Origin: Myxococcota bacterium
GTDB lineage: Bacteria > Myxococcota_A > UBA796 > UBA2385
Reading direction: 5' to 3'
NCBI GenBank assembly: GCA_044344255.1
Contig: JBIJDH010000002.1
Span: forward strand, 32,001 to 96,000
Length of the DNA: 64,000 nucleotides
Part shown: piece by piece, positions 1 through 64,000 of the stretch
How positions within the stretch are numbered: the first letter of the stretch is position 1
Layout: each line of letters opens with the position of its first letter
Notes under the pieces: generated by a model
The model's input: only the letters and a program-made list of their open reading frames with translations
Told to the model about the DNA's origin: nothing
The model's database searches: none
Made by a program: the position numbers and the translations under genes

Positions 1-759
1 GCCGTGGTGGGCGGGAGGGGAGAAGCCCTGGCCGAGCGCCTCCCGATGCCCGTCACCACCGGTGGCGCGGCCACGGCGTGGGCGCTCTTCGAGAACACCC
101 TCACCGTCCTGCGCGCTCGCGGCGTCCAGGGGCCGGTCGCCGTCTGCGGATCGACCAGCCCGGTGGGCAAGGTGGTCGCCGCGCTGCTCGTGGGAGAGGG
201 CCTTGAGGTGCACGTCGACGGCAAGCGAGGCGGGAAGGGCCAGCGGATCACGGTCTTCGACAGCCCCGCCGCTGCAGCTCGAGGCTGCCCCGTCGTGGTC
301 GGGGCGGGTCCGACGGGCGGCACGCTCGAACCAGCAGCCCTGACCGAGGACGCTGTGCTGGTCGATGTCGCGCTCCCCGAGACGCTCACGGGGCGGCCGC
401 CACCGCGCGCGCGAGTGCTCGCCGGGGAGGCCGTCGAGATGCCGCCAGGCTGGCGACGGGACGGGTGGGGTCACCTCTACCACCTGCTCGCCGGGTACGG
501 CCCCACGCAGGTCTTCGCCTGCTTGATCGAGCCGCTCGTGCTCGCCGTCACCCGTCGAGGGCGCCCCTTCGCGCTCGGCCGGCGACTCGAGGTCGACGAC
601 GTACGCGAATTCGGGCGGGCGGCGAGCGCTCTCGGCTTTCGACCGCGCCTCGTACAGGGGTGGTCGGAGGTCAGCGCAGAGCGGGTGGCGCGCCCACCGC
701 GCTTTGCGCGGCTCCGCAGTGAGATATCGGGGCGGATCTCCTCTGGAGGCTCGTCTTGA
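1..759 (+). CDS. Partial (5'-truncated) amino-acid dehydrogenase / acyl-ACP reductase-like NAD(P)-binding protein
   Basis: TTGG-A-T motif, Rossmann-like VAVCGSTSPVG, LVDVALP and FACLIEPLVLA resemble the acyl-ACP reductase / predicted amino acid dehydrogenase family; the frame is open from the window edge. Confidence 0.5.
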   Translation, partial: AVVGGRGEALAERLPMPVTTGGAATAWALFENTLTVLRARGVQGPVAVCGSTSPVGKVVAALLVGEGLEVHVDGKRGGKGQRITVFDSPAAAARGCPVVVGAGPTGGTLEPAALTEDAVLVDVALPETLTGRPPPRARVLAGEAVEMPPGWRRDGWGHLYHLLAGYGPTQVFACLIEPLVLAVTRRGRPFALGRRLEVDDVREFGRAASALGFRPRLVQGWSEVSAERVARPPRFARLRSEISGRISSGGSS

Positions 760-2195
760 CGACGGCTCATGTTGACAGCCTTGACTCCACCGCCGCTTCG
801 GGGCTGACTCCGGCGAACACCGCAGAGATCACCGTTGGGCCCAGGCGCGTCTTCTTGCGGACCTTCGGCTGTCAGATGAACAGCTACGACACGGGCAAGA
901 TGCGGGCGCTGCTCGATCGGGACGGCTACTCCCCCACCGACGACATCGGCGAGGCCGATCTCATTATCGTCAACACCTGCTCGGTGCGAGAGAAGCCCGA
1001 GCAGAAGCTGCACGCCTTCCTCGGCGAGGCCTTCCGCCACAAGCGGCAGCGCGCAGGCCTCGTCACCGTGGCGGTCGCCGGCTGTGTGGCCCAACAGGAG
1101 GGACAGCGCCTCCTCGATCGATACAAGGCGCTCGACCTGGTCTTCGGCCCCGACGCGGTTCCCCGGATCGGGGACCTCGTGCGCGAGGCGCGACACCGAC
1201 CGGTCCTCGACACCGACTTCCTCGACGCCGACGACTACGTCTTCGCGACCGAGCTCGATCCCGCCGCCGCCCAGCGGATCACCGCAGAGGTGACCATCCA
1301 GAAGGGCTGTGACAACAAGTGCACCTTCTGCATCGTCCCCCTCACGCGCGGTCCCGAGCTCTCACGGCCCTCCGCGGCGGTCGTCGAGGAGGTGCGCGCG
1401 CTGGTGGCCGAGGGCGTCCGCGAGGTCACGCTCATCGGCCAAAACGTCAACTCTTACGGGCTCAAGGTCGCCGGTGAGAAGACCTTCGCCCAGCTCCTCT
1501 ACGCGGTAGCAGCGGTGCCGGGGCTCGAGCGCATCCGGTACACCACCAGCCACCCGCGGGACATGGGGCCCGACGTGGTTCAGGCCTACCGGGACCTCCC
1601 CCAGCTCACAAGCCAGCTCCACCTTCCGGTGCAGTCCGGCTCTGACCGGGTGCTCCGGAGGATGAAGCGGCTGTACACCCGCGATCAGTACACCCGCATC
1701 ATCGAGGCCATGCGAGCGGCCCGCCCCGACCTTGGCCTGAGCACCGACGTCATCGTGGGCTTCCCCGGCGAGACGGATGAAGACTTCGCGGCGACGATGT
1801 CGCTGCTGGAGGAGCTCCGCTTCGACAGCTCCTTCTCGTTCAAGTACTCGGCGAGGCCCGGGACACCCGCATTGAAGCTCCTCGATCGCGAAGAGGCGGT
1901 CCCGGAGTCGGTCGCGCAGGCCCGCCTCGTGGAGTTCCAGGACGCGCAGCGACGGCACGCGCTCTCCAACAACCGGGCTCTCGAAGGGGAGACCTTCGCG
2001 GTGCTCGTCGAAGGACCCTCCGCCCACGACGAGGGCGTGATCTGTGGGCGCACCAGCGCGTTCCGGATGGTGAATTTCCCGGGAGAGCCCTCCCTCACCG
2101 GGCGCGTGGTCCCGGTGCGGATCACGCGGGCCTTCACCAACTCGCTCCGCGGTGAGCGGGCGGATGGTGTCTCCGCGCCAGCCTACAGCGAGTAG
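756..2195 (+). CDS. miaB: tRNA (N6-isopentenyl adenosine(37)-C2)-methylthiotransferase MiaB
   Basis: TFGCQMN..D and NTCSVREK UPF0004 domain, radical SAM CDNKCTFC, HLPVQSGS, IVGFPGET, C-terminal TRAM domain; exact start codon uncertain. Confidence 0.93.
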   Translation: MTTAHVDSLDSTAASGLTPANTAEITVGPRRVFLRTFGCQMNSYDTGKMRALLDRDGYSPTDDIGEADLIIVNTCSVREKPEQKLHAFLGEAFRHKRQRAGLVTVAVAGCVAQQEGQRLLDRYKALDLVFGPDAVPRIGDLVREARHRPVLDTDFLDADDYVFATELDPAAAQRITAEVTIQKGCDNKCTFCIVPLTRGPELSRPSAAVVEEVRALVAEGVREVTLIGQNVNSYGLKVAGEKTFAQLLYAVAAVPGLERIRYTTSHPRDMGPDVVQAYRDLPQLTSQLHLPVQSGSDRVLRRMKRLYTRDQYTRIIEAMRAARPDLGLSTDVIVGFPGETDEDFAATMSLLEELRFDSSFSFKYSARPGTPALKLLDREEAVPESVAQARLVEFQDAQRRHALSNNRALEGETFAVLVEGPSAHDEGVICGRTSAFRMVNFPGEPSLTGRVVPVRITRAFTNSLRGERADGVSAPAYSE

Positions 2196-2845
2196 GCCAC
2201 CGCTCGGGTGAACAAGGGCTTCGGGGGCGCGCCTTCGATCACCTGGGACACCTTGACCTCGATCGCACCTGCGGTCTGCCGCACGGGGACTGAGCCCTTC
2301 CACCACAGCACAGTGGGGCCGAGGTCGGTGAGGGACGCGGCGCTCACGAGGTCCCGGGCCTCCGTCACCTTCTTGCCGTCTACCAGGACCTCGAGCACCA
2401 GCCACCAGTCCGCGCCCGTGTGCTCGGAGGCCCTCCGCGTGACCAGGATCGGCAGCTCGACCACGACCGCGTCGACGTCCTTGGCCAGCACCCGCAGCGG
2501 ATAGTTGTCCGCGAGCGGCACCTTGTCCTGGATGTCCACCAGCACACCCTTCTCGGGCCCGGACACCACTACCTTCGCGGGTGGAGTCGGCTTCGCGGTA
2601 GCGGTGTGGGGCCGAACGTCGTCGTCCTCCTCGTCTTCGCCGCCCATCCCGTGGTCCTCGAGCCTGGGCCTCCCGTCCTTTGGGCCGTCCCAGTCGGGAT
2701 CCCCCTCCTCCTCATCCTCCTCATCTTCGTCATCATCGCCCTGCACCGGCCCCCCCTTGTCCTGGGACCCCTTGGTGTCCCGCGCCCAGGTGGGGCCAGT
2801 CGAGAGGGCGAAGAAGAAGGCGACGAGGGGGGCCGAGAGGCGCAT
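2183..2845 (-). CDS. Hypothetical secreted protein with acidic N-terminal tract
   Basis: Signal peptide MRLSAPLVAFFFALSTGPTWA, Asp/Glu-rich linker, beta-rich C-terminal domain; ATG at 2845. Confidence 0.7.
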   Translation of the reverse strand: MRLSAPLVAFFFALSTGPTWARDTKGSQDKGGPVQGDDDEDEEDEEEGDPDWDGPKDGRPRLEDHGMGGEDEEDDDVRPHTATAKPTPPAKVVVSGPEKGVLVDIQDKVPLADNYPLRVLAKDVDAVVVELPILVTRRASEHTGADWWLVLEVLVDGKKVTEARDLVSAASLTDLGPTVLWWKGSVPVRQTAGAIEVKVSQVIEGAPPKPLFTRAVAYSL

Positions 2846-2963
2846 CGTGGAGCTCCGTTCGATGGGGAAGTCTACGTGCACGCTGCACGCTGTCAACGTG
2901 TCGCTGAGGATCCAACTCGCCGCCCCCAGCGCGCCGATCGGCATGATCGAGGGGGTGCCTTCC

Positions 2964-2992
2964 TTGACAAGCCCATGGGGTCCTTTTATAAG
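2964..2992 (+). promoter_or_regulatory. Sigma70-type promoter of the ribosomal protein operon
   Basis: TTGACA (2964-2969), 17-bp spacer, TATAAG (2987-2992), about 140 bp upstream of rpsL. Confidence 0.85.
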
Positions 2993-3134
2993 GCGGCGTC
3001 CTGTCGTGATCCCCCAGTGGAATCCGGCCCCTGACCCCAGGCAAGCCGGTCCCCCTCCTCCAGCGTCGGTCGTCTCTCACGGCCAACGAAGCGGAAGAGG
3101 CAATGGGGGCACGGTCCCCTCCTGAGGTTTCGGA

Positions 3135-3536
3135 ATGCCGACCATCAACCAGCTCGTCCGAAAGGGTCGTGAGAAGGTCCGTCGTAAGACGGCCTCCCCG
3201 GCGCTCAAGGCGTGTCCGCAGAAGCGCGGCGTGTGCACCCGAGTGTACACCACGACGCCCAAGAAGCCCAACTCCGCTCTCCGCAAGGTGGCTCGCGTGC
3301 GTCTCACCAACGGGATGGAGGTCACCTCCTACATCCCCGGTGAGGGTCACAACCTGCAGGAGCACTCCACGGTGCTCATCCGCGGCGGCCGAGTGAAGGA
3401 CCTCCCGGGCGTGCGCTACCACATCATCCGCGGCACTCTGGACACCCAGGGCGTCGAGGGTCGCCATCAGAGCCGTTCCAAGTACGGCGCGAAGCGACCC
3501 AAGGCCAAGGACGCCGCGAAGGCGAAGAAGAAGTAG
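3135..3536 (+). CDS. rpsL: 30S ribosomal protein S12
   Basis: [33 protein letters not shown]. Confidence 0.99.
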
Positions 3537-3545
3537 GACGCACCC

Positions 3546-4016
3546 ATGCCCCGTCGTCGCGAAGTACCCAAACGAATCCTCATGCCGGACCCCAAGTTCG
3601 GCGACACCCTCGTCACCAAGTTCATGACCATCGTCATGTCCGAGGGGAAGAAGGCGGTGGCCGAGTCCATCGTCTACGGTGCCTTTGATGTGGTGCTTGA
3701 TCGCACCCGTGAAGAGCCCCTCAAGATCTTCCATCGGGCGCTGGAGAACTGCCAGCCGGTCGTTGAAGTGAAGTCTCGCCGGGTTGGTGGTGCAAACTAC
3801 CAGGTGCCTGTCGAGGTCCGGCCGGAGCGGCGGATGGCGTTGGCCATGCGCTGGCTCGTGTCCTTCGCTCGCAAGCGCCCGGGTCGCTCGATGCGTGAGA
3901 AGCTCGCTAACGAGCTGATCGAAGCCGCCCACAACCGCGGCAACGCGGTCAAGAAGCGGGAAGACGTTCACCGTATGGCCGAAGCCAACAAGGCCTTCGC
4001 CCACTACCGGTGGTGA
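3546..4016 (+). CDS. rpsG: 30S ribosomal protein S7
   Basis: MPRRR..., [27 protein letters not shown]. Confidence 0.99.
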
Positions 4017-4018
4017 TT

Positions 4019-4287
4019 ATCCGCGAATAGCGGGTGGTCCAATCACGCCTCATCGGGTCGCGCTCAGCTCGCCCCGATTCGGTCTCAGAGCGTGTGGTCG
4101 AGGCGGCCACGATGCCTGAGACTACGGATGAACTCATCCAGATCATCTCCGTCTGCACGCTCGACAAAACAAACCCTTAGGGTTAGCTTTGTCGTGTGCA
4201 GTAGGAACTAACTTTGTCTCTCTCTCCTGAAGTGCGCCGATTTGGTTGCACCTGGGAGGGAGGGTCGAGCCACTGAAGTGGACTCGG
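4019..4287 (+). other. Intergenic spacer tiled by successive stem-loops (candidate structured RNA)
   Basis: Complementary arms at 4019-4035, 4052-4078, 4081-4123, 4126-4139, 4153-4201, 4218-4264 and 4265-4287. Confidence 0.55.
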
Positions 4288-4299
4288 GAGCGCGGAGCC

Positions 4300-5490
4300 A
4301 TGGCCAAGGAAAAGTTCGAGCGGTCCAAGCCGCACGTAAACATCGGTACGATCGGTCATGTCGATCACGGCAAGACGACCTTGACGGCCGCTATCACCAT
4401 GACGCTCGCCAAGCGCGGCGGCGCCAAGGAGATGAAGTACGCCGACATCGACAAGGCCCCTGAAGAGAAGGCCCGAGGCATCACGATCAATACGGCGCAC
4501 GTCGAGTACGAGACGGTCAACCGTCACTACGCCCACGTGGATTGCCCCGGGCACGCCGACTACATCAAGAACATGATCACCGGCGCCGCCCAGATGGACG
4601 GAGCGATCCTGGTGGTCAGCGCGGCTGACGGCCCGATGCCGCAGACTCGCGAGCATGTGCTCCTGGCCCGCCAGGTCAACGTCCCGGCCATCGTGGTCTT
4701 CCTCAACAAGGTCGACATGCTCGATGACCCCGAGCTCCTCGAGCTGGTTGAGATGGAGGTCCGCGAGCTGCTGAACCTCTACAACTTCCCCGGCGATGAC
4801 ATCCCCATCATCCGCGGCAGCGCCCTCAAGGCCAGCCAGGGTGACGTCGGCGAGCTCGGCGAACAGGCGATCATGAAGCTGATGGCGGCGGTGGATGAGA
4901 GCATCCCCACTCCCGTTCGCGCCACTACGCTTCCGTTCCTCATGCCTGTTGAAGACGTGTTCACGATCACCGGCCGCGGCACGGTCGCGACGGGCCGCAT
5001 CGAGAGAGGCATCGTCAAGGTGGGTGAGTCCGTCGAGCTCGTGGGCATTCATGACACCTCGACCACCACGGTCACGGGCGTCGAGATGTTCAAGAAGCTC
5101 CTCGACCAGGGGGAGGCGGGCGACAACGCAGGGATCCTGCTCCGCGGTCTCAAGCGGGAGGATGTCGAGCGCGGTCAGGTGCTCGCCAAGCCCAAGTCCA
5201 TCAAGGCCCACACTCAGTTCATGGGTGAGGTCTACATCCTGAAGAAGGAGGAGGGGGGGCGTCACAAGCCCTTCTTCGATGGCTACCGTCCTCAGTTCTA
5301 CTTCCGGACGACGGATGTCACCGGCTCCATCAAGCTCCCCGAGGGGACTGAGATGGTGATGCCCGGTGACAACCTTCAGATCGAGATCACCCTCATCACT
5401 CCGATCGCTATCGAGAACCAGCTTCGCTTCGCTATCCGCGAAGGTGGCCGGACGGTTGGCGCCGGGGTCGTGTCCAAGATCCTCACGTGA
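4300..5490 (+). CDS. tuf: Elongation factor Tu
   Basis: [54 protein letters not shown] at 4300 after GGAG. Confidence 0.99.
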
Positions 5491-5550
5491 GCGCGGGCTG
5501 GTTCGGCCCTCGGGTCGTACCGCCGCCTCATCCCTTCAGGAGCCAATTCC

Positions 5551-5865
5551 ATGGCCAACACACACAAGATTCGAATCCGGCTGAAGGCGTACGATCACAA
5601 GCTGCTTGATCGTTCCGCTCGGGAGATCGTGGAGACGGCCAAGCGCTCTGGCGTCGTCGTCCGCGGTCCCTTTCCTCTCCCCACCACCGTGAGCCGGTGG
5701 ACGGTGCTTCGCGGACCCCACGTGGACAAGAAGTCCCGTGAGCAGTTCGAGCGGCGCACTCATCACCGGCTCCTCGATATCCTCGAGCCCACCCAGTCCA
5801 CTGTCGATGCCCTCATGAAGCTCGACCTCTCGGCGGGCGTGCACGTCGAGATCAAGTCGACCTGA
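5551..5865 (+). CDS. rpsJ: 30S ribosomal protein S10
   Basis: [30 protein letters not shown]. Confidence 0.98.
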
Positions 5866-5879
5866 CAGGAGACAATGGG

Positions 5880-6503
5880 ATGCCTACCGTAGACGTCTAC
5901 AACATCGCTCGGGAGAAGGTCGGCACTGTCGATCTGAACCCTGTTGTCTTCGGAACCGAGGTCAAGGAGTACCTGTTCTACGCGGTTGTTCGGTACCAGC
6001 TCGCCAAGCGGCGCGCCGGCACCCACGCCGTCAAGGGACGCGCTCAGGTGAGCGGCGGTGGTCGGAAGCCTTTCAAGCAGAAGGGCACCGGTCGCGCTCG
6101 TCAGGGCTCCACTCGCGCTCCGCACTGGACGGGCGGCGGCGTGGTTCATGGTCCGGTTGTCCGGTCCCATGCCCACGACCTCCCCAAGAAGGTGCGTCGG
6201 GCCGCGCTTCGCAGCGCGCTCTCCCGACGCGTAGAGGACCAGAAGGTCATCGTCTTCGATGCCTTCGAGCTCCCCGAGGCCAAGACCCGGCGCTTCGTCG
6301 AGGTCATGAAGAATTTCGGGATCGAGGACCTGCTCCTCGTCCTCCCGGAGAAGGAAGAGGCCGTGTGCCGCTCGGCGCGCAACATCCCCGGGGTGACCAT
6401 CCTCCCCGTGGAAGGCCTGAACGTGTACGACGTTCTCCGTCACAAGAACCTGGCGATGACGCAGGCGGCGATCGAGAAGATCGTCGCGCGGTTGGGAGAG
6501 TGA
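5880..6503 (+). CDS. rplD: 50S ribosomal protein L4
   Basis: VSGGGRKPFKQKGTGRARQGS, LPKKVRR, SARNIPGV. Confidence 0.98.
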   Translation: MPTVDVYNIAREKVGTVDLNPVVFGTEVKEYLFYAVVRYQLAKRRAGTHAVKGRAQVSGGGRKPFKQKGTGRARQGSTRAPHWTGGGVVHGPVVRSHAHDLPKKVRRAALRSALSRRVEDQKVIVFDAFELPEAKTRRFVEVMKNFGIEDLLLVLPEKEEAVCRSARNIPGVTILPVEGLNVYDVLRHKNLAMTQAAIEKIVARLGE

Positions 6504-6506
6504 GCC

Positions 6507-6794
6507 ATGGCTGAAATCCACGACATCCTCATCCGGCCCATCGTGACGGAGAAGTCGACCTGGCTCACCGGCCACCAGAACACCTACGCTTTCGAGGTGT
6601 CGGAAGGCGCCAACAAGGTGGAGATCAAGCAGGCCGTTGAATCTCTCTTCGGCGTCAAGGTCGAGGACGTACGCACCCTGCGTCTGCGGGGCAAGTTCAA
6701 GCGGTTCGGGCGCTTCATCGGAAAGCGCTCCAACTGGAAGAAGGCGTATGTTCGTCTGGCCGACGGCCAATCTCTGAACTTCTACCAGTCCTGA
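6507..6794 (+). CDS. rplW: 50S ribosomal protein L23
   Basis: PIVTEKS, ANKVEIKQAVE, WKKAYVRL. Confidence 0.98.
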   Translation: MAEIHDILIRPIVTEKSTWLTGHQNTYAFEVSEGANKVEIKQAVESLFGVKVEDVRTLRLRGKFKRFGRFIGKRSNWKKAYVRLADGQSLNFYQS

Positions 6795-6806
6795 TCGGGG
6801 GCGCTC

Positions 6807-7628
6807 ATGGGTACCCGAAAGTTCAAGCCGACTACGCCCTCTCGACGTTTCATGAGTATCTCCGACTTCTCGGAGATCACCACGGATACGCCCGAGAAGA
6901 GCCTCATCGCAAAGAAGAGCAAGTCCGGCGGTCGCAACAACACCGGTCGTATGACGATTCGTCATCGCGGCGGTGGCCACAAGCAGCGCTACCGGATGAT
7001 CGACTTCAAGCGTGACAAGCTGGGCGTGCCCGGCACCGTTGCGTCGATTGAGTACGATCCCAACCGCAGCGCGCGCATCGCGCTCATCCACTTCCGCGAC
7101 GGCGAGAAGCGGTACATCCTCGCGCCTCAGGGGCTTCAGGTGGGCGCCTCGGTCGTCACGGACGACAAGGCGGACATCCTCCCTGGCAACACGATGAGCC
7201 TCCACGCCATGCCCCTCGGCACCTGGGTCCACAACGTGGAGCTCCAGGTCAACCGTGGCGGGCAGATGTGCCGGTCTGCTGGTGCCTTCGCCCAGGTCAT
7301 GGCGAAGGAGGGCGACAAGGTCCTCCTCCGTCTGCCCTCTGGCGAGATCCGGCAGGTCTTCAATCAGTGCCGGGCGACGATCGGACAGGTCGGCAATCTC
7401 GAGCACGAGAACCAGATCATCGGGAAGGCCGGCCGCACCCGGTGGAAGGGTCAGCGTCCCCGCGTCCGCGGTGTGGCGATGAACCCGATCGACCATCCTC
7501 ACGGCGGTGGTGAAGGTCGCGCCAAGGGTCGCCATCCGGTCACCCCTTGGGGCAAGCCCACCAAGGGTTACAAGACCCGGTCGCCCAAGAAGCCCTCGAA
7601 CAAGCTCATCGTCAAGCGGCGCCGTTAG
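6807..7628 (+). CDS. rplB: 50S ribosomal protein L2
   Basis: [37 protein letters not shown]. Confidence 0.99.
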
Positions 7629-7652
7629 TCGGCGCTGTTTGGAGGAATTCTC

Positions 7653-7931
7653 ATGGCACGTTCAGTCAAAAAGGGCCCCTTCATCGACCAGCACCTGGTC
7701 GCGAAGGTGGCCATCGCCCGCGAAGTGGGCGGTCGTCCGGTGATCAAGACGTGGAGTCGGCGGTCTACAATCCTGCCCGATTTCGTGGGTTTGACGTTCG
7801 CCGTGCATAACGGTAAGAAGCACATTCCCGTCTACGTGACGGAGAACATGGTGGGACACAAGCTCGGTGAGTTTTCGCCGACCCGCACGTTCTTCGGCCA
7901 CGCTGCTGACCGGAAGACCAAAGTTAAGTAA
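7653..7931 (+). CDS. rpsS: 30S ribosomal protein S19
   Basis: [30 protein letters not shown]. Confidence 0.99.
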
Positions 7932-8015
7932 TCGATCCGATGGGTCGATGCGCGCGGGCCCTTCTGGTTCGCCTGTCGTACCCGTCGGCTTCGCCACAGG
8001 CGAGGAGGTTCAGAT

Positions 8016-8369
8016 ATGGAGTCGAAAGCGGTTTTGCGTCTGGCGCGGGTGTCGCCGCGGAAGGCGCGTCTGGTGGCAGACGTGGTTCGCGGACTCCAGG
8101 TTGGAGAGGCGCTTGAGCAGCTGGCGTTCCTCCAGAAGAAGTCTGCGGGGCTCATCAAGGGCGTGGTGGAGTCCGCCATCGCCAATGCTGAGCATCAAGC
8201 GGGTCGGGACAACCGAAAGCTTGACATCGACGACCTCTTCATCAAGCAGATCCTGGTCGATCAGGGCCCGACGCTTCGGCGGTTCCGCCCCCGCGCCCGC
8301 GGGATGGCGACGAAGGTCCTGAAGAAGACTGCTCACATCACGGTAGTTTTGGACGAAGGAGAGGTCTGA
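8016..8369 (+). CDS. rplV: 50S ribosomal protein L22
   Basis: [28 protein letters not shown]. Confidence 0.98.
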
Positions 8370-9016
8370 TGGGCCAGAAGGTTCACCCGGTAGGGTTCCG
8401 CCTCGGCGTCATCCGCGACTGGGATTCGAAGTGGTACGCTGGTCGCGAATACCAGCGCTTCCTCCATGAGGACATCCGCATCCGTCGGTTCCTCAAGGAG
8501 AAGCTCTTCCACGCCGGTATCAGCCGGGTGACCATCGAGCGGGCGGCCAACAAGGCCAAGGTCTACGTGCATGCCGCTAAGCCCGGCATCATCATCGGCA
8601 AGCGCGCCAGCGGGCTTGACAGCCTCCGGGCCGATCTGCAGAAGATGAGCAACACGGAGATCTTTCTCAACATCATCGAAGTGCGGAAGGTCGAGACCGA
8701 CGCGCAGCTGGTGGCCGAGAACATCGCCGCTCAGCTCGTCAAGCGGGTCAGCTTTCGGCGCGCGATGAAGAAGGCCATCACCCAGGCCATGCGCTCGCAT
8801 GCGAAGGGCATCAAGGTGATGTGTGCGGGTCGTCTCGGCGGCGCTGAGATGTCTCGTACGGAGCAGTACCGCGAGGGCCGAGTGCCCCTGCACACGCTCC
8901 GCGCCAATGTGGACTTCGGGCTGGCGGAAGCCAAGACGACCTTCGGCGTCATTGGTGTGAAGGTGTGGATTTTCAAGGGAGAGATCCTTCCGGGTGAGGA
9001 AGAGCGCGCGGCCTAG
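8369..9016 (+). CDS. rpsC: 30S ribosomal protein S3
   Basis: [31 protein letters not shown]. Confidence 0.99.
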
Positions 9017-9088
9017 CGCGCCTCCGCCCGGGGGGCTTCGGCCCCCGGTCCGAGCGAAAGCTCCAACGAATCGGTCAGAGGTGTTCCG

Positions 9089-9505
9089 ATGCTCAGTCCC
9101 AAACGTGTAAAGTTCCGCAAGAGCCAAAAGGGCAATAGGCGTGGGCTGGCCTATCGCGGATGCGACGTTTCTTTCGGAGACTTCGGGCTCCAGGCTGTGG
9201 AGTGTGGCTGGCTCACCTCCCGGCAGATCGAGGCGGGCCGTATCGCGCTCACCCGCCACGTGAAGCGTGGTGGGAAGGTGTGGATCCGCATCTTCCCGGA
9301 CAAGCCCGTAAGCAAGAAGCCCGCCGAAACCCGAATGGGTAAAGGAAAGGGCAACCCCGAAGAATGGGTGGCCGTGATCCTCCCCGGGAAGGTCCTCTAC
9401 GAAATCGAGGGGGTCCCCGAGGACGTGGCTCGCGAAGCCTTCCGGCTCTGCGGGCACAAGCTGCCTGTGAGTACCAAGTTCCTGGCTCGTCGTGAGGTGC
9501 TGTGA
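9089..9505 (+). CDS. rplP: 50S ribosomal protein L16
   Basis: [27 protein letters not shown]. Confidence 0.99.
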
Positions 9506-9867
9506 TGGCCAAGCTCTCTCTTGAAGGTCTCAGCGATGAGGCCCTCGTGCACAAGGAGCTCAGCCTCGAGCGTGACCTCCTCGAGGCGTCCTTCCGGCTC
9601 CGTACCGGTCAGCTGGAGGACAACTCCAAGACCGGGAAGGTCCGTCGGGACATCGCCCGCGTTCGCACCGAGGAGCGCGTCCGTGAGACCGCCCAGGGTC
9701 TGAACAAGGACGAGCTCCGTACCCGTCATCGGGGCACCTTCCGGCCGCAGCCGGTGGCCGCCTCGACCGGAGCGGGCGGCGAGACCGCCCAGAAGGGCGG
9801 CTTCTTGAGCGGCCTCGCGGGCAAGCTCGGGATTGGCGATCAGGGCGCGGAGCAGTCCGGGTCCTGA
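9505..9867 (+). CDS. rpmC: 50S ribosomal protein L29 with a roughly 58-aa C-terminal extension
   Basis: Follows rplP with TGATG overlap; core motif FRLRTGQLED...VRRDIARVRT; 120 aa versus the usual 60-70 aa. Confidence 0.9.
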   Translation: MAKLSLEGLSDEALVHKELSLERDLLEASFRLRTGQLEDNSKTGKVRRDIARVRTEERVRETAQGLNKDELRTRHRGTFRPQPVAASTGAGGETAQKGGFLSGLAGKLGIGDQGAEQSGS

Positions 9868-9886
9868 GCGGTTCTGGGGAGCCGGG

Positions 9887-11245
9887 ATGAGCGGCGCGCC
9901 GTTGTCGGAGCGTCCCGTCCCGGCTTCTTTGTTTGGGGCTGGCAATCCCTATCGTCGGGTCCACGCGCTGCGACGGCGGCGGCTCGGCGGAGGGTGGGCC
10001 ACCCTGCTCCCCGTGGTTGTCGCGTTGGCGGCTACGCCCTTCACGAACGGCCCAGTGGAGCGCCTGCTCGTGGACATCGGCGGGCTGCAGGGCGTGGAGG
10101 CGCTGACCCTTCGGGCGGCGCTTCTGGCGGTCGCCGCGGTCGCCTTTCATTCTTACGCCGACTTGGTGCGTGGGCCGGATCGGGTCGTCGCCGACGCGCA
10201 CCCCGTACGAGCGGGGGACATGGTGAGGGCCATCGGGCTCCACACCCTCCGCGAGCGGGCGTACCTGCCGCTGGTCGCCGCCACGCTGCTCTCGCCGATC
10301 ATCGAGGTCGAGGGGACCGGCGTCTGGTTGGCCTCGGCGGCGGTCGTCGGTGCCTCGATGGTGGGCGCGGTTGGGGTGGGGCTCGCGGTGCACATCAGCG
10401 CAGTGGGCTTCGCTCTGAGCCCCCGAGCGGGCTGGGTCTTGGAGCTGCTTCGGGGTTCAACCCCCCGCATGCACGCGGCCCTCATCTACTCTCCAGGCGT
10501 GGCGCTGGTGGTCGCGGGCAGCTTCGCGGCCCTCTCCGTGGAGGGCACCGTCGCAGCGCTGCAGGGTTGGGCGCCGGGCTGGTGTCTCGCTCCGCTGCCG
10601 CTGCTGGCCGGTGGCCTGGGGATCGGGTTCGCGGCGCGCCTGGGGGAGCGTTGGCTCGTGCGCACCACCGCGGTCCTGACCGAGATCGAGGGCTCCTACG
10701 CCGGGCTGGAGCAGGGTGAGGACGGCCGTAGCGTCTACCTGGAGGGCCTGGGGCGGGGGAGGCCCGAGCTCACGCGCGCCCTCCGGCATGGCTGGCGGAG
10801 ACACCGCGCCTTCGCGACCGGGCCTTGGATCGCGGGGGCGCTGGGCGTCGTCGGGGGTTGGTCCGCGGAGGGCGGGGCGCTGGGTCGGGGGCTCGCGTTG
10901 ATCTCCGGCGCGGCCTTGCTCTGTGGGTTGCTGCCGTCGCGCTTCGCCGCCGGTGACCCGCCCTGGCTCGATCGGGCCTTGGGACTATCGGCGGCGCGCG
11001 TGGGCGCTGCCCGGGTTGGGGTGTCCTGGCTGTACGCCCAGGGGGCGCTGTTGCCCGGCCTCCTGCTGCTCGGCTTCCACCACGGAGGCCGCGCCGCTCC
11101 GGCGCTCCTTGGCCTCGAGGGGCTGAGCCTCGGCGTCGCCGGGGTGTCGGCGGTGCTCGGACAGCGATGGCCGGGCCGGGGCGTGTGGTATGCCGGGCCG
11201 ATCGTGCTGCTCACCTGGCTGATCTTCGTCTCGGAGGTGCTGTGA
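9887..11245 (+). CDS. Polytopic membrane protein, probable ABC exporter permease
   Basis: Many hydrophobic segments; stop overlaps the start of an ABC ATPase (TGATG). Confidence 0.6.
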   Translation: MSGAPLSERPVPASLFGAGNPYRRVHALRRRRLGGGWATLLPVVVALAATPFTNGPVERLLVDIGGLQGVEALTLRAALLAVAAVAFHSYADLVRGPDRVVADAHPVRAGDMVRAIGLHTLRERAYLPLVAATLLSPIIEVEGTGVWLASAAVVGASMVGAVGVGLAVHISAVGFALSPRAGWVLELLRGSTPRMHAALIYSPGVALVVAGSFAALSVEGTVAALQGWAPGWCLAPLPLLAGGLGIGFAARLGERWLVRTTAVLTEIEGSYAGLEQGEDGRSVYLEGLGRGRPELTRALRHGWRRHRAFATGPWIAGALGVVGGWSAEGGALGRGLALISGAALLCGLLPSRFAAGDPPWLDRALGLSAARVGAARVGVSWLYAQGALLPGLLLLGFHHGGRAAPALLGLEGLSLGVAGVSAVLGQRWPGRGVWYAGPIVLLTWLIFVSEVL

Positions 11246-11949
11246 TGTCGGTGGTAGACGCGATCCGCGCCGTGGCCCTCACTCGGCGCTTTGGTCGGGT
11301 GAGCGCCGTCGACGGGCTGGACATCACGGTGCGGAAGGGGGAGCTGGTGGGCCTCGTGGGCCCGAACGGCGCGGGGAAGAGCACCACCATCAAGATGCTC
11401 TCCGCGCAGTTGCTCCCCACAACTGGCAGCATTCACATCGACGGCATCGATGTCATCGCCGATCCGAACGGCGCGCGGGCCCGCATCGGCTACGTGCCGG
11501 AGGAGCCGGCGTTGTACGACTACCTCACGGCCCGCGAGATGGTCGACTTCGTGGTGGCCGTGCGGGGGCGTGGGGACGCGGCCCGGGCCTTACGACTCGC
11601 CGGTCTCGGGGACGACGCCGACAGACCGATTCAGGAGTACTCCCAAGGCATGCGCCGGAAGACCGCGCTGGCCTGCGCGATCGTGAGCCAGCCCGCGGTC
11701 CTCATCCTCGACGAGGCCCTGAACGGGCTCGATCCGCCGAGCGCCGAGCGGGTCGTCGCCTCCTTGAAGGCCGCCTGCGCGGAGGGGACCGCGGTGATCC
11801 TCTCCACGCACGTGCTCGACACGCTCGAACGCGTGGCCGATCGCATCGTGCTCATCGACGCGGGGAAGGTCCAGGCCGATCTCCCCACCGCCGATCTCGA
11901 CCAGGTCCGCGCCTTTTTCCGCACGATGGGGGAGCGATCGAGCCGCTGA
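11245..11949 (+). CDS. ABC transporter ATP-binding protein (exporter type)
   Basis: GPNGAGKST, YSQGMRRK signature, LILDEALNGLDP, STH. Confidence 0.92.
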   Translation: MSVVDAIRAVALTRRFGRVSAVDGLDITVRKGELVGLVGPNGAGKSTTIKMLSAQLLPTTGSIHIDGIDVIADPNGARARIGYVPEEPALYDYLTAREMVDFVVAVRGRGDAARALRLAGLGDDADRPIQEYSQGMRRKTALACAIVSQPAVLILDEALNGLDPPSAERVVASLKAACAEGTAVILSTHVLDTLERVADRIVLIDAGKVQADLPTADLDQVRAFFRTMGERSSR

Positions 11950-12008
11950 GCCTGGGCAAACCGCCGCCCGGCTCGCGGCTCCGCTCGGGCTCCGCGCAGG
12001 CCTTTGGC

Positions 12009-14129
12009 TCAGCTCACGTCGAAGCGAGCGAATTCCATCGTGAAGCTGCCACGGCCGCGGGTGATGCTGCGGAGCACGGTGGTGTAGCCGAGGAGGCCCT
12101 CGAGGGGGCACTCGCCCGCGATCGTGGACATGCCCATCTCGGCCTCCTGGCCGTGGATGTTGGACCGGCGGGACTGGAGGTCTCCGAGCACCCCGCCCAG
12201 GTTCTCGTCCGGGACCACTACCTCGATGCGCATGAGCGGCCGCAGCACCTGCCCGCCGCCGTTGGCCAAGGCCTCCCGGACGGCCTGAGAGGCGGCCATC
12301 CGGAGGGCCTGCGCCGTGGTGGCCTCGCCGAAGAGCTCGACCTCGAGCAGCTGGACGGCGACGTCTTGGAGCGGTGAGCCCTCGACCGGCCCGCCGAGCA
12401 CCGCGTCGTTCACGCCCGAGCGCACCGCCTCGAGCTGGGTCGCGGTGAGGAGGGCCCCCTCCGGCAGCACCCGGGGGCTCACCGTCAGCTCCATCCCGGT
12501 GTTTCGATCGCGCGGGCGGGCGCGGGCGAGGCAGCGCGCCTTGAGGTGCAGCTCCTTGGTCTCGGTGATGTGAAAGGTGCGCTCGACGAGCGCGTCGCCG
12601 GTGCCAGGGCCGGCGATGGTCTCGCGGCTCATCACGCGGGGCTTGCCGGCGTGGACCTTGAGGCCGAACTCTCGCTCGATTCGTTCGAAGACGATCTGGA
12701 GGTGCAGCTCACCCATCCCGCGTAGCACCCGCTGGCCCGTGTCCTTGTCTTCGACAAAACGAAGGGTGGGGTCCTCCTCGCAGACCTTCGCCATCACCTC
12801 GAGGAATTTCTCTTCCTCCTTGCTGGACTCCGGCTCGACCGCGAGGCCGAGGACGGGCTCCTTGGAGTCGATCTTCTCGAGGAAGACCTCGCGCTCCGGA
12901 TCGCACAGCGTGTCACCGGTCGTCGCCCAGCGGAGCCCGGCGAGGAGGCCGATCTGGCCGGCGCTGAGCACGTCGATCCGCTTCTTGGCGTCGGCGTCGA
13001 CGTCAAAGACGCGCGCCACCCGCTCCTCCTTGTCGCGTCCGGCGATGCGGATGGGGACTCCGGGCTCAAGCTTGCCGCGGTAGACGCGGACGAAGACGTG
13101 CCGGCGCCCCTCCCAGAGCTGCACCTTGAATGCGATAGCGGCGAGGGGGCCGTCCGAGGTCATCTCGACCAGCTCCTCGCTGCCGTCGGGCAGACGGGCG
13201 ATGGCCGGGGGGCGCTCGAGGGGGTTCGGCAGCAGCTTGAGCACGCCGTCCAACAGCGGCTGGACGCCGCGGTTGCGCAGCGCGGTGCCACCGAAGACGG
13301 GGATGATGCGCAGGGCGAGCGTGCCCTTGCGGAGCGCGGCCCAGACGAGGTCGGGTTCGACCTCCTCGCCCATGAACACGGCCTCCTCTAGGGACGGATC
13401 CAGCTCGGCGGCGGCGACCAGCATCGCCTCCCGGTGCCTGCGGAAGGTGTCGAGCTCGAGGGCGGGGATGTCCTCGAGGGTGACGACCTCGCCCCGCTCT
13501 CCGGAGAAGCGGTAGCATCTCTGCTCGATGAGGTGCATGACCCCGCCGTCGTCGATGGGGACGCAGACGGGCACGGTGTTGGCGCCGAGCCGCTTGCGCA
13601 GGCTCTCCATGCTGCGGTCGAAGCTCGCGCCGGGGCGGTCCATCTTGTTGACGAAGACGAGGCGGGGAACACCGAACTTGCTGGCCTGCCGCCAGACCGT
13701 CTCGGTCTGGGGCTCGACGCCGCGCACGCCGTCCATCACGATCACCGCGCCGTCCAGCACCCGCATCGAGCGCTCGACCTCGATCGTGAAGTCGACGTGC
13801 CCCGGGGTGTCGATCACCTGGATGAGGTGGTCCTTCCAGGGGCACTTCGTCACGGCGCTCGTGATCGTGATGCCGTGGGCCCGCTCCTCGGGCATGTAGT
13901 CCGTGTGCGTGTTCCCCTCGTGCACCTCGCCGATCTTGTGGGAGGCGCCGGTGTAGTAGAGGATGCGCTCGGTGAGCGTGGTCTTGCCGGCGTCGATGTG
14001 CGCGGCGATGCCGATGTTTCGGACGAGATCGAGATCTTCGCCTCGACCCACCCGCAGCGACTTCTCGGCGTGGCCCGACTTGCCGCCTTCCTTCCCGCCG
14101 TCCTTCTGGTCCTTCGCGCCCTTGGCCAC
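12009..14129 (-). CDS. fusA: Elongation factor G, divergent paralog (EF-G2-like)
   Basis: RNIGIAAHIDAGKTT, GITITSA, DTPGHVDF, NKMDR, GMGELHL, RSITRGRGSFTMEF; domain IV loops are non-canonical. Confidence 0.9.
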   Translation of the reverse strand: MAKGAKDQKDGGKEGGKSGHAEKSLRVGRGEDLDLVRNIGIAAHIDAGKTTLTERILYYTGASHKIGEVHEGNTHTDYMPEERAHGITITSAVTKCPWKDHLIQVIDTPGHVDFTIEVERSMRVLDGAVIVMDGVRGVEPQTETVWRQASKFGVPRLVFVNKMDRPGASFDRSMESLRKRLGANTVPVCVPIDDGGVMHLIEQRCYRFSGERGEVVTLEDIPALELDTFRRHREAMLVAAAELDPSLEEAVFMGEEVEPDLVWAALRKGTLALRIIPVFGGTALRNRGVQPLLDGVLKLLPNPLERPPAIARLPDGSEELVEMTSDGPLAAIAFKVQLWEGRRHVFVRVYRGKLEPGVPIRIAGRDKEERVARVFDVDADAKKRIDVLSAGQIGLLAGLRWATTGDTLCDPEREVFLEKIDSKEPVLGLAVEPESSKEEEKFLEVMAKVCEEDPTLRFVEDKDTGQRVLRGMGELHLQIVFERIEREFGLKVHAGKPRVMSRETIAGPGTGDALVERTFHITETKELHLKARCLARARPRDRNTGMELTVSPRVLPEGALLTATQLEAVRSGVNDAVLGGPVEGSPLQDVAVQLLEVELFGEATTAQALRMAASQAVREALANGGGQVLRPLMRIEVVVPDENLGGVLGDLQSRRSNIHGQEAEMGMSTIAGECPLEGLLGYTTVLRSITRGRGSFTMEFARFDVS

Positions 14130-14233
14130 CGCTGCCTCCTGAGCTCCCCGGGTAGGGGAGGGCCGGCCTACTAACCTGGGGCGGCGCGCCGCGAGGTGAG
14201 GGGATAGCGGGGCCGCGCGCGGAGGGCGGCGAC

Positions 14234-15313
14234 ATGGGTGGAATCCTGCTCCTGGAAGACGGGCGCTCCTTTGAGGGAGAGGGCTTCGGCGCCCGTGGCA
14301 CGCGGGTGGGTGAGGTCGTCTTCAATACGGCGATGACCGGGTACCAGGAGGTCCTCACGGATCCCTCGTACACCGAGCAGATTGTCGTAATGACGGCGGC
14401 GCACGTGGGAAACACGGGTATGAACGACGAGGATCCGGAGAGCGCCCGCATTTGGCCCTCTGGCTTCATCGCCCGCAGCTTCTCGCGACTGCACTCGAAC
14501 CACCGCGCCAACGACGGCCTGGATCACGCGCTCCGGCGCGCCGAGCTCCCGGCGGTCCAAGGCATCGACACCCGCGCACTCGTCCGGCACATCCGCTCGA
14601 GGGGCGCCATGCGGGCCGTGATCTCCACGGACGGTACGTCGGCGGCCGATCTCTGGGAGCGGCTCAACGCCTGGCCGGGCATGGTCGGCCGCGCGCTCGC
14701 GGCCGAGGTGGGGACACGGATCCCCTATGTCTTCGCCGATCCAATCGCCCCGCGGGCCCGTGTGAGCGTGATCGACGGCGGGGTGAAGACCAACATCCTC
14801 CGCCTCCTCGCCGAGGCCGGCTGCAAGGTGGTCGTGCACCCCATCGAGGCCTCGGCGGCCACGTGGATGGAGGGCGCTGACCTGCTCTTCCTCAGCAACG
14901 GCCCGGGCGATCCCGCCGCCCTGCCCGGCGTCGTGGCCGAGCTCAGGGCCTGCCGCGGGCGGATCCCGATGGCCGGCATCTGCCTCGGCCACCAGCTCCT
15001 CGGCCTCACGGTCGGGGCCGACACCTTCAAGCTCCGCTTCGGCCACCGGGGCGCCAACCACCCGGTCCGCGACGAAGAGACGGGCCGCGTTGAGATCACG
15101 AGCCAGAACCATGGCTTCTGCGTCGATCCGGCGGGTGTGGTGGCCGCCGGCGGGGTGGTCACCCACGTCAACCTCAACGACCAGACCCTCGAGGGCTTCC
15201 GGCACGACGGCGACCGCATCATCGCCGTGCAGTACCACCCCGAGTCGGCCCCCGGCCCGCACGACAGCCGACACCTGCTGGTCGACCGCTTCTTGCGCTT
15301 CTGCGGCGCCTGA
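14234..15313 (+). CDS. carA: Carbamoyl-phosphate synthase small subunit
   Basis: GEVVFNTAMTGYQE.LTDPSY, SNGPGDP, ICLGHQL, QYHPE. Confidence 0.97.
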   Translation: MGGILLLEDGRSFEGEGFGARGTRVGEVVFNTAMTGYQEVLTDPSYTEQIVVMTAAHVGNTGMNDEDPESARIWPSGFIARSFSRLHSNHRANDGLDHALRRAELPAVQGIDTRALVRHIRSRGAMRAVISTDGTSAADLWERLNAWPGMVGRALAAEVGTRIPYVFADPIAPRARVSVIDGGVKTNILRLLAEAGCKVVVHPIEASAATWMEGADLLFLSNGPGDPAALPGVVAELRACRGRIPMAGICLGHQLLGLTVGADTFKLRFGHRGANHPVRDEETGRVEITSQNHGFCVDPAGVVAAGGVVTHVNLNDQTLEGFRHDGDRIIAVQYHPESAPGPHDSRHLLVDRFLRFCGA

Positions 15314-15337
15314 GCGGCCGCATCGCGGAGGTCTGCC

Positions 15338-15799
15338 TCAGCGCTCGAAGGTCCAGTCGCCCTGGAGGGCGCCGGTGCCGCCGGGGACCGCCAGGGCGCA
15401 GGCCCCATGGATCTCGTCCTGGTCAAGATCGCCGCTCGCCGTGAACACGAAGGTGCCCTCGTCGTTCTTGAGCTCGCTCGTGACCTCGATGAAGGTACCG
15501 TTCCGTTCGCCCTTGAGATCGCCCTTGAAGCTGCGGTCTCCCGACATGTCGAAGGTGAAGTTGCCCTCGAAGGTGCGTCCGCTCCCGCTCTCGACGTCGG
15601 ACTCCATCTCGGCCTGGTAGACGTAGGCGAAGTCGGTGCTCCCGAAGTCACAAGCGCCGAACCAGTGCCCGTTCATGTCTGTGCAGCCGGCGAGGGCGAG
15701 GAGCGGTAGCAGGGCCGCCGCGCGGCTGCGGGGGCCGAAGCGGGGGAGGCGAGGGGAGCGGGGGAGGTGAGCGGAGCGGGAGGGGTAGGGGGAGCGCAT
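15338..15799 (-). CDS. Hypothetical lipoprotein
   Basis: Lipobox LALAGC followed by a beta-rich domain; start uncertain. Confidence 0.65.
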   Translation of the reverse strand: MRSPYPSRSAHLPRSPRLPRFGPRSRAAALLPLLALAGCTDMNGHWFGACDFGSTDFAYVYQAEMESDVESGSGRTFEGNFTFDMSGDRSFKGDLKGERNGTFIEVTSELKNDEGTFVFTASGDLDQDEIHGACALAVPGGTGALQGDWTFER

Positions 15800-15913
15800 C
15801 TCATGTTCTAGCACGGGGAGGCTCGATCGGCCGCGCCAACGGGCGCCCTCCGTGGCCCGGGTGGACCCTCCCTAGGTGGCCTGGGTTAGCGGAGCCGCTC
15901 ATTCGGAGCCCCC

Positions 15914-17022
<1,109 letters not shown>

Positions 17023-17023
<1 letters not shown>

Positions 17024-17880
17024 TGGCGTTCACCCTCCCCGGTGCCACGGTCCTCTCGGCGGTGCGCTGCTTTGGCGGGGAGCAGCTCCAGCTCCGCCAT
17101 GACAGCGCCGTCCTCGGCGTCCCGATGGTCTTCTCGGTCTACCTGCCGCCGGCGGCGGAGGCCGGCCCGGTGCCGGTGCTCTGGTGGCTGTCGGGCCTCA
17201 CCTGCACCGACCAGAACTTCGTGACCAAGGCCGGTGCCCAACGGGTCGCTGCGGAGCTCGGCGTCGCCCTCATCACCCCCGACACGTCCCCGCGCGGGCC
17301 CGACGTGCCCGGTGATCCGGACGGCGGCTGGGACTTCGGGCTGGGCGCGGGCTTCTACGTCGACGCCACCGAGGCGCCCTGGCGCACGCACTACCGAATG
17401 TACAGCTACCTCCGAGACGAGCTGCCGGGGGTGGCGGCGGCGCTGCCGATCGACCTCACGCGGCAGGCGATCAGCGGACACTCGATGGGCGGCCATGGGG
17501 CCCTGGTGATGGCCCTGCGCAACCCGGGTCGCTTCCGCTCCGTCTCCGCCTTCGCGCCGGTCTGCGCGCCCTCGGTGGCGCCGTGGGGGGTCAAGGCCTT
17601 CGGTCGGTACCTCGGGCCCGACCTCGCGGCCTGGCGCGCCTACGACACGACCGCCTTGCTCGCGGGGGCGACCGAGCGCCTGCCGCTGCTCATCGACGAG
17701 GGGGAGGCCGACCCCTTCCGGGCGGAGCAGCTCGGCCTCTCGCGCTTGGAGGCGGAGGCCGCGCGGGTGGGGCACCCGGTCGAGCTCCGGCGGCGGCCTG
17801 GCTACGACCACAGCTACTTCTTCGTCGCCACCTTCATCGAGGAGCACCTCCGCTGGCACGCGGCGGCCCTCCGGGCTTGA
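17023..17880 (+). CDS. fghA: S-formylglutathione hydrolase
   Basis: LSGLTC, PDTSPRG, GAGFY, GHSMGG, GYDHSY; translationally coupled to frmA. Confidence 0.96.
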
Positions 17881-17898
17881 GCGCGCCGGGCGCGGTGG

Positions 17899-20800
17899 TC
17901 AACGCACCCCACCCAAGAGCAGGTAGACCGCTCCGCCCGTCGCGCCGCCGGTGTCGTCGCTGTAGCCGCTGACCCAGATGTCAGGGTAGCCGTCCGCGTT
18001 GTTGTCTCCCCCGGCGGCGACGGAGTAACCTGCGAAGTCCTGAGCGTCTTCGCCGACGATGAAGACGTCGGCGGCGGAGGCGGCCTGGGTGCCCGAGACC
18101 GGCCCATAGAACAGGTAGGCGGCGCCCGCCGCGGTGCCGACGGTGTCCTCCCCGTAGGCGCCGAGCAGCAGGTCGGCGTAGCCGTCGTCATCGACGTCCC
18201 CGGCGCCGTCGAGGCCGCGGGAGAGGTAGTCGTTGGCCGCGCCGCCCGTGAAGGTTGCGGTGGCGGCGGTGGCCGCCTTGCTGCCGGTGGTGCCGCCGAG
18301 GAAGAGCCAGGCGCTGCCGGAGGATGCCCCTCCGGTGTCGGCGTTGTAGGCGCCGATGAACACGTCATCGTAGCCGTCACCGTTCACGTCACCGCCACCG
18401 CTCACCGTCTGGCCGAGGCCATCGCTGGCGACCGTCCCCGACACCCGCAGCGTGTAGGTGGAGGCGTCGACCGCGCCGGAGGGGGCGTTGGTGAAGACAT
18501 AGGCGGCGCCGGCGTAGGTGAGGGCGCCGCTGGGCGCGCGGCCCGGGGCGCCGATGATGAGGTCGTGGCTGCCGTCCCCGTCGAAGTCGCCGGCGTCGTC
18601 CACGGCGGTGCCGAAGGCGTCGGGGCCGTCTTCGCCGATGATGCGCCCGTCCGCGTAGGTGGCGGCGAGGATCGACGTGGAGCTGGAGTGCGGTCCGTAG
18701 AACAGGTAGGCGATGCCCGCCGCCGAGCCGCCGCTGTCCTGGCTGGGTGCGCCCACCGCGACCTCGCCGATCGTGTCGCTGTCCATGCTGCCGATGAGGG
18801 CGACCGAGGCGCCGAGGTAGTCCCCCGCCGTGTTCCCGCCGAGGATGAGGTCAGCCCCCGCGGAGGCGGTGGTGGTGCCGCTCGCCGGCGCCCCAAACAG
18901 GATGTAGGCGGCGCCTGCGTTTGAGGAGGAGAGGTCGGAGTACTTCGAGCCGAAGATCGCGTCGTCGTAGCTGTCGCCGTCGAGATCCTGACCGCCGCTC
19001 AGGCTGGCCGCGAAGTTGTCGCCGGAGGTGTCCCCGGTGATCCGAGCGCGGGCGCCGCTGAGCGAAACGATGCCTGTATTGGGTCCGTACACGATCCAAG
19101 CCTGACCGGTGGCGGTGGCGTAGCTGGCGCCGCCGACCAGCACGTCATCGTACCCGTCCTGGTTCATGTCGCCGGCCGAGGCGACGCTCATCCCGGCGTA
19201 GTAGGAGGCGGCCTCCCCATAGAGCTTGGCGTCGGCGTCGGCGAGGTCGATCGTGCCCTCGAGGCCGCAGGCCCCGTCGGCGCCGCTGCAGTCCTGGTCG
19301 ACCCCGTCCTCACAGACCTCCGGCGCGCCCGGGTACACGGTGAGCGCGGCGTCGTCGCAGTCTGTCTTGCTCGTGACGTAGCCGGTCGGCTTGTCGCAAG
19401 CGGTGGCCTTGACCGTGGAGCTCCCGTAGGTGTCGCCGTCGGCGTCCTGGTACCAGGAGCTCTTCCCAGAGGCGCCGGAGTCGAGGTCATCGGCGAGGCC
19501 GTCACAGTCCTCATCGGTGTTCGAGGCGTCGCAGAGCTCGGTGGCGCCGGGGTGGATGGCGCTGTTCGAGTCTTTACAGTCCGAGCTGTCGGAGACGTAG
19601 CCGGTGGGGGCGGCGCAGGCGGCCTTGGTGGTGGCAGTGGTGCCGTAGCCGTCGCTGTCGGCGTCGCGGTACCAGGTGGTCGTGCCGGTCACGCTCGTGT
19701 CGGCGTCGTCGATCAGGCCGTCGCAGTCGTCGTCGACGCTGTTGCAGGCCTCGGCGTCGGCGGGGGAGATGGCCGCGCTCGTGTCGTCGCAGTCGGTGCG
19801 GCTGGCGACGTAGCCGGTGGGCTTCGAGCAGGCCGAGGTGGAAACCGCAGGGTCTCCGTAGCCGTCGCTGTCACCGTCCGCGTACCAGGTGGCGGCGTCG
19901 ACCGCGCTGTCGTCGGCCGTGCCGTCACAGTCATCGTCCAGGCTGTTGCAGAGCTCGCTCGCCCCCGGGTAGGCGCTGGCGCGGCTGTCGTCACAGTCTT
20001 GGTCGTCGGCGACGGTGCCCGCGAGCGGATCGCAGGCGTAGGTGACGGCGGTGGCGTCGCCGTAGGTGTCGCCGTCGCTGTCGGCGTACCAGGCGAGCGG
20101 GTCGATGGCGTCGGCGCCGTCGGTGAGGGTGTCGCAGTTGTTGTCGAGGCCGTCGCAGCGCTCGTCGGCGTCGGGTGAGATGGCGGCGTCGCCGTCGTCG
20201 CAGTCGTCGTCGGAGGCGGCGTAGCCGGAGGGGAGCGCGCAGGCGGAGAGGGGGAGAGCAGGGTCCCCGTGGCCGTCCCCGTCGCCGTCGGCGTACCAGG
20301 TGGGGGCGTCTGCGGGGGGGCCCTCGTCGGTGGAGCCGTCACAGTCGTCATCCACGTCGTTACAGCGCTCCTCGGCGCCGGGGTACACGCTGGCGTCGGC
20401 GTCGTCGCAGTCGTCGCCGCCCCAGTCTGTCGAGACGGCGCCGTCCCCGTCCTGGTCGGCCTCGACCACCTCGATCACCACGGAGGCGGCGCCGGTCTTG
20501 CCGCTGCTGTCGGTGGCCGTCACGTCGAGGCTGGTGAGGCCCAGCGGGAGATCGGTGATGTAGAAGCGGGCCCAGCCGTCGGAGGTGGGGGCGGCGGGCG
20601 CGCTCGCCCCCGCTGAGGCCGACCAGTCGAGGCGGAGCGCGGTGATGTCGGCCTCGTCGGCGTCGGTCACCTCGAGCTCTACGCTCACGGGCTCGCCGCG
20701 GAGCTGGGTGTCGGTGGCGAGCGGCGCGGCGAAGCGCGGCGCGGGGGCGGCCCCGGCGGCGACGGTGAGCGCGAGCTGATCCTGGCCCGAGGCGGCGTCG

Positions 20801-21111
20801 GGATCGACGACGGTGAGCTGGATCTCATGCTGACCCGCCGGCAGGCCCAGGGGGAGCACGAACAGCACGCTGTCGGGGGTGATGGTGGTCTCCCCGCTCA
20901 ACGGGGCGCCGGTGCTGTCCTGCCAGAAGTAGCTCAGCGCCTCGTTGTCGGACTCGCGGTCGGAGACCTGGGCGATCAGGCTCAGCGGCTCGCCCTCACC
21001 CACCTCCGAGCCGTCGGCGGGCGAGGTGAAGCTGACCGCCGGGGCGTCATTGTGGACCTTCAGTCCGGAGTCAGAGCAGGCGGAAAGCAAGAGGAACAAG
21101 GCGGGTCGCAT
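17899..21111 (-). CDS. Large surface lipoprotein: Ig-like domains, six MopE-type Asp/Cys metal-binding repeats and an FG-GAP beta-propeller
   Basis: Lipobox LLSAC; six DCDD..PG/D-A-E-C..D.DC repeats; repeated GD.DGDG..D FG-GAP motifs. Confidence 0.85.
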   Translation of the reverse strand: MRPALFLLLSACSDSGLKVHNDAPAVSFTSPADGSEVGEGEPLSLIAQVSDRESDNEALSYFWQDSTGAPLSGETTITPDSVLFVLPLGLPAGQHEIQLTVVDPDAASGQDQLALTVAAGAAPAPRFAAPLATDTQLRGEPVSVELEVTDADEADITALRLDWSASAGASAPAAPTSDGWARFYITDLPLGLTSLDVTATDSSGKTGAASVVIEVVEADQDGDGAVSTDWGGDDCDDADASVYPGAEERCNDVDDDCDGSTDEGPPADAPTWYADGDGDGHGDPALPLSACALPSGYAASDDDCDDGDAAISPDADERCDGLDNNCDTLTDGADAIDPLAWYADSDGDTYGDATAVTYACDPLAGTVADDQDCDDSRASAYPGASELCNSLDDDCDGTADDSAVDAATWYADGDSDGYGDPAVSTSACSKPTGYVASRTDCDDTSAAISPADAEACNSVDDDCDGLIDDADTSVTGTTTWYRDADSDGYGTTATTKAACAAPTGYVSDSSDCKDSNSAIHPGATELCDASNTDEDCDGLADDLDSGASGKSSWYQDADGDTYGSSTVKATACDKPTGYVTSKTDCDDAALTVYPGAPEVCEDGVDQDCSGADGACGLEGTIDLADADAKLYGEAASYYAGMSVASAGDMNQDGYDDVLVGGASYATATGQAWIVYGPNTGIVSLSGARARITGDTSGDNFAASLSGGQDLDGDSYDDAIFGSKYSDLSSSNAGAAYILFGAPASGTTTASAGADLILGGNTAGDYLGASVALIGSMDSDTIGEVAVGAPSQDSGGSAAGIAYLFYGPHSSSTSILAATYADGRIIGEDGPDAFGTAVDDAGDFDGDGSHDLIIGAPGRAPSGALTYAGAAYVFTNAPSGAVDASTYTLRVSGTVASDGLGQTVSGGGDVNGDGYDDVFIGAYNADTGGASSGSAWLFLGGTTGSKAATAATATFTGGAANDYLSRGLDGAGDVDDDGYADLLLGAYGEDTVGTAAGAAYLFYGPVSGTQAASAADVFIVGEDAQDFAGYSVAAGGDNNADGYPDIWVSGYSDDTGGATGGAVYLLLGGVR

Positions 21112-21181
21112 GGGATCTCGGGCATCGGCGATTCGGGTTCGACGCTTGCAGGATACTCCGACAGGCGGCTACACGCGCCCC

Positions 21182-21991
21182 ATGCCCGTCGCCCCTACCG
21201 TGCCCGCCCTCGCTTTCACCCTCACTGGCCCCGCCGGCGGCCCGCCGCTGGTGCTGGTCACCGGGATGGGGGGCGTGCAGGCCGCCTTCGCGCTCCAGAT
21301 CAAGGCCTTCGCCGACCGATGGCGCGTGCTCACCTACGATCAGCGCGGGCTCGGGGCCTCCGAGGTGGTCGACCGCGACGTCACCATGCGCGACTACGCC
21401 CTTGACCTCGTCCATCTGCTGGACCACCTCGGCGTCGAGCGGGCCGCCTTCCTCGGCCTCTCCTTCGGCGGGCGTGTCCTCCAGGAGCTCGCGATCGGCT
21501 GGCCCGAGCGGGTGGAGCGGCTGATCATCGGCGGCACCTCGGCCGGGGGGCGGCTCCACATCGGCGGCAGCGCCGAGGGCTATCGGGCCCTCACGGAGTC
21601 CTCCGCCCTCGATGAGGAGGGCTGGCGAACCCGCCTCCTCCCCGCGCTCTTCGGGCCGGTCTACCGGAACAAGTACCCCGATCGGATGGAGGCCTTCGCC
21701 CGCTGGCGGGTGCGGTACCCCACCAACCCCGTCGCGATCGCGCGGCAGTGGCAGGCCTGGTCGACCTTCGACACCTCTGACCGCCTGCATCGCATCACCG
21801 CCCCGACCCTCATCCTGCACGGCGACGATGACGCCCTCTCCCCCGTCGAGAACGCCGAGCTGCTGGCCGAGCGCATCCCTGGGGCGGAGCTCATGGTCCT
21901 CCACGACGTGGGCCACAGCCCCAACGTCGAAGATCCGGCTCGCTTCAACGCCGTCGTCCGGGCCTTCCTGGAGCGGCCCCTCGTGGGCTAA
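21182..21991 (+). CDS. Alpha/beta fold hydrolase
   Basis: YDQRGLG, GLSFGG nucleophile elbow, HGDDD, GH. Confidence 0.9.
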   Translation: MPVAPTVPALAFTLTGPAGGPPLVLVTGMGGVQAAFALQIKAFADRWRVLTYDQRGLGASEVVDRDVTMRDYALDLVHLLDHLGVERAAFLGLSFGGRVLQELAIGWPERVERLIIGGTSAGGRLHIGGSAEGYRALTESSALDEEGWRTRLLPALFGPVYRNKYPDRMEAFARWRVRYPTNPVAIARQWQAWSTFDTSDRLHRITAPTLILHGDDDALSPVENAELLAERIPGAELMVLHDVGHSPNVEDPARFNAVVRAFLERPLVG

Positions 21992-22052
21992 GGTTTGGGC
22001 TCCGATCCGGCGCGGCGCCCGATCGGGACGGATCCAGCGCCCCGGCGGCCCC

Positions 22053-22508
22053 ATGACCCCCTCCTACGCTCCGCTCCTTGTGCTCACGCTCACCCTCGCC
22101 TGTGGGCACGGCCCTGCGAAGGTCCCCGCGAGCGCCCCGTCCGGCGCCCCGTCCGGCGCCCCGTCCGACGCCGGAGCCCCCAGCGCGGCGGAGCCCGGTG
22201 ACACCGTCCTCATCGGCACCCTCGTCCACAAGCGCTGGTCGAAGACGATGGAGTCCTGGGACGCGGGGGGCAGCGATTATTTTGTCCTGGAGACCGGCGA
22301 CGAGACGGTGGTGCTCCAGCTCACCGGCCCCGTGACCGGCGAGGCCCTGCTCCCGCTGGACGGCAAGAAGGTGGAGCTCCAAGGCCGGATGGTCGAGGGC
22401 AAGGTGCCTGAGATGCCTCCCCACTCCCAGTACCCGATGGACATGAACGGCGGCCCCCTGCCCACGGGGGCGGGCTTCCGCGTCTCGGCCGCGCGGATCC
22501 TCCCTTGA
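22053..22508 (+). CDS. Hypothetical lipoprotein
   Basis: Lipobox LTLAC; APSG linker encoded by 12-bp tandem repeats at about 22132-22167. Confidence 0.65.
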   Translation: MTPSYAPLLVLTLTLACGHGPAKVPASAPSGAPSGAPSDAGAPSAAEPGDTVLIGTLVHKRWSKTMESWDAGGSDYFVLETGDETVVLQLTGPVTGEALLPLDGKKVELQGRMVEGKVPEMPPHSQYPMDMNGGPLPTGAGFRVSAARILP

Positions 22509-22595
22509 GGGGAAGCGGGCGATGAACAGGGGGGCGCTCGCCCGGCGGCCCCGCTTGAGGCATCATGTCTCCCACACCTCCGTCCCCCGTGACCC

Positions 22596-23816
22596 TTGAT
22601 CACCGCCCGGCGCGTCCGCCTCTGCCTGAGAGATCTGTACCACCAGGACGTGGTGGAGATGATCGAGCGGGAGACTCGTAAGTACCAGCTCTGGATCATC
22701 GAAGACCCCTCCGATCCCCACTTCGAGAACGCGTATCGGACCCTCTGGGAGGCCTTCGGCCCCACGGGCGAGATGGAGCGGCGGGAGGCCATCGAGGCCT
22801 TCCTCCGCGACAGCCCCTTCGAGCCCTTCAAGACGGGCACCTATGTGCGGTACTTCCTGCTCGTCGCGACCGATGAGAAGGGCGTGGTGCGCGGTGTCCG
22901 CGATGGGTCTGTGCTGGTCAACCCCGCCTACTCGCCCGATCTGTGCGTGGTGTACCTCAGCCACATCTACATGATGCCGGAGGCCCGCGGGACGGTGCTC
23001 TCCTACTGGCTGCGCATCTCCCCCTTGGAGATCGCCGTGCAGTACCTCGCCGATCTGCACCAGCGCGGGCTCGTCAACCTGCCGCTGCCCCACCAGCCCT
23101 CCCGCTACTTTGGCATGCGGATGAACCTCGCCGCCGAGATGGAGTACTGGGCGCCGGAAGACCCCATCTCCCTCCAGCGGGTGCTCTTCTACGGCCGCGG
23201 CGGCTTCGACGTCATCAACCCCGCGCACTTCCCCTATCGGCAGCCCGACTTTCGCGATCCCGAGGAGATCCGGGCCACGGGGAACTGCCCCTTGCCCTTC
23301 ATGCTCCTGCTCCGGCGCATGGGGCGGGAGCGCCAGGCGGCGCTGCCGATCGAGGAGGCCGAGGCTGTGATGCGGCTCATCTACGACGACTTCGCCGAGT
23401 TCTGCGCCCCCGAATTTCTGGAGAACAGCCTCGATCTCGTGCTGGAGCGCCTCGAGAGCCAGCGGAGCCGCGGCAAGCGGGCGATCGAGCTCCTGCCGAT
23501 GCCCACCGGGCCGAAGGACATGCAGCGGCTCAAGAAGATCTTTCGATACAGCGTCTTCAAGAAGCACTACAAGGGTTCACCGGACACCCAGGAGTACCTG
23601 AACGGTCCGATCAAGGACCTCGTGGCCGCCGACCCTCGGTACGTGGATCACGAGATCGGTCGGATCAAGGAGGCCTTGTCGAGGCGGCCCCACTATGTCT
23701 ACGGGAGCCGCGACAAGCACTTCTCCTGGGACGGCACCCCGATGGAGGAGCCAGAGGAGCAGACCCAGCCCGTCGAGGTCCATGAGAACGGCCTCGCCGA
23801 GCCCTTCCGCGGCTGA
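22596..23816 (+). CDS. Hypothetical protein, possible GNAT-fold acyltransferase
   Basis: YLSHIYMMPEARG, RVLFYGRGGF and YRQP resemble GNAT motifs; strong coding bias; start uncertain. Confidence 0.5.
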   Translation: MITARRVRLCLRDLYHQDVVEMIERETRKYQLWIIEDPSDPHFENAYRTLWEAFGPTGEMERREAIEAFLRDSPFEPFKTGTYVRYFLLVATDEKGVVRGVRDGSVLVNPAYSPDLCVVYLSHIYMMPEARGTVLSYWLRISPLEIAVQYLADLHQRGLVNLPLPHQPSRYFGMRMNLAAEMEYWAPEDPISLQRVLFYGRGGFDVINPAHFPYRQPDFRDPEEIRATGNCPLPFMLLLRRMGRERQAALPIEEAEAVMRLIYDDFAEFCAPEFLENSLDLVLERLESQRSRGKRAIELLPMPTGPKDMQRLKKIFRYSVFKKHYKGSPDTQEYLNGPIKDLVAADPRYVDHEIGRIKEALSRRPHYVYGSRDKHFSWDGTPMEEPEEQTQPVEVHENGLAEPFRG

Positions 23817-23837
23817 GCAGGGCCGCGGCGCCGAGGC

Positions 23838-23873
23838 CCCTCAGGGTGACCCTCAGGGTGACCCTCAGGGTGA
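23838..23873. repeat. 12-bp tandem repeat (CCCTCAGGGTGA) x3 overlapping a stop codon
   Basis: Exact copies at 23838, 23850 and 23862. Confidence 0.9.
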
Positions 23874-25076
23874 GGAGAGGCCGAGGCCGCGGAAGGTGGC
23901 GGCGCGGGACTCCACGCGGCCCCCCCGCACGAACAGGGCCTCGCAGACCCGATCGAGCAGCTCGCCGCTCTTGGCCGGCCGGGCGATCACCGGATCCCCG
24001 ACGCTGAAGCCGGCGGGCAGGGGGGCGGTGATGCGGAAGGGCGTCTGTACCTCTCCCCAGCCTTCGAAGGGGAGGGGGCGGAGCCCGGCCGGGAGGATCA
24101 CCTGGGGGGCGCGGTCTTCGTTCACCGGCCCCGAGGCGATCCAGCCGCCGCCCATGGCCGTCAGGTGGTCTCCGTCGGGGCGCCGGCAGGCGGCGAGGGC
24201 GAAGAAGCAGGCGGGGACGAGCGACAGGCCGTCGTAATGATCGAAGAGGTGAGGGGCCAGGAAGCCCGAGCCCACCGTGATCTCGGTGACGGAGGGGTCA
24301 CGCGCGGTGAAGAGCAGGGAGCCCGTCCCCCCGCCGTTGACCACCTGGACGGGGAGGCCGGCCTCCTTGAGGCCCTCGACCGTGATCAGCCGTCGATCGA
24401 GCACGGCCGCCTGCGACTGCCGCTTGATGAGGGCGCGGGCGGGGTCGAGCGCGCGGCTGCCGGCGTTTCGGTCGGGCACGCCGGCGATCTGGGCCTCGTA
24501 GCTGAGCAGGCCAACCGGGAAGAGCCCGGGGGTGTCCGCGACCCGCCGGGCGAGCTCCACCGCCAGCGCTGGGTTGCGCAGCGGCGAGCGGCGGGCGCCG
24601 AAGCTGAGGCGACCGACCGGGCTCCAGGAGAGGTCAAGGTCGATGAGGACGGGCAGGGTGACCCCCGCCTCGGCGGCGAGGGGGCCGAGGAGGGTGAGGT
24701 GGGCCGGCTCATCGACCACCACGCGCACGAGGGCCCCGGCCGCCGCCACCCGCACCAGGGCCTGCGCCTCGGCCGGCCGGGAGGGTGGATAGGCGAGCAG
24801 GAGGTCGTCGAAGCCGAGGCCGTGCAGCAGCTCCACCTCGGCCGCTGTGGAGGCGAAGAGGCCCTGGATCCTCGGCATCCCGCCTGCGAGCAGGTGGCGG
24901 AGGAGGGAGGGGCAGCGCAGCGCCTTCGTGCCGAGCCGGAGGCTGACGCCGGTGCCCTCGGTGGGGGCGAGCAGCGTCCGTAGGTTCTGTTCAACCGCGT
25001 CCAAGTCGATGATCGCGGCTGGCAGGGCCTCTTCGCGCAGCATGTCGCGCCAGGCGGCGTAGTGGGCAAGGTCCAT
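23865..25076 (-). CDS. Type III PLP-dependent enzyme (alanine-racemase fold; D-serine dehydratase / D-threonine aldolase-like)
   Basis: PAAIIDLD, RLGTKALRC (PLP lysine), YEAQIAG, VNGGGTGS, EGWGEVQTP. Confidence 0.85.
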   Translation of the reverse strand: MDLAHYAAWRDMLREEALPAAIIDLDAVEQNLRTLLAPTEGTGVSLRLGTKALRCPSLLRHLLAGGMPRIQGLFASTAAEVELLHGLGFDDLLLAYPPSRPAEAQALVRVAAAGALVRVVVDEPAHLTLLGPLAAEAGVTLPVLIDLDLSWSPVGRLSFGARRSPLRNPALAVELARRVADTPGLFPVGLLSYEAQIAGVPDRNAGSRALDPARALIKRQSQAAVLDRRLITVEGLKEAGLPVQVVNGGGTGSLLFTARDPSVTEITVGSGFLAPHLFDHYDGLSLVPACFFALAACRRPDGDHLTAMGGGWIASGPVNEDRAPQVILPAGLRPLPFEGWGEVQTPFRITAPLPAGFSVGDPVIARPAKSGELLDRVCEALFVRGGRVESRAATFRGLGLSSP

Positions 25077-25212
25077 GGCTCAGGTCCTGCGGCGTTCCGA
25101 GGTGGCCTCAAGCGCCCCGGTGTGGGCTGTGTACCACGGCGTCGGCCGGCGAGGCGTGGCCTCGACCGGGCAGGGAGGTGCCGGTCTGTCACCCGCTGAA
25201 TAGGTCGGCGGA

Positions 25213-27576
25213 ATGGACCTCTCCACCCGCAGCCTCGCCGCCCTCGACTGGCCGGTGCTCCTCGACCGCCTGTCTCGCCACGCCCGCACCCACAGGGGGC
25301 GTGAGGCGGCGCTTCGGCTGGGCCTCGTCGGCACCGCGGTCGCCGCCCGCCTGCTCTACGACGCCGTCGCCGAGGTCTGGGCCCTCGATGAGGCGGGGCA
25401 CGCCATCCCCGTCGGCGCCGTGCTCGACGTCGAGACGCCGCTCCGCCGCGCCGCCCGGGGCCTCGGCCTCGACAGCGTCGAGCTCCGCGACGTCGGCAGC
25501 TCGCTCGTCGCCCTCGACACCCTCCGCAAGTGGGTCGACGAGCGCGCTGACCTCGCCCCGCGGATCCGCGATCTCGCGCAGCCGATCCAGGTCGACGCCG
25601 AGCTCAAGGAGACCCTCGCCGAGTCCTTTGACGCCACCGGCGAGCTCTCCGCCGAGCGGTACCCCGAGCTCGGCGACTACCGCGAGAAGATCCGCAACCT
25701 GAAGGAGCGCATCCGGGCCGTCCTCGAAGACATGGTCAAGGGCGATGCCCTCGGAGACGCCCTCCAAGACCGCTTCGTCACCGACCGCGGCGGGCGCTTC
25801 GTCGTCCCGGTCAAGGCCGGCTTCCGGCGCGGCCTCGGCATCGTGCACGGCACCTCGCAGTCCGGAGAGACCGTCTACGTCGAGCCCGCCGAGGTGGTCG
25901 AGCGCACCAACGAGATGAAGGAGGCCGAGGCGGCGCTGGCCCGCGAGGAGCGGCGCATCTTGACGATGCTGTCGCGGCTCGTCGGCCACCACGCCCCCAC
26001 CGTGCTCCCCGCCCTCGAGGCCGCCGTCGAGATCGACCTCGCCGTCGCCCGCGCTGGCCTCGGCACCGAGCTCCGCGCCGTCATCCCCAAGGTGGGCGAG
26101 GGGGGCGTGGTGCTGCTGCGGGAGGCCCGCCACCCCGTGCTCCAGCTCCGCGGCGTGGCCGTGGTGGCCAATGACCTCGGCATCGACAGCAAGCGCCTCG
26201 GGCTCATCCTCACCGGCCCGAACACGGGCGGGAAGACGGTGGCCCTCAAGACCATCGGCCTCGCCACCCTGATGGTGCGGGCGGGCCTGCCCGTGCCGGC
26301 CGCCGAGGGGAGCCGGGTCGACCTCTTCGATCAGGTCCTCGCCGACGTCGGCGACACCCAGACGGTCGAGGGAGATCTGTCCACCTTCTCGGGCCACCTG
26401 CTCGTGCTGCGGCAGATGTTGGAGCGCGCGAGCCCCACCTCGCTCATCCTCCTCGACGAGATCGGCATGGGCACCGATCCTGCGCAGGGGGCGGCCCTGG
26501 CGCGGGCGGTGATCGAGGGCCTCGTCGATCGCGGGGCGCGGGTCGTGGTCACCACCCACTTCGCGCAGCTCAAGGGCCTCGCCGCTGCTGACGAGCGCTT
26601 CGCGGTGGCCGCCGTCCAGTACGCCGACGGGCGGCCCACCTACCGGCTCGAGGCAGGCTTCGCTGGCCAGTCCCACGCCTTCGCCATCGCCCGCCGCATG
26701 CTCCTCCCCGAGGCCGTCGTCGATCGGGCCCGCGATGTGCTGGGGGCCGGCGAGCGAGAGCTGGCCGACCTCATGGAGCAGCTCGATGACGAGCGCGCCC
26801 TCCTCCGCGCGCAGCAGCAGGCGCTGGTCGACCGCCAGCGCCGCCTCGAAGACCAGGTGCGCGAGGCCCGTGTGCAGACCGAGAAGCTCGAGGAGCGGCG
26901 ACGTAAGCTCGAGACGGAGGTGGCGGCCGGCTTCGAGAGGCGAATGAAGGAGAAGGAGGCCATCGTCCGCGGCCTCATCTCCGCCCTCCAGGAGAACCCG
27001 AACCTCAAGCTCGCCGGCCGCTCCCTCGACAAGATCCGCGATCTGCGCGGCGAGGTGGCCGAGACCATGGCCCCCGTCGTGCTGCCCCCGCCGCCGCCCC
27101 CGGCGGGCATCGCGGTCGGTGACATCGTGATGGTGCGCACCTTCGGCAAGAAGGGCCGGGTCAGCGCCGTCCTCTCGGGCGACCGCTTCGAGGTCGAGAT
27201 CGGCACCCTCAAGATGAAGGTGGGCCGCGCCGACCTCGGCGAGGGCCCGCCGCGCCCGCCCGCGCCGCCGCCCCTGGCCCCGCCGCCGCCTGACCCCCGG
27301 GGGGCCGAGAAGATGGTGGCCAAGGTGCGCACGTCCACCAACACGGCGGATCTGCGCGGCCTTCGCGTCGAGGAGGCGATCGACACCATCACCACCTTCC
27401 TCGACGCCCAGATCAGCCACGGGGAGGGCCTCGCCTTCCTGCTCCACGGCCATGGCACCGGCGCCCTCAAGACGGCGGTGCGCGAGCACCTGCCCCGCTG
27501 TCGTTACGTCAAGAAGTGGCGCGCCGCCGAGCCCAGCGAGGGGGGTGACGCTTACACCCTCGTCGAGCTGGGCTGA
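25213..27576 (+). CDS. mutS2: MutS2 family protein with KOW-like and Smr domains
   Basis: TGPNTGGKT, LSTFSGH, LLDEIG.GTDP, TTH, coiled coil, DLRGL...HGHGTGAL Smr domain. Confidence 0.95.
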   Translation: MDLSTRSLAALDWPVLLDRLSRHARTHRGREAALRLGLVGTAVAARLLYDAVAEVWALDEAGHAIPVGAVLDVETPLRRAARGLGLDSVELRDVGSSLVALDTLRKWVDERADLAPRIRDLAQPIQVDAELKETLAESFDATGELSAERYPELGDYREKIRNLKERIRAVLEDMVKGDALGDALQDRFVTDRGGRFVVPVKAGFRRGLGIVHGTSQSGETVYVEPAEVVERTNEMKEAEAALAREERRILTMLSRLVGHHAPTVLPALEAAVEIDLAVARAGLGTELRAVIPKVGEGGVVLLREARHPVLQLRGVAVVANDLGIDSKRLGLILTGPNTGGKTVALKTIGLATLMVRAGLPVPAAEGSRVDLFDQVLADVGDTQTVEGDLSTFSGHLLVLRQMLERASPTSLILLDEIGMGTDPAQGAALARAVIEGLVDRGARVVVTTHFAQLKGLAAADERFAVAAVQYADGRPTYRLEAGFAGQSHAFAIARRMLLPEAVVDRARDVLGAGERELADLMEQLDDERALLRAQQQALVDRQRRLEDQVREARVQTEKLEERRRKLETEVAAGFERRMKEKEAIVRGLISALQENPNLKLAGRSLDKIRDLRGEVAETMAPVVLPPPPPPAGIAVGDIVMVRTFGKKGRVSAVLSGDRFEVEIGTLKMKVGRADLGEGPPRPPAPPPLAPPPPDPRGAEKMVAKVRTSTNTADLRGLRVEEAIDTITTFLDAQISHGEGLAFLLHGHGTGALKTAVREHLPRCRYVKKWRAAEPSEGGDAYTLVELG

Positions 27577-27578
27577 GG

Positions 27579-28676
27579 GTGCGGCGCTCGCTTGCGGCCC
27601 TCGGCGCCCTCGTCGCCCTCGACCTCGGCCTCCTCTTCGTCTCGGGCGGCGGGGCTGGCGAGCTCGAGGCCGCCGGCCCCAAGGTGGGCCTCGTCTTTGA
27701 CGTGGGCGGGCGCGGCGACAAGAGCTTTAACGACCTCGCCTACGCCGGCCTCGAGCGGGCGCGCACAGAGCTCGGGATGGCGGTGCAGTATGTCGAGCCC
27801 GGTGAGGGGGCCGACCGCGAGAGCGCGCTGCGGATGCTGGCGGCCGAGGGTTACGCCCTCGTGGTGGGCGTGGGCTTCATCTTCACCGACGACGTCACGC
27901 TGGTCGCCGCCGACTACCCCGGGACCTCCTTCGCCTGCGTCGACTACGCGCTGCGCACCGGGCCGGACGGGGCGGTGATCCCGCCGCCCGAGAACGTGGC
28001 CGCCCTCAAGTTCCGCGAGGAGGAGGGCTCCTTCCTCGTGGGGGCCCTGGCCGGCCTGAAGACCGGCACCCAGGCGGTGGGCTTCGTGGGCGGCATGGAC
28101 ATCCCGCTCATCCGGAAGTTCGAGGCGGGCTATCGGGCGGGGGTGGGAGAGGTCTGCCCGGACTGTCGGGTGGTCGGCCAGTACGCCGGGGTCACCGGCG
28201 CGGCCTTCAAAGACCCGGGCAAGGGCAAGGAGCTGGCCCTCGCCCAGTATGGCGACGGGGTCGACATCATCTTCCACGCCTCCGGCTCGACCGGCCTCGG
28301 CGTCTTCGAGGCGGCGCGGGAGACGGGCCACCTCGCGATCGGCGTCGACGCCGACCAGTCGGGGGAGGCGCCGGGCTCGATCCTCACGAGCATGGTCAAG
28401 GGGGTGGACGTCGCCGTCTTCACCCTCGCCGCCGAGGTGAAGGAGGGCCGCTTCGCCGGCGGGGTGCGCAGCTTCGGCCTCGCCGAGGCGGGGGTGGGCT
28501 GGGTGCACGACACGAACAACGCCGCGCTCCTCCCCGCCGGGGCGGTCGAGCGCCTGGACGCGCTGTCGGCGCAGATCGTGAGCGGCGCCATCCGCGTGCC
28601 CACCACCGTGGAGGCGGCCGCGGCTCCGGCTCCGGCCCCGGCCCCCGCTCCGCTGCGCGCCCCAGGTGCGCCGTGA
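27579..28676 (+). CDS. BMP family ABC substrate-binding protein (nucleoside type)
   Basis: GGRGDKSFND, F.EEEGSFLVG, GFVGGM, AIGVDADQ. Confidence 0.92.
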   Translation: MRRSLAALGALVALDLGLLFVSGGGAGELEAAGPKVGLVFDVGGRGDKSFNDLAYAGLERARTELGMAVQYVEPGEGADRESALRMLAAEGYALVVGVGFIFTDDVTLVAADYPGTSFACVDYALRTGPDGAVIPPPENVAALKFREEEGSFLVGALAGLKTGTQAVGFVGGMDIPLIRKFEAGYRAGVGEVCPDCRVVGQYAGVTGAAFKDPGKGKELALAQYGDGVDIIFHASGSTGLGVFEAARETGHLAIGVDADQSGEAPGSILTSMVKGVDVAVFTLAAEVKEGRFAGGVRSFGLAEAGVGWVHDTNNAALLPAGAVERLDALSAQIVSGAIRVPTTVEAAAAPAPAPAPAPLRAPGAP

Positions 28677-30205
28677 AGGCCGTCGTGCTCGAGGGCATCG
28701 GCCGGCGCTACGGGGCCGTCGAGGCCAACCGCGGGGTGAGCCTGTCGGTGGAGGCGGGCACGGTTCACGCCATCGTGGGGGAGAACGGCGCGGGGAAGTC
28801 GACGCTGATGCGGATCCTGGCCGGCGTCGAGCGCGCCGACGCTGGCACGGTGCAGATCCTCGGCCAGCCGCTCACCCGGCCCGACCCGCTCCTCGCGACC
28901 CGCCTCGGCCTCGGGATGGTCCACCAGCACTTCAAGCTCGTCGAGACCTTCACCGTCGCCGAGAACCTCGTGCTCGGCCACGAGCCGCTCCGGGGCGGGC
29001 TGCTCGACCGCGCCGCCGCCGCCCAGGCCGTCCTGGCCCTCTCCACGGCCTGGGGGCTGCCCGTGCGCCCTGACGCGCGGGTGGAGGACCTGTCGGTCGG
29101 TGAGAAGCAGCGGGTCGAGATCCTGCGCGTGCTCTACCAGGGGGCGCGGGTGCTCGTGCTCGACGAGCCCACCGCCGTGCTCGCCCCGCCCGAGGTGCGC
29201 CGCCTGCTCGAGATGTTGCGGCGCTTCGTCGAAGATCCGGCCTCGCCCCGCACGGTGCTCCTCGTCACCCACAAGCTCGACGAGGTGATGGCCGTGGCCG
29301 ACCGTGTCACCGTGATGCGGCGCGGCGAGGTGGTGGCCGAGCTCGCCGCCCAGGAGACCACCCCCGCCGCCCTCGCCCACGCGATGGTCGGCCGGCCCGT
29401 CGAGCTCACCCGCCCGCTCGCGCCGCGCCCGCCGGTGACCGCGCCGCCCCTGCTCACCCTCGAGGGCGTCGGCCTCGTGGCGGGGGGCCGGGTCCTCCTC
29501 GAGGGCCTCGACCTCACGCTGCGGCCGGGCGAGATCCTCGGCGTGGCGGGGGTCATGGGCAACGGTCAGTCCGAGCTGCTCGAGATCGTGGCGGGCCTCC
29601 GGCGCGCGACCTCGGGGGCCCTTCGACTTGCGGGCGCGGACCTCCAGCCCCTCTCCGTGGCCGAGCGCCTCGCCGCCGGCATCGCCCACGTGCCCGAAGA
29701 CCGCGGTGAGCGCGGCCTCGTGATGCCCTTCTCGATCGAGGAGAACCTCGCGCTCGGGGCGCTGGACCGCTTCAGCGGGAGGTGGTCGATCCACCGCGCG
29801 GCGCTGCGCCAGCACGCGCTCCAGCTCCTCGCCCGCTTCGACGTGCGGCCCCCCGATCCCACCGTCCCCGCCGGCGCGCTCTCCGGCGGCAACGCCCAGA
29901 AGGTGGTGATGGGCCGGGAGATCAGCCGCTCGCCGCGGCTGCTGCTCTGCGGGCAGCCCACCCGCGGCGTCGACATCGGCGCCGTCGAGCTCATCCACCG
30001 CGAGCTCCGCCAGCTCCGCGACCAGGGCGTGGCCATCCTCCTCGTCTCGGCCGACCTCTCCGAGCTCCGCGCCCTCTCCGACCGGCTGATCGTGCTGCAC
30101 CGGGGCCGGGTGAGCGGGCGCCTCGACGCCGCCGAGGCCACCCCCGAGCGCCTCGGCGAGCTCATGACCGGCCTCCACGTCGAAGGCGAGGGCGCCGCCC
30201 GATGA
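28673..30205 (+). CDS. Nucleoside/sugar ABC transporter double ATPase
   Basis: GENGAGKST, MVHQHF, LDEPTAVL, LSGGN.QK, PTRGVDIGA. Confidence 0.93.
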   Translation: MKAVVLEGIGRRYGAVEANRGVSLSVEAGTVHAIVGENGAGKSTLMRILAGVERADAGTVQILGQPLTRPDPLLATRLGLGMVHQHFKLVETFTVAENLVLGHEPLRGGLLDRAAAAQAVLALSTAWGLPVRPDARVEDLSVGEKQRVEILRVLYQGARVLVLDEPTAVLAPPEVRRLLEMLRRFVEDPASPRTVLLVTHKLDEVMAVADRVTVMRRGEVVAELAAQETTPAALAHAMVGRPVELTRPLAPRPPVTAPPLLTLEGVGLVAGGRVLLEGLDLTLRPGEILGVAGVMGNGQSELLEIVAGLRRATSGALRLAGADLQPLSVAERLAAGIAHVPEDRGERGLVMPFSIEENLALGALDRFSGRWSIHRAALRQHALQLLARFDVRPPDPTVPAGALSGGNAQKVVMGREISRSPRLLLCGQPTRGVDIGAVELIHRELRQLRDQGVAILLVSADLSELRALSDRLIVLHRGRVSGRLDAAEATPERLGELMTGLHVEGEGAAR

Positions 30206-31236
30206 CCACTCGCCTCCGCGCCGCCCTCGCGCCCCTCCTGCCGGCCGCCCTGGCCCTGGCCTTCGCCGTCGCGGTGGGAGAGCTGCTGGTGCTCGTCGCC
30301 GGCGCCGCCCCGCGTGAGGTCGCCCACGCCCTCTTCGCCGGCACCTGGGGCAACCCCTATGGGCTCGGGCAGGTGCTCTTCAAGGCCACCCCGCTCGTGC
30401 TCACCGGCCTCGCCGTCGCGCTGCCCTACCGGGCCGGCCTCTTCAACATCGGCGCCGAGGGCCAGGTGGTGCTCGGCTCGCTCGCGGCCGGCCTCCTCGG
30501 GGCGGCCCTGCCCGCCGCCACCCCCGGCCTCCTCGCCGTCCCGCTCTGCGCGCTCGCGGCCTTCGGGGTCGGCGGGGCCTGGGGGGCCCTGCCGGGGTGG
30601 TTGAAGGCCCGCTTCGGCGCCCACGAGGTGATCGTCTCGATCATGCTCAATTTCGTGGGGGTGGCCCTCGCGAACTGGCTGGTGGCGGGCTTCTTCGCCG
30701 AGCCCGAGACCCTGCACACCGCGCCGGTGGTGGCCGGCGCCCGCCTCTCCCGCTTGGGGGAGTGGCTGCCGAGCTTGCGGGGGAGCGCGGTCAACAGCGC
30801 GCTCTTGCTGGTGCCGCTGCTCGTCCTCGCGGCCCATTGGCTCATCCACCGAACCCCCTTCGGCCACCGCCTGCGCTCGGTAGGCCTCGGGGTGGGCGCG
30901 GCGGAGGCGAGCGGGGTCTCGACGGGGCGGGTGACCGTGCTCTCGATGGCCCTCGGCGGCGGGCTCGCGGGCCTCGTCGGGGTGAACTTCGTGCAGGGCT
31001 ACAAGGGCTACTTCGAGGACGGCTCGTCGGGCGGGGTGGGCTTCATGGGCATCGCGGTGGCCATGCTCGCCCGGGCTGAGCCCCTGGCCATCGTGCCGGC
31101 CGCCCTCCTCTTCGCCACTTTGTCGCAGGGGGGGCTCGCCATCAACGCCCTCGTGCCGAAGGAGCTGGTCGATGTGCTCGTGGCGGTCGTCGTGCTCGTC
31201 GTCGCCGCCAGTCGCGCCGCAGGGAGGCGCCCGTGA
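30202..31236 (+). CDS. Nucleoside ABC transporter permease
   Basis: ATPLVLTGL, GLFNIGAEGQ, HEVIVSIMLN. Confidence 0.92.
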   Translation: MTTRLRAALAPLLPAALALAFAVAVGELLVLVAGAAPREVAHALFAGTWGNPYGLGQVLFKATPLVLTGLAVALPYRAGLFNIGAEGQVVLGSLAAGLLGAALPAATPGLLAVPLCALAAFGVGGAWGALPGWLKARFGAHEVIVSIMLNFVGVALANWLVAGFFAEPETLHTAPVVAGARLSRLGEWLPSLRGSAVNSALLLVPLLVLAAHWLIHRTPFGHRLRSVGLGVGAAEASGVSTGRVTVLSMALGGGLAGLVGVNFVQGYKGYFEDGSSGGVGFMGIAVAMLARAEPLAIVPAALLFATLSQGGLAINALVPKELVDVLVAVVVLVVAASRAAGRRP

Positions 31237-32123
31237 GCGTGGTGACCTCGCTCGTGTTCCTCGTCTCGGTGCTGCGCATCGGCGTCCCCTACGTGCTCGC
31301 CGCCCTCGGCGGGACGGCCTCCGAGCGGGGCGGGGTGGTCAACATCGCCCTCGAGGGCATGCTGCTCACCGGCGCCTTCGGCTACGTGCTCGCCGCCCAC
31401 CTCACGGGCAGCCCCTGGCTCGGCCTGCTGGGCGGCCTGCTCGGCGGTGAGCTCGTGGCGCTGCTCCTGATCGTCGCTGTGGTGCGCCTCCGCGCCGACG
31501 CCATCGTCACCGGGGTCGCGCTGAACCTGCTCGCCGCCGCCGGCACGCGCTTCTGCCTCAAGCTCATCTGGGACTCCTCCTCCAACTCGGGGCGGGTGGA
31601 GGGCTTCCCCACGGCCCCCGGCGCCCTCGGCGGGCTGCTCCTGCAGCCGGTCTTCCTCCTCACCCTCGCGCTCGTCGGCCTCGCGCCGCTGCTGCTCTTC
31701 CGCACCCGCTTCGGGCTCCGCCTGCGGGCCTGCGGCGAGCACCCCGAGGCGGCGGCCTCCCAGGGCGTGTCAGTCGCGCGCACCCGCAGCGCGGGCGTGC
31801 TGCTCTCGGGCCTGCTCGCCGGCCTCGGCGGGGTCTGGCTGGCCGCCGAGCAGCACCAGTTCTCGGACGGCATGAGCGCGGGCCGCGGCTACATCGCCCT
31901 CGCCGCGATGATCACCGGCAAGTGGCACCCGCTCGGGGCGGCGGCGGCCTGCCTGCTCTTCGCGGGGGCGGAGGCGGCCCAGATCGCGCTCCAGGGGCAG
32001 GGGACGGGCATCCCGAGCCAGCTCCTGCAGATGCTCCCCCACGTGCTCACGCTCGTCACGCTGGTGGGCTTCATCGGGCGCTCTCGCGCGCCGGCGGCGC
32101 TCGGCCAGGTCGATCGGGGCTGA
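31233..32123 (+). CDS. Nucleoside ABC transporter permease
   Basis: SERGGVVNIALEG, GEHPEAA, GRGYIALAA. Confidence 0.92.
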   Translation: MSVVTSLVFLVSVLRIGVPYVLAALGGTASERGGVVNIALEGMLLTGAFGYVLAAHLTGSPWLGLLGGLLGGELVALLLIVAVVRLRADAIVTGVALNLLAAAGTRFCLKLIWDSSSNSGRVEGFPTAPGALGGLLLQPVFLLTLALVGLAPLLLFRTRFGLRLRACGEHPEAAASQGVSVARTRSAGVLLSGLLAGLGGVWLAAEQHQFSDGMSAGRGYIALAAMITGKWHPLGAAAACLLFAGAEAAQIALQGQGTGIPSQLLQMLPHVLTLVTLVGFIGRSRAPAALGQVDRG

Positions 32124-32142
32124 CCCCCCTCGGGACTCGGTG

Positions 32143-34203
32143 ATGTTGTCGCTCGCCCCCACCGTGATCCTCGGCGCGCTGCTGCTCTTCCTGGTGCAGC
32201 CGATCGTGGGGCGCGCGCTGATGCCCTGGCTCGGCGGCGCGCCTGCGGTCTGGACCACCTGCCTCGTCTTCTTCCAGCTCCTGCTGCTCGGCGGCTACGC
32301 CTGGTCCTTCGCGCTCAGCCGCCTGCCGCCCCGCCGCCGCACCGCGCTGCAGGCGGGCCTCGTCGCCCTCGCGGCCCTCTCCCTCGCCCTGGCCATCCCC
32401 GGCGGGGGCACGCCGCTCCTGCCCGCGCGCGCCGGGCTGGTCGCCCCCGAGGGCTCGCCGGTCGGGCCCCTGCTGCTCACGCTGCTGCGCCTCGTCGGCC
32501 TGCCGTACCTCGCGCTGTCCACCACCGGGCCGCTGCTCCAGGGCCTCGCGGCGACGCGCGTACCCGAGGCGCGTGTCTATCGCCTCTACTCCGCCTCCAA
32601 CCTCGGCTCCCTCGTGGCGCTGCTGCTCTATCCCGTGCTCTTCGAGCCCTGGCTGCGGCTCGCCACACAGGCCTGGCTCTGGGCGGGGGGCTTCGCGATC
32701 TGGGCGGTCGGGATGGGCCTCTGCCTCACCCAGACGGCGGGCGCGGCGCTGCCCGTGGTGCCGGCGGAGGCGGAGGCGCCGCCGGGGCGCTTCGGCCGCT
32801 GGGTCGCCCTCGGCGCCGCGGCCTCGGCCCTGCTCGTCGCTGTCACCGCGCAGCTCACCACCGAGGTGGCCCCGGTGCCCTTCTTGTGGGTCTTGCCGCT
32901 CGGCCTCTACCTGTTGAGCTTCGTCTTCGCCTTCGCCGGCGACCGCTGGGCGCCGCGGCGCCCGCTCCAGGCGGCCTGGCTTCTGCTCCTCCCCGTCGCC
33001 CTCTGGCTCCTCTCGCGCCCGCGCGAGATCGCAGTGCCGGTGCAGATCGTCGGCTGGTCTGCGGTGGTCTTTGTCGGAGCGATGTTGGCCCACGGCGAGC
33101 TCAGCCGCAGCCGCCCCGCCGCAGGGGACCTCAGCCGCTTCTACCTCGCGCTCTCCCTCGGGGGAGCCCTGGGCGGCCTCCTCCTCGGCGTCGGCGCGCC
33201 GGCGCTCCTCCCCATCCCGGTCGACGTCGAGGTGGCGCTCGTCTCCGTCACCGCCGCACTGGCCTTGTCGCGGGCGCGGCTGGCCCCCCGGCGGGAGCTG
33301 ATCACCCTGATCGGCGCCGTGCTGCTCCTCAACCTCGCCGCCGCGGGGCGGGCCGTGAAGTGGCAGCAGGGCCTCGTCTTCGCCCGTCGGGGCTTCTATG
33401 GTGCGCTCACGGTCCTCGAGGTGGCCGGCGACCGCGAGGGGAGCGCCGCCTACCTCCTCGCGCATGGCCACACGATGCACGGCGTGCAGTTCCGCGCCTC
33501 CCCGCGGCGCGAGGTGCCGGGGAGCTACTACGCCTCCGAGACCGCGGTCGGGCAGGCCCTCACCCTCCACCCTCGCCGGGCGCGCGGGGAGCCCCTGTCC
33601 GTCGGCGTCGTCGGCCTCGGCGTGGGGGTGCTGGCGGCCTACCTCGAGCGCGGCGACACGATGCGGGCCTACGAGATCAACCCCGACGTGATCACGATCG
33701 CCCGCGACCCCTCGCTGTTCACCTTCCTCTCCTCCGCCCGCGGACCGGTCGAGGTGAGGCTCGGCGACGGGCGGGTGACGCTGCAGCAAGAGCTCGACCG
33801 GGGCGAGGCGGGGGCCTTCGACGTGCTCGTGCTCGACGCCTTCTCCGGCGACAGCATCCCCACACACCTGCTCACCGTCGAGGCCCTGCGGCTCTGGCTC
33901 GCCCACTTGCGCGACCGGGAGTCTGTCATCGCGGTCAACATCTCCAACACCGCCCTCGACCTCGCGCCGGTGGTCTTCGCGACCGCCGCCGCGCTCGACC
34001 TGCCGGCGCGCCACGTCTTCACCGCCGCCCCCGATCCCCAGGACCTCGGGCTCCGGAGCTGCCACTGGGTGCTCCTGGGGCCGAGCGACCCCGCCGCCGC
34101 CCCCCGCTCACCGGCCCTCGACGCCGGAGACCAGGGGGTGCCGCTCGCCCTGCCGCCCGCCTGGACCGACGACAGGGCGCCGCTGCTCTCTGCGCTGCGC
34201 TGA
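32143..34203 (+). CDS. Fused membrane domain / spermidine synthase-like SAM-dependent methyltransferase
   Basis: LLFLVQP..GGAPAVW.T multi-TM N-terminus; HG.TMHG, VGLGVG, EINPDV, GDGR, LDAFSGD, WTDD. Confidence 0.85.
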   Translation: MLSLAPTVILGALLLFLVQPIVGRALMPWLGGAPAVWTTCLVFFQLLLLGGYAWSFALSRLPPRRRTALQAGLVALAALSLALAIPGGGTPLLPARAGLVAPEGSPVGPLLLTLLRLVGLPYLALSTTGPLLQGLAATRVPEARVYRLYSASNLGSLVALLLYPVLFEPWLRLATQAWLWAGGFAIWAVGMGLCLTQTAGAALPVVPAEAEAPPGRFGRWVALGAAASALLVAVTAQLTTEVAPVPFLWVLPLGLYLLSFVFAFAGDRWAPRRPLQAAWLLLLPVALWLLSRPREIAVPVQIVGWSAVVFVGAMLAHGELSRSRPAAGDLSRFYLALSLGGALGGLLLGVGAPALLPIPVDVEVALVSVTAALALSRARLAPRRELITLIGAVLLLNLAAAGRAVKWQQGLVFARRGFYGALTVLEVAGDREGSAAYLLAHGHTMHGVQFRASPRREVPGSYYASETAVGQALTLHPRRARGEPLSVGVVGLGVGVLAAYLERGDTMRAYEINPDVITIARDPSLFTFLSSARGPVEVRLGDGRVTLQQELDRGEAGAFDVLVLDAFSGDSIPTHLLTVEALRLWLAHLRDRESVIAVNISNTALDLAPVVFATAAALDLPARHVFTAAPDPQDLGLRSCHWVLLGPSDPAAAPRSPALDAGDQGVPLALPPAWTDDRAPLLSALR

Positions 34204-34501
34204 AGGGGACGACCGGAGCACCGTTCGGGGTCGGCCTGGTTCAAGCGGTTGCTCGGGTTCTGAAGTCCCCCGACAGGGTAGACACCGCTCCAAGTCGGGT
34301 GAACCAGGGACATGAACGCACACGACGAAGAGAGTCTGGTGGAGGACTGCGCCTCTGAGGAGGTATAACCTCGCTCATGGAGCGGCCCACGGCGAGGGCC
34401 TCAAGACCGGATAGGGTGGGGGAGCGCGTTGTTGCGCGGCCGCGGTGACCCCCTCGGGAGGTATGAGGGAGACATCGCGGACTTCACCTGGCGGTGGTCT
34501 G

Positions 34502-36196
34502 ATGCCCCTTTACTTCCAGAGCGTGAGCCTGTCTCGCTGCGGCGCCCTCGCGCTGCTCCTGGCTTGTACCTCGGGCTCCAAGGGAGTGGGAAGTTCCCGC
34601 AGCGGCGATGACGACACCTCCGCCGCCGAGGGCCTCGCCACCGACACGAGCATCACCGTGGGCGAGCCCGGTGTCGAGGACACCGACACGGGGCACGGCG
34701 ACGATGGGGGGCCGACCGACTCGGGACATGTCGACGACACCGGCTCGGGCTGCGCCGCCTGCACCGTCGTTGAGCTGGATGCGGGTGACTACACCACCCT
34801 GACTGCATCTTACGAACATCCTTCGATCACCGGGGGCACCTCCCTCGGCTACACCCTCGCCCTCACGAGCGACATCTGGGGCGACGGCCGGCCGGAGGTC
34901 GTGAGCAGCAGCTCGTATGTGGACGGCTACTACGGCGTCGCCACGACCTACATCTTCGACAGCGACTACTTCTCTTCGGGGCCGAAAGACGGCATCGCCA
35001 GCGACGAGGCCCGGATTCAGATCGACACCGAGAACCTCTCGGGGAACTCGATTCCGTTCGTGATCGGCGACATCGACGGAGACGGGCTCGATGAGCTGGC
35101 CCTCAGCCCTGATGGTTTGGGCTCCGAGTCGATCCTGCTCCGCGGGTCCAACGTCGCGATGCTCAGCGGGCACATCAAGCGGGAGGATCTCGTCGCAGAC
35201 ATGACCTTCACGAACTGCCCTCCCGGCTACTCTGGAGGCTTCGCGTTCGTCTACCGCTCGGGCTACCTCTCAGACCTGAGTGGTCTCAGCCCCGACCTTG
35301 TTGTGGACTGCTTCGGGACGATCGTAGTCGCTCATACGTCCGGTCTAGCTGACGGCATCGTGACAATGGCCGACGAGGGGCAGGTCCGCATCTACAACAC
35401 GGACGCCTGGGGCGGTGAGCCAGTGGTGGAGGATGACCGCCTGGGGCTACCAGAAGTGCTGGGAGATCTCGACGGCGACGGGCTCGACGAGCTCGGGATC
35501 GCAATGGGGACCACGACGGCCGCCTACAACTACGTCTTCTACGGGGGCTCGCTCGACTTCGAGAACCCCACCGCGGTGTTCGACGCCGACATCACCCTCG
35601 CCGCGCCCTCCACGATCTCGTGGGGAGACCACTACAGCTATTCCTTTACGACCAAACCGCTTGGGGACGTCGATGGGGACGGCGTCGCGGACGTACTCTG
35701 GTGCGCCGACTACGCTGAGGTCGGTGGGCGTGGAGACGTCGGCACCGCCTGGCTTTGGTCCGGGTCACGCCTCGCGTCACCAACGGTCGGGGACGTGGGG
35801 GACGCCGACGTCACCTTCACCGCGGAGATGTGGGGTGCTTCGGTTGGACAATCGGCGGCAGACGCTGGTGATGCCGACGGTGACAGCCTCAGTGATCTCC
35901 TCATCCACTCCACGGGGTATGACCCCGACGACTCGGATACGCCGAAGCCATTCGTGCACCTCGTTCGTGGAGCGGAGCTATCGGGAGGCGGTATCTACAA
36001 CCTCGAACACACTGGGTTGTCCTTCATCGGGACCGGGAGCGGACTTCCCAGGCGTGGTAGTGACACGGGCGAATATGTGGGTGGGCAAGACATAGATGGT
36101 GACGGCGTCAGCGATATCTTGATTGGAAACGGTGATTGGAGCAGAGGCGCCACTGGACGCATCTGGATGATCCCCGGCGGCACCCTCCCGCTGTGA
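34502..36196 (+). CDS. FG-GAP (integrin-alpha-like beta-propeller) lipoprotein, copy 1
   Basis: Lipobox LLLAC, Asp/Thr/Gly linker, repeated GD.DGDG..D/E motifs; start uncertain. Confidence 0.85.
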   Translation: MPLYFQSVSLSRCGALALLLACTSGSKGVGSSRSGDDDTSAAEGLATDTSITVGEPGVEDTDTGHGDDGGPTDSGHVDDTGSGCAACTVVELDAGDYTTLTASYEHPSITGGTSLGYTLALTSDIWGDGRPEVVSSSSYVDGYYGVATTYIFDSDYFSSGPKDGIASDEARIQIDTENLSGNSIPFVIGDIDGDGLDELALSPDGLGSESILLRGSNVAMLSGHIKREDLVADMTFTNCPPGYSGGFAFVYRSGYLSDLSGLSPDLVVDCFGTIVVAHTSGLADGIVTMADEGQVRIYNTDAWGGEPVVEDDRLGLPEVLGDLDGDGLDELGIAMGTTTAAYNYVFYGGSLDFENPTAVFDADITLAAPSTISWGDHYSYSFTTKPLGDVDGDGVADVLWCADYAEVGGRGDVGTAWLWSGSRLASPTVGDVGDADVTFTAEMWGASVGQSAADAGDADGDSLSDLLIHSTGYDPDDSDTPKPFVHLVRGAELSGGGIYNLEHTGLSFIGTGSGLPRRGSDTGEYVGGQDIDGDGVSDILIGNGDWSRGATGRIWMIPGGTLPL

Positions 36197-36406
36197 CGGG
36201 CTCGACGCGGTCGTCCTCCTCCGGGCCGCCTGCCCGATGACCCCCACCGGCACGCTCAGCGCGGCCTACGGCGAGGACCTCATCGTGCGCCAGGGGATGG
36301 GCGGCTCCTGACCGGATAGGGTGGGGGAGCGCATTGTTGCGCGGCCGCGGTGACCCCCTCGGGAGGTATGAGGGAGACATCGCGGACTTCACCTGGCGGT
36401 GGTCTG

Positions 36407-38101
36407 ATGCCCCTTTACTTCCAGAGCGTGAGCCTGTCTCGCTGCGGCGCCCTCGCGCTGCTCCTGGCTTGTACCTCGGGCTCCAAGGGAGTGGGAAGTT
36501 CCCGCAGCGGCGATGACGACACCTCCGCCGCCGAGGGCCTCGCCACCGACACGAGCATCACCGTGGGCGAGCCCGGTGTCGAGGACACCGACACGGGGCA
36601 CGGCGACGATGGGGGGCCGACCGACTCGGGACATGTCGACGACACCGGCTCGGGCTGCGCCGCCTGCACCGTCGTTGAGCTGGATGCGGGTGACTACACC
36701 ACCCTGACTGCATCTTACGAACATCCTTCGATCACCGGGGGCACCTCCCTCGGCTACACCCTCGCCCTCACGAGCGACATCTGGGGCGACGGCCGGCCGG
36801 AGGTCGTGAGCAGCAGCTCGTATGTGGACGGCTACTACGGCGTCGCCACGACCTACATCTTCGACAGCGACTACTTCTCTTCGGGGCCGAAAGACGGCAT
36901 CGCCAGCGACGAGGCCCGGATTCAGATCGACACCGAGAACCTCTCGGGGAACTCGATTCCGTTCGTGATCGGCGACATCGACGGAGACGGGCTCGATGAG
37001 CTGGCCCTCAGCCCTGATGGTTTGGGCTCCGAGTCGATCCTGCTCCGCGGGTCCAACGTCGCGATGCTCAGCGGGCACATCAAGCGGGAGGATCTCGTCG
37101 CAGACATGACCTTCACGAACTGCCCTCCCGGCTACTCTGGAGGCTTCGCGTTCGTCTACCGCTCGGGCTACCTCTCAGACCTGAGTGGTCTCAGCCCCGA
37201 CCTTGTTGTGGACTGCTTCGGGACGATCGTAGTCGCTCATACGTCCGGTCTAGCTGACGGCATCGTGACAATGGCCGACGAGGGGCAGGTCCGCATCTAC
37301 AACACGGACGCCTGGGGCGGTGAGCCAGTGGTGGAGGATGACCGCCTGGGGCTACCAGAAGTGCTGGGAGATCTCGACGGCGACGGGCTCGACGAGCTCG
37401 GGATCGCAATGGGGACCACGACGGCCGCCTACAACTACGTCTTCTACGGGGGCTCGCTCGACTTCGAGAACCCCACCGCGGTGTTCGACGCCGACATCAC
37501 CCTCGCCGCGCCCTCCACGATCTCGTGGGGAGACCACTACAGCTATTCCTTTACGACCAAACCGCTTGGGGACGTCGATGGGGACGGCGTCGCGGACGTA
37601 CTCTGGGGGGCGGAATACGCCGAGCTGGATGGGCAGGAGGATGTCGGCACCGCGTGGTTGTGGTCCGGTGCCCGCTTGGCCTCGCCCGGCGTCGTTGATG
37701 TCGGAGATGCTGACGTGACCTTCGTGGCGGACTTCCAGGCGGCGACCGTTGGACAGTCTGCTGCGGCTGTGGGCGATATTGATGGGGACGACCTCAGCGA
37801 CACTCTCATCCACGCTACGGGGTATGACCCAGACGACATGTACACCCAGGGTCCCTTCGTGCACCTCGTCTTCGGTGCCGAAATTGTGGGAGACGGGACC
37901 TACAACCTCGACCACGCTGGTATTTCGTTTTTGGCTGATGGGAGTGACTATCGGAAGAGTGGCTATGATCAGGGAGAATATGTTGGGGGTCGCGATGTGG
38001 ATGGAGATGGAGTTGACGACCTCCTGATCGGAAACGGCGACTGGGGCGGGGCGTACCTCGGTCGTATCTGGATGATCCCCGGCGGCACCCTCCCGCTGTG
38101 A
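36407..38101 (+). CDS. FG-GAP lipoprotein, copy 2
   Basis: Identical to copy 1 up to ..ADVLW, then a different C-terminal 164 aa. Confidence 0.85.
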   Translation: MPLYFQSVSLSRCGALALLLACTSGSKGVGSSRSGDDDTSAAEGLATDTSITVGEPGVEDTDTGHGDDGGPTDSGHVDDTGSGCAACTVVELDAGDYTTLTASYEHPSITGGTSLGYTLALTSDIWGDGRPEVVSSSSYVDGYYGVATTYIFDSDYFSSGPKDGIASDEARIQIDTENLSGNSIPFVIGDIDGDGLDELALSPDGLGSESILLRGSNVAMLSGHIKREDLVADMTFTNCPPGYSGGFAFVYRSGYLSDLSGLSPDLVVDCFGTIVVAHTSGLADGIVTMADEGQVRIYNTDAWGGEPVVEDDRLGLPEVLGDLDGDGLDELGIAMGTTTAAYNYVFYGGSLDFENPTAVFDADITLAAPSTISWGDHYSYSFTTKPLGDVDGDGVADVLWGAEYAELDGQEDVGTAWLWSGARLASPGVVDVGDADVTFVADFQAATVGQSAAAVGDIDGDDLSDTLIHATGYDPDDMYTQGPFVHLVFGAEIVGDGTYNLDHAGISFLADGSDYRKSGYDQGEYVGGRDVDGDGVDDLLIGNGDWGGAYLGRIWMIPGGTLPL

Positions 38102-38104
38102 AGC

Positions 38105-38225
38105 GCGACGCCCCATCGTGTCGAGCGCGCGCCCGCTCGCCCAGGCGCCAGAGAGGGCCTTCGATGCCTGGACCCGACGCGGAGATCGCTCCTCGGCGGG
38201 CTCCCGGGCCGTGTGGCCACCCCGA
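38105..38225 (-). pseudogene. Decayed fragment of the antitoxin 3' half
   Basis: Aligns by eye with about 38980-39098 (cccaggcgcc.gagagggccttc...gcctggacccgacgc...tcgctcctcggcgg.ctcccgggccgtg). Confidence 0.75.
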
Positions 38226-38227
38226 GG

Positions 38228-38611
38228 TCAGCCGGCGGCGCGGCGGGCCGGCGGGGGGCGGGCGGCGGCGCGGGCCTCCACCCCGGCGTAGGCGGCGTCG
38301 AAGCCGCAGGTGCAGGGGGTGAGATCGACCCGCAGCGCCTCGTAGCCCCGCCGCGACCAGGGTCGGGCAGGTGGGCCGGGCAGCTCGGGTGGTGCTGAAT
38401 GTAGGCCTCGAGCCGCAGCAGGCGGTCCCAGTCTTCGAGCAGGCCGAGGAGCTGCCGGCGGGTGATCCGCCCCTGGCCGGCGGGCCGGCTCAGCTCCTCG
38501 CGCAGCCGGCTCACGAAGGCGAGGTTCTGCGGGCTCGGCGGGGGCCTTTCAAGGGGCACCGAGCGGAGCGGGCGGAGGCGGGCGCTGGCGTGCAGGGGGA
38601 TCGGAGGGCAT
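38228..38611 (-). pseudogene. Decayed copy of the 162-aa hypothetical gene at 39298-39786
   Basis: Near-identical to 39298-39616, with an internal deletion of roughly 105-110 bp and 1-bp indels. Confidence 0.85.
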
Positions 38612-38699
38612 ACCCTCCTGAACCTGAGCGGATGACAGGTGTACAGCGACAGAGTGCGGACCTCGACCGCCGACCGACGCCTCGATCAGGCCCGCAGCC

Positions 38700-38939
38700 A
38701 GCCTCCCCGAAGAGCCGCGCGCTCGCGAGGTCGGGAGTGAGCACCGGGAGGGTGTGGAGGAACCGGACGACCAGGGCCGCGTTTGCCTCGGGCTTTGTCG
38801 ACTTCGCCGCGCCATAGAACAGCTCCGATGCGGTGACCCACGTCGTGGTGAGCTCGTCGAGCTCACGCGCGCTTCGCTCCAAGACCTCGGTGTGCCCCCG
38901 GAGGATCCCGATGCAGGTGTCCGAGTCGAGCACCTTCAC
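38700..38939 (-). pseudogene. vapC: Truncated VapC-family PIN-domain toxin (first ~80 codons)
   Basis: GTG-KVLDSDTCI...VTASELFYGAAKS...ARLFGE; homology stops and the frame runs into duplicated intergenic DNA. Confidence 0.8.
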
Positions 38940-39205
38940 AGGTCGATGTCTCGGCCGGCTGTACGCGCGGCGTAAAGGCTTGCCACTTCGTCGTCGAACG
39001 CGCGTTCGCTCACCCAGGCGCCCGAGAGGGCCTTCCAGGCCTGGACCCGACGCTGCGCTCGCTCCTCGGCGGACTCCCGGGCCGTGAGGCCCCCCTCGAT
39101 GAGGACCAGGGTCTCCTGGTTCAGGCTTCGGCGCTCGCGCGCCGCCACGGTGCGGAGCCGGTTGAGCAGCTCCTCCGGGACGTCCTTCAGGGTGAGCGAC
39201 GCCAT
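38936..39205 (-). CDS. Ribbon-helix-helix (FitA/Arc-like) antitoxin
   Basis: MASLTLKDVPEELL.RLR..AARERRSLNQE; GTGA overlap with the PIN gene; GGAGG SD. Confidence 0.85.
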   Translation of the reverse strand: MASLTLKDVPEELLNRLRTVAARERRSLNQETLVLIEGGLTARESAEERAQRRVQAWKALSGAWVSERAFDDEVASLYAARTAGRDIDL

Positions 39206-39218
39206 GTGCACCTCCGTG

Positions 39219-39251
39219 GTTCCATTGTGGTGCGGTAGTGGAGGAAGTCAA
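39219..39251 (-). promoter_or_regulatory. Probable toxin-antitoxin promoter/operator
   Basis: TTGACT-N16-CACAAT on the minus strand with a short CCA-N3-TGG dyad over the -10. Confidence 0.5.
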
Positions 39252-39297
39252 CCCAGACGTCGGCATCGTCCACTCGAAGTCCATTTGCGGCGCGGGG

Positions 39298-39786
39298 TCA
39301 GCCGGCGGCGCGGCGGGCCGGCGGGGGGCGGGCGGCGGCGCGGGCCTCCACCCCGGCGTAGGCGGCGTCGAAGCCGCAGGTGCAGGGGGTGAGATCGACC
39401 CGCAGCGCCTCGTAGCCCCGCCGCGACCAGGGATCGGGCAGGTGGGCCGGGCAGCTCGGGTGGTGCTGAATGTAGGCCTCGAGCCGCAGCAGGCGGTCCC
39501 AGTCTTCGAGCAGGCCGAGGAGCTGCCGGCGGGTGATCCGCCCCTGGCCTGCGGGCCGGCTCAGCTCCTCGCGCAGCCGGCTCACGAAGGCGAGGTTCTG
39601 CGGGCTCGGCGGGGGCCCGCAGCTCTGCTCACCGGTCTGGTGGCGCAGCGCCTCGCGGAAGCGCTCGACGCGGTCGATCTCGTCGAGGAGGGCCTGGAGG
39701 TCTTCCCCGTCGAAGCGGACCCGGCCGAGGGGCACCGAGAGGAGCTGGCGGAGGCGGGCGCTGGCGTGCAGGGGATCGGAGGGCAT
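39298..39786 (-). CDS. Hypothetical protein with HxxxC...CxCG motif
   Basis: GGAGG-like SD before ATG; QHHPSCP...PCTCGF. Confidence 0.65.
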   Translation of the reverse strand: MPSDPLHASARLRQLLSVPLGRVRFDGEDLQALLDEIDRVERFREALRHQTGEQSCGPPPSPQNLAFVSRLREELSRPAGQGRITRRQLLGLLEDWDRLLRLEAYIQHHPSCPAHLPDPWSRRGYEALRVDLTPCTCGFDAAYAGVEARAAARPPPARRAAG

Positions 39787-39861
39787 ACCCTCCTGATACT
39801 GAATGGATGAGCAGGTGTCCAGCGCCCGTGTGCGGTCCTCGGCCGCCGGCCGGCGCCGCGA

Positions 39862-40623
39862 TCAGGCCCCGTGGCGCCCCTGGCCGGCCGCGAAGCGCCC
39901 CGCGCCCTCGGCGACGTCGGCGGTGAGGGCCGCCATGCCGTGGCGGAGCTCGTTCTGGATCGCCTCGGAGAAGGAGAGGTCTGCGCTCTCGTAGGCGCTG
40001 AGCCGATCGCCGCGGAGGGCCGCTTGGGGGAGGGCGGCGAGGGCCCGGGCCAGGGTGAGGGCGGCCTCGAGGGCCTGGCCGTCGGGGACGACGCGGTGGA
40101 CGAGCCCGATGGCCAGGGCCTCCTCGGCCCGGACGGGGCGGCCGGTGAGGATGAGGTCGAGGGCGCGGGAGAGGCCGATCAGGCGGGGGAGGCGGATCGT
40201 GCCACCGTCGATGAGGGGCACGCCGAAGCGCCGGCAGAAGACCCCGAGCACCGCGCTCTGCTCGGCGACGCGCAGATCGCACCAGAGGGCGAGCTCGAGG
40301 CCGCCGGCGACGGCGTGGCCGGCGATGGCGGCGATGACGGGCTTGCCGAGGACCATGCGGGTGGGGCCGAGCGGCCCGTCTCCGTCGGGCTCGACGCGGT
40401 TGAAGGTGCCCGCGTGGATGGCCTGGAGGTCAGCCCCGGCGGAGAAGGCGCCGCCCTCGCCCCACAGGACGGCGACGGCGGCCTCGGGATCGGCGTCGAA
40501 GGCGCGGGCGGCCTCGGCCAGCGCACCCGCGGTGTCGCGGTCGATGGCGTTTCGCCGCTCGGGGCGAGACAGGGTGATCACGGTGACGGGGCCTTGTTTC
40601 TCGACTCGAACGGCGCTCGGCAT
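39862..40623 (-). CDS. Enoyl-CoA hydratase/crotonase family protein
   Basis: RPERRNA, FSAGADL, GHAVAGGLELALWCD, GVPLIDGGT. Confidence 0.93.
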   Translation of the reverse strand: MPSAVRVEKQGPVTVITLSRPERRNAIDRDTAGALAEAARAFDADPEAAVAVLWGEGGAFSAGADLQAIHAGTFNRVEPDGDGPLGPTRMVLGKPVIAAIAGHAVAGGLELALWCDLRVAEQSAVLGVFCRRFGVPLIDGGTIRLPRLIGLSRALDLILTGRPVRAEEALAIGLVHRVVPDGQALEAALTLARALAALPQAALRGDRLSAYESADLSFSEAIQNELRHGMAALTADVAEGAGRFAAGQGRHGA

Positions 40624-40757
40624 CGTCGGCTCCTTGCCCGAGGGGCGGGGGACGCACAGGGCCGGTGCTTATCGTGGGTGCGGTGGGAGGAGCGGGGGGA
40701 TCGGAGCCGAGGCCAGGCAGAGGCGGCGTGCTAAGCCTCGGAGACGGGGGTGGGTGC

Positions 40758-41768
40758 GTGGGGCGACCGAAGCTGGACGCGGCCGGACAAGCGGCCCTGG
40801 GCGCGCGGATCGAGGCGGGGCTGGGCGAGCAGGTGGGCCTCCCGGTCGAGGTCACGGCCCTGTCTCCGCTCGGCGGCGGGGCCTGCCAGGAGCTCTTCAG
40901 CGTCGATCTGCGCGTCGGAGGCGAGGCCCTCGCGCTGGTGCTGCGCTGTGACGCCCCCTCCTCGCTGCCGGGGAGCCTGCGCCGCGCCGCGGAGGTGGAG
41001 GTGGCGCGGGCCGCCTGGGAGGCGGGGGTGAAGACGGCCCGCCCCCGCTGGCTGCTCCGCGATCTGCTGCGGCCCGGGTCAGACGGCTGGTTCATGGATC
41101 GGCTGCCGGGCCTCGCCCTCGGCGGCAAGGTGGTGAGCGGGCGGGAGCTCGCGGGCGCGCGGGCGGGCCTGCCTTCGGCCCTCGCCGCGGAGCTGGCGCG
41201 GATCCACCGCCTCCGCCCCGGCGGGGCCCCGCCGCTGCCGCTGCCCCAGGCCGACCCGGTGGAGCAGCTCCGCGCCACCCTCGACGGCCTCGCCGCGCCT
41301 CGCTTGGCCCTGGAGCTCACGCTCCGCTGGCTGCGCGACCACCGGCCCGCGGGGGAGCCCGTCACGCTGGTGCACGGCGACTTCCGCGTCGGCAACCTCC
41401 TCGTGTCGCCGCGCGGGCTCGAGGCCGTGCTCGACTGGGAGTTCGCCCACTGGGGCACCCCCGCCGAGGATCTGGCCTGGCTCTGCGTGCGCGACTGGCG
41501 CTTCGGGCGGGTCGAGCTCGCCGCGGGGGGCCTCTGCAGCCGCGAGGCCCTGCTCGAGACCTACGCTGCCGCCGGTGGGGAGCCCCCGGGCGCGGCGGCG
41601 CTGCGCTGGTGGGAGGTGATGGGGAACGCCCGCTGGGCCGCCGGCTCGCGGGCCCAGGGGGAGCGATACCTCGCCGGAGATGAAGACGACATCGAGCTCC
41701 TCGCCATCGCCCGCCGGGCCGCCGAGATGGAGTTCGAGGCCCTGCGCCTGATCGAGGAGGCCGGATGA
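40758..41768 (+). CDS. APH/choline kinase-like phosphotransferase family protein
   Basis: LGGGA.QE, HGDFRVGN, LDWE, EDLAW; start uncertain. Confidence 0.88.
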   Translation: MGRPKLDAAGQAALGARIEAGLGEQVGLPVEVTALSPLGGGACQELFSVDLRVGGEALALVLRCDAPSSLPGSLRRAAEVEVARAAWEAGVKTARPRWLLRDLLRPGSDGWFMDRLPGLALGGKVVSGRELAGARAGLPSALAAELARIHRLRPGGAPPLPLPQADPVEQLRATLDGLAAPRLALELTLRWLRDHRPAGEPVTLVHGDFRVGNLLVSPRGLEAVLDWEFAHWGTPAEDLAWLCVRDWRFGRVELAAGGLCSREALLETYAAAGGEPPGAAALRWWEVMGNARWAAGSRAQGERYLAGDEDDIELLAIARRAAEMEFEALRLIEEAG

Positions 41769-42145
41769 TCGAGCGACCCTCTGCCGAAGACACCCTCCAG
41801 GGCCTCGCGCGCTTCCTGCTCGAAGAGCTGCGCCCGGTCGTCACCGACAAGGTGCTGGCCTACAAGGTGCTCGTGGCCGCCCACATCGCCAGCGGCCTCT
41901 CGCGGGAGGCGGCGCTGGGCGCGGCCTTCGCCGAGCACGAGCGCGAGCGGCTCGGGGCGCTGCTCCCCGCCGCCCCCGCCGACGCCGGCCGCGCGGCCCT
42001 CCTGGCCGAGCTCATCGCCGAGGTGCGGGCTCCCGAGACGCCCGGCCCTCGGCTCGCCGCCATCCGCCGCGCCACGCTGGCCTCGCTGCGCGAAGAGCTC
42101 GTCGCGGTCAACCCCTTCTTCGACACCGGCTTGTCGCCCACCTGA
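41765..42145 (+). CDS. Small helical partner of the phosphotransferase (DUF6285-like)
   Basis: ATGA overlap; M.ERP.AED.L..LARFL and L.AVNP motifs. Confidence 0.65.
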   Translation: MIERPSAEDTLQGLARFLLEELRPVVTDKVLAYKVLVAAHIASGLSREAALGAAFAEHERERLGALLPAAPADAGRAALLAELIAEVRAPETPGPRLAAIRRATLASLREELVAVNPFFDTGLSPT

Positions 42146-42252
42146 GGGGCATCCGGCCCGGGCCTGCAATTTGCAGGAGCGGCGTGAGGTGTCTATAGGG
42201 GCCGTCCAACCCGCTCATTGGTTGGATCGATCGCCCATACACCGAAGTCCTG

Positions 42253-42912
42253 ATGCGTCCGCTGCTGCTCTCCCTGCTCCTCGCCGCGCTCTCTGCCCCA
42301 GCCTTCGCCAAGAAGGACAAGGGCGACGACGACGAGGGCAAGATCCGCCTCCGCGGCGACACCAACATCGTCTCGATGGACACCTTCTCGATCGTGCCGG
42401 AAGATCCGGACGCCGCCGGCTTTGACGAGGCGGGCTTCAAGTCCACGGGCATCTCGCTCGGCGGCGCCGAGGCGCGCCTCCACATCTCCTACCTCGTGAC
42501 CCCCCAGATCGAGGTGGGCGTGGGCCTCGCGCTCGGCAGCACGACCCTCAAGTCTTTCGTCGACAAGGAAGATCCGGAGCCCCTCGGCAAGACCACGAAC
42601 ATCGGCCTGCTGTTCGAGCCCGCCTACAACCTCAAGCTCACGGAGGGCCTCCAGCTCTTCGTGCAGCCCGAGGTGGGGATCGCCAACACCAAGACCACCC
42701 CCGAGGACGGTGATCCCACCGGCTCGAAGTACATGCTCTACGGGGCCGAGGTGGGAGTGCACAAGCGGCTCGTCAAGCACGCCACGATGGACCTCGGCCT
42801 CGAGTACCTCGCAGGCAGCGGCCATGACAGCGTGGACGGCAAAGAGGACGACACCTATACGAACAAGCTCTCCCACATCGGCATCCGGGCGGGCTTCGGC
42901 ATCCGCATCTGA
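42253..42912 (+). CDS. Outer-membrane beta-barrel protein
   Basis: Signal peptide ..APAFA, alternating beta-strands, C-terminal GIRAGFGIRI. Confidence 0.75.
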   Translation: MRPLLLSLLLAALSAPAFAKKDKGDDDEGKIRLRGDTNIVSMDTFSIVPEDPDAAGFDEAGFKSTGISLGGAEARLHISYLVTPQIEVGVGLALGSTTLKSFVDKEDPEPLGKTTNIGLLFEPAYNLKLTEGLQLFVQPEVGIANTKTTPEDGDPTGSKYMLYGAEVGVHKRLVKHATMDLGLEYLAGSGHDSVDGKEDDTYTNKLSHIGIRAGFGIRI

Positions 42913-43033
42913 GAGGCTCCACGGCCGCGGCCCTGCACCATCCCTGCACAGAGGCTGTGGGGATGCGGCACAGGGCCGCGGCGGGAGCGCCCAGGGGCCA
43001 CCTTAGGTTGGGGATGAACCCAAGGTGGAACCC

Positions 43034-44317
43034 ATGCACCCCCTCCTCCGACTCGTCGGCCTCGTCGCCGTGTTCTTGTTCACGACCGTCTGTTGGTTCG
43101 CCCTCGCCGGGGTGACCAGCTCCCGAACCCAGGAGCAGCAATACGCCCTCGACGGGCGCGTGGCCGACCTCTGGGGCAGCCCGCAGGCCCAGCTCGCCCC
43201 CGCCTTTATCGAGGAGTGGGTGGTGGAGCGGCAGGAGGCCTCCGAGGTCACCGATCCGGTGACCGGCCGCACGATGAAGACCAGCAAGACCGTGCGCGAG
43301 CTCCAGTCCCGCCCGGTCGACCCGAACCGCAGCCGAATCGCCGTCGACCTCAAGCTCGATCAGCGCCGGAAGGGGCTCCTGTGGTACCCCCTCTATGACG
43401 TGGGCTTCTCGGGGGACTGGACCTATCGCCACGAGGGCCGGGACGACCACCTTCGCATCGTCTTCCCCTTCGCCGACAGCCAGGGTGTCTACGACGACTT
43501 CGCCTTCGTGGTGGACGGGGTGGACCGGGCCCGCGAGCTCCACCCGGAGGGGGGAAAGGTCTATACGGTGGTGCCGGTGACGGCCGGCCAGGTGGTGAGC
43601 CTGCACATCGGCTACACCTCCCGCGGCAAGGGGGGGTGGAGCTACCGACCCACCGAGGGCGTGGGCCAGATCGAGGACTTCTCGCTGGTGATGAACACCG
43701 ACTTCGACTCGATTGACTATCCGAACCTCACCCTCTCCCCCTCCTCTCGCACCGCCACCGAGGCGGGCTGGCGCCTCGAGTGGACCTTCTCTCGCCTCGT
43801 CAGCGCTTATGGCATCGGGATGGTGATGCCGGAGCGGGTGCAGCCGGGCGAGCTGTCGAGCAGCATCAGCCTGTCGGCGCCCCTGTCGCTGGGGCTGTAT
43901 TTCCTGTGGATCTATGTCCTCGGCATCCTGAAGGGCAAGAGCATCCACCCGATCAACTATCTGTTCATCGCCGCGGCCTTCTTCTCTTTTGACCTCCTCT
44001 TCGCCTATACGGCTGACCGGCTGCCCGTCGAGCAGGCCTTCGCCCTGGCGAGCGTCGTCAGCATCGGCCTCGTCGCCTCCTACCTGCGCCTCGTCGTCGG
44101 GTCGCGCTTCGCCCTCTTCGAGGCGGGCCTCGCCCAGCTCCTCTATCAGGTGGGCTTCTCGCTCGCGCACTTCTGGGAGGGCACCACCGGCCTCACCATC
44201 ACCGTGCTCGGCACCGTCACCCTCTTCGCGCTGATGCAGCTCACCGGCCGCATCAAGTGGAGCGAGGTGCTCAGCCGACAGGCCCCGGCCGCGCCGCTGC
44301 CGAGCCCGGCCCGCTGA
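43034..44317 (+). CDS. CreD-like inner membrane protein
   Basis: N-terminal TM, WG.PQ.Q, RRKG..Y, IHPINY and C-terminal TM bundle. Confidence 0.75.
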   Translation: MHPLLRLVGLVAVFLFTTVCWFALAGVTSSRTQEQQYALDGRVADLWGSPQAQLAPAFIEEWVVERQEASEVTDPVTGRTMKTSKTVRELQSRPVDPNRSRIAVDLKLDQRRKGLLWYPLYDVGFSGDWTYRHEGRDDHLRIVFPFADSQGVYDDFAFVVDGVDRARELHPEGGKVYTVVPVTAGQVVSLHIGYTSRGKGGWSYRPTEGVGQIEDFSLVMNTDFDSIDYPNLTLSPSSRTATEAGWRLEWTFSRLVSAYGIGMVMPERVQPGELSSSISLSAPLSLGLYFLWIYVLGILKGKSIHPINYLFIAAAFFSFDLLFAYTADRLPVEQAFALASVVSIGLVASYLRLVVGSRFALFEAGLAQLLYQVGFSLAHFWEGTTGLTITVLGTVTLFALMQLTGRIKWSEVLSRQAPAAPLPSPAR

Positions 44318-44363
44318 GCCGGAGACGGTGAGCCGGCAACGGTGAGCCGGCGGCGGTGAAGGG

Positions 44364-45167
44364 TCACAGATAGGCGCGCACGAAGCCGTAGAGCGGTCGC
44401 AGGGCGGGCAGATAGACCGTCTCCGAGGTATAGAGCAGATAGAGCAGCCGGGCTGACGCCAGCGAGAGCGTCAGCCCGGCTGCCGCCGTCAGGGCCAGGA
44501 GCTCGCCGGGGCGGGCATCCAGGGGCCTGCGGAGGCGCCGGGGCGCGGCGGGGTCAAAGCCGCGGGCGTCGAGGGTCTCGGCGAGGGTGCGGGCGCGGCG
44601 TAAGGAGCGGGCGACCACCGGGCGGAGGAGGGAGAGCTCGAGCGCCAGCCAGGCGAGCGGGCGGCGGGCCCAGACCGGCCGGCCACGCGAGGCGCGAGAG
44701 GCCCGCACCGCGGCGAGCTCGGCCCAGAGGGTGGGGACGAAGCGGAGGGCCGTCACGGCGAGGAAGGCGAGGCCGCTCGGGAAGCGCAGCGCCACGAACG
44801 CGGCGAAGAGGCGGTCGGGGGGCGTGGACAGGGACAGAGAGACTCCGGACAGGCTGAGGGCGAGGAAGCGCAGCGACTGGACGAGCCCGTCCCGGACACC
44901 CTCCCGCCAGAGGGTGAGGGGGCCCCAGTGGATGAGCTCCACCCGCGGCTGCTCGGCGTAGAAGAGGCCCTGGGTGAGGACGGTGCTCCAGACGAGGGCC
45001 AGGACGCCGAGGGTACCGCGCCGCAGGGCCGCGGCCGAGGGGCGCATCGCGAGCAGCGGCAGGGCCGAGACGAGGGCGAGCAGGCCGAGGGAGGTGGCGT
45101 GGTCGAGCGTCACGGCGAGGAGCCCGACACAGGCGAGCAGGCCGAGGCGGAGGCGGGGATCGGTCAT
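44364..45167 (-). CDS. ECF transporter T component
   Basis: DPR.RL N-terminus, ALRFVP, ASRG and AETLDARGF coupling motifs. Confidence 0.9.
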   Translation of the reverse strand: MTDPRLRLGLLACVGLLAVTLDHATSLGLLALVSALPLLAMRPSAAALRRGTLGVLALVWSTVLTQGLFYAEQPRVELIHWGPLTLWREGVRDGLVQSLRFLALSLSGVSLSLSTPPDRLFAAFVALRFPSGLAFLAVTALRFVPTLWAELAAVRASRASRGRPVWARRPLAWLALELSLLRPVVARSLRRARTLAETLDARGFDPAAPRRLRRPLDARPGELLALTAAAGLTLSLASARLLYLLYTSETVYLPALRPLYGFVRAYL

Positions 45168-46771
45168 GGCGACCCCAGCGTGCGCCCGAGCTCGGCGGCG
45201 GTGCGGTGGGGGAGGCCACGGGCGGCGCACCACCGGAGGAAGGGGGGCAAGAGCAGGCTCGGATCGGCCTCGATCGCGGGGAGGAGCTCGGCCGGCGGCC
45301 CATCGGCGACGAGGTGACCCCCGCGGAGCAGCAGGATCCGGGTGGCGTGGCGGGCGGCCAGATCGACGTCGTGGGTGGCGAAGAGCAGGGTAGCGCCGCG
45401 GAGAGACTGGGTGAGGGCCTCCATCATCGCCTCGACCTGGTCGCGATCCTGGCCGGCGGTGGGCTCGTCGAGCAGGAGGAGGGCGGGGCGGCTCGCGAGG
45501 GCCGCGGCCACCGCCACCCGCAGGCGCTGGCCCCGAGAGAGGGCCTGGGGCGCCATCTCCCAGAGGTCCTCCACCGACAGGGCGCGGGCGGCGCGGCGGG
45601 CGGGGAGCGCAGGGTCACCCGGGAGGAGCTCGCGGGGGCCGTACTGGAGCTCCTCGCCCACGGTGGCGGAGAAGAGGGCCAGGTCGGGATCTTGGGGGAT
45701 GAGGATGACCCGCCCGCAGGGCGTGCGCAGGGCGGAGAGGCGCGCGAAGAGGGTCGACTTGCCGGCCCCGTTGCCCCCCAGCACGGCGACCCGCTCACCG
45801 GCGAAGAGCCGCAGCGGCGGGAGATCGAGGGCCAGCGTGCGATCCCCGCCAGCGGCCCAAGCATGGCGCAGCGCCGGGGTGTGGAGGAGGGGCTCGGCGC
45901 CCGGCCCCGGCCCCGGCCCCGGCTCCGAGGGGCCCGGGAGCAGCGAGGCCGGGAGCAGCGAGGTGGGGACAGGCGTCTCGGGCCACCGGGCCTCGATCGC
46001 CGCGGCGCCGAAGCGGTGCTGGAGCTCCAAGAGCGGGGGCACCGACAGGCCGAGCGAGAGGAGGCGGCCGGGGTCGAGCTCGGCGGCCGCCCAGTCGTCA
46101 GTCAGTCGACCGCCCTCCATCACGAGCAGGCGGTCGAGCAGCGGGAGGCAGGGCTCGAGGCGGTGCTCGACGAGGAGCACGCTGTGGCCTTGGTCGGCGA
46201 GGAGCCGGAGGAGCTCGAGCAGGGACTGGGCGCCCACGGGATCGAGGTGGGCGAGGGGCTCGTCGAGGAGCAGGAGCCGCGCGCCCGCCGACAGGGCGGC
46301 GCCGACCACGAGGCGCTGGCGCTGCCCCCCCGAGAGGGCCACCGTGGCGCGGTCGGGCTCGGCGGGGAGCCCGACGGCCCGCAGCAGGCGGTCAATGGTG
46401 GTGTCGAGCGTGCCCGGATCGAGGCCCGCCGACTCGGCGGCGAAGGCGATCTCGTCGCCCAGGGTGCCGGTCACCACCTGATCGACTGGATTTTGAGAGA
46501 CGAAGCCGATCCGCGCCACCCGCTCTGCGGGAGAGAGCGCGGCGGGATCGGCCCCGCCGACCGACACCGCCCCGGAGAGGGCGCCGGAGCCGTGGCGGGC
46601 GAGCAGGCCGGCCGCGAGGCGGAGGAGGGTCGACTTCCCGCAGCCGGTGGGCCCGGTGAGCAGGGTCAGCGTGCCCGGTTCGAGCGAGAGGCTCAGCCCC
46701 TCGAGCGCGGGCCGATCGGCGGCGGGGTACCGATAGCCGGCTTGGCGCAGCTCCAGCGCGGGCTCGCGCAT
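45164..46771 (-). CDS. ECF transporter duplicated ATPase (A-A' fusion)
   Basis: GPTGCGKST/QNP.DQ/LSGGQ/DEP/EH and GGNGAGKST/QDP/LSRGQ/DEPT/TH. Confidence 0.92.
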   Translation of the reverse strand: MREPALELRQAGYRYPAADRPALEGLSLSLEPGTLTLLTGPTGCGKSTLLRLAAGLLARHGSGALSGAVSVGGADPAALSPAERVARIGFVSQNPVDQVVTGTLGDEIAFAAESAGLDPGTLDTTIDRLLRAVGLPAEPDRATVALSGGQRQRLVVGAALSAGARLLLLDEPLAHLDPVGAQSLLELLRLLADQGHSVLLVEHRLEPCLPLLDRLLVMEGGRLTDDWAAAELDPGRLLSLGLSVPPLLELQHRFGAAAIEARWPETPVPTSLLPASLLPGPSEPGPGPGPGAEPLLHTPALRHAWAAGGDRTLALDLPPLRLFAGERVAVLGGNGAGKSTLFARLSALRTPCGRVILIPQDPDLALFSATVGEELQYGPRELLPGDPALPARRAARALSVEDLWEMAPQALSRGQRLRVAVAAALASRPALLLLDEPTAGQDRDQVEAMMEALTQSLRGATLLFATHDVDLAARHATRILLLRGGHLVADGPPAELLPAIEADPSLLLPPFLRWCAARGLPHRTAAELGRTLGSP

Positions 46772-48531
46772 CAGCTCTCCACCCGACGCAGCGAGTCGGC
46801 GAAGCGCAGCGCCACCCCGCTCGCGGCCAGCACATAGAGGAAGCCCGGAAAGAGGACGATCATCACCACGTACCAGTCGGCGTAGCTCAGGCGATAGAGC
46901 GCCGACTGGAGGGTGAGCCCCGTCGCCGTCCCGACCGCCGAGGCCAGCCCCAAGCCGAGGCCGAGGCGGAGCCAACGGCCGGCCGGCGAGCCCGAGGCGC
47001 CGAGGCCGCGGCTGAGCCCGGTGAGGGCGGCGAAGAGCTCCAGATAGAAGACCCGCGCCGTGACGAAGAGGAGGTCAAAGGGACTGAAGCCGCCGAGCGC
47101 GAAGCCGCGCAGGAGGTAGCCGAGCACGGCGGCGAGGCCGAGGGTGCCGGGGCGGGGCAGGAGGGTGATGAGGGTGCCGAGCAGCACGGTGGAGACGGCG
47201 TCGTCGAGGATCCCGGTGAGCAGCGACGAGAAGGGCCCGAGGATCGCGCCCACCCCGGCGCCGACGAGCTGGGAGACGGAGCCGGCGACGAAGAGCAGCG
47301 CCGCGAAGAGCGCGATGGTGACGAGATCGGCGCTCCGTTGACCGATCCAGCGCGGCCCGCGGAGGCCAAGCAAGAGGCCGCCACCCAAGGAGGCCAGCAG
47401 GGCCAGGCTGAGGCCGACGGCCTGTCGGGTGTCACCCCGCGAGGCGTAGAGGGGGCGCTGGTGGACCGCCAACGGGTGCGAGAGGGGAGCGGAGCTGCCG
47501 AGGGGAGCGGCGCTGAGCTCGAGGGTCCAGGTGCGCGCGGCGTCGAGGGCGGCCTCGTCGACGAAGACGGGTAAGGCGGCCCGGGCCTCACCCTGGGCGG
47601 GCACCCGCAGCAGGACGCTCACGAGGCCGGTGCCGTCGTCGGCGCTGCGCATCCGCGGGCGAAAGACGGGGTCGGGCTGCCCGTCGGGCCCCAGCACCCG
47701 CGCGCGGACCACGAGGTTGATCGGGCTGTCGCTGCGGTTCTCGATCGTGACCCCCGCGTTGGACCAGGGCGCCTCGGAGTTTCGAGGCCGGGTGCCGAGG
47801 GGGCTGTGATCGAGCACGGCCTGCCAGAGCGGCGAGGGGAGGGTGATGCGCCCGCTCGGCCGGGCGATGTCGGGCTCGCCGGTGGGCCCCGCCGGGAAGT
47901 CGACCCGCACGATGCGGAGCCCTGCGGCGACGGCCTCGGTTGAGAGGCGCACGGGCTCCACGCGCAGCGACAGGCGCTGACCGGCGGCCTCGACCGTGAT
48001 CGGGGTGGGCTCGCCGGCGGGCGCCTGGGCGACGAGGCGCTCGCCGGGGCGGAGCACCCCCTCCACCGCGGGGCCGCCGCCGGCGAGGATGCGCACGGGG
48101 CCTGGATCCCGCGCGGTCACGGAGACGGAGAGGCTGGCGGTGGCGCCCTCGACGAGCGGGAAGCGGAGGGTCTCTCCGTCCTGGACGCGCACCCGGCCTT
48201 GCCCGATCGGCGCCTCTACCTCGACGGACAGGGTGGGGGCGCCCAGCGGCACGGAGAAGGGCGTGTCAGAGGAGAGGCCGTCGCCGTCGATCACGCGCAG
48301 CACATAGTCCGCTCCGGCCTCCCAGCGGAAGCTGATCTCCGCCTCCTGGACCGCGGCGGGGAACCGGCGGGTCGCGAGGACGGCCCCGGTCGTGTCCTTC
48401 AGCTCCGCCCGAGACAGGCCGCTCGGCGCGCGCGCCAAGGCCCCCGTCGGCCGCAGCTCCACCGTGACCGGCGCCCGCTCGGCGGCGCAGGCGGCGAGCA
48501 GGGCGAAGAGGGCGAGCGGGGCGCGCCTCAC
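46771..48531 (-). CDS. Lipoprotein soluble domain fused to an ECF S-component-like membrane domain
   Basis: Lipobox LLAAC, about 350 aa soluble beta-rich region, one TM, then DLVTIALFAAL (AxxxA helix 1) and PRPG motifs in a ~190-aa hydrophobic domain. Confidence 0.75.
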   Translation of the reverse strand: MRRAPLALFALLAACAAERAPVTVELRPTGALARAPSGLSRAELKDTTGAVLATRRFPAAVQEAEISFRWEAGADYVLRVIDGDGLSSDTPFSVPLGAPTLSVEVEAPIGQGRVRVQDGETLRFPLVEGATASLSVSVTARDPGPVRILAGGGPAVEGVLRPGERLVAQAPAGEPTPITVEAAGQRLSLRVEPVRLSTEAVAAGLRIVRVDFPAGPTGEPDIARPSGRITLPSPLWQAVLDHSPLGTRPRNSEAPWSNAGVTIENRSDSPINLVVRARVLGPDGQPDPVFRPRMRSADDGTGLVSVLLRVPAQGEARAALPVFVDEAALDAARTWTLELSAAPLGSSAPLSHPLAVHQRPLYASRGDTRQAVGLSLALLASLGGGLLLGLRGPRWIGQRSADLVTIALFAALLFVAGSVSQLVGAGVGAILGPFSSLLTGILDDAVSTVLLGTLITLLPRPGTLGLAAVLGYLLRGFALGGFSPFDLLFVTARVFYLELFAALTGLSRGLGASGSPAGRWLRLGLGLGLASAVGTATGLTLQSALYRLSYADWYVVMIVLFPGFLYVLAASGVALRFADSLRRVES

Positions 48532-50111
48532 CGCATCACGGTGACCCGATAGGCGCCGACGCTGCCCGCCTCGGTTCGATAGGGAAATTCAGCCAGGGCC
48601 AGTCGGCCGTCGGCGCTCAGCGCCTGTCGGAAGAAGACCGGCCCCTCGGTGGAGCAGGTGGTGAGGCGCCGAGCCTCGCCGCCGCGGCCGTCGCCGGGGC
48701 TCGACAGGTCGAAGATCAGCGCCCCGTAGAGGTCGCGCCGGGTGTCGGCGTCCCGCGCCCCCGCGCCCACCGCGAGGCTCTGGCCGTCGGCCCCGAGGCT
48801 CAGCCCCTCCACCCGCTGCTCCCCGTGCCAGCTCCAGCGCTGGGCCCCGTCGAGGCCATAGACCCAGAGGCCGTCTTCGTTCGGGTGGGCCGCGGGGGGC
48901 CGGGTGTCGGGCGCGGCCGCACCATAGGGGATGTTGGTGCCGGAGGTGAGGAAGACGGCCTCGTCTCCGTGCAGGAGCCCGTGGCCGATCGAGGCGGCGA
49001 TCGGGACCTGGCCGGCCATCACGGGGGTGCCCGCGTCGACGGAGGCCAGGGCCGCCCCTGAGCCGAGGCGCTGCAGGCGGAGGCGGCCGTCGCCGAAGCC
49101 CATCAGGACGGCGTCATTGGCCGCGGACACGTCGAGGGCCTCCCACAGGAAGGCGCTCTTCCACCAGGGCGCGAGGGGCTCGATCTGGTGCGCAGAGACG
49201 GGGGAGAGGTCGTCGAGGCGGAGCACCTGGGCGCCATTAACCGGCAGGTCGACCGGCGCCGGGCCGTCGGCGGATCGGCCGACGGCGACGATGACCAGCC
49301 CGCCCGCCTCGTCGACCCGGGGGTGCCAGAGGGTAGCGTCGGCGGCCTCGGCCGGCCAGCGCGCCTTGAGCTGCCCTCGGTCGTCCAGGCGGAGCAGCAC
49401 GGCCTTGTTCTTTCGGACGCCAGCGCTGTCGTTCCACCCGTGTGTGCCGGCGAGGATGAGGTCGCCCCCGGAGAGGACCGAGATGCCATAGGCCGAGGGG
49501 AGGGTATAGACCCCGTAGATGTCCTCTCCGGGCGGGGCCGGTGAGCTGTCGATGAGGTCCGCGAGGCGATAGGACCAGCGCGGCTCGAGGTCGCGGGGGT
49601 CGAGGGCGTGGACGAAGGCGTCCGGGGACTGCTCGCCGGCGTAGAGCGTGTCACCGTCGGGGGCCCAGGCCACGGTCTTCACCATGGTCTCGGCGAGGTG
49701 GCGGCGGGCCTTCACCGCGCCGGTCCAGCCGTCGAGCACGAGCAGGTCGCCGTTGTAGCTGCCCACGGCGAGGCGGTCGCCGGTGGGGGACCAGGCGAGG
49801 GCGGTGTCGGGGGCGTCGCCGCCCATGGCGAGCAGCCGAGAGACGTCGCCGAGCTCCACGCGGAAGAGCGTGAGGCAGTCCGCCTTCTCGGGTGCGGTCA
49901 GGCGGCGCCCCGCGACCTCGATCGCGTGCAGGGGCGACCAAGGGGCGGCGACGAGCGTACCCTGGCCCCCGGGGAGGGGCTGCCCGTCGGCCTCGCCGGG
50001 GAGCACGACCCCGCCGCGGAGGAAGACCACCTCGCCCGTCGGGGCCGGGGCCCCGCCGCAGGCGAGGATCAGAGCGGGCCCTGCCAGTCGAGCTCGGTGT
50101 AGGCGGTACAT
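48528..50111 (-). CDS. WD40-like beta-propeller lipoprotein
   Basis: LILAC, LAWSPTGDRLAVGS, VAWAPDGDTLYAG repeats; start uncertain. Confidence 0.75.
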   Translation of the reverse strand: MYRLHRARLAGPALILACGGAPAPTGEVVFLRGGVVLPGEADGQPLPGGQGTLVAAPWSPLHAIEVAGRRLTAPEKADCLTLFRVELGDVSRLLAMGGDAPDTALAWSPTGDRLAVGSYNGDLLVLDGWTGAVKARRHLAETMVKTVAWAPDGDTLYAGEQSPDAFVHALDPRDLEPRWSYRLADLIDSSPAPPGEDIYGVYTLPSAYGISVLSGGDLILAGTHGWNDSAGVRKNKAVLLRLDDRGQLKARWPAEAADATLWHPRVDEAGGLVIVAVGRSADGPAPVDLPVNGAQVLRLDDLSPVSAHQIEPLAPWWKSAFLWEALDVSAANDAVLMGFGDGRLRLQRLGSGAALASVDAGTPVMAGQVPIAASIGHGLLHGDEAVFLTSGTNIPYGAAAPDTRPPAAHPNEDGLWVYGLDGAQRWSWHGEQRVEGLSLGADGQSLAVGAGARDADTRRDLYGALIFDLSSPGDGRGGEARRLTTCSTEGPVFFRQALSADGRLALAEFPYRTEAGSVGAYRVTVMR

Positions 50112-50428
50112 TCGGCGTCCTCGGCTCGAAAGGCGGTCTCTCTCTCTTCACAGGCGGCGTCGGTCCGGCCCTCCGCCTCGGCGCGGCCCCGGTCTATCGC
50201 GTCCTCCTCGAGCAGGCGCTGCTCCCAGGCCCAGGTCTCACAAGCCTCGGTGAACGCGTCCACGTCGGCGTAGCCGGCCGCCGCCCAGTCCACCCCCCAG
50301 TCGGTGAGGCACCCACCATACAGCTCCGCCGCCGCCGCGCACATCTCGGTGCAGGGATCAGGCGGGCCGGCGCAGGACAGCAACACTGATAGGGAAAGGG
50401 ACAGGACGGGCGAAAGGTGCGCGCGCAT
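50069..50428 (-). CDS. Small Cys-rich lipoprotein
   Basis: VLLSC lipobox plus six further Cys; acidic. Confidence 0.65.
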   Translation of the reverse strand: MRAHLSPVLSLSLSVLLSCAGPPDPCTEMCAAAAELYGGCLTDWGVDWAAAGYADVDAFTEACETWAWEQRLLEEDAIDRGRAEAEGRTDAACEERETAFRAEDAECTAYTELDWQGPL

Positions 50429-50447
50429 CGAGGGGCTCGCGGTGCGC

Positions 50448-51638
50448 CTAGTAGAAGGCGATGTCGTAGGGGGCGATGCCGGTGGTGATCCAGTCGGGGC
50501 CCGTGAGCGAGGAGCAGCTCTCCACGTCATAGACCATCACCCCGCCTTGCGAGTCGGGGTCGGCCCAGGAGGTGCGGGCGGAGATCCAGGCCTCTCCGTG
50601 GCTGTTCAAGCTCATCCCGCTGAGGAAGCTCGTGGTGCTCTCGGCCTCGACGAGGGTGTCCTCGGCCATGTCGTAGCACCAGACGGTGTAGACCGAGGCC
50701 GCGTCGCTCGTGAGCAGGAGGGCCTTGTCGCCGATGGCGACGGCGTCACCGATGTTCTCGCCGATGAGCTCCTCCGAGAGGAGGACCTCGGACTGGGTGC
50801 CGGCGTTGATGTCGAGGACGGAGATCCCACCGTCGAGGTCGATGTTGTAGTCGGCGTCGTAATAGACGCCGGTGCGGACGAGCAGCCGGCCCTCGTCGAT
50901 ACGGCTCAGCGAGGGGCTGGGGCCCACCTCCCAGGCATCGGTGACGGTCTGGCTCGTGCAGTCCACTCGGACGACCGTCCCGCCGTCGGCCAGCCAGCCG
51001 CCGTCCTGGGCGAGCTGCTGGAGGGCGACGTAGAGCGCGCCGCCGAGCTCGATCACGCTGCCGGTCTCGACGAAGCCGTCCCCGTCATCATAAGCGGCGA
51101 GATCGACCACCCCGGTGAGGACGCCGGTGCTGGGGTCGTAGACGCCGATGTGGTCGGAATTGTAGAGGCCGACGAAGAGCTTGTCGTCGCAGACCGCGGC
51201 GCCGAGCGGGTTCGAGCCGGAGCCGGTGGAGAACTCGAGCACGGGGGCTGCCCAGTCGCCGATGGTGTAGAGGCGGACGCTGTCGTATCCGTAGCCGTTG
51301 GCCTCGATCAGCCAGGGGCCGTCGATGTTGAGGTGGGGGTCGCTGGTGAGCGTGGCGAGGCCGTCGGTCACGGTCCAGTCGTCCAGGCTCACCGAGGAGA
51401 GGCCGCCCACCGAGTAGTCATCGGCCACGGTGGCGATGAGCGCGGTGCTGATGTCGGCGTCGGCGTCGGCGTCGGTGTCCCCGTCGGCGTCGGCGTCGCT
51501 GTCCCCGTCGGCATCGGCGTCGGTGTCGGTGTCGCTGTCCGCGTCGGTGTCGGCGTCCGTCTCACCGGACTCCTCGTCAGGGTCGACCTTGGGGGCGCAG
51601 GCGAGCAGGAGGAGGGCGAGGAGGGTCTTCGGGTTCAT
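50448..51638 (-). CDS. YncE/BtuG-like beta-propeller lipoprotein with Asp-Ala/Thr linker
   Basis: LLLAC, (DAD/DTD)n linker, EFSTG.GSNP, KLFV.LY and VG..P propeller motifs; follows the TonB receptor. Confidence 0.75.
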   Translation of the reverse strand: MNPKTLLALLLLACAPKVDPDEESGETDADTDADSDTDTDADADGDSDADADGDTDADADADISTALIATVADDYSVGGLSSVSLDDWTVTDGLATLTSDPHLNIDGPWLIEANGYGYDSVRLYTIGDWAAPVLEFSTGSGSNPLGAAVCDDKLFVGLYNSDHIGVYDPSTGVLTGVVDLAAYDDGDGFVETGSVIELGGALYVALQQLAQDGGWLADGGTVVRVDCTSQTVTDAWEVGPSPSLSRIDEGRLLVRTGVYYDADYNIDLDGGISVLDINAGTQSEVLLSEELIGENIGDAVAIGDKALLLTSDAASVYTVWCYDMAEDTLVEAESTTSFLSGMSLNSHGEAWISARTSWADPDSQGGVMVYDVESCSSLTGPDWITTGIAPYDIAFY

Positions 51639-51701
51639 GTCTTCTCCAGGATTGAAGCGGATGACGATGGCGATACACGCAGCATGCGAGCAGGGCGCGC
51701 G

Positions 51702-53750
51702 TCAGGACTGCCAGCGGAGCGTGAAGAGGAGGGTGCGGCCAGGCAGGGGGTAGCCGGCGAAGTCGGTGATAGGCTGGACGGCCCGCGCGCCCGACGGTCG
51801 GAGGGGATCCCGAGGGACAACCTCGACGAATCGATCGAGGAGGTTGAGCCCCGCGAGCTCCATCGAGGGCCAGGCGGCGGAAGGCTGGAGGCGGAGGAAG
51901 GCGCCGTGGATCGAGCGTGGGGCCGAGCGGAACCAGTTGGTGGCGTCCCAGTAGTTCCCGTCGGTGAAGCTCCAGGTGTGGCCGATCCGGGCTCGCTCCT
52001 CCCAGTGCAGGCTGGTGGCCTGTCCGAGCTCCCAGGTGGGGACACGCGGGAGCTGATTGTTGGAGACGGCAGGGATGGGCACCAGGTTTCGGGAGAGGGT
52101 GCGGGTGAGGTTGCTTTGACTGTCCAGGTGACCGCCGAGGTCGAGGCTCACGGCCAGCTCGAGACCCTGCACCCAGGCCTCCCCCACATTGACGGGGATC
52201 AGCACCCGCTGGGCGTTCTGCATCCAGGTGATGAGGTCTTCGGAGGCGCTCCAGTAGTGGGAGAGGTCGAGGCTCCCGCTCAGGTGTCGGCCCGAGTGGA
52301 CGAGGCGCCCGCCCACGTCCCACTGCCAACCGCGCTCGGGCTTCAGCGTCGTGTTCCCGGCCATGGCGCCGCGGTCGCCAAAGAGCTCGGTGAGATCGGG
52401 CGGACGGATGGTGTGGCCGCCGTTGGCCTTGAGCGCGAGGGCCGGCGTCGGGCGGTAGAGGACGCCCAGGCGGGGGTTGAGGGCGAGGAGGTCGGTGGTG
52501 GGCTCGGTCTGGGCGGCGTCGTACTCAAAGACGGGCTCGTCGAGGCGGAGCGCGTGCCAGGCCTGGGCCTGGACCACCGGGGAGAGGGTCCAGCGGTCGC
52601 GGTTGAAGCGGAAGGTGCTGGCCAGCGAGGCGCTCCCGCCGAGGCGGCTGCGCGGCAGGGCCTCCTCTTCCTGCACGAGGTCGGTGGCGATATACCGCTC
52701 CTGATGAACAGAGAGCGTGAGGGAGGGCGACACCCAGGAGGCTGGTGTCCAGAGGGCGTGCGCGAGGCCGCCGCGGTCGCGCGTGTCGCCGCGGATCTGC
52801 TGGCCGCCCGAGCCGAGCTCGCCGGAGAGATCGTCGAAGAGCTCGCGGCGATCGAGCTGCCAGAGGCGGAGGGTCAGCGCGCTCGCCTCGCCGCAGCGCT
52901 CCAGGCTGAAGACCCCGAGGTTGCGCCGCGTGTCGAGGCTGGCCTCGAGGGCGGGCAGGTGAACCGGTCCCGGCAGGCCTTCGTCGCGAGAGAGCCAGGC
53001 GTCGAGGAGGGTGAGGCGGAGCGCGCCGTAGCGGGCGCGGAGGCGGGCCGTCGCGGCGAGCTGGTCCTTCTCGTTGTTCAAGCGAGGAGCGACGGCGTCA
53101 TCGGCGAGGTTGTAGAGGGTGCCGTTGTCGTCAAAGGCCTCATAGTCCGCGGCGGTCGTGAAGAGCTCGGCGGTGAGGAGACCGTCGAGCTCCCAAGGGC
53201 CAAGCTCGCCCGTCGGCGTCGTGAAGGCGTTGAATCGGCCAGTGTGGTAGCTGCCGCCGCTCACCGCGACGGTGGACGGCCCGGGCACCTCTGCGCTCAC
53301 GAGGTTGACCACGCCCCCCATCGGCGCCGCCGAGAATTCCGGCGGGGCGTTCCCTCGATAGAGCTCGACCCGGGAGAAGGCCTGAAGCGGCAATTCGGAG
53401 AGGTTGACCGTGTCGCTCCCGTCGGGGTTGAGCGGCACGCCGTCGAGGAAGACCGCCACTTGGCGCAACGTCGAGCCGCGGATGCTCACCGCCGAGAAGG
53501 AGCCGAGGCCGCCGAGCTCCACCACGGTGGTGCCCGAGGCGGAGTCGACCACGGAGGCGACGTCCGCCCCGCTGGAGAGGCGCGTGTCTATCGGGATGAC
53601 CGTCACGCTCGCGGGCGTGAGGCTCGGGTCAGGCCCGCGGAGGCCGACGACGACGATGTCACCCACGCCCTCGACAAGCGAGGGATCGGCGGGTGGAGGG
53701 TCTGCGGCGGCGGCAAAGGTGAGGGACAAGGGCAGGAGCAGCGGCGTCAA
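51702..53750 (-). CDS. TonB-dependent receptor, probable cobalamin receptor (BtuB-like)
   Basis: Plug motifs SIRGS..QV.VFLDGVPLN and VELYRG; R.P...EL, GN..LKPE, PLPGR...LRW; TTG start after GGAGG; downstream of a B12 riboswitch. Confidence 0.9.
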   Translation of the reverse strand: MTPLLLPLSLTFAAAADPPPADPSLVEGVGDIVVVGLRGPDPSLTPASVTVIPIDTRLSSGADVASVVDSASGTTVVELGGLGSFSAVSIRGSTLRQVAVFLDGVPLNPDGSDTVNLSELPLQAFSRVELYRGNAPPEFSAAPMGGVVNLVSAEVPGPSTVAVSGGSYHTGRFNAFTTPTGELGPWELDGLLTAELFTTAADYEAFDDNGTLYNLADDAVAPRLNNEKDQLAATARLRARYGALRLTLLDAWLSRDEGLPGPVHLPALEASLDTRRNLGVFSLERCGEASALTLRLWQLDRRELFDDLSGELGSGGQQIRGDTRDRGGLAHALWTPASWVSPSLTLSVHQERYIATDLVQEEEALPRSRLGGSASLASTFRFNRDRWTLSPVVQAQAWHALRLDEPVFEYDAAQTEPTTDLLALNPRLGVLYRPTPALALKANGGHTIRPPDLTELFGDRGAMAGNTTLKPERGWQWDVGGRLVHSGRHLSGSLDLSHYWSASEDLITWMQNAQRVLIPVNVGEAWVQGLELAVSLDLGGHLDSQSNLTRTLSRNLVPIPAVSNNQLPRVPTWELGQATSLHWEERARIGHTWSFTDGNYWDATNWFRSAPRSIHGAFLRLQPSAAWPSMELAGLNLLDRFVEVVPRDPLRPSGARAVQPITDFAGYPLPGRTLLFTLRWQS

Positions 53751-53833
53751 TGCCAGCCTCCGCCGGGGCTCAAATCGTGGCCCGGCAGGGCGACACGACC
53801 TGTTCTTCAACCCCGAAGAACGATGCGTTGCTG

Positions 53834-54042
53834 CTCGAAGGCCGGTCTCCTGGCTCCTGGATCATCCGCTTCACCACGCCTTCCCGGTGTGACCCAGTGG
53901 CAATTGTGGTGAGCGTCCCCAGTTACAGTGGCGGGGGCCGCGCCGGACTCGGAGAGCGAATGACCCTTTCGGACCATCCCACCACCCCACCGGCTTCCCG
54001 TTTCACCTCCGCCGCCGAGAGGACGGCGCAGGCACCTTCGAG
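53834..54042 (-). promoter_or_regulatory. Cobalamin (B12) riboswitch
   Basis: Minus strand: AGGTGC...GAAACGGGAAGCCGGTG...TCCGGCGCGGCCCCCGCCACTGTAA...GCCACTGGG..CCGGGAAGG...GAGCCAGGAGACCGGCC, closed by CTCGAAGG/CCTTCGAG. Confidence 0.95.
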
Positions 54043-54120
54043 GATCTTCTATGAAAAGAACGAGCCGAGTGACTAATTCAGATCGCGGCGCCTGTCAAGC
54101 GAGGCCGTGGGCAGCCCCCC

Positions 54121-55287
54121 TCACCGGTCGGTGGGGGGGGAGCCGTCGGCGGGCAGGGCGGGGAGCGTGGGGTGGCTCCAGGTCGCCGCGGCGGCGGGCC
54201 GGCCAAAGTAGTAGCCCTGTGCGCAGGCGAAGCCGAGCTGTCGACAGATCTCGGCCTCCTCCGGGCGCTCGACGCCCTCGGCCAACGGTACGATCCCAAA
54301 GTCGAGCACCATCTTGACCAGGGTGCTGACCATCTGGTGCTTCTGCGCGCTCGCGAGGTGGATGTTCCGGATGAGGCTGATGTCGAATTTGAGGAACTGC
54401 GGCGGCGCTTCGACCAGCTCGATGAGCCGGGCCTGCCCGGCGCCGAAGTCATCGTAGGCAAGAGATACGTCGATGTCGCTCAGACGCTCGGCCAGGGCGC
54501 GCATCTGGGGAGGATCGGTGACCGCGGCCTCGTGGATCTCGAGCACCAGCTGCAGCTTCGAGTTCATGGAGCGGAGCTCTGCGAGCTCAACGAGGAGGTC
54601 CGGGTTGTGGGTCTCGATGGGGCGCGAGTTGAGGAAGAGGAGGAGCGGGCGCTCCGGGAGCGTCGCGGCCTCCTCCACCGCTCGGCGGCGAAGCAGCCGG
54701 CTCAGCTCCTCCTCGGCCTCGAAGCCCGCGGCGATGGAGAAGAGGCGGATCGGGCTGGCGGGCATCCCCGGGGCATCGCTGCGGCCCAGGGCCTCGTAGC
54801 CCATGCGGGTGACCGCAGCGTCAAGGCGCACGATCGGCTGGAAGACCACGCGGACCGCGCTCGTGCTGAGCATGTCGCGGAAGGCGCGCGGGTTGTTGAA
54901 GAAGTGATTCGAGAGGCCCGAGGAGTGGATCGAGGTGTTGAGCGTCGGGTGCCGCAGCTCGCCGAAAGACTCGTGGCCGAGGCGGAATTCGGCGGAGGCG
55001 AAGTGGATCACGTCGCCTTCGCTGAGGGGCGCCAAGCTCGAGATTCGGACCGAATTGACGAACGTGCCGTTGGTCGAGCCGAGATCCCGCAGGTGCAAGC
55101 AGCCGCGCTCGTGGACCAGCTCGGCGTGGGTCCATGACACGCCGGTCGAGCGGATCGTGAGCATGAGATCGGGGGAGCGGCCGACGCGGAACGGAAAGTT
55201 GAGGATCGGCACGCGCATGAGCTGCTTGTTCCCTGGGAAGAATCCCTCCAGGAACCAGCCTACGATCGGGGTTTGTAGAGTTGACAT
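54121..55287 (-). CDS. FHA domain + EAL domain c-di-GMP phosphodiesterase
   Basis: VGR, VS..HA, DLGSTNGTFVN (FHA); FQPI, YEALGR, LEIHE, DDFGAG, LKFD, AEGVE, QGYYF (EAL). Confidence 0.92.
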   Translation of the reverse strand: MSTLQTPIVGWFLEGFFPGNKQLMRVPILNFPFRVGRSPDLMLTIRSTGVSWTHAELVHERGCLHLRDLGSTNGTFVNSVRISSLAPLSEGDVIHFASAEFRLGHESFGELRHPTLNTSIHSSGLSNHFFNNPRAFRDMLSTSAVRVVFQPIVRLDAAVTRMGYEALGRSDAPGMPASPIRLFSIAAGFEAEEELSRLLRRRAVEEAATLPERPLLLFLNSRPIETHNPDLLVELAELRSMNSKLQLVLEIHEAAVTDPPQMRALAERLSDIDVSLAYDDFGAGQARLIELVEAPPQFLKFDISLIRNIHLASAQKHQMVSTLVKMVLDFGIVPLAEGVERPEEAEICRQLGFACAQGYYFGRPAAAATWSHPTLPALPADGSPPTDR

Positions 55288-55380
55288 GGTAGTCCGTCAG
55301 GCGCCCCTCGGGGACCCGCTGCAGGGAGGGCGCGGGGCGATGGGAGCAGGATGTCCCGAAACCGGCTACAATTCAAGCCG

Positions 55381-57477
55381 ATGAAGTCGACCGGCCCGAC
55401 GGATGCGCTCGCCGCAGCCCCCGCCTCCGCGGCTCCGGCCGCCTTGGAGCCTGTTGTCGCCACCGGCGTGCACCCCGCGGCACCTCCCATGGAGGGCGCT
55501 GAGGAGACCGATCAGACCATCATGAAGGAGGACCTCGGCGCCTCCTTGGAGGACGCCCCGGCGGACGGGAGCCTCGGCCCCGTGGAGCTCCCCGGAGACG
55601 CCCTGCTCGGCACGGTGCTCGACGGCAAATTCCGGCTTGAGAAGCCGCTCGGTCGGGGTGGAGCGGGTCGGGTCTACCTCGGCCGGCAGCTCTCGCTCGG
55701 CCGTGTGGTCGCGGTCAAGGTCATGCGCCCGGAGCTCGATCCGGAGGGTGAGCAGCGCTTCGGCGAGCGCTTCTTCCGGGAGGCCTCGCTCGCGGGCGCC
55801 CTGAACCACCCCAACGTGGTCACGGTGCACGACTTCGGGCGGACGAAGGAGGGGCTCTGCTACATCGTGATGGAGCTCCTGGGTGGGGTGTCCCTCAAAG
55901 ACCTGCTGCGCCTCGGGCCCATCCCGGCTGAGCGGGCCGTCGTCATCTTCGAGCAGATCGTGAGGGGCCTCCGACACGCCCACAAGGCCGGCCTCGTGCA
56001 TCGAGACGTCAAGCCGGGCAACGTCCAGGTGCTCCCCGGTGATGACGGGCGCGACTTCGTGAAGCTGCTCGACTTTGGGCTGGTGAAAGGAGACGACGAG
56101 GAGTCTGGGATCACCCAGCACGGCTCCTTCATCGGCACGCCGCAGTACGCCGCCCCCGAGCAGGTCAAGGGGGAGGCCGCGTCCGCGCGCTCCGACCTCT
56201 ACTCGACGGGCGTGATGTTCTACCGGGCCGTCACCGGGAAGCTGCCCTTCGCCTTCGACAACCCGATGGCGATCGCGCTCGCTCACGTCAAGGAGCCCTA
56301 CCCGCCGATGGCGGAGCGCGCCCCGGATGTGCCTGTCCCGCACGACATCGAGCTCATCGTACGGCGCTGCATGGAGAAGGAGCCGGTTCAGCGCTATCTC
56401 GACGCCGACGCCCTCCTCAACGACATCATCGCCGCCCGACGGAACCTCTTCCCCGAGATGCCGAGCGTGGTGGGCACCGCGGCGATGGTGGCGGCCTGGA
56501 CCGGCGCGGCCGGCGCGGGGAACGGGGACGCGGGCGCGGCGAGCGGCGCGGCCCCGAGGTCACTCGGCCCTTCCTCGGGGGAGCCCCGGACGCTGCCGAT
56601 CCCGATGCCGATCCCGATGCCGGCGAACGGCGCCGCACCGGCGGTTCGGACGGGCCGGCGGCTCGGCGGACTCGTCGCTGTGGTGCTCGGGGTGGGCCTC
56701 CTCTTCGGGGTCGGCTGCCTCGGAGGCGGCCTGTGGCTGGGGCCCTGGAGCGTTGACTTCCTGGACCGCGGCGCGGCTGGGCCCGAGGCGGCGGACGGGG
56801 CGCCCCGACCGGCCGACGCTGCGGACGCCGATCTGATCAACGCCCCCCCGAACAACGCCCCCGCCGAGCCGGAGGCCCCCGCCATGCGGACGGTCTCGCT
56901 GACGGTGCAGAGCGCGCCCGCGGGAGCCGAGGTCCGGCTGAGCGGGGCGCTCCTGGGCACCACGCCGCTCGTCACGGATCTGCCGATCCCCGCCCAGGAG
57001 CAGGGCGCCCACCGGCCGATTGAGCTCCGCCTCTCCGGCTACGAGGCCCGGGTGGTGCTGGTAGACGTCTCGGGGTCGGAGGCGCTGCTGGACACGCGTC
57101 TATCCGCGATCGCCCGCGCCGCCGAGCCCGCTGTGGCGAGCGGCGGTGCCCGCGCCGCGGCGAACGAACCCGAGGTCGCTCCCGAGGAACAGGGGTCGAA
57201 GGCCAGCGTCGGCGCGACCCCGGCGCCAGCACCTGCCTCGCCGGGCGGGGCGGTGATCGCCGACGGTGTTCGTTTCACGAGCGCGGAGGCCGCGGAGGCC
57301 GTCGCCTTCGCCAATGGCGCCAGCAAGGAGGCCCTCCTCGGGGCCGGTATCGCCCCCGCGCAGGCCAACGTCGTGCTGCGGTCGCGTCCCTTCGCGGACG
57401 TGTCGGCCTTCGCCGCGACGCCGCAGATCGGCGAGAAGACGGTCGCCGCCGTGCTGCGAGCGGTGAAGTCTCCGTAG
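55381..57477 (+). CDS. Membrane Ser/Thr protein kinase with PEGA and helix-hairpin-helix-like C-terminal domains
   Basis: LGRGGAG.VY, VAVK, HRDVKPGN, DFG, GTPQYAAPEQ; TM; VQSAPAGAEV..G..LGTTPL; N.AS..L..AGI....RPF......IGEKT; start uncertain. Confidence 0.9.
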   Translation: MKSTGPTDALAAAPASAAPAALEPVVATGVHPAAPPMEGAEETDQTIMKEDLGASLEDAPADGSLGPVELPGDALLGTVLDGKFRLEKPLGRGGAGRVYLGRQLSLGRVVAVKVMRPELDPEGEQRFGERFFREASLAGALNHPNVVTVHDFGRTKEGLCYIVMELLGGVSLKDLLRLGPIPAERAVVIFEQIVRGLRHAHKAGLVHRDVKPGNVQVLPGDDGRDFVKLLDFGLVKGDDEESGITQHGSFIGTPQYAAPEQVKGEAASARSDLYSTGVMFYRAVTGKLPFAFDNPMAIALAHVKEPYPPMAERAPDVPVPHDIELIVRRCMEKEPVQRYLDADALLNDIIAARRNLFPEMPSVVGTAAMVAAWTGAAGAGNGDAGAASGAAPRSLGPSSGEPRTLPIPMPIPMPANGAAPAVRTGRRLGGLVAVVLGVGLLFGVGCLGGGLWLGPWSVDFLDRGAAGPEAADGAPRPADAADADLINAPPNNAPAEPEAPAMRTVSLTVQSAPAGAEVRLSGALLGTTPLVTDLPIPAQEQGAHRPIELRLSGYEARVVLVDVSGSEALLDTRLSAIARAAEPAVASGGARAAANEPEVAPEEQGSKASVGATPAPAPASPGGAVIADGVRFTSAEAAEAVAFANGASKEALLGAGIAPAQANVVLRSRPFADVSAFAATPQIGEKTVAAVLRAVKSP

Positions 57478-57541
57478 GAGAGCGAAGGGTGCGGCGGCGG
57501 CGATCGGCGCGGAGGGGTAGATCGGCGTCGTGGAGGTCTGC

Positions 57542-58552
57542 ATGGTTTCGCGCGTTCTCATCACCGGGGTCGGCGGGCAGGTGGGCAGCGATCTGCTGCC
57601 TGCGATTCACCAGTCGGGCGCCGACTACCGGATCGTGGACATTCAATCGGCGGAGAAGAGCGCCGCCTGGCCTTCCCTCTGCGCCTCGCTCGGCGAGACC
57701 GGCGCCTGGCGGGGGCGGTGGATCCAGGCTGACGCCACCGATGCCACCGAGATGCGGAGCCTCGTCCGCGACTTCAAGCCGGACGTCACCTTCCACCTCG
57801 TCGCCATCTTGAGCGCCCGTGGCGAGAAGAACCCCGACCTCTGCTGGCAGGTCAACGTCGAGAGCCTGCGGGTGTTGATGGACGAGCTCGCCCTCCAGTC
57901 GAGCCCCGACCGCCGCCCTCGCCTGCTCTGCCCCTCCTCCATCGCCGCCTTCGGGCCGGTGCCGGGATTTGAGCGGGGATATCCGCCCTCGGCCACTCCG
58001 AATGAGTTCCCCCTCCTCCCCCGCACGATGTATGGCGTGACCAAGGTCGTGACCGAGCTGATGGGGGACTACTACGCACGCGCACGGGGTGTGGACTTCC
58101 GCTCGGTGCGGTACCCCGGCTTGCTCAACGCCTCGCCGCCGGGCGGCGGATCGTCGGACTACGCCAACATGATGTACATGGCCGCCGCCCGCGGTGAGCC
58201 CTCGGTGGAGGTCTTTGTCCGTCCGGACGCCACGATCCCCTTCATGTACATGCCCGACGCCATCCGGGCGCTCCTCGAGCTCGCTGACGCGCCGGAGGCA
58301 GCCCTGACCCGACGGACCTACAACATCGCGGCGATGTCACCTTCCGCCCGCGACATCGCGGACAGCATCCGCCGCACGGTGCCGGGCTTCGAGGTCACCT
58401 ACCGCCCGGACACGCTCCGGCAGCCCATCGTGGACTCCTGGCCGGACGCGCTCGACGACCTGCCTGCGCGTCGAGACTGGGGCTGGCGACCGCGTTTCGA
58501 TCTCGACGCCATGACCACAGACCTCATGCGGGCGTTCCGCGCGCTCGGCTGA
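57542..58552 (+). CDS. NAD-dependent epimerase-family L-threonine 3-dehydrogenase-like SDR
   Basis: ITGVGGQVG, ILSARGE.NP, PSSIAAFG, P.TMYGVTK, PGGGSSDYA, MYMPD, DSWP. Confidence 0.85.
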   Translation: MVSRVLITGVGGQVGSDLLPAIHQSGADYRIVDIQSAEKSAAWPSLCASLGETGAWRGRWIQADATDATEMRSLVRDFKPDVTFHLVAILSARGEKNPDLCWQVNVESLRVLMDELALQSSPDRRPRLLCPSSIAAFGPVPGFERGYPPSATPNEFPLLPRTMYGVTKVVTELMGDYYARARGVDFRSVRYPGLLNASPPGGGSSDYANMMYMAAARGEPSVEVFVRPDATIPFMYMPDAIRALLELADAPEAALTRRTYNIAAMSPSARDIADSIRRTVPGFEVTYRPDTLRQPIVDSWPDALDDLPARRDWGWRPRFDLDAMTTDLMRAFRALG

Positions 58553-58584
58553 CGTCACCCCGCCGACGCCCGCCCGCTGAAGCC

Positions 58585-60423
58585 TCAGGACGCGGTCAGG
58601 ATCACGACGGTCTGACCGGCTTCGTCGGCGCAGCGGACCTTCTGGTCTCGCTCGGGGACGCAGACGAGGTGGGTGTCTTGCTTCAGCTCCAGCGAGCCCT
58701 CCACCTTGGCGCGGGCGGCGACCTTCGCGCTCAGGGCGTAGACCCCTGTGGGAAGGGCGGCGTCACCATTCGGGCTGCCGCTCAGGACCCGCTTGCCAGC
58801 GGCGTCTTCAAGGCGGATCCACTGAACGGTGTCGTCAGGTGAGCGGAGCTCGACCTTCACGGTGCCCTCGAGGGCGGCGTCGCCTCCGGCTGGTGTGCGC
58901 TCGGCCGCGCTCGAGGTCGACTCGGCGCTGGCGCGGGGGGCTGGAGCGCCCGCGGCGACCACGTCGGGGGCGGCCGGCCCGCGACTCCAGAGATACCAAG
59001 CTCCGCCTCCCACCGACGCCAGCGCGATCACGCCGAAGAAGGCGATGAACACAACGGCGGCGCCGATGATGAGGCCTCGCTTGGACGGGGCCGGGGCGGC
59101 CTCCGCATCGAAGGGAGGGGGCTGCGTCCGCCGGGAGGGTTCGCCTCGCCGGCCCGCTGGCGCGGAGGGCGAGGGGCTGCCCCGGAGGGCTCGGGAATTG
59201 GACGGCAGGGGGTCCTCGGCCTTGGCCGGCATCGCCGACGGCGAGGTGCGGGCGTCGGCGACCGGACCGCGAGCCACGGGAGCGTCGGGGCGGGCCTCCA
59301 GCTTTCGGGCCGGCGTGGCCGGTCGGGAGACCTGCACATCCGAGGCGCTCGGATCGGGCAGGGCCGCGCGGCCGGATGTGGCGATGGGAGGAGATGGCTG
59401 AGTGGCCACCTGCTGGGGGTCAGCGGTCTTCTCTGCGGTGTTTATCGCGATGAACAGGCGCGATCCGGAGAGCGCGCCGTCGGTGCCCTTGCCATAGACA
59501 TCCTCCGCCACCCGCGCGACGGTCGTGGTGGCGAAAGCGTCGAGGGACGGACCGGCGGACTGCTCCGAGAAGGCACGCAAAAGCTGGATGATCTGCTGGG
59601 CGTTCAGGCGCAGCTCGGGTTCGGCGGCGCACATCCGCGCGAGGGTCTGGCGGAGGGACTGGTCCCAGTCCTTGTTCGGCAGGCCGAGGCTGTCCAGGCG
59701 GGAGATGACGTCACCGAGCGCGGAGTCGTGCTCAGACTTGTCGAGCGGAAGGAGCGGGAGCAGCTCGCCGCGCAGCATCTCGATGAGGACGAGGCCGAGC
59801 GCGTAGATGTCGGAGGGGTGCTCCCCGCGGTCGCCGACGCGGCGCTCGGGGGACATGTACTTCATGCTGCCGAAGCGCAGGACGCCGGTGCGAGCGAGGC
59901 GGGCCTCATGGTTGAACCGGGCGGTGCCGAAGTCGAGGACCTTCACCTCGCCTTCGATGCTGACCATGATGTTCGACGGCTTGATGTCGCGGTGAACGAC
60001 GTTCAAGGGCTCGCTCATGCCGTACGGCACCTTGAAGCAGGCGGCCTCGAGGGCGGCGGCGGCGTCGTGGGCGATCTTGTACGCGGCCCGAGGGGGGATC
60101 CGCTCACCCCGCGCGGCGAGCTTCTCGATGAGCTGCTTGAGGTCGACCCCGTCCACAAACTCCATGATGATCGCGGGCTGGCCGTCGATCTCGGACATCG
60201 CCTCCACGCGAAGGATGTTGCGGTGGTGCAGGCGGGCCAGGAGGCGAGCCTCGTCGCGGGTGCGGTCGAGCAGGTCGTTGGACTCCGACCACTGGTCCTT
60301 CAAGACCTTGACGGCCACAATGCGCGACAGGCCGTCTGCGCCCGAGGCCTCGGCCAGGTAGACCCGCGCGAAGGTGCCGGCGCTGCGCTCCTGGAGCAGC
60401 GTGAGCTCGAACTGTCGGGTCAT
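58585..60423 (-). CDS. Membrane Ser/Thr protein kinase
   Basis: AGTFARVY, VAVKVLK, HRDIKPSN, DFG, YMSPE; Pro-rich linker, TM, small ectodomain; ATG at 60423. Confidence 0.9.
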   Translation of the reverse strand: MTRQFELTLLQERSAGTFARVYLAEASGADGLSRIVAVKVLKDQWSESNDLLDRTRDEARLLARLHHRNILRVEAMSEIDGQPAIIMEFVDGVDLKQLIEKLAARGERIPPRAAYKIAHDAAAALEAACFKVPYGMSEPLNVVHRDIKPSNIMVSIEGEVKVLDFGTARFNHEARLARTGVLRFGSMKYMSPERRVGDRGEHPSDIYALGLVLIEMLRGELLPLLPLDKSEHDSALGDVISRLDSLGLPNKDWDQSLRQTLARMCAAEPELRLNAQQIIQLLRAFSEQSAGPSLDAFATTTVARVAEDVYGKGTDGALSGSRLFIAINTAEKTADPQQVATQPSPPIATSGRAALPDPSASDVQVSRPATPARKLEARPDAPVARGPVADARTSPSAMPAKAEDPLPSNSRALRGSPSPSAPAGRRGEPSRRTQPPPFDAEAAPAPSKRGLIIGAAVVFIAFFGVIALASVGGGAWYLWSRGPAAPDVVAAGAPAPRASAESTSSAAERTPAGGDAALEGTVKVELRSPDDTVQWIRLEDAAGKRVLSGSPNGDAALPTGVYALSAKVAARAKVEGSLELKQDTHLVCVPERDQKVRCADEAGQTVVILTAS

Positions 60424-60840
60424 GGGAGCTGCACTCGTCGACGGGGCATGACTTCGGCTCGTTCGGGCCGCCCCGCAGGCGATGGACCCCGGGCGAGAAG
60501 AGGACGGAATCGGGAGAAGGACGGAGAGCCGGACGGAGAGGGAAGTGAATGATGGCCCGGATGGAGGGCTGGACCCAGGCGAAGGCGGTGTCGCGAGCTT
60601 ATCACGCCGGACCCGCCCCTGTCCGCCGGTGCACTTCCTGCGGACCCCGCAGAGGGCGCTTGCACAACGGACATGGGATGTGGTTAAACCCCCCCGACGG
60701 TCCGTCGGACCGCGGAGTGCCTCCGAAATGCCCCTCTCCTCGGCGAGCGCCTGGCCTTCAGGTTTCGCAGTGTGTAAGGCCGTCCAGGATGGCTGCGTTG
60801 GGTGTTCGAAGGGTCCCTTGGCGCTTGAGTGGAGGTCTCC

Positions 60841-61941
60841 GTGAAGCAAGGAGTGAAGGGCGAAGCCCGAGCCAGAGGGGGCGCAGCTCCCGGCCTGCTT
60901 CGGATGGCGCCCGTCGGATGTGTGGCGCTGCTCGCGATGTTCGCCCTCAGCGGCTGCAGCATCGTCGACAAGGTGCTCAAGCTCGGCGACAAAGCGTCTG
61001 CCGCCGCGGAGGTCAAGCTCAAGGCGGGTGATCTCCCTGGCGCGAGCACCGACTACGCCAAGGCTGCAAAGGACCACCCCTCGACGGTCTCGGCGGCGAC
61101 CGGCGCCGCGTATACGGCGCTGCTCCAAGGAGACACCGCGGGGGCTGACAAGATCCTGGCGGCGGCCGAGGCTGGCGCAGGGCCGCTCGTGGGCGAGATC
61201 AAGCTGCGACGAGCCTTGGTCGCGCTCAAGGCCGGTGACCTCGACTCCATGCGCACCCACGCGGAGGCCAGCGGGCTGCCCCTCGGCAAGCTGCTCGCCG
61301 CCGAGGTCGCGCTCGCGGACGGTGAGCGAGAAGAGGCGGCGGGGCTCCTCACTGCGGTGGAGGGTACGTCGGGTACGGTCGGCGACACTGCCAAGGCCTA
61401 CCTCGCGCTCATCCAGGATCCGGACCCTCTGGTCGCGGGCCTCTCCGAGGCGCAGGCCCTCTGGGCCCTCGGTGAGCGGAAGGTGGCGGTGAAGTCGGCG
61501 GTGGAGCTCGTCACCAACCTCCCCGACACCCGTACGGACCGCGAAGAGCAGCTCCTCGTCTGGGCCGGTCGCGCCGCCTCGGTGGGCGAGACCGACATCG
61601 CCCGTGGGCTGCTCGACGCGGCGATCTTTCCCCCGGAAGGGCAGGCCTGGCGCAAGGTCGCGACCCTCGGCATCATCGCCTGCGCCGAGGGCAAGGGCGC
61701 GGAGTGCCTCACTCAGCTCGACGCGCTCGAAGGGAGCGCTCCTTCTGACGGCCTCGCCGACGCCCGCGCCACCGCGGCCTTCCTGATCGCGGGCACCGAT
61801 CCGGAAACCTCCAAGAAGCTTGCGGGTTCGTACATCTCGAACGCTGCGGCCCGCGCCCTCGTCGAGGCGGGCGACCGGGATGCGGCCCTCGGCTCCTCCC
61901 CGGGCGGCGTGTACGCCACCTACCTGAAGTCCGGAGGCTGA
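60841..61941 (+). CDS. Helical-repeat (TPR-like) lipoprotein
   Basis: Lipobox ALSGC; Ala/Leu-rich repeats with GD...A motifs; GTG after GGAGG. Confidence 0.7.
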   Translation: MKQGVKGEARARGGAAPGLLRMAPVGCVALLAMFALSGCSIVDKVLKLGDKASAAAEVKLKAGDLPGASTDYAKAAKDHPSTVSAATGAAYTALLQGDTAGADKILAAAEAGAGPLVGEIKLRRALVALKAGDLDSMRTHAEASGLPLGKLLAAEVALADGEREEAAGLLTAVEGTSGTVGDTAKAYLALIQDPDPLVAGLSEAQALWALGERKVAVKSAVELVTNLPDTRTDREEQLLVWAGRAASVGETDIARGLLDAAIFPPEGQAWRKVATLGIIACAEGKGAECLTQLDALEGSAPSDGLADARATAAFLIAGTDPETSKKLAGSYISNAAARALVEAGDRDAALGSSPGGVYATYLKSGG

Positions 61942-61944
61942 ACG

Positions 61945-62412
61945 ATGCGTCTCGCCCATACCCTGCTCCTCGGAGCCCTCGTCCTCGCGCCTGCGCTCGT
62001 CCCCGCCACCGCATCGGCGAAGAAGGGTTCAGAGGGAGATCCCGAGGGAGTGCCGGTCAAGGTGAAGGTGCTGGACGCAGACGGGAACCCGATCCCCACC
62101 GCCGTGGTCCGGCACCCCGACGAGGCCGATCGTCACCGGGTCAACTCTCTGACCGGGGAGTGGTTCAACTCGGTGCTGTACCTGCCGGACGGCAGTGAGA
62201 TGATCTTCACTCCCGGCATGCAGCTTCGCCTGGAGATCTCCGCGCCAGGCTACATGACCAAGATCATCCAGTACGACATCCGCAAGCGGAAGAACAACAT
62301 TGAGGTCGCCCTCGACAAGCTCGAAATCGAAGAGCAGTCGATCGAGGAGCCCACCATACAGTTCGGCCGAGACAAGCCCCGCGATGACGGTGGCTCCGGG
62401 CCGGCCAACTGA
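61945..62412 (+). CDS. Secreted protein with carboxypeptidase-regulatory-like (transthyretin-fold) domain
   Basis: Signal ..ATASA; VKVLDADGNPIP.A.V; ISAPGY. Confidence 0.7.
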   Translation: MRLAHTLLLGALVLAPALVPATASAKKGSEGDPEGVPVKVKVLDADGNPIPTAVVRHPDEADRHRVNSLTGEWFNSVLYLPDGSEMIFTPGMQLRLEISAPGYMTKIIQYDIRKRKNNIEVALDKLEIEEQSIEEPTIQFGRDKPRDDGGSGPAN

Positions 62413-62425
62413 ACAGGAGTCGCGC

Positions 62426-63796
62426 GTGAAGCAAGGACTGGTCTTCCTGGCGGTGTCGGGAGCCTTGGGGGTGGTCGGGGTCGCGTTGGCCGCGGGCTGG
62501 TCGGACTTCGGCCCGGCCTTCCCTGGCTTGCCCTGCAATGACGGCTGGGCGGCCTGCCTCGTGGAGGGGCAGGTGGTGAGCCCGGACATGGTCGTCGACT
62601 CCGCGGGGAGGCCACAGGTCTCCAACCAGCGGGTTGGCTTCTTTGACCTCCAGCCGTTGCCGGCCTTCAGCCCGTTCAGCACCCTGTCCCCCTACGCGGG
62701 CAGCGCCGACGCCGCGTTGGCGGACGCGGCGCCCCCTGCGGGGGCCCCGGCGGAGGCCGAGCCCGCGGAGGCCGAGCCCGCAGAGGCCGAGCCAGAAGAC
62801 CGAGCGGAGAGGGAGGAGGGATCGCGACGGGAGCCGCCGGTCGCGGCCCGCGCCGATCGGGAGGAGCGGGAAGATCGCGCTCCCACGGCGGTCGCCACCA
62901 CCCGCACCCCGCCGCCGGAGACGACGGCCGCGCGAACGCCTCCGCCGGCTACGGCGCCGCCCCCGACCACCGTGAGCGCGCCGCCGTCCAACACCCAGAC
63001 CGCGGCGCGGACTACGCCTCCGCCGACCACCGCGCCACCGCCGACCACGGTCGTGGCGACGCAGCCGCCGCCGGTGACAAAGACCCAGTCGGCCGCCGCG
63101 ACCGCTCCTCCGCCGACGACCGCCACGCAGGCGGCCAGCGCACCGGTAGCGGTCGCAGCGGCCAGCCGCCCCCCACCGCCTGCGAACGCGGCGCCGCAGG
63201 ATGACTCCTGTGACGATCTCGTCGCGCTCGAGGCCCCGGCCATGATGGGGCAGCTCGGCGTGGGGCGTCGAAAGTGCTTGGAGGGGGTGCTCGGGGCGGG
63301 CGGTGCCCAGACCCAGCGGAACAAGGTCAGCCGGGTGCTCATCTTTGACGCCGAGGCCCGCGGGGATCGGTCGGACTGGGAGCGCTTGATGAAGCGCCAC
63401 CTCGAAGACATCGATCGCTCTGATCCGAACCTCTGCATGAAGTATGCGATCCACCTGTCTCGCGGCGGTGTCGCGCGGGCCAATGGCGTGATCCGGTGGG
63501 CCGACTACGCGCTCGAGAACAAGCAGCAGTGGTCCGGTCCGTCGTACACCAAGAACGTCTACAGCCTCTACAAGCTGCGGGCCCAGGGTGCGCATAAGCT
63601 GTGGGAGAGCGCCGAGGCCAAGTTCGTCGCGGAGCGCAATGACGAGAACGAGGCGGCCGCCGCGAAATATCGCGGGGTCGCGAAGGACTACGCCCGGGAG
63701 TGGCTGGACTACGCCCGTGCGTCCAGCAGCGACATCAAAGATCCTCTCGCCCTCTGCGTGTCCGCGTCCGGAAACAAGGAATTCTGCGACGGATGA
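62426..63796 (+). CDS. Exported hypothetical protein with Pro/Thr-rich linker and helical Cys-containing C-terminal domain
   Basis: N-terminal hydrophobic segment, AEPAE repeats, TTAPPP linker. Confidence 0.7.
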   Translation: MKQGLVFLAVSGALGVVGVALAAGWSDFGPAFPGLPCNDGWAACLVEGQVVSPDMVVDSAGRPQVSNQRVGFFDLQPLPAFSPFSTLSPYAGSADAALADAAPPAGAPAEAEPAEAEPAEAEPEDRAEREEGSRREPPVAARADREEREDRAPTAVATTRTPPPETTAARTPPPATAPPPTTVSAPPSNTQTAARTTPPPTTAPPPTTVVATQPPPVTKTQSAAATAPPPTTATQAASAPVAVAAASRPPPPANAAPQDDSCDDLVALEAPAMMGQLGVGRRKCLEGVLGAGGAQTQRNKVSRVLIFDAEARGDRSDWERLMKRHLEDIDRSDPNLCMKYAIHLSRGGVARANGVIRWADYALENKQQWSGPSYTKNVYSLYKLRAQGAHKLWESAEAKFVAERNDENEAAAAKYRGVAKDYAREWLDYARASSSDIKDPLALCVSASGNKEFCDG

Positions 63797-64000
63797 GCAA
63801 CTGGCGCCGGTATTCGACCTTCCTCTTCGGGTGTCTGTCGATCGTCTCCTGTGCGGGCGAGCCGGAGGTGGCGGCGGTCCCCTCTGCGAGCTCCTCGCTC
63901 ATCTCAACGGAGCTCCTCGCCGCCACGTGGCCCGTCCGGATGTCGGAGGACCAGGTTCGCTTACCCTTCGAGCAGGATCCGGCTTGGGGGCAGGTGTTTC
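63793..64000 (+). CDS. Partial lipoprotein (3'-truncated by window)
   Basis: ATGA overlap; MSNWRRYSTFLFGCLSIVSCAGEPE; open to window end. Confidence 0.6.
   Translation, partial: MSNWRRYSTFLFGCLSIVSCAGEPEVAAVPSASSSLISTELLAATWPVRMSEDQVRLPFEQDPAWGQVF

Follow-up and report, generated by a model that had tools for sequence, protein, structure and literature searches.

A cobalamin-riboswitch operon of a Myxococcota bacterium that probably imports corrinoids across two membranes through an ECF transporter with a propeller partner

A seven-gene operon in a 64,000-nucleotide stretch of Myxococcota DNA (the window) probably encodes B12-repressed import of corrinoids (cobamide or cobinamide) across both membranes. 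The operon consists of two separable modules, a receptor trio (module 1) and a propeller with an S-component fusion, an ATPase and a T component (module 2). The inner-membrane pump of module 2 is an ECF transporter of an unnamed kind, with a large outward domain on its capture subunit and a propeller partner, and most likely carries B12-type cofactors. A B12-regulated two-membrane corrinoid route that uses an ECF transporter instead of BtuCDF had been proposed in a sequence-only reading of the window and is supported by the absence of a permease, the S-component fold, a reciprocal distribution among relatives and the gene content of the host genome.

Operon organization and the cobalamin riboswitch

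The operon is headed by a cobalamin riboswitch aptamer (RF00174; 53823..54054, minus strand), which matches the full model at 121.3 bits (cut-off 31.5, E 6.8e-30) and is the single copy in the host genome (G000). Behind the riboswitch, seven minus-strand ORFs with coding-type composition (GC3 0.84–0.95) encode, in order, a BtuB-like receptor and three lipoproteins, followed by a lipoprotein–S-component fusion, a double ATPase and a T component. The first three genes are separated by gaps of 63 and 19 nt, and overlaps of 43, 4, 1 and 4 nt join the last five. This riboswitch-headed arrangement agrees with the earlier description, as does the absence of a BtuF or BtuC gene from the run. A promoter/terminator scan found a minus-strand terminator at no gene junction of the operon and no full sigma-70 site upstream of it. 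A TTGACA element lies near position 54098 without a good −10 element.

A putative expression platform (53744..53821, minus strand) adjoins the aptamer. Its first hairpin (53821–53802) exposes a CGGGG loop that is complementary to L5 of the aptamer (CCCCG), and a second, long hairpin spans the GGAGG sequence (53761–53757) and the TTG start of the receptor gene. The predicted fold has an energy of −42.5 kcal/mol (z −2.1) that was equalled by 7 of 200 shuffled sequences, which is moderate evidence at 70% GC. The predicted architecture points to translational control. In one RNA run, available as contigs only and containing 0.08 of the words, exact short pieces cover 53711–54046 and 51489–51708, and none of the contigs bridges the operon.

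Module 1: receptor, acidic propeller and small Cys lipoprotein

The first gene encodes a BtuB-like TonB-dependent outer-membrane receptor (51702..53750, minus strand) with a plug (PF07715) and a barrel (PF00593). The likely start is the TTG at 53750, located 6 nt downstream of GGAGG, and the longest ORF begins at 53810 and shares the stop at 51702. The best solved relatives are chains named vitamin B12 transporter BtuB (E 7e-14, plug region) and BtuB1, and the receptor scores far under the NCBIfam BtuB cut-offs (72.7 vs 836 bits and 66.3 vs 599.7 bits).

The adjoining gene encodes a BtuG-like acidic beta-propeller lipoprotein of 396 aa (50448..51638, minus strand) that contains a lipobox, a D/T/A-rich linker and a core with 52 D/E and 8 K/R residues. 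BtuG is the closest among natural proteins to the profile of this family, and the similarity to the BtuG2 and BtuG3 structures, whose entries PMC10404256 names, is weak (E 6.5e-5 to 3e-4). The Atlas neighbours are DUF5074/YncE proteins (score 0.92), and a Pfam match to DUF5074 was found in none of 15 family members. The third protein is a small helical Cys lipoprotein of 119 aa (50069..50428, minus strand) from no known family. Six Cys residues in addition to the lipobox Cys are invariant in a 12-sequence alignment. The Atlas search returned unnamed Myxococcota clusters only (≤0.83), and no structure matched at TM 0.5.

The pairing of a TonB receptor with an acidic lipoprotein propeller, headed by a cobalamin riboswitch, is shared with BtuB–BtuG of Bacteroides thetaiotaomicron, in which BtuG is a surface lid (PMC10404256, PMC13616437). 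The similarity is weak, and in B. thetaiotaomicron the inner-membrane step is performed by BtuFCD, whereas the operon here has an ECF transporter and an unrelated small Cys lipoprotein. The trio of receptor, propeller and Cys lipoprotein is also present in genomes without the ECF transporter. The proposal that all three lipoproteins form a single periplasmic relay is not upheld, since two of them, the first propeller and the Cys protein, accompany the receptor, and this propeller resembles a surface lid. The second propeller is the one lipoprotein of the three that is tied to the ECF transporter.

Module 2: second propeller, S-component fusion, ATPase and T component

The second propeller is a WD40/PQQ-type lipoprotein of 527 aa (48528..50111, minus strand) that was modelled by AF2 with a pLDDT of 93.9. 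Its closest folds indicate eight blades and are generic (ODA16, Z 33.6; BamB, Z 30). Residues E160, P205, P253, D341, R343, H409, P410, G463 and G519 are invariant in 46 sequences. The propeller gene occurs in 36/36 genomes with the S-component fusion and in 0/20 others.

The lipoprotein–S-component fusion (586 aa; 46771..48531, minus strand; AF2 pLDDT 91) is composed of a lipobox Cys at residue 15, three beta-sandwich (Ig-like) domains at residues ~20–365, an extra transmembrane helix at residues 368–396 and an S component at residues 397–586. Among the 50 fold matches listed for the membrane part, the top one is YkoE (PDB 5EDL; Z 15.1, rmsd 2.6, 171 residues aligned), and at least 13 further S-component entries follow at Z 8.6–11.5. 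CbrT is not among these 50 matches, which were drawn from a library of representatives only. The whole fusion gave generic multi-Ig matches only in Foldseek (TM 0.12–0.17). The S-component identity assigned in the earlier reading is borne out by the fold only, with no Pfam or NCBIfam family at cut-off. PF09819 (YkoE) touches 2 of 38 S-domain members (best E 2e-4) and leaves the window's protein without a match. A profile of the 38 S domains retrieved no PDB sequence at E 10, and homology to CbrT is thus undetected.

The fusion family comprises 524 clusters at 50% identity in several phyla, and the lipobox Cys15 is kept in 42 of 43 sequences. Twenty stand-alone relatives of the S component (101–352 aa) were matched, mostly on 1–2 kb contigs, where they are likely fragments, and none has a Pfam family. 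Helix 1 of the S component contains a small-xxx-small motif in 33 of 38 members, in the strict AxxxA form in four, and here as A407-LFA-A411. In group I ECF transporters, this motif serves the docking of the S component on the T component (PMC11109136). An aromatic loop (YRLxxAxWY) is also conserved in the S component, as judged from alignment A1, with the loci that were retrieved with this motif excluded as circular.

The two remaining proteins complete the transporter. The double ABC ATPase (535 aa; 45164..46771, minus strand) is a YkoD-like fusion of EcfA and EcfA' with two each of Walker A, LSxGQ, LLLDEP and H-loop motifs; its best NCBIfam models are ECF_ATPase_2/1 and CbiO, all below cut-off. 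The T component (CbiQ/EcfT, 267 aa; 44364..45167, minus strand) matches PF02361 at 71.9 bits, has a DARG motif near its C-terminus and is the only T component in the host genome. The ATPase and T genes are adjacent in 32 of 36 loci of relatives. Module 2 combines a six-helix S-component fold, its own ATPase and T component in the operon and the small-xxx-small motif, all features of group I ECF transporters. The constant propeller and the tethered domain suggest a departure from the binding-protein-free, toppling behaviour of ECF transporters.

B12 supply in the host genome

No FecCD/BtuC-type permease was found in the host genome, which is 95% complete. Its one Peripla_BP_2 gene lies away from the operon in a 3.7 kb locus with no permease and encodes no evident signal peptide. 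A search for BtuM (PF20221), run without a positive control, revealed no importer. Corrin synthesis was not found, with CbiC/CobH and CobN absent; MetE is also absent, and the queries used for CbiK and ChlI gave no match. The genome contains CobU, CobT and CobS, PduO, two mutases and 26 B12-binding domains. By its gene content, the host is predicted to need B12 yet to be unable to make the corrin ring. Corrinoid import by the operon is likely because BtuC, corrin synthesis and MetE are missing, CobU/CobT/CobS and the B12-binding domains are present, and the ECF transporter and BtuC-type permeases are distributed reciprocally. Another, unseen importer may be present in the genome.

Reciprocal distribution of the ECF transporter and FecCD-type permeases

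A full-length FecCD/BtuC-type permease is encoded in 20/20 S-negative and 10/36 S-positive genomes of the class, where 13 S-positive genomes with only partial FecCD matches (E 1e-5 to 1e-11, starting at profile position ~80) are counted as permease-less; the comparison left out a weak out-of-class match (G294) and one or more other S-negative genomes from the class. The difference gives a Fisher p of 6e-8, and the genomes are kin, so this value overstates the significance. Two permease clades (12 and 3 rows, 100/100) consist of S-negative genomes only, and one of these permease genes immediately follows a cobalamin riboswitch. NCBIfam gave no separation between BtuC and heme permeases, since no permease reached a cut-off among 39 proteins scanned from 15 of 35 permease loci. 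The ATPase next to the permease of one S-positive genome (L192) passes the heme ATPase cut-off.

The suggestion that the ECF transporter instead carries a lower-ligand precursor (benzimidazole or alpha-ribazole) that feeds CobT/CobS, with the corrinoid left to the receptor trio, is rather improbable. CblT is an ECF S component for such a precursor. The host has CobU/CobT/CobS, YkoE as the closest S fold binds a small vitamin, and the YRLxxAxWY loop could stack a small ring. However, this division of labour would leave the host without any inner-membrane corrinoid importer that was found, and the reciprocal distribution is with BtuC-type permeases. The 350-residue domain and the constant propeller would also be much machinery for a small base.

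The conservation expected of the cluster was observed for the pairing of the second propeller with the S fusion and only in part for the upstream riboswitch. Of 36 relatives, only 11 have a riboswitch in the upstream 8 kb of the contig; 13 relatives lack the flank, and 12 clearly have none. In six loci (G277, L082, L094, L140, L143 and L147), the riboswitch directly precedes an ECF run that lacks an upstream receptor. A receptor is present in 16 of 36 ECF loci, upstream of the ECF genes in 10 and downstream in six, so the linkage survives rearrangement. In several phyla and in varied gene orders, the module is found together with cobalamin riboswitches and corrinoid genes. In favour of corrinoid import, distant members are flanked by CobN, ChlI/ChlD, CbiZ, CbiK and ExbB/ExbD/TonB. 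An unrelated substrate or job for the ECF transporter (a different vitamin or heme, or a role of the BamB-like propeller in the envelope), with placement in a B12 operon in some lineages only, is the least probable of the explanations considered. The 12 relatives with long riboswitch-free upstream sequence are in line with it, as are the generic propeller folds and the S-positive genomes, six or more (G202, G050, G026, G087, G107 and G142), in which a riboswitch heads the receptor trio alone. It is opposed by the corrinoid genes and riboswitches in several phyla, by the five overlapping genes here and by the 39 loci scanned, none of which contains a TPP, FMN or SAM switch.

Several points would count against corrinoids as the substrate. 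The best S-component match is a thiamine carrier, the BtuB and BtuG similarities are weak, and 10 S-positive genomes keep a FecCD permease. In addition, the chelatases beside members in distant phyla also fit a metal or a metal-free precursor. An ECF transporter for cobalt (free or chelated) or for a metal-free ring precursor of the CobN/ChlID or CbiK chelatases, with B12 repression signalling cofactor sufficiency, is nevertheless unlikely. In loci from outside the class, CobN, ChlI/ChlD-type or CbiK genes flank the module (L136, L143, L144, L145 and L138, with similar ORFs elsewhere), the T component resembles CbiQ, and NikM/CbiM structures align with the extra helix (4M5C from model residue 370, 5X3X from 374). 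However, CbiC and CobN are absent from the host genome, CbiK and ChlI are unmatched there with the queries used, 35 of 36 S-positive relatives lack CbiC/CobH, and the neighbours also include the corrinoid-remodelling enzyme CbiZ. The S protein begins with a lipobox and 350 residues rather than a Met-His start, and residues 368–586 contain no His/Cys/Met column above 25/43 and no invariant Cys. Cobalt import, which had been put forward as an equal alternative, is not likely on this evidence.

Comparison with known transporters

ECF-CbrT of Lactobacillus delbrueckii performs ATP-driven uptake of cobalamin and cobinamide and complements E. coli dFEC, a dbtuF dmetE dbtuC strain (PMC5997447). The pump described here is likewise of the ECF type with an S component but has no detectable sequence similarity to CbrT. 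It differs in the lipid anchor, ~350 extracytoplasmic residues and extra helix of its S component and in having its own double ATPase and T component, a constant propeller and an outer-membrane receptor. YkoEDC, a group I ECF transporter of Bacillus subtilis, shares the order of S component, fused double ATPase and T component in a riboswitch-controlled dedicated module. YkoEDC is, however, a Gram-positive thiamine system under a THI box without an extracytoplasmic domain or propeller (PMC5037267). BtuM of Thiobacillus denitrificans shares the S fold (8OVV, Z 8.6) and comes from a diderm with BtuB and without BtuCDF, but BtuM is solitary and ligates cobalt by a Cys (PMC6072759), in contrast to the full ATPase/T module here.

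CbiMNQO and NikMNQO are under B12-riboswitch control, and CbiM and NikM bind metal at a free N-terminal Met-His site on an extra helix. They share with module 2 the extra N-terminal transmembrane helix (4M5C, Z 11.5; 5X3X, Z 10.8) and a CbiQ-like T component. In the fusion, by contrast, the helix lies behind ~350 residues and the lipobox Cys with no free metal-binding N-terminus, and the host class is mostly without corrin synthesis. The auxiliary proteins are CbiN and NikN/K/L in the metal transporters (PMC2667541) and large beta proteins here.

Operon-2 of Dehalobacter restrictus was considered as a precedent for a WD40 protein with an ECF module and was rejected; it is of the FepBCD type and also carries CbiZ, CobN and chelatase subunits, and 'WD40' is absent from 12/14 supplement files searched. 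Neither this S family nor a receptor–ECF–propeller operon turned up in a literature search that did not extend to the family tables of Rodionov 2009, RegPrecise, subscription journals and bioRxiv supplements.

Proposed import mechanism

When B12 is scarce, the riboswitch would free the ribosome site of the receptor gene through the putative platform. At the outer membrane, the acidic BtuG-like propeller may capture the corrinoid, which the BtuB-like receptor would then bring in with the help of TonB/ExbBD encoded elsewhere. The second propeller, which strictly co-occurs with the S fusion, may dock on the Ig-like domains in place of BtuF and offer the corrinoid to the pocket of the S component. 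Translocation would be powered by the dedicated double ATPase and T component, in the manner of group I ECF transporters, and the extra helix seen in the fold may allow movement of the six-helix core with the periplasmic domain kept outside. PduO and CobU/CobT/CobS, all encoded in the genome, would finish the cofactor for the many B12 enzymes.

More tentatively, the ECF importer might depend on an extracytoplasmic binding complex, in which the eight-bladed propeller (with its invariant His409, Asp341, Arg343 and Glu160) would be a new corrinoid-binding class docked on the S-fused Ig-like domains. The S component would be held outside by the lipid anchor and extra helix and could therefore undergo neither free expulsion nor whole-body toppling. 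If such a complex exists, the binding-protein ABC design is merged with the ECF design, and the family provides a multi-phylum BtuCDF replacement and puts the toppling model to a natural test. The 350-residue outside domain of the S component and its constant propeller partner bear on the toppling and expulsion of S components and on the use of binding proteins by ECF transporters.

Many B12-auxotrophic Gram-negative bacteria have BtuB and lack BtuCDF, which leaves the inner-membrane step unaccounted for (PMC6072759). The S-fusion family is a candidate for this missing step throughout a class of Myxococcota and in anaerobes from other phyla. An E. coli dFEC assay exists, and the family includes a cultured host, Sporomusa acidovorans DSM 3132 (L143).

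Organization of the riboswitch-headed gene run

The sole cobalamin riboswitch of the window, which is also the only one in the host genome (G000) by an Rfam scan, lies at 54054-53823 on the minus strand (121.3 bits). Seven same-strand ORFs with coding-type GC3 follow, encoding a TonB receptor, a 396-residue BtuG-like lipoprotein (first propeller), a 119-residue lipoprotein (Cys protein), a 527-residue WD40-type lipoprotein (second propeller), a 586-residue lipoprotein/ECF S-component fusion (S-fusion), a double ATPase (A) and a CbiQ/EcfT component (T). The last five ORFs overlap by 43, 4, 1 and 4 nt. Pfam identifies the receptor (plug and barrel), the double ATPase and CbiQ, with weak WD40 repeats; Pfam and NCBIfam scans name no family for the 396-, 119- and 586-residue proteins. 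The riboswitch score, GC3, overlaps and Pfam assignments thus bear out the riboswitch-headed seven-gene run described in the sequence-only reading.

The aptamer is followed by a hairpin with a loop that could base-pair to L5, and then by another hairpin spanning GGAGG and the TTG at 53750 (folding, z −2.1). These elements suggest that control would be exerted at translation of the first gene; the downstream genes may be influenced via coupling or polarity. The flanking genes, which are a convergent CreD-like gene (43025-44317, plus strand), an outer-membrane β-barrel gene (42253-42912, plus strand) and an upstream FHA-EAL gene (54121-55287, minus strand), display no sign of operon membership.

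Two units with different distributions

Labels of close homologues suggest that the host belongs to the Myxococcota. Among 301 sampled genomes of the phylum, the S-fusion is present in G000 and 36 others of its class, with one weak match outside the class. In the 36 class loci, several of which end at contig ends, A and T neighbour the S-fusion in 32 cases, as does the second propeller in 30. The receptor and the first propeller are each present in 16 cases, the receptor 10 times upstream and 6 times downstream of the ECF genes, and the Cys protein is present in 11. When copies on another contig are counted, the second propeller occurs in 36/36 genomes with the S-fusion (S-positive) versus 0/20 without it (S-negative). 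The receptor and first propeller, often with the Cys protein, also follow a riboswitch in S-negative genomes, where the receptor was seen in 8/18 with examined switch loci, and stand behind a riboswitch apart from the ECF genes in six S-positive genomes. Because the receptor group occurs in these settings and the second propeller only with the S-fusion, the operon divides into a predicted outer-membrane unit (receptor, first propeller and Cys protein) and a predicted inner-membrane unit (second propeller, S-fusion, A and T). The single relay of all three lipoproteins proposed earlier is accordingly not supported.

A GTDB scan, from which 80 of 340 loci were kept, partly from the same genomes as the 36-genome set, yielded 54 loci with enough flank. 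Nearby genes in these encode T (51 loci), the second propeller (50), A (49), the receptor (33), the first propeller (29) and the Cys protein (22). Distant records titled Nitrospirae, Desulfobulbaceae, Planctomycetota, Firmicutes, Selenomonadales, Actinomycetes, Polyangia and Sporomusa acidovorans retain the second propeller, S and T, with A wherever the contig extends far enough, in rearranged gene orders near CobN, ChlI/ChlD, CbiZ, CbiK, ExbB/ExbD/TonB and TonB receptors. Many close homologue loci are titled Enterobacterales, Rickettsiales or Klebsiella, at odds with their likeness to the host class, and such submitter titles look unreliable as a guide to range. One Selenomonadales-titled locus (L148) has two tandem S-A-T-propeller modules (93-1400 and 9248-11125), separated by ExbB/ExbD/TonB-like ORFs and followed by a CobN-sized ORF and a TonB receptor. 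At L166 (G297:C215), the operon appears duplicated exactly in inverted orientation, with a break in the S gene, which is probably an artefact of assembly.

Predicted folds and closest matches of the S-fusion, receptor and lipoproteins

An AlphaFold2 model of the 586-residue protein (43-sequence alignment, pLDDT 91) consists of a signal helix, β domains up to residue 365, a helix at 368-396 and a C-terminal helical bundle. Among 48,161 chains, the bundle best matches YkoE (5EDL; Z 15.1, rmsd 2.6, 171 aligned), followed by NikM, RibU, CbiM, ThiT, PanT, FolT, BioY and BtuM (Z 8.6-11.5), and in the NikM and CbiM alignments the extra helix is included. For the outer part, the matches are generic Ig-like sandwiches. 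By fold, the protein is thus an ECF S component bearing a large extracytoplasmic domain. The lipobox Cys is conserved in 42/43 sequences, helix 1 carries AxxxA (small-xxx-small in 33/38), and G432, P433, E498, R547 and Y566 are invariant. With the full-length profile, 524 clusters (50% identity) are collected, 473 of them at 1e-10; the membrane-domain profile matches no PDB sequence, and PF09819 leaves only traces in 2/38 members. Five 268-residue homologues (P0180-P0184, one named Pirellulales) join the S domain to a brief hydrophobic segment at the N-terminus; this natural variant without the outer Ig domains is a useful control.

The receptor is nearest to BtuB (E 7e-14, plug) and then BtuB1 among solved sequences and falls far under the cut-off of the NCBIfam BtuB equivalog model. 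The very acidic first propeller has a family profile that matches BtuG2/BtuG3 structure entries, which are named in PMC10404256, at E about 1e-4, outranked only by a designed-repeat-type WD40 entry. Its Atlas neighbours are DUF5074/YncE; Pfam detects DUF5074 in 0/15 family members. The Cys protein has six invariant Cys residues besides the lipobox Cys and no known relative in an Atlas search. The second propeller has a predicted propeller fold (pLDDT 93.9) with generic matches (ODA16, Z 33.6; BamB, Z 30), and E160, D341, R343, H409 and P410 are kept in 46/46 sequences, 11 of them from distant lineages.

Comparison with known transporters

The system would resemble ECF-CbrT in working mode (PMC5997447), and it resembles YkoEDC in layout (PMC5037267) and, weakly, BtuB-BtuG in its front end (PMC10404256; PMC13616437). 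The module is a group I ECF distinct by sequence from CbrT, and is neither BtuM (PMC6072759) nor CbiM. None of these characterized transporters matches the cluster as a whole. Dehalobacter operon-2 (PMC4285132) is a different transporter. The S-component fold survey PMC11109136, in its main text, covers an additional N-terminal helix and fusions on the cytoplasmic side in sensor kinases and does not use "periplasm", "lipoprotein" or "immunoglobulin"; the available text of PMC2667541 does not mention WD40. The window system is real, and no published description of an S-fusion system was found in the literature covered, which lay outside Rodionov 2009 and its tables.

Riboswitch linkage in relatives

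In 11/36 class genomes, S has a cobalamin riboswitch no more than 8 kb upstream; the remaining genomes comprise 13 with a flank shorter than 7 kb and 12 in which the switch is clearly absent. G297 is a probable twelfth linked genome, spread over two contigs. Six of 17 distant loci have a cobalamin riboswitch, which heads an ECF-containing run in L140, L143, L145 and L147; in G277, L082, L094 and L140 it stands directly 5′ of the ECF genes with no receptor between. In 22 further loci, the RNA hits were two cobalamin switches and two tRNAs, without a riboswitch of any other class. The link between the module and B12 is recurrent, not universal, and the riboswitch conservation to be checked holds only for part of the loci. 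An ECF substrate unrelated to corrinoids is very unlikely.

Sporomusa acidovorans DSM 3132 (L143), a cultured host for tests, carries four cobalamin riboswitches within 21 kb; cbiK-S-A-T-propeller lies behind one of them and a TonB receptor behind another. Other class riboswitches (L154, L168, L156, L157 and L186) precede unnamed lipoproteins, Rieske-domain or MopE-repeat proteins, which are unexplained B12 regulon members.

Corrinoid demand and inner-membrane permeases

G000 (95% complete) encodes two members of the methylmalonyl-CoA mutase family, along with 26 B12-binding domains that score above cut-off. The majority of these domains sit in ORFs of about 500-600 residues, and the set probably represents many B12-dependent radical SAM enzymes. 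MetE, CbiC/CobH and CobN were not found in this 95% complete assembly, and CobU-CobT-CobS and PduO are present; with the many B12 domains, this gene content marks G000 as a predicted corrinoid salvager with heavy demand. A ∼240-residue ORF (G000:C7:127655-128230) matches a portion of a CobB/CbiA protein at 55% identity, and tblastn found no full-length partner. CbiC occurs in only 1/36 S-positive relatives, which argues against cobalt import for ring synthesis. Of the hybrid corrinoid or cobalt machine first envisaged, the corrinoid version is favoured, and cobalt or a metal-free precursor is an unlikely substrate.

No FecCD permease was found anywhere in the G000 assembly, extending to the genome the absence of a BtuC-type permease noted in the gene run; G000 has one T component, and TonB and ExbB homologues are encoded elsewhere. 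Its one BtuF-like gene (Peripla_BP_2; G000:C7:116585-117265, L068) encodes a protein that starts MRVVSLTCS, has no evident signal peptide and is possibly a cytoplasmic corrinoid-binding protein. Full-length FecCD permeases occur in 20/20 S-negative versus 10/36 S-positive genomes. In a 35-permease tree, clades of 12 and 3 rows (100/100) contain S-negative genomes exclusively, and the permeases of two genomes (G242 and G207) follow cobalamin riboswitches. The S-positive permeases group together with weak support; one of them is accompanied by a heme-type ATPase, and models gave no assignment for these permeases. Given the reciprocal distribution, the S-negative clades and the riboswitch-linked permeases, the ECF and BtuC-type systems look interchangeable among these genomes, which are kin and not independent.

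Proposed import route

The observed switch, folds, gene linkage, co-occurrence and genome need point, with fairly good confidence, to corrinoid import by the receptor, both propellers and the S-fusion ECF transporter. CblT provides an ECF precedent for a lower-ligand base, which is quite unlikely as the substrate here. For corrinoid import, we infer the substrate, localization, contacts and hand-off order as follows. The BtuG-like lid would capture the corrinoid, which would pass through the BtuB-like receptor and be handed to the second propeller, which would sit on the Ig domains of the S component. ATP-driven translocation by the ECF transporter would follow, and the extra helix may let the core move independently of the outer domain, which stays anchored.

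Follow-up and report, generated by a model that had tools for sequence, protein, structure and literature searches.

Does a transmembrane Ser/Thr kinase encoded in a Myxococcota genome carry, outside the membrane, a domain that could sense DNA? The question was raised by an earlier note, made from the letters of the window alone (the window being the whole stretch of DNA analysed here, 64 000 nucleotides), in which the C-terminus of the kinase was read as a ComEA-like helix-hairpin-helix (HhH) module and in which periplasmic or extracellular DNA was proposed to cluster and activate the kinase. Few outside ligands are known for bacterial receptor kinases, and the DNA-activated kinase YabT has no extracellular domain. 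A periplasmic-DNA receptor would, if true, couple Ser/Thr signalling to the uptake of DNA, the lysis of prey or the entry of phage and would represent a bacterial pattern-recognition receptor for nucleic acid.

Gene layout and membrane topology

The peptide in question (window positions 57244-57474, + strand) was identified by translation as the last 77 residues of a 698-residue open reading frame (ORF; 55381-57477, + strand) that starts at the ATG at 55381, with a second in-frame ATG upstream at 55351. Contigs from a separate DNA run span almost the entire frame, and no indels are listed for them. The genome holding the window (8.18 Mb, 71% GC) is 95% complete, and at least three quarters of the sampled words of the gene were present in sixteen lake-water or freshwater DNA runs, four of which are possibly the source. 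The gene product is a receptor-type Hanks kinase ending in a ComEA-related (HhH)2 domain; from the N-terminus, the order is kinase, transmembrane (TM) segment, PEGA-like region and (HhH)2 domain.

The kinase domain (55633-56400, + strand) was matched by Pkinase at residues 85-340 (Pfam; 156.8 bits against a cut-off of 31.7, E = 9e-46) and its VAxK (here VAVK), HRD, DFG and GTPxY motifs are intact. Its best NCBIfam match (E = 6e-86) was NF033483, the PASTA kinases PknB, PrkC and Stk1, which share the layout of kinase, TM segment and extracytoplasmic sensor; the match stops at residue 359, and assignment as a PASTA kinase was rejected because no PASTA repeat is present and the score of 289.8 bits lies below the cut-off of 450.

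A single TM segment (56662-56745, + strand; about residues 428-455, hydropathy 2.35) follows an Arg cluster; the hydropathy scan gave one hydrophobic helix at residues 428-446, with three Lys/Arg residues before it and none after. A TM segment lies between the kinase and the C-terminal domain in 52 of 53 kinase-linked proteins (the window protein and the 52 relatives described below), and the kinase side of the helix is richer in Lys/Arg in 37 of the 53, equal in 11 and poorer in five (mean 1.9 versus 0.6). This charge bias suggests an N-in/C-out topology with the kinase in the cytoplasm and the HhH domain in the periplasm. Of the extracytoplasmic HhH domain previously proposed behind one TM segment, the single helix was found as such, and the orientation agrees as far as charge bias can indicate it. 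The tether between helix and domain measures 18-178 residues in the 53 proteins (median 97).

In the window kinase the ectodomain comprises about 240 residues, with an Ala/Gly/Pro-rich juxtamembrane region. A PEGA-like β-sandwich (56884-57099, + strand; residues 502-573) was predicted with seven strands at pLDDT > 90; PEGA (PF08308, Pfam) matched residues 505-562 (E = 4e-4) with 20.6 bits against a cut-off of 20.8, which some relatives exceed, and Foldseek returned weak matches to transthyretin-like and CnaB sandwiches, none at E ≤ 0.001. A disordered Ala/Pro/Glu-rich linker (57100-57243, + strand; pLDDT about 50) leads from this region to the HhH domain, and no fixed packing was predicted in a two-domain model of both (pTM 0.43). 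When the kinase-TM-PEGA-HhH architecture was surveyed among relatives, its kinase, TM and HhH parts proved conserved and PEGA optional, with a Pfam match in ten of 49 Pkinase-positive relatives (98 of the 149 matches scanned).

Fold and kinship of the C-terminal domain

The domain begins with an extension made up of a β-hairpin (D-G-V-x-F) and a helix (57253-57318, + strand; residues 625-646), followed by a first, degenerate HhH that is one residue short and has G-I-A for G-I-G and Gln661 (57325-57384, + strand) and by a second HhH (57400-57468, + strand) in which G684-x-K686-T687 corresponds to G193, K195 and T196 of ComEA. The (HhH)2 fold that the earlier note had presumed is supported by the AlphaFold model (pLDDT 95), in which two HhH units form one compact domain. 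Features of ComEA type are the N-x-A start, the R-P-F loop and the G-x-K-T of hairpin 2. The extension is conserved and common to Myxococcota lipoprotein repeats; none of the aligned canonical ComEA-type repeats has it.

The isolated C-terminus matched HHH_3 (PF12836, Pfam) at E = 0.012 with 16.1 bits, under the gathering cut-off of 27; the best matches in a single-sequence search of the PDB were the ComEA entries 8dss (E = 0.18) and 2duy (E = 0.37), and NCBIfam, including the ComEA models TIGR01259 and TIGR00426, gave no match for the domain at E 0.05. With a family profile (A2, ten sequences) 2duy (E = 6.5e-4) and 8dss (E = 7.7e-4) became the top two of 177 635 sequences. HHH_3 was found at E ≤ 0.01 in 13 of the 44 members of alignment A1 and was listed at E ≤ 0.001 for two of the 49 kinase-positive relatives scanned (best 26.9 bits), all 49 of which lie under the Pfam cut-off. 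The HMM comparison proposed earlier therefore falls short for the single sequence but finds ComEA structures with the family profile, and a significant ComEA kinship is supported at the level of the family; the ComEA-like HhH at the kinase C-terminus, after TM and PEGA, was itself borne out by translation, Pfam, the family profile and AlphaFold. The N-terminal (HhH)2 of TEFM (5OL9), the HhH of KIF22 (2EDU) and the N-terminal region of Fft3 (7XWY) are intracellular eukaryotic cases with 18-23% identity and a likeness of fold only.

Distribution and origin

Among 149 non-self matches, 52 combine kinase sequence with a C-terminal copy of the domain; visual sorting of the rest gave 33 proteins that are lipoprotein-like or large and secreted (71 repeats), nine canonical ComEA-type proteins (23 repeats) and 55, mostly fragments, that do not enter the class counts. 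The motif count and the kinase tree do not include nine kinases that are partial or degenerate; the catalytic motifs are kept in 42-43 of the 43 full-length relatives, which form one clade with the window kinase (FastTree, support 0.876). None of 35 paralogues from the same genome falls inside this clade, and one of the 99 kinase-like ORFs in that genome carries the HhH domain.

The lineage is probably an uncultured order of Myxococcota. Matches at E ≤ 1e-14 were obtained in 57 of 110 genomes of the order, from all seven families and with a single match in 54 of the 57; the other 53 gave no strong match. When 50 relatives in the order were opened, 39, again covering all seven families, encoded the domain and a kinase of active type within a single ORF, and the remaining 11 comprised four contig-end cuts, one frameshift split, two pseudokinase fusions, three lipoprotein-type proteins and one relative represented only by a second, kinase-less copy. 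Outside the order 15 of 257 phylum-sample genomes matched (best 61 bits) and a kinase was found in none of the nine opened (ORF plus 1.5 kb flanks), figures that mean 'not found' rather than 'absent' since 18 candidates were scored per genome and many genomes are incomplete.

On a tree of the domain (84 columns, modest support) the kinase-linked copies form one group (SH-aLRT 83) nested among lipoprotein repeats, and their sister (86) consists of 23 lipoprotein repeats, 17 of which have the same one-residue-shorter hairpin 1; canonical ComEA-type repeats are separate (99). The D-G-V-x-F lipoproteins of Myxococcota, partly annotated as HHH_3, have the same extended domain, but they are secreted, mostly contain at least two repeats and lack a kinase. 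This tree gives modest support to recruitment of the domain from a Myxococcota lipoprotein HhH repeat and not by direct capture from ComEA.

The kinase-HhH receptor is real, conserved and apparently undescribed. A literature search covering titles and abstract openings found no description of a kinase with an HhH ectodomain; the terms HhH, ComEA and PEGA were not found in PMC1262709 or PMC11032199, and passages of PMC3581485 mention HhH and kinases in separate proteins only. Whatever its ligand, a conserved kinase sensor domain has been overlooked by automatic annotation.

Hairpin residues

ComEA residues were mapped through the 8dss alignment, using an inferred numbering offset that brings K166, K195 and T196 to the expected letters. 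These three residues contact DNA phosphates in a docked ComEA-DNA model, K195 and T196 through hydrogen bonds; K166A of Geobacillus stearothermophilus ComEA gives no DNA shift, and in Bacillus subtilis ComEA K164A costs more than 2 logs of transformation and K193A about 4-fold (PMC9747964). In Vibrio cholerae ComEA, K63A causes a ~250-fold drop and K62A/K63A is dead, while G60A is harmless and G60V and G60E are non-transformable (PMC3879209).

At the key hairpin-1 lysine position (K63/K164/K166), Lys or Arg occurs in none of the 53 kinase-linked domains, among which, for this and the following counts, orthologues are not independent. Their N-to-G spacing in hairpin 1 is 11 without exception, compared with 12 in all 23 canonical repeats, and the second Gly of hairpin 1 is kept in two of the 53 (Tyr in 24). 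The window protein has Ala658, Ala660 and Gln661, that is, neither a K62-type nor a K63-type lysine and no basic residue at these places, and its G-I-A places Ala at the position of V. cholerae Gly60. The position of the key lysine varies among uncharacterized HHH_3 proteins, with a K63-type lysine in only seven of the 23 canonical-type repeats compared.

Hairpin 2 differs. Lys or Arg is found at its K195 position (+4) in 47 of 53 kinase-linked domains versus one of 71 lipoprotein repeats, Thr or Ser at its T196 position in all 53, and the entropy at K686 is 1.05 bits versus 2.5-3.2 at neighbouring variable positions, at a mean identity of 38.5%, a degree of conservation such as core residues show. 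With Lys or Arg also at the K62 position (+4 of hairpin 1) in 32 of 53, the kinase-linked domains have basic residues at the same place of both hairpins, which their closest lipoprotein relatives do not: in the 23 sister repeats the residues most often seen at +4, in hairpin 1 as in hairpin 2, include neither Lys nor Arg. Among the other lipoprotein repeats Arg is also frequent at +4 of hairpin 1 (20 of 48). Because lipoprotein repeats of the same fold have almost no basic residue at the K195 position, the hairpin-2 lysine is dispensable for folding; the repeats without it form a built-in negative control, and a 77-residue construct is easily testable.

Lone HhH motifs in repair enzymes are able to grip DNA backbones. 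To judge from residue conservation, hairpin 2 is probably a phosphate-binding face, without the binding mode of ComEA. The description of the domain as a sequence-independent DNA binder is not secure: of the modelled phosphate contacts of ComEA only those of hairpin 2 (G-x-K-T) are kept, and the key lysine is missing and hairpin 1 short throughout the 53. ComEA and ComE (HHH_3, PF12836; 8DSS, 8DFK, 2DUY) share with it the compact two-HhH arrangement, N-x-A, R-P-F and hairpin-2 G-x-K-T, and Gram-positive ComEA likewise places its HhH outside the membrane behind a TM segment and a linker; the window domain differs in its fusion to a predicted cytoplasmic kinase, in the extra β-hairpin and helix and in a hairpin 1 without the second Gly and key Lys. 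Membership of ComEA was rejected on the kinase fusion, on the G-I-G, spacing and key lysine missing from hairpin 1, and on HHH_3 and NCBIfam scores below cut-off.

Genomic context

Sixteen loci (15 relatives and the window, with crude gene calls) were compared; they contain no recurring DNA-handling gene and no pointer to uptake, predation or phage. A block a few genes downstream of the kinase gene, in the window at 60829-64000 (+ strand) and beyond, recurs in seven of the 16 loci with at least two of its genes, each gene being present in five to seven, and often lies beyond a second, opposite-strand kinase. Its genes encode a lipoprotein-like protein (weak TPR), a 155-residue carboxypeptidase-regulatory-like protein, a 485-residue Pro-rich protein and a 465-residue protein, none of these four with an NCBIfam match, and then a family-5 solute-binding protein. 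The block appears to reflect common descent of this region and offers no clue to a ligand. The second kinase, also transmembrane and of Ser/Thr type, is found in the window at 58585-60423 (- strand), convergent with an epimerase-like gene, and a kinase occupies the same place in several relatives.

Upstream of the kinase, FHA-domain genes occur in several loci, and an FHA protein could read phosphothreonine; the gene for an FHA-EAL protein that is divergent from the kinase gene in the window (54121-55287, - strand) is not itself recurrent in the relatives' loci. The window also holds a TonB-dependent receptor gene followed by a lipoprotein-like gene (50448-53810, - strand); ahead of them, near 53900-54050, there may be a leader RNA region.

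Elsewhere, the genome encodes a canonical two-domain ComEA with a signal peptide (G000:C36:228537-229094), adjoined by a secreted metallo-β-lactamase-fold protein with a C-terminal HhH (C36:229313-230458; the pair is L094:8535-10450, - strand), and a ComEC Competence domain (C18:428080). In this ComEA the pattern of the kinase domain is reversed: the lysine of hairpin 1 is present and that of hairpin 2 is missing.

Proposed mechanism and alternatives

The preferred reading, held tentatively at a probability of roughly 0.4, is that the protein senses a phosphate-rich polymer from a tethered position in the periplasm and is activated by clustering. The ligand would be a repeating phosphate-bearing periplasmic polymer, held mainly through the G-x-K-T of hairpin 2 and more weakly than by ComEA, and the binding of several receptors to the same polymer would juxtapose their kinase domains for trans-autophosphorylation. 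The clustering step is proposed because ligand-induced dimerization is the general activation model for Hanks receptor kinases (PMC6213207). The leading candidate ligand, in itself a doubtful one, would be DNA, followed by RNA, polyphosphate and phosphorylated envelope polymers. It seems rather unlikely that the protein is, across the order, a receptor that uses a repurposed ComEA-like domain to report foreign or prey periplasmic DNA across the inner membrane, with pseudokinase and kinase-less versions as co-receptors or decoys.

The DNA activation hypothesized here is known from YabT of B. subtilis, also a membrane-anchored Hanks kinase, whose autophosphorylation is raised by sequence-nonspecific DNA binding (PMC3708118, PMC6333020). 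YabT trans-phosphorylates without DNA, which only enhances the reaction (PMC3708118), so clustering need not be the sole route of activation. In YabT the DNA-binding element is a basic juxtamembrane stretch on the side of the kinase, whereas the window kinase has a folded HhH domain as candidate sensor across the membrane; assignment to the YabT type was rejected on its large ectodomain and Ala/Gly/Pro-rich juxtamembrane region.

An alternative that deserves weight, although it too is put forward tentatively, is that the domain is a protein-interaction module whose partner is located in the periplasm or outer membrane, or is a second copy of the domain in the manner of SAM/HhH-like association, with the kinase reporting on that partner. 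The complete loss of the key ComEA lysine fits such a role, and the same fold family includes PsbU and GspK, which have known roles in protein assemblies. The conserved hairpin-1 Tyr/Arg together with Thr680 could form a protein-binding patch; two close paralogous kinases end their tethers in short peptides and not in a ligand-binding fold, and the pseudokinases and kinase-less membrane proteins that bear the same type of domain in some relatives could be co-receptors. Partner binding leaves unexplained why a lysine at ComEA's hairpin-2 phosphate-contact position is found only in the kinase lineage, and no lipoprotein-repeat protein that could serve as a like-with-like partner was found in the 95%-complete genome.

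It is improbable that the domain only anchors or localizes the kinase on an envelope polymer, such as peptidoglycan or the inner face of the outer membrane, with activation coming from elsewhere. The long, flexible tether of variable length would suit an anchor, as would the related repeats that stand in tandem before varied domains of secreted lipoproteins; against this, the tether shrinks to 18 residues in some members, and no paper was found that shows cell-wall binding by this fold.

Still less credit can be given to a cytoplasmic HhH domain through which the kinase would sense the cell's own DNA as YabT does. In favour of it are a hydrophobic segment of some 28 residues that is rich in Gly and, in five of the 53 proteins, an excess of Lys/Arg after the helix over those before, but the presence of only one TM helix, the bias of basic residues towards the kinase, the PEGA-like sandwich and the kinship with lipoprotein repeats all point outside. 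A functionless relic of fusion, to which the degenerate hairpin 1 and the 53 genomes without a strong match might be ascribed, is very unlikely given a domain that stands at the exact C-terminus in all seven families, keeps near-invariant positions at its low mean identity and is duplicated in one member.

Related proteins

Pseudokinases without HRD and DFG (P0058, P0072, P0094, P0120, L077 and L078) have a TM segment from which a short tether leads to the same C-terminal domain. Some proteins that are anchored in the membrane but lack a kinase (L076:2012-2797, L079:2173-3276, P0147 and P0150) carry a linker and an HhH domain of the kinase type. They keep the basic residue of hairpin 2, and their layout resembles that of Gram-positive ComEA. 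The tandem D-G-V-x-F HhH lipoproteins and large secreted proteins (P0024, P0025, P0035, P0043, P0078 and P0141; L065-L074 and L080-L083) form an uncharacterized Myxococcota family without the hairpin-2 lysine in which the repeats are fused to P-domain, APP1 phosphatase, FG-GAP and Ig-like domains.

The closest paralogues of the window kinase (C52:421140-422783 and C18:33000-34649 in G000) have no HhH, and their disordered tether terminates in a short peptide that includes an aromatic residue. One kinase (P0027) bears two tandem copies of the domain. At L029:7959-9570 (G034) the HhH domain is not in the reading frame of the kinase, and a genome of the same genus has TM segment and domain in one frame; the split is due either to misassembly or to a break of recent date.
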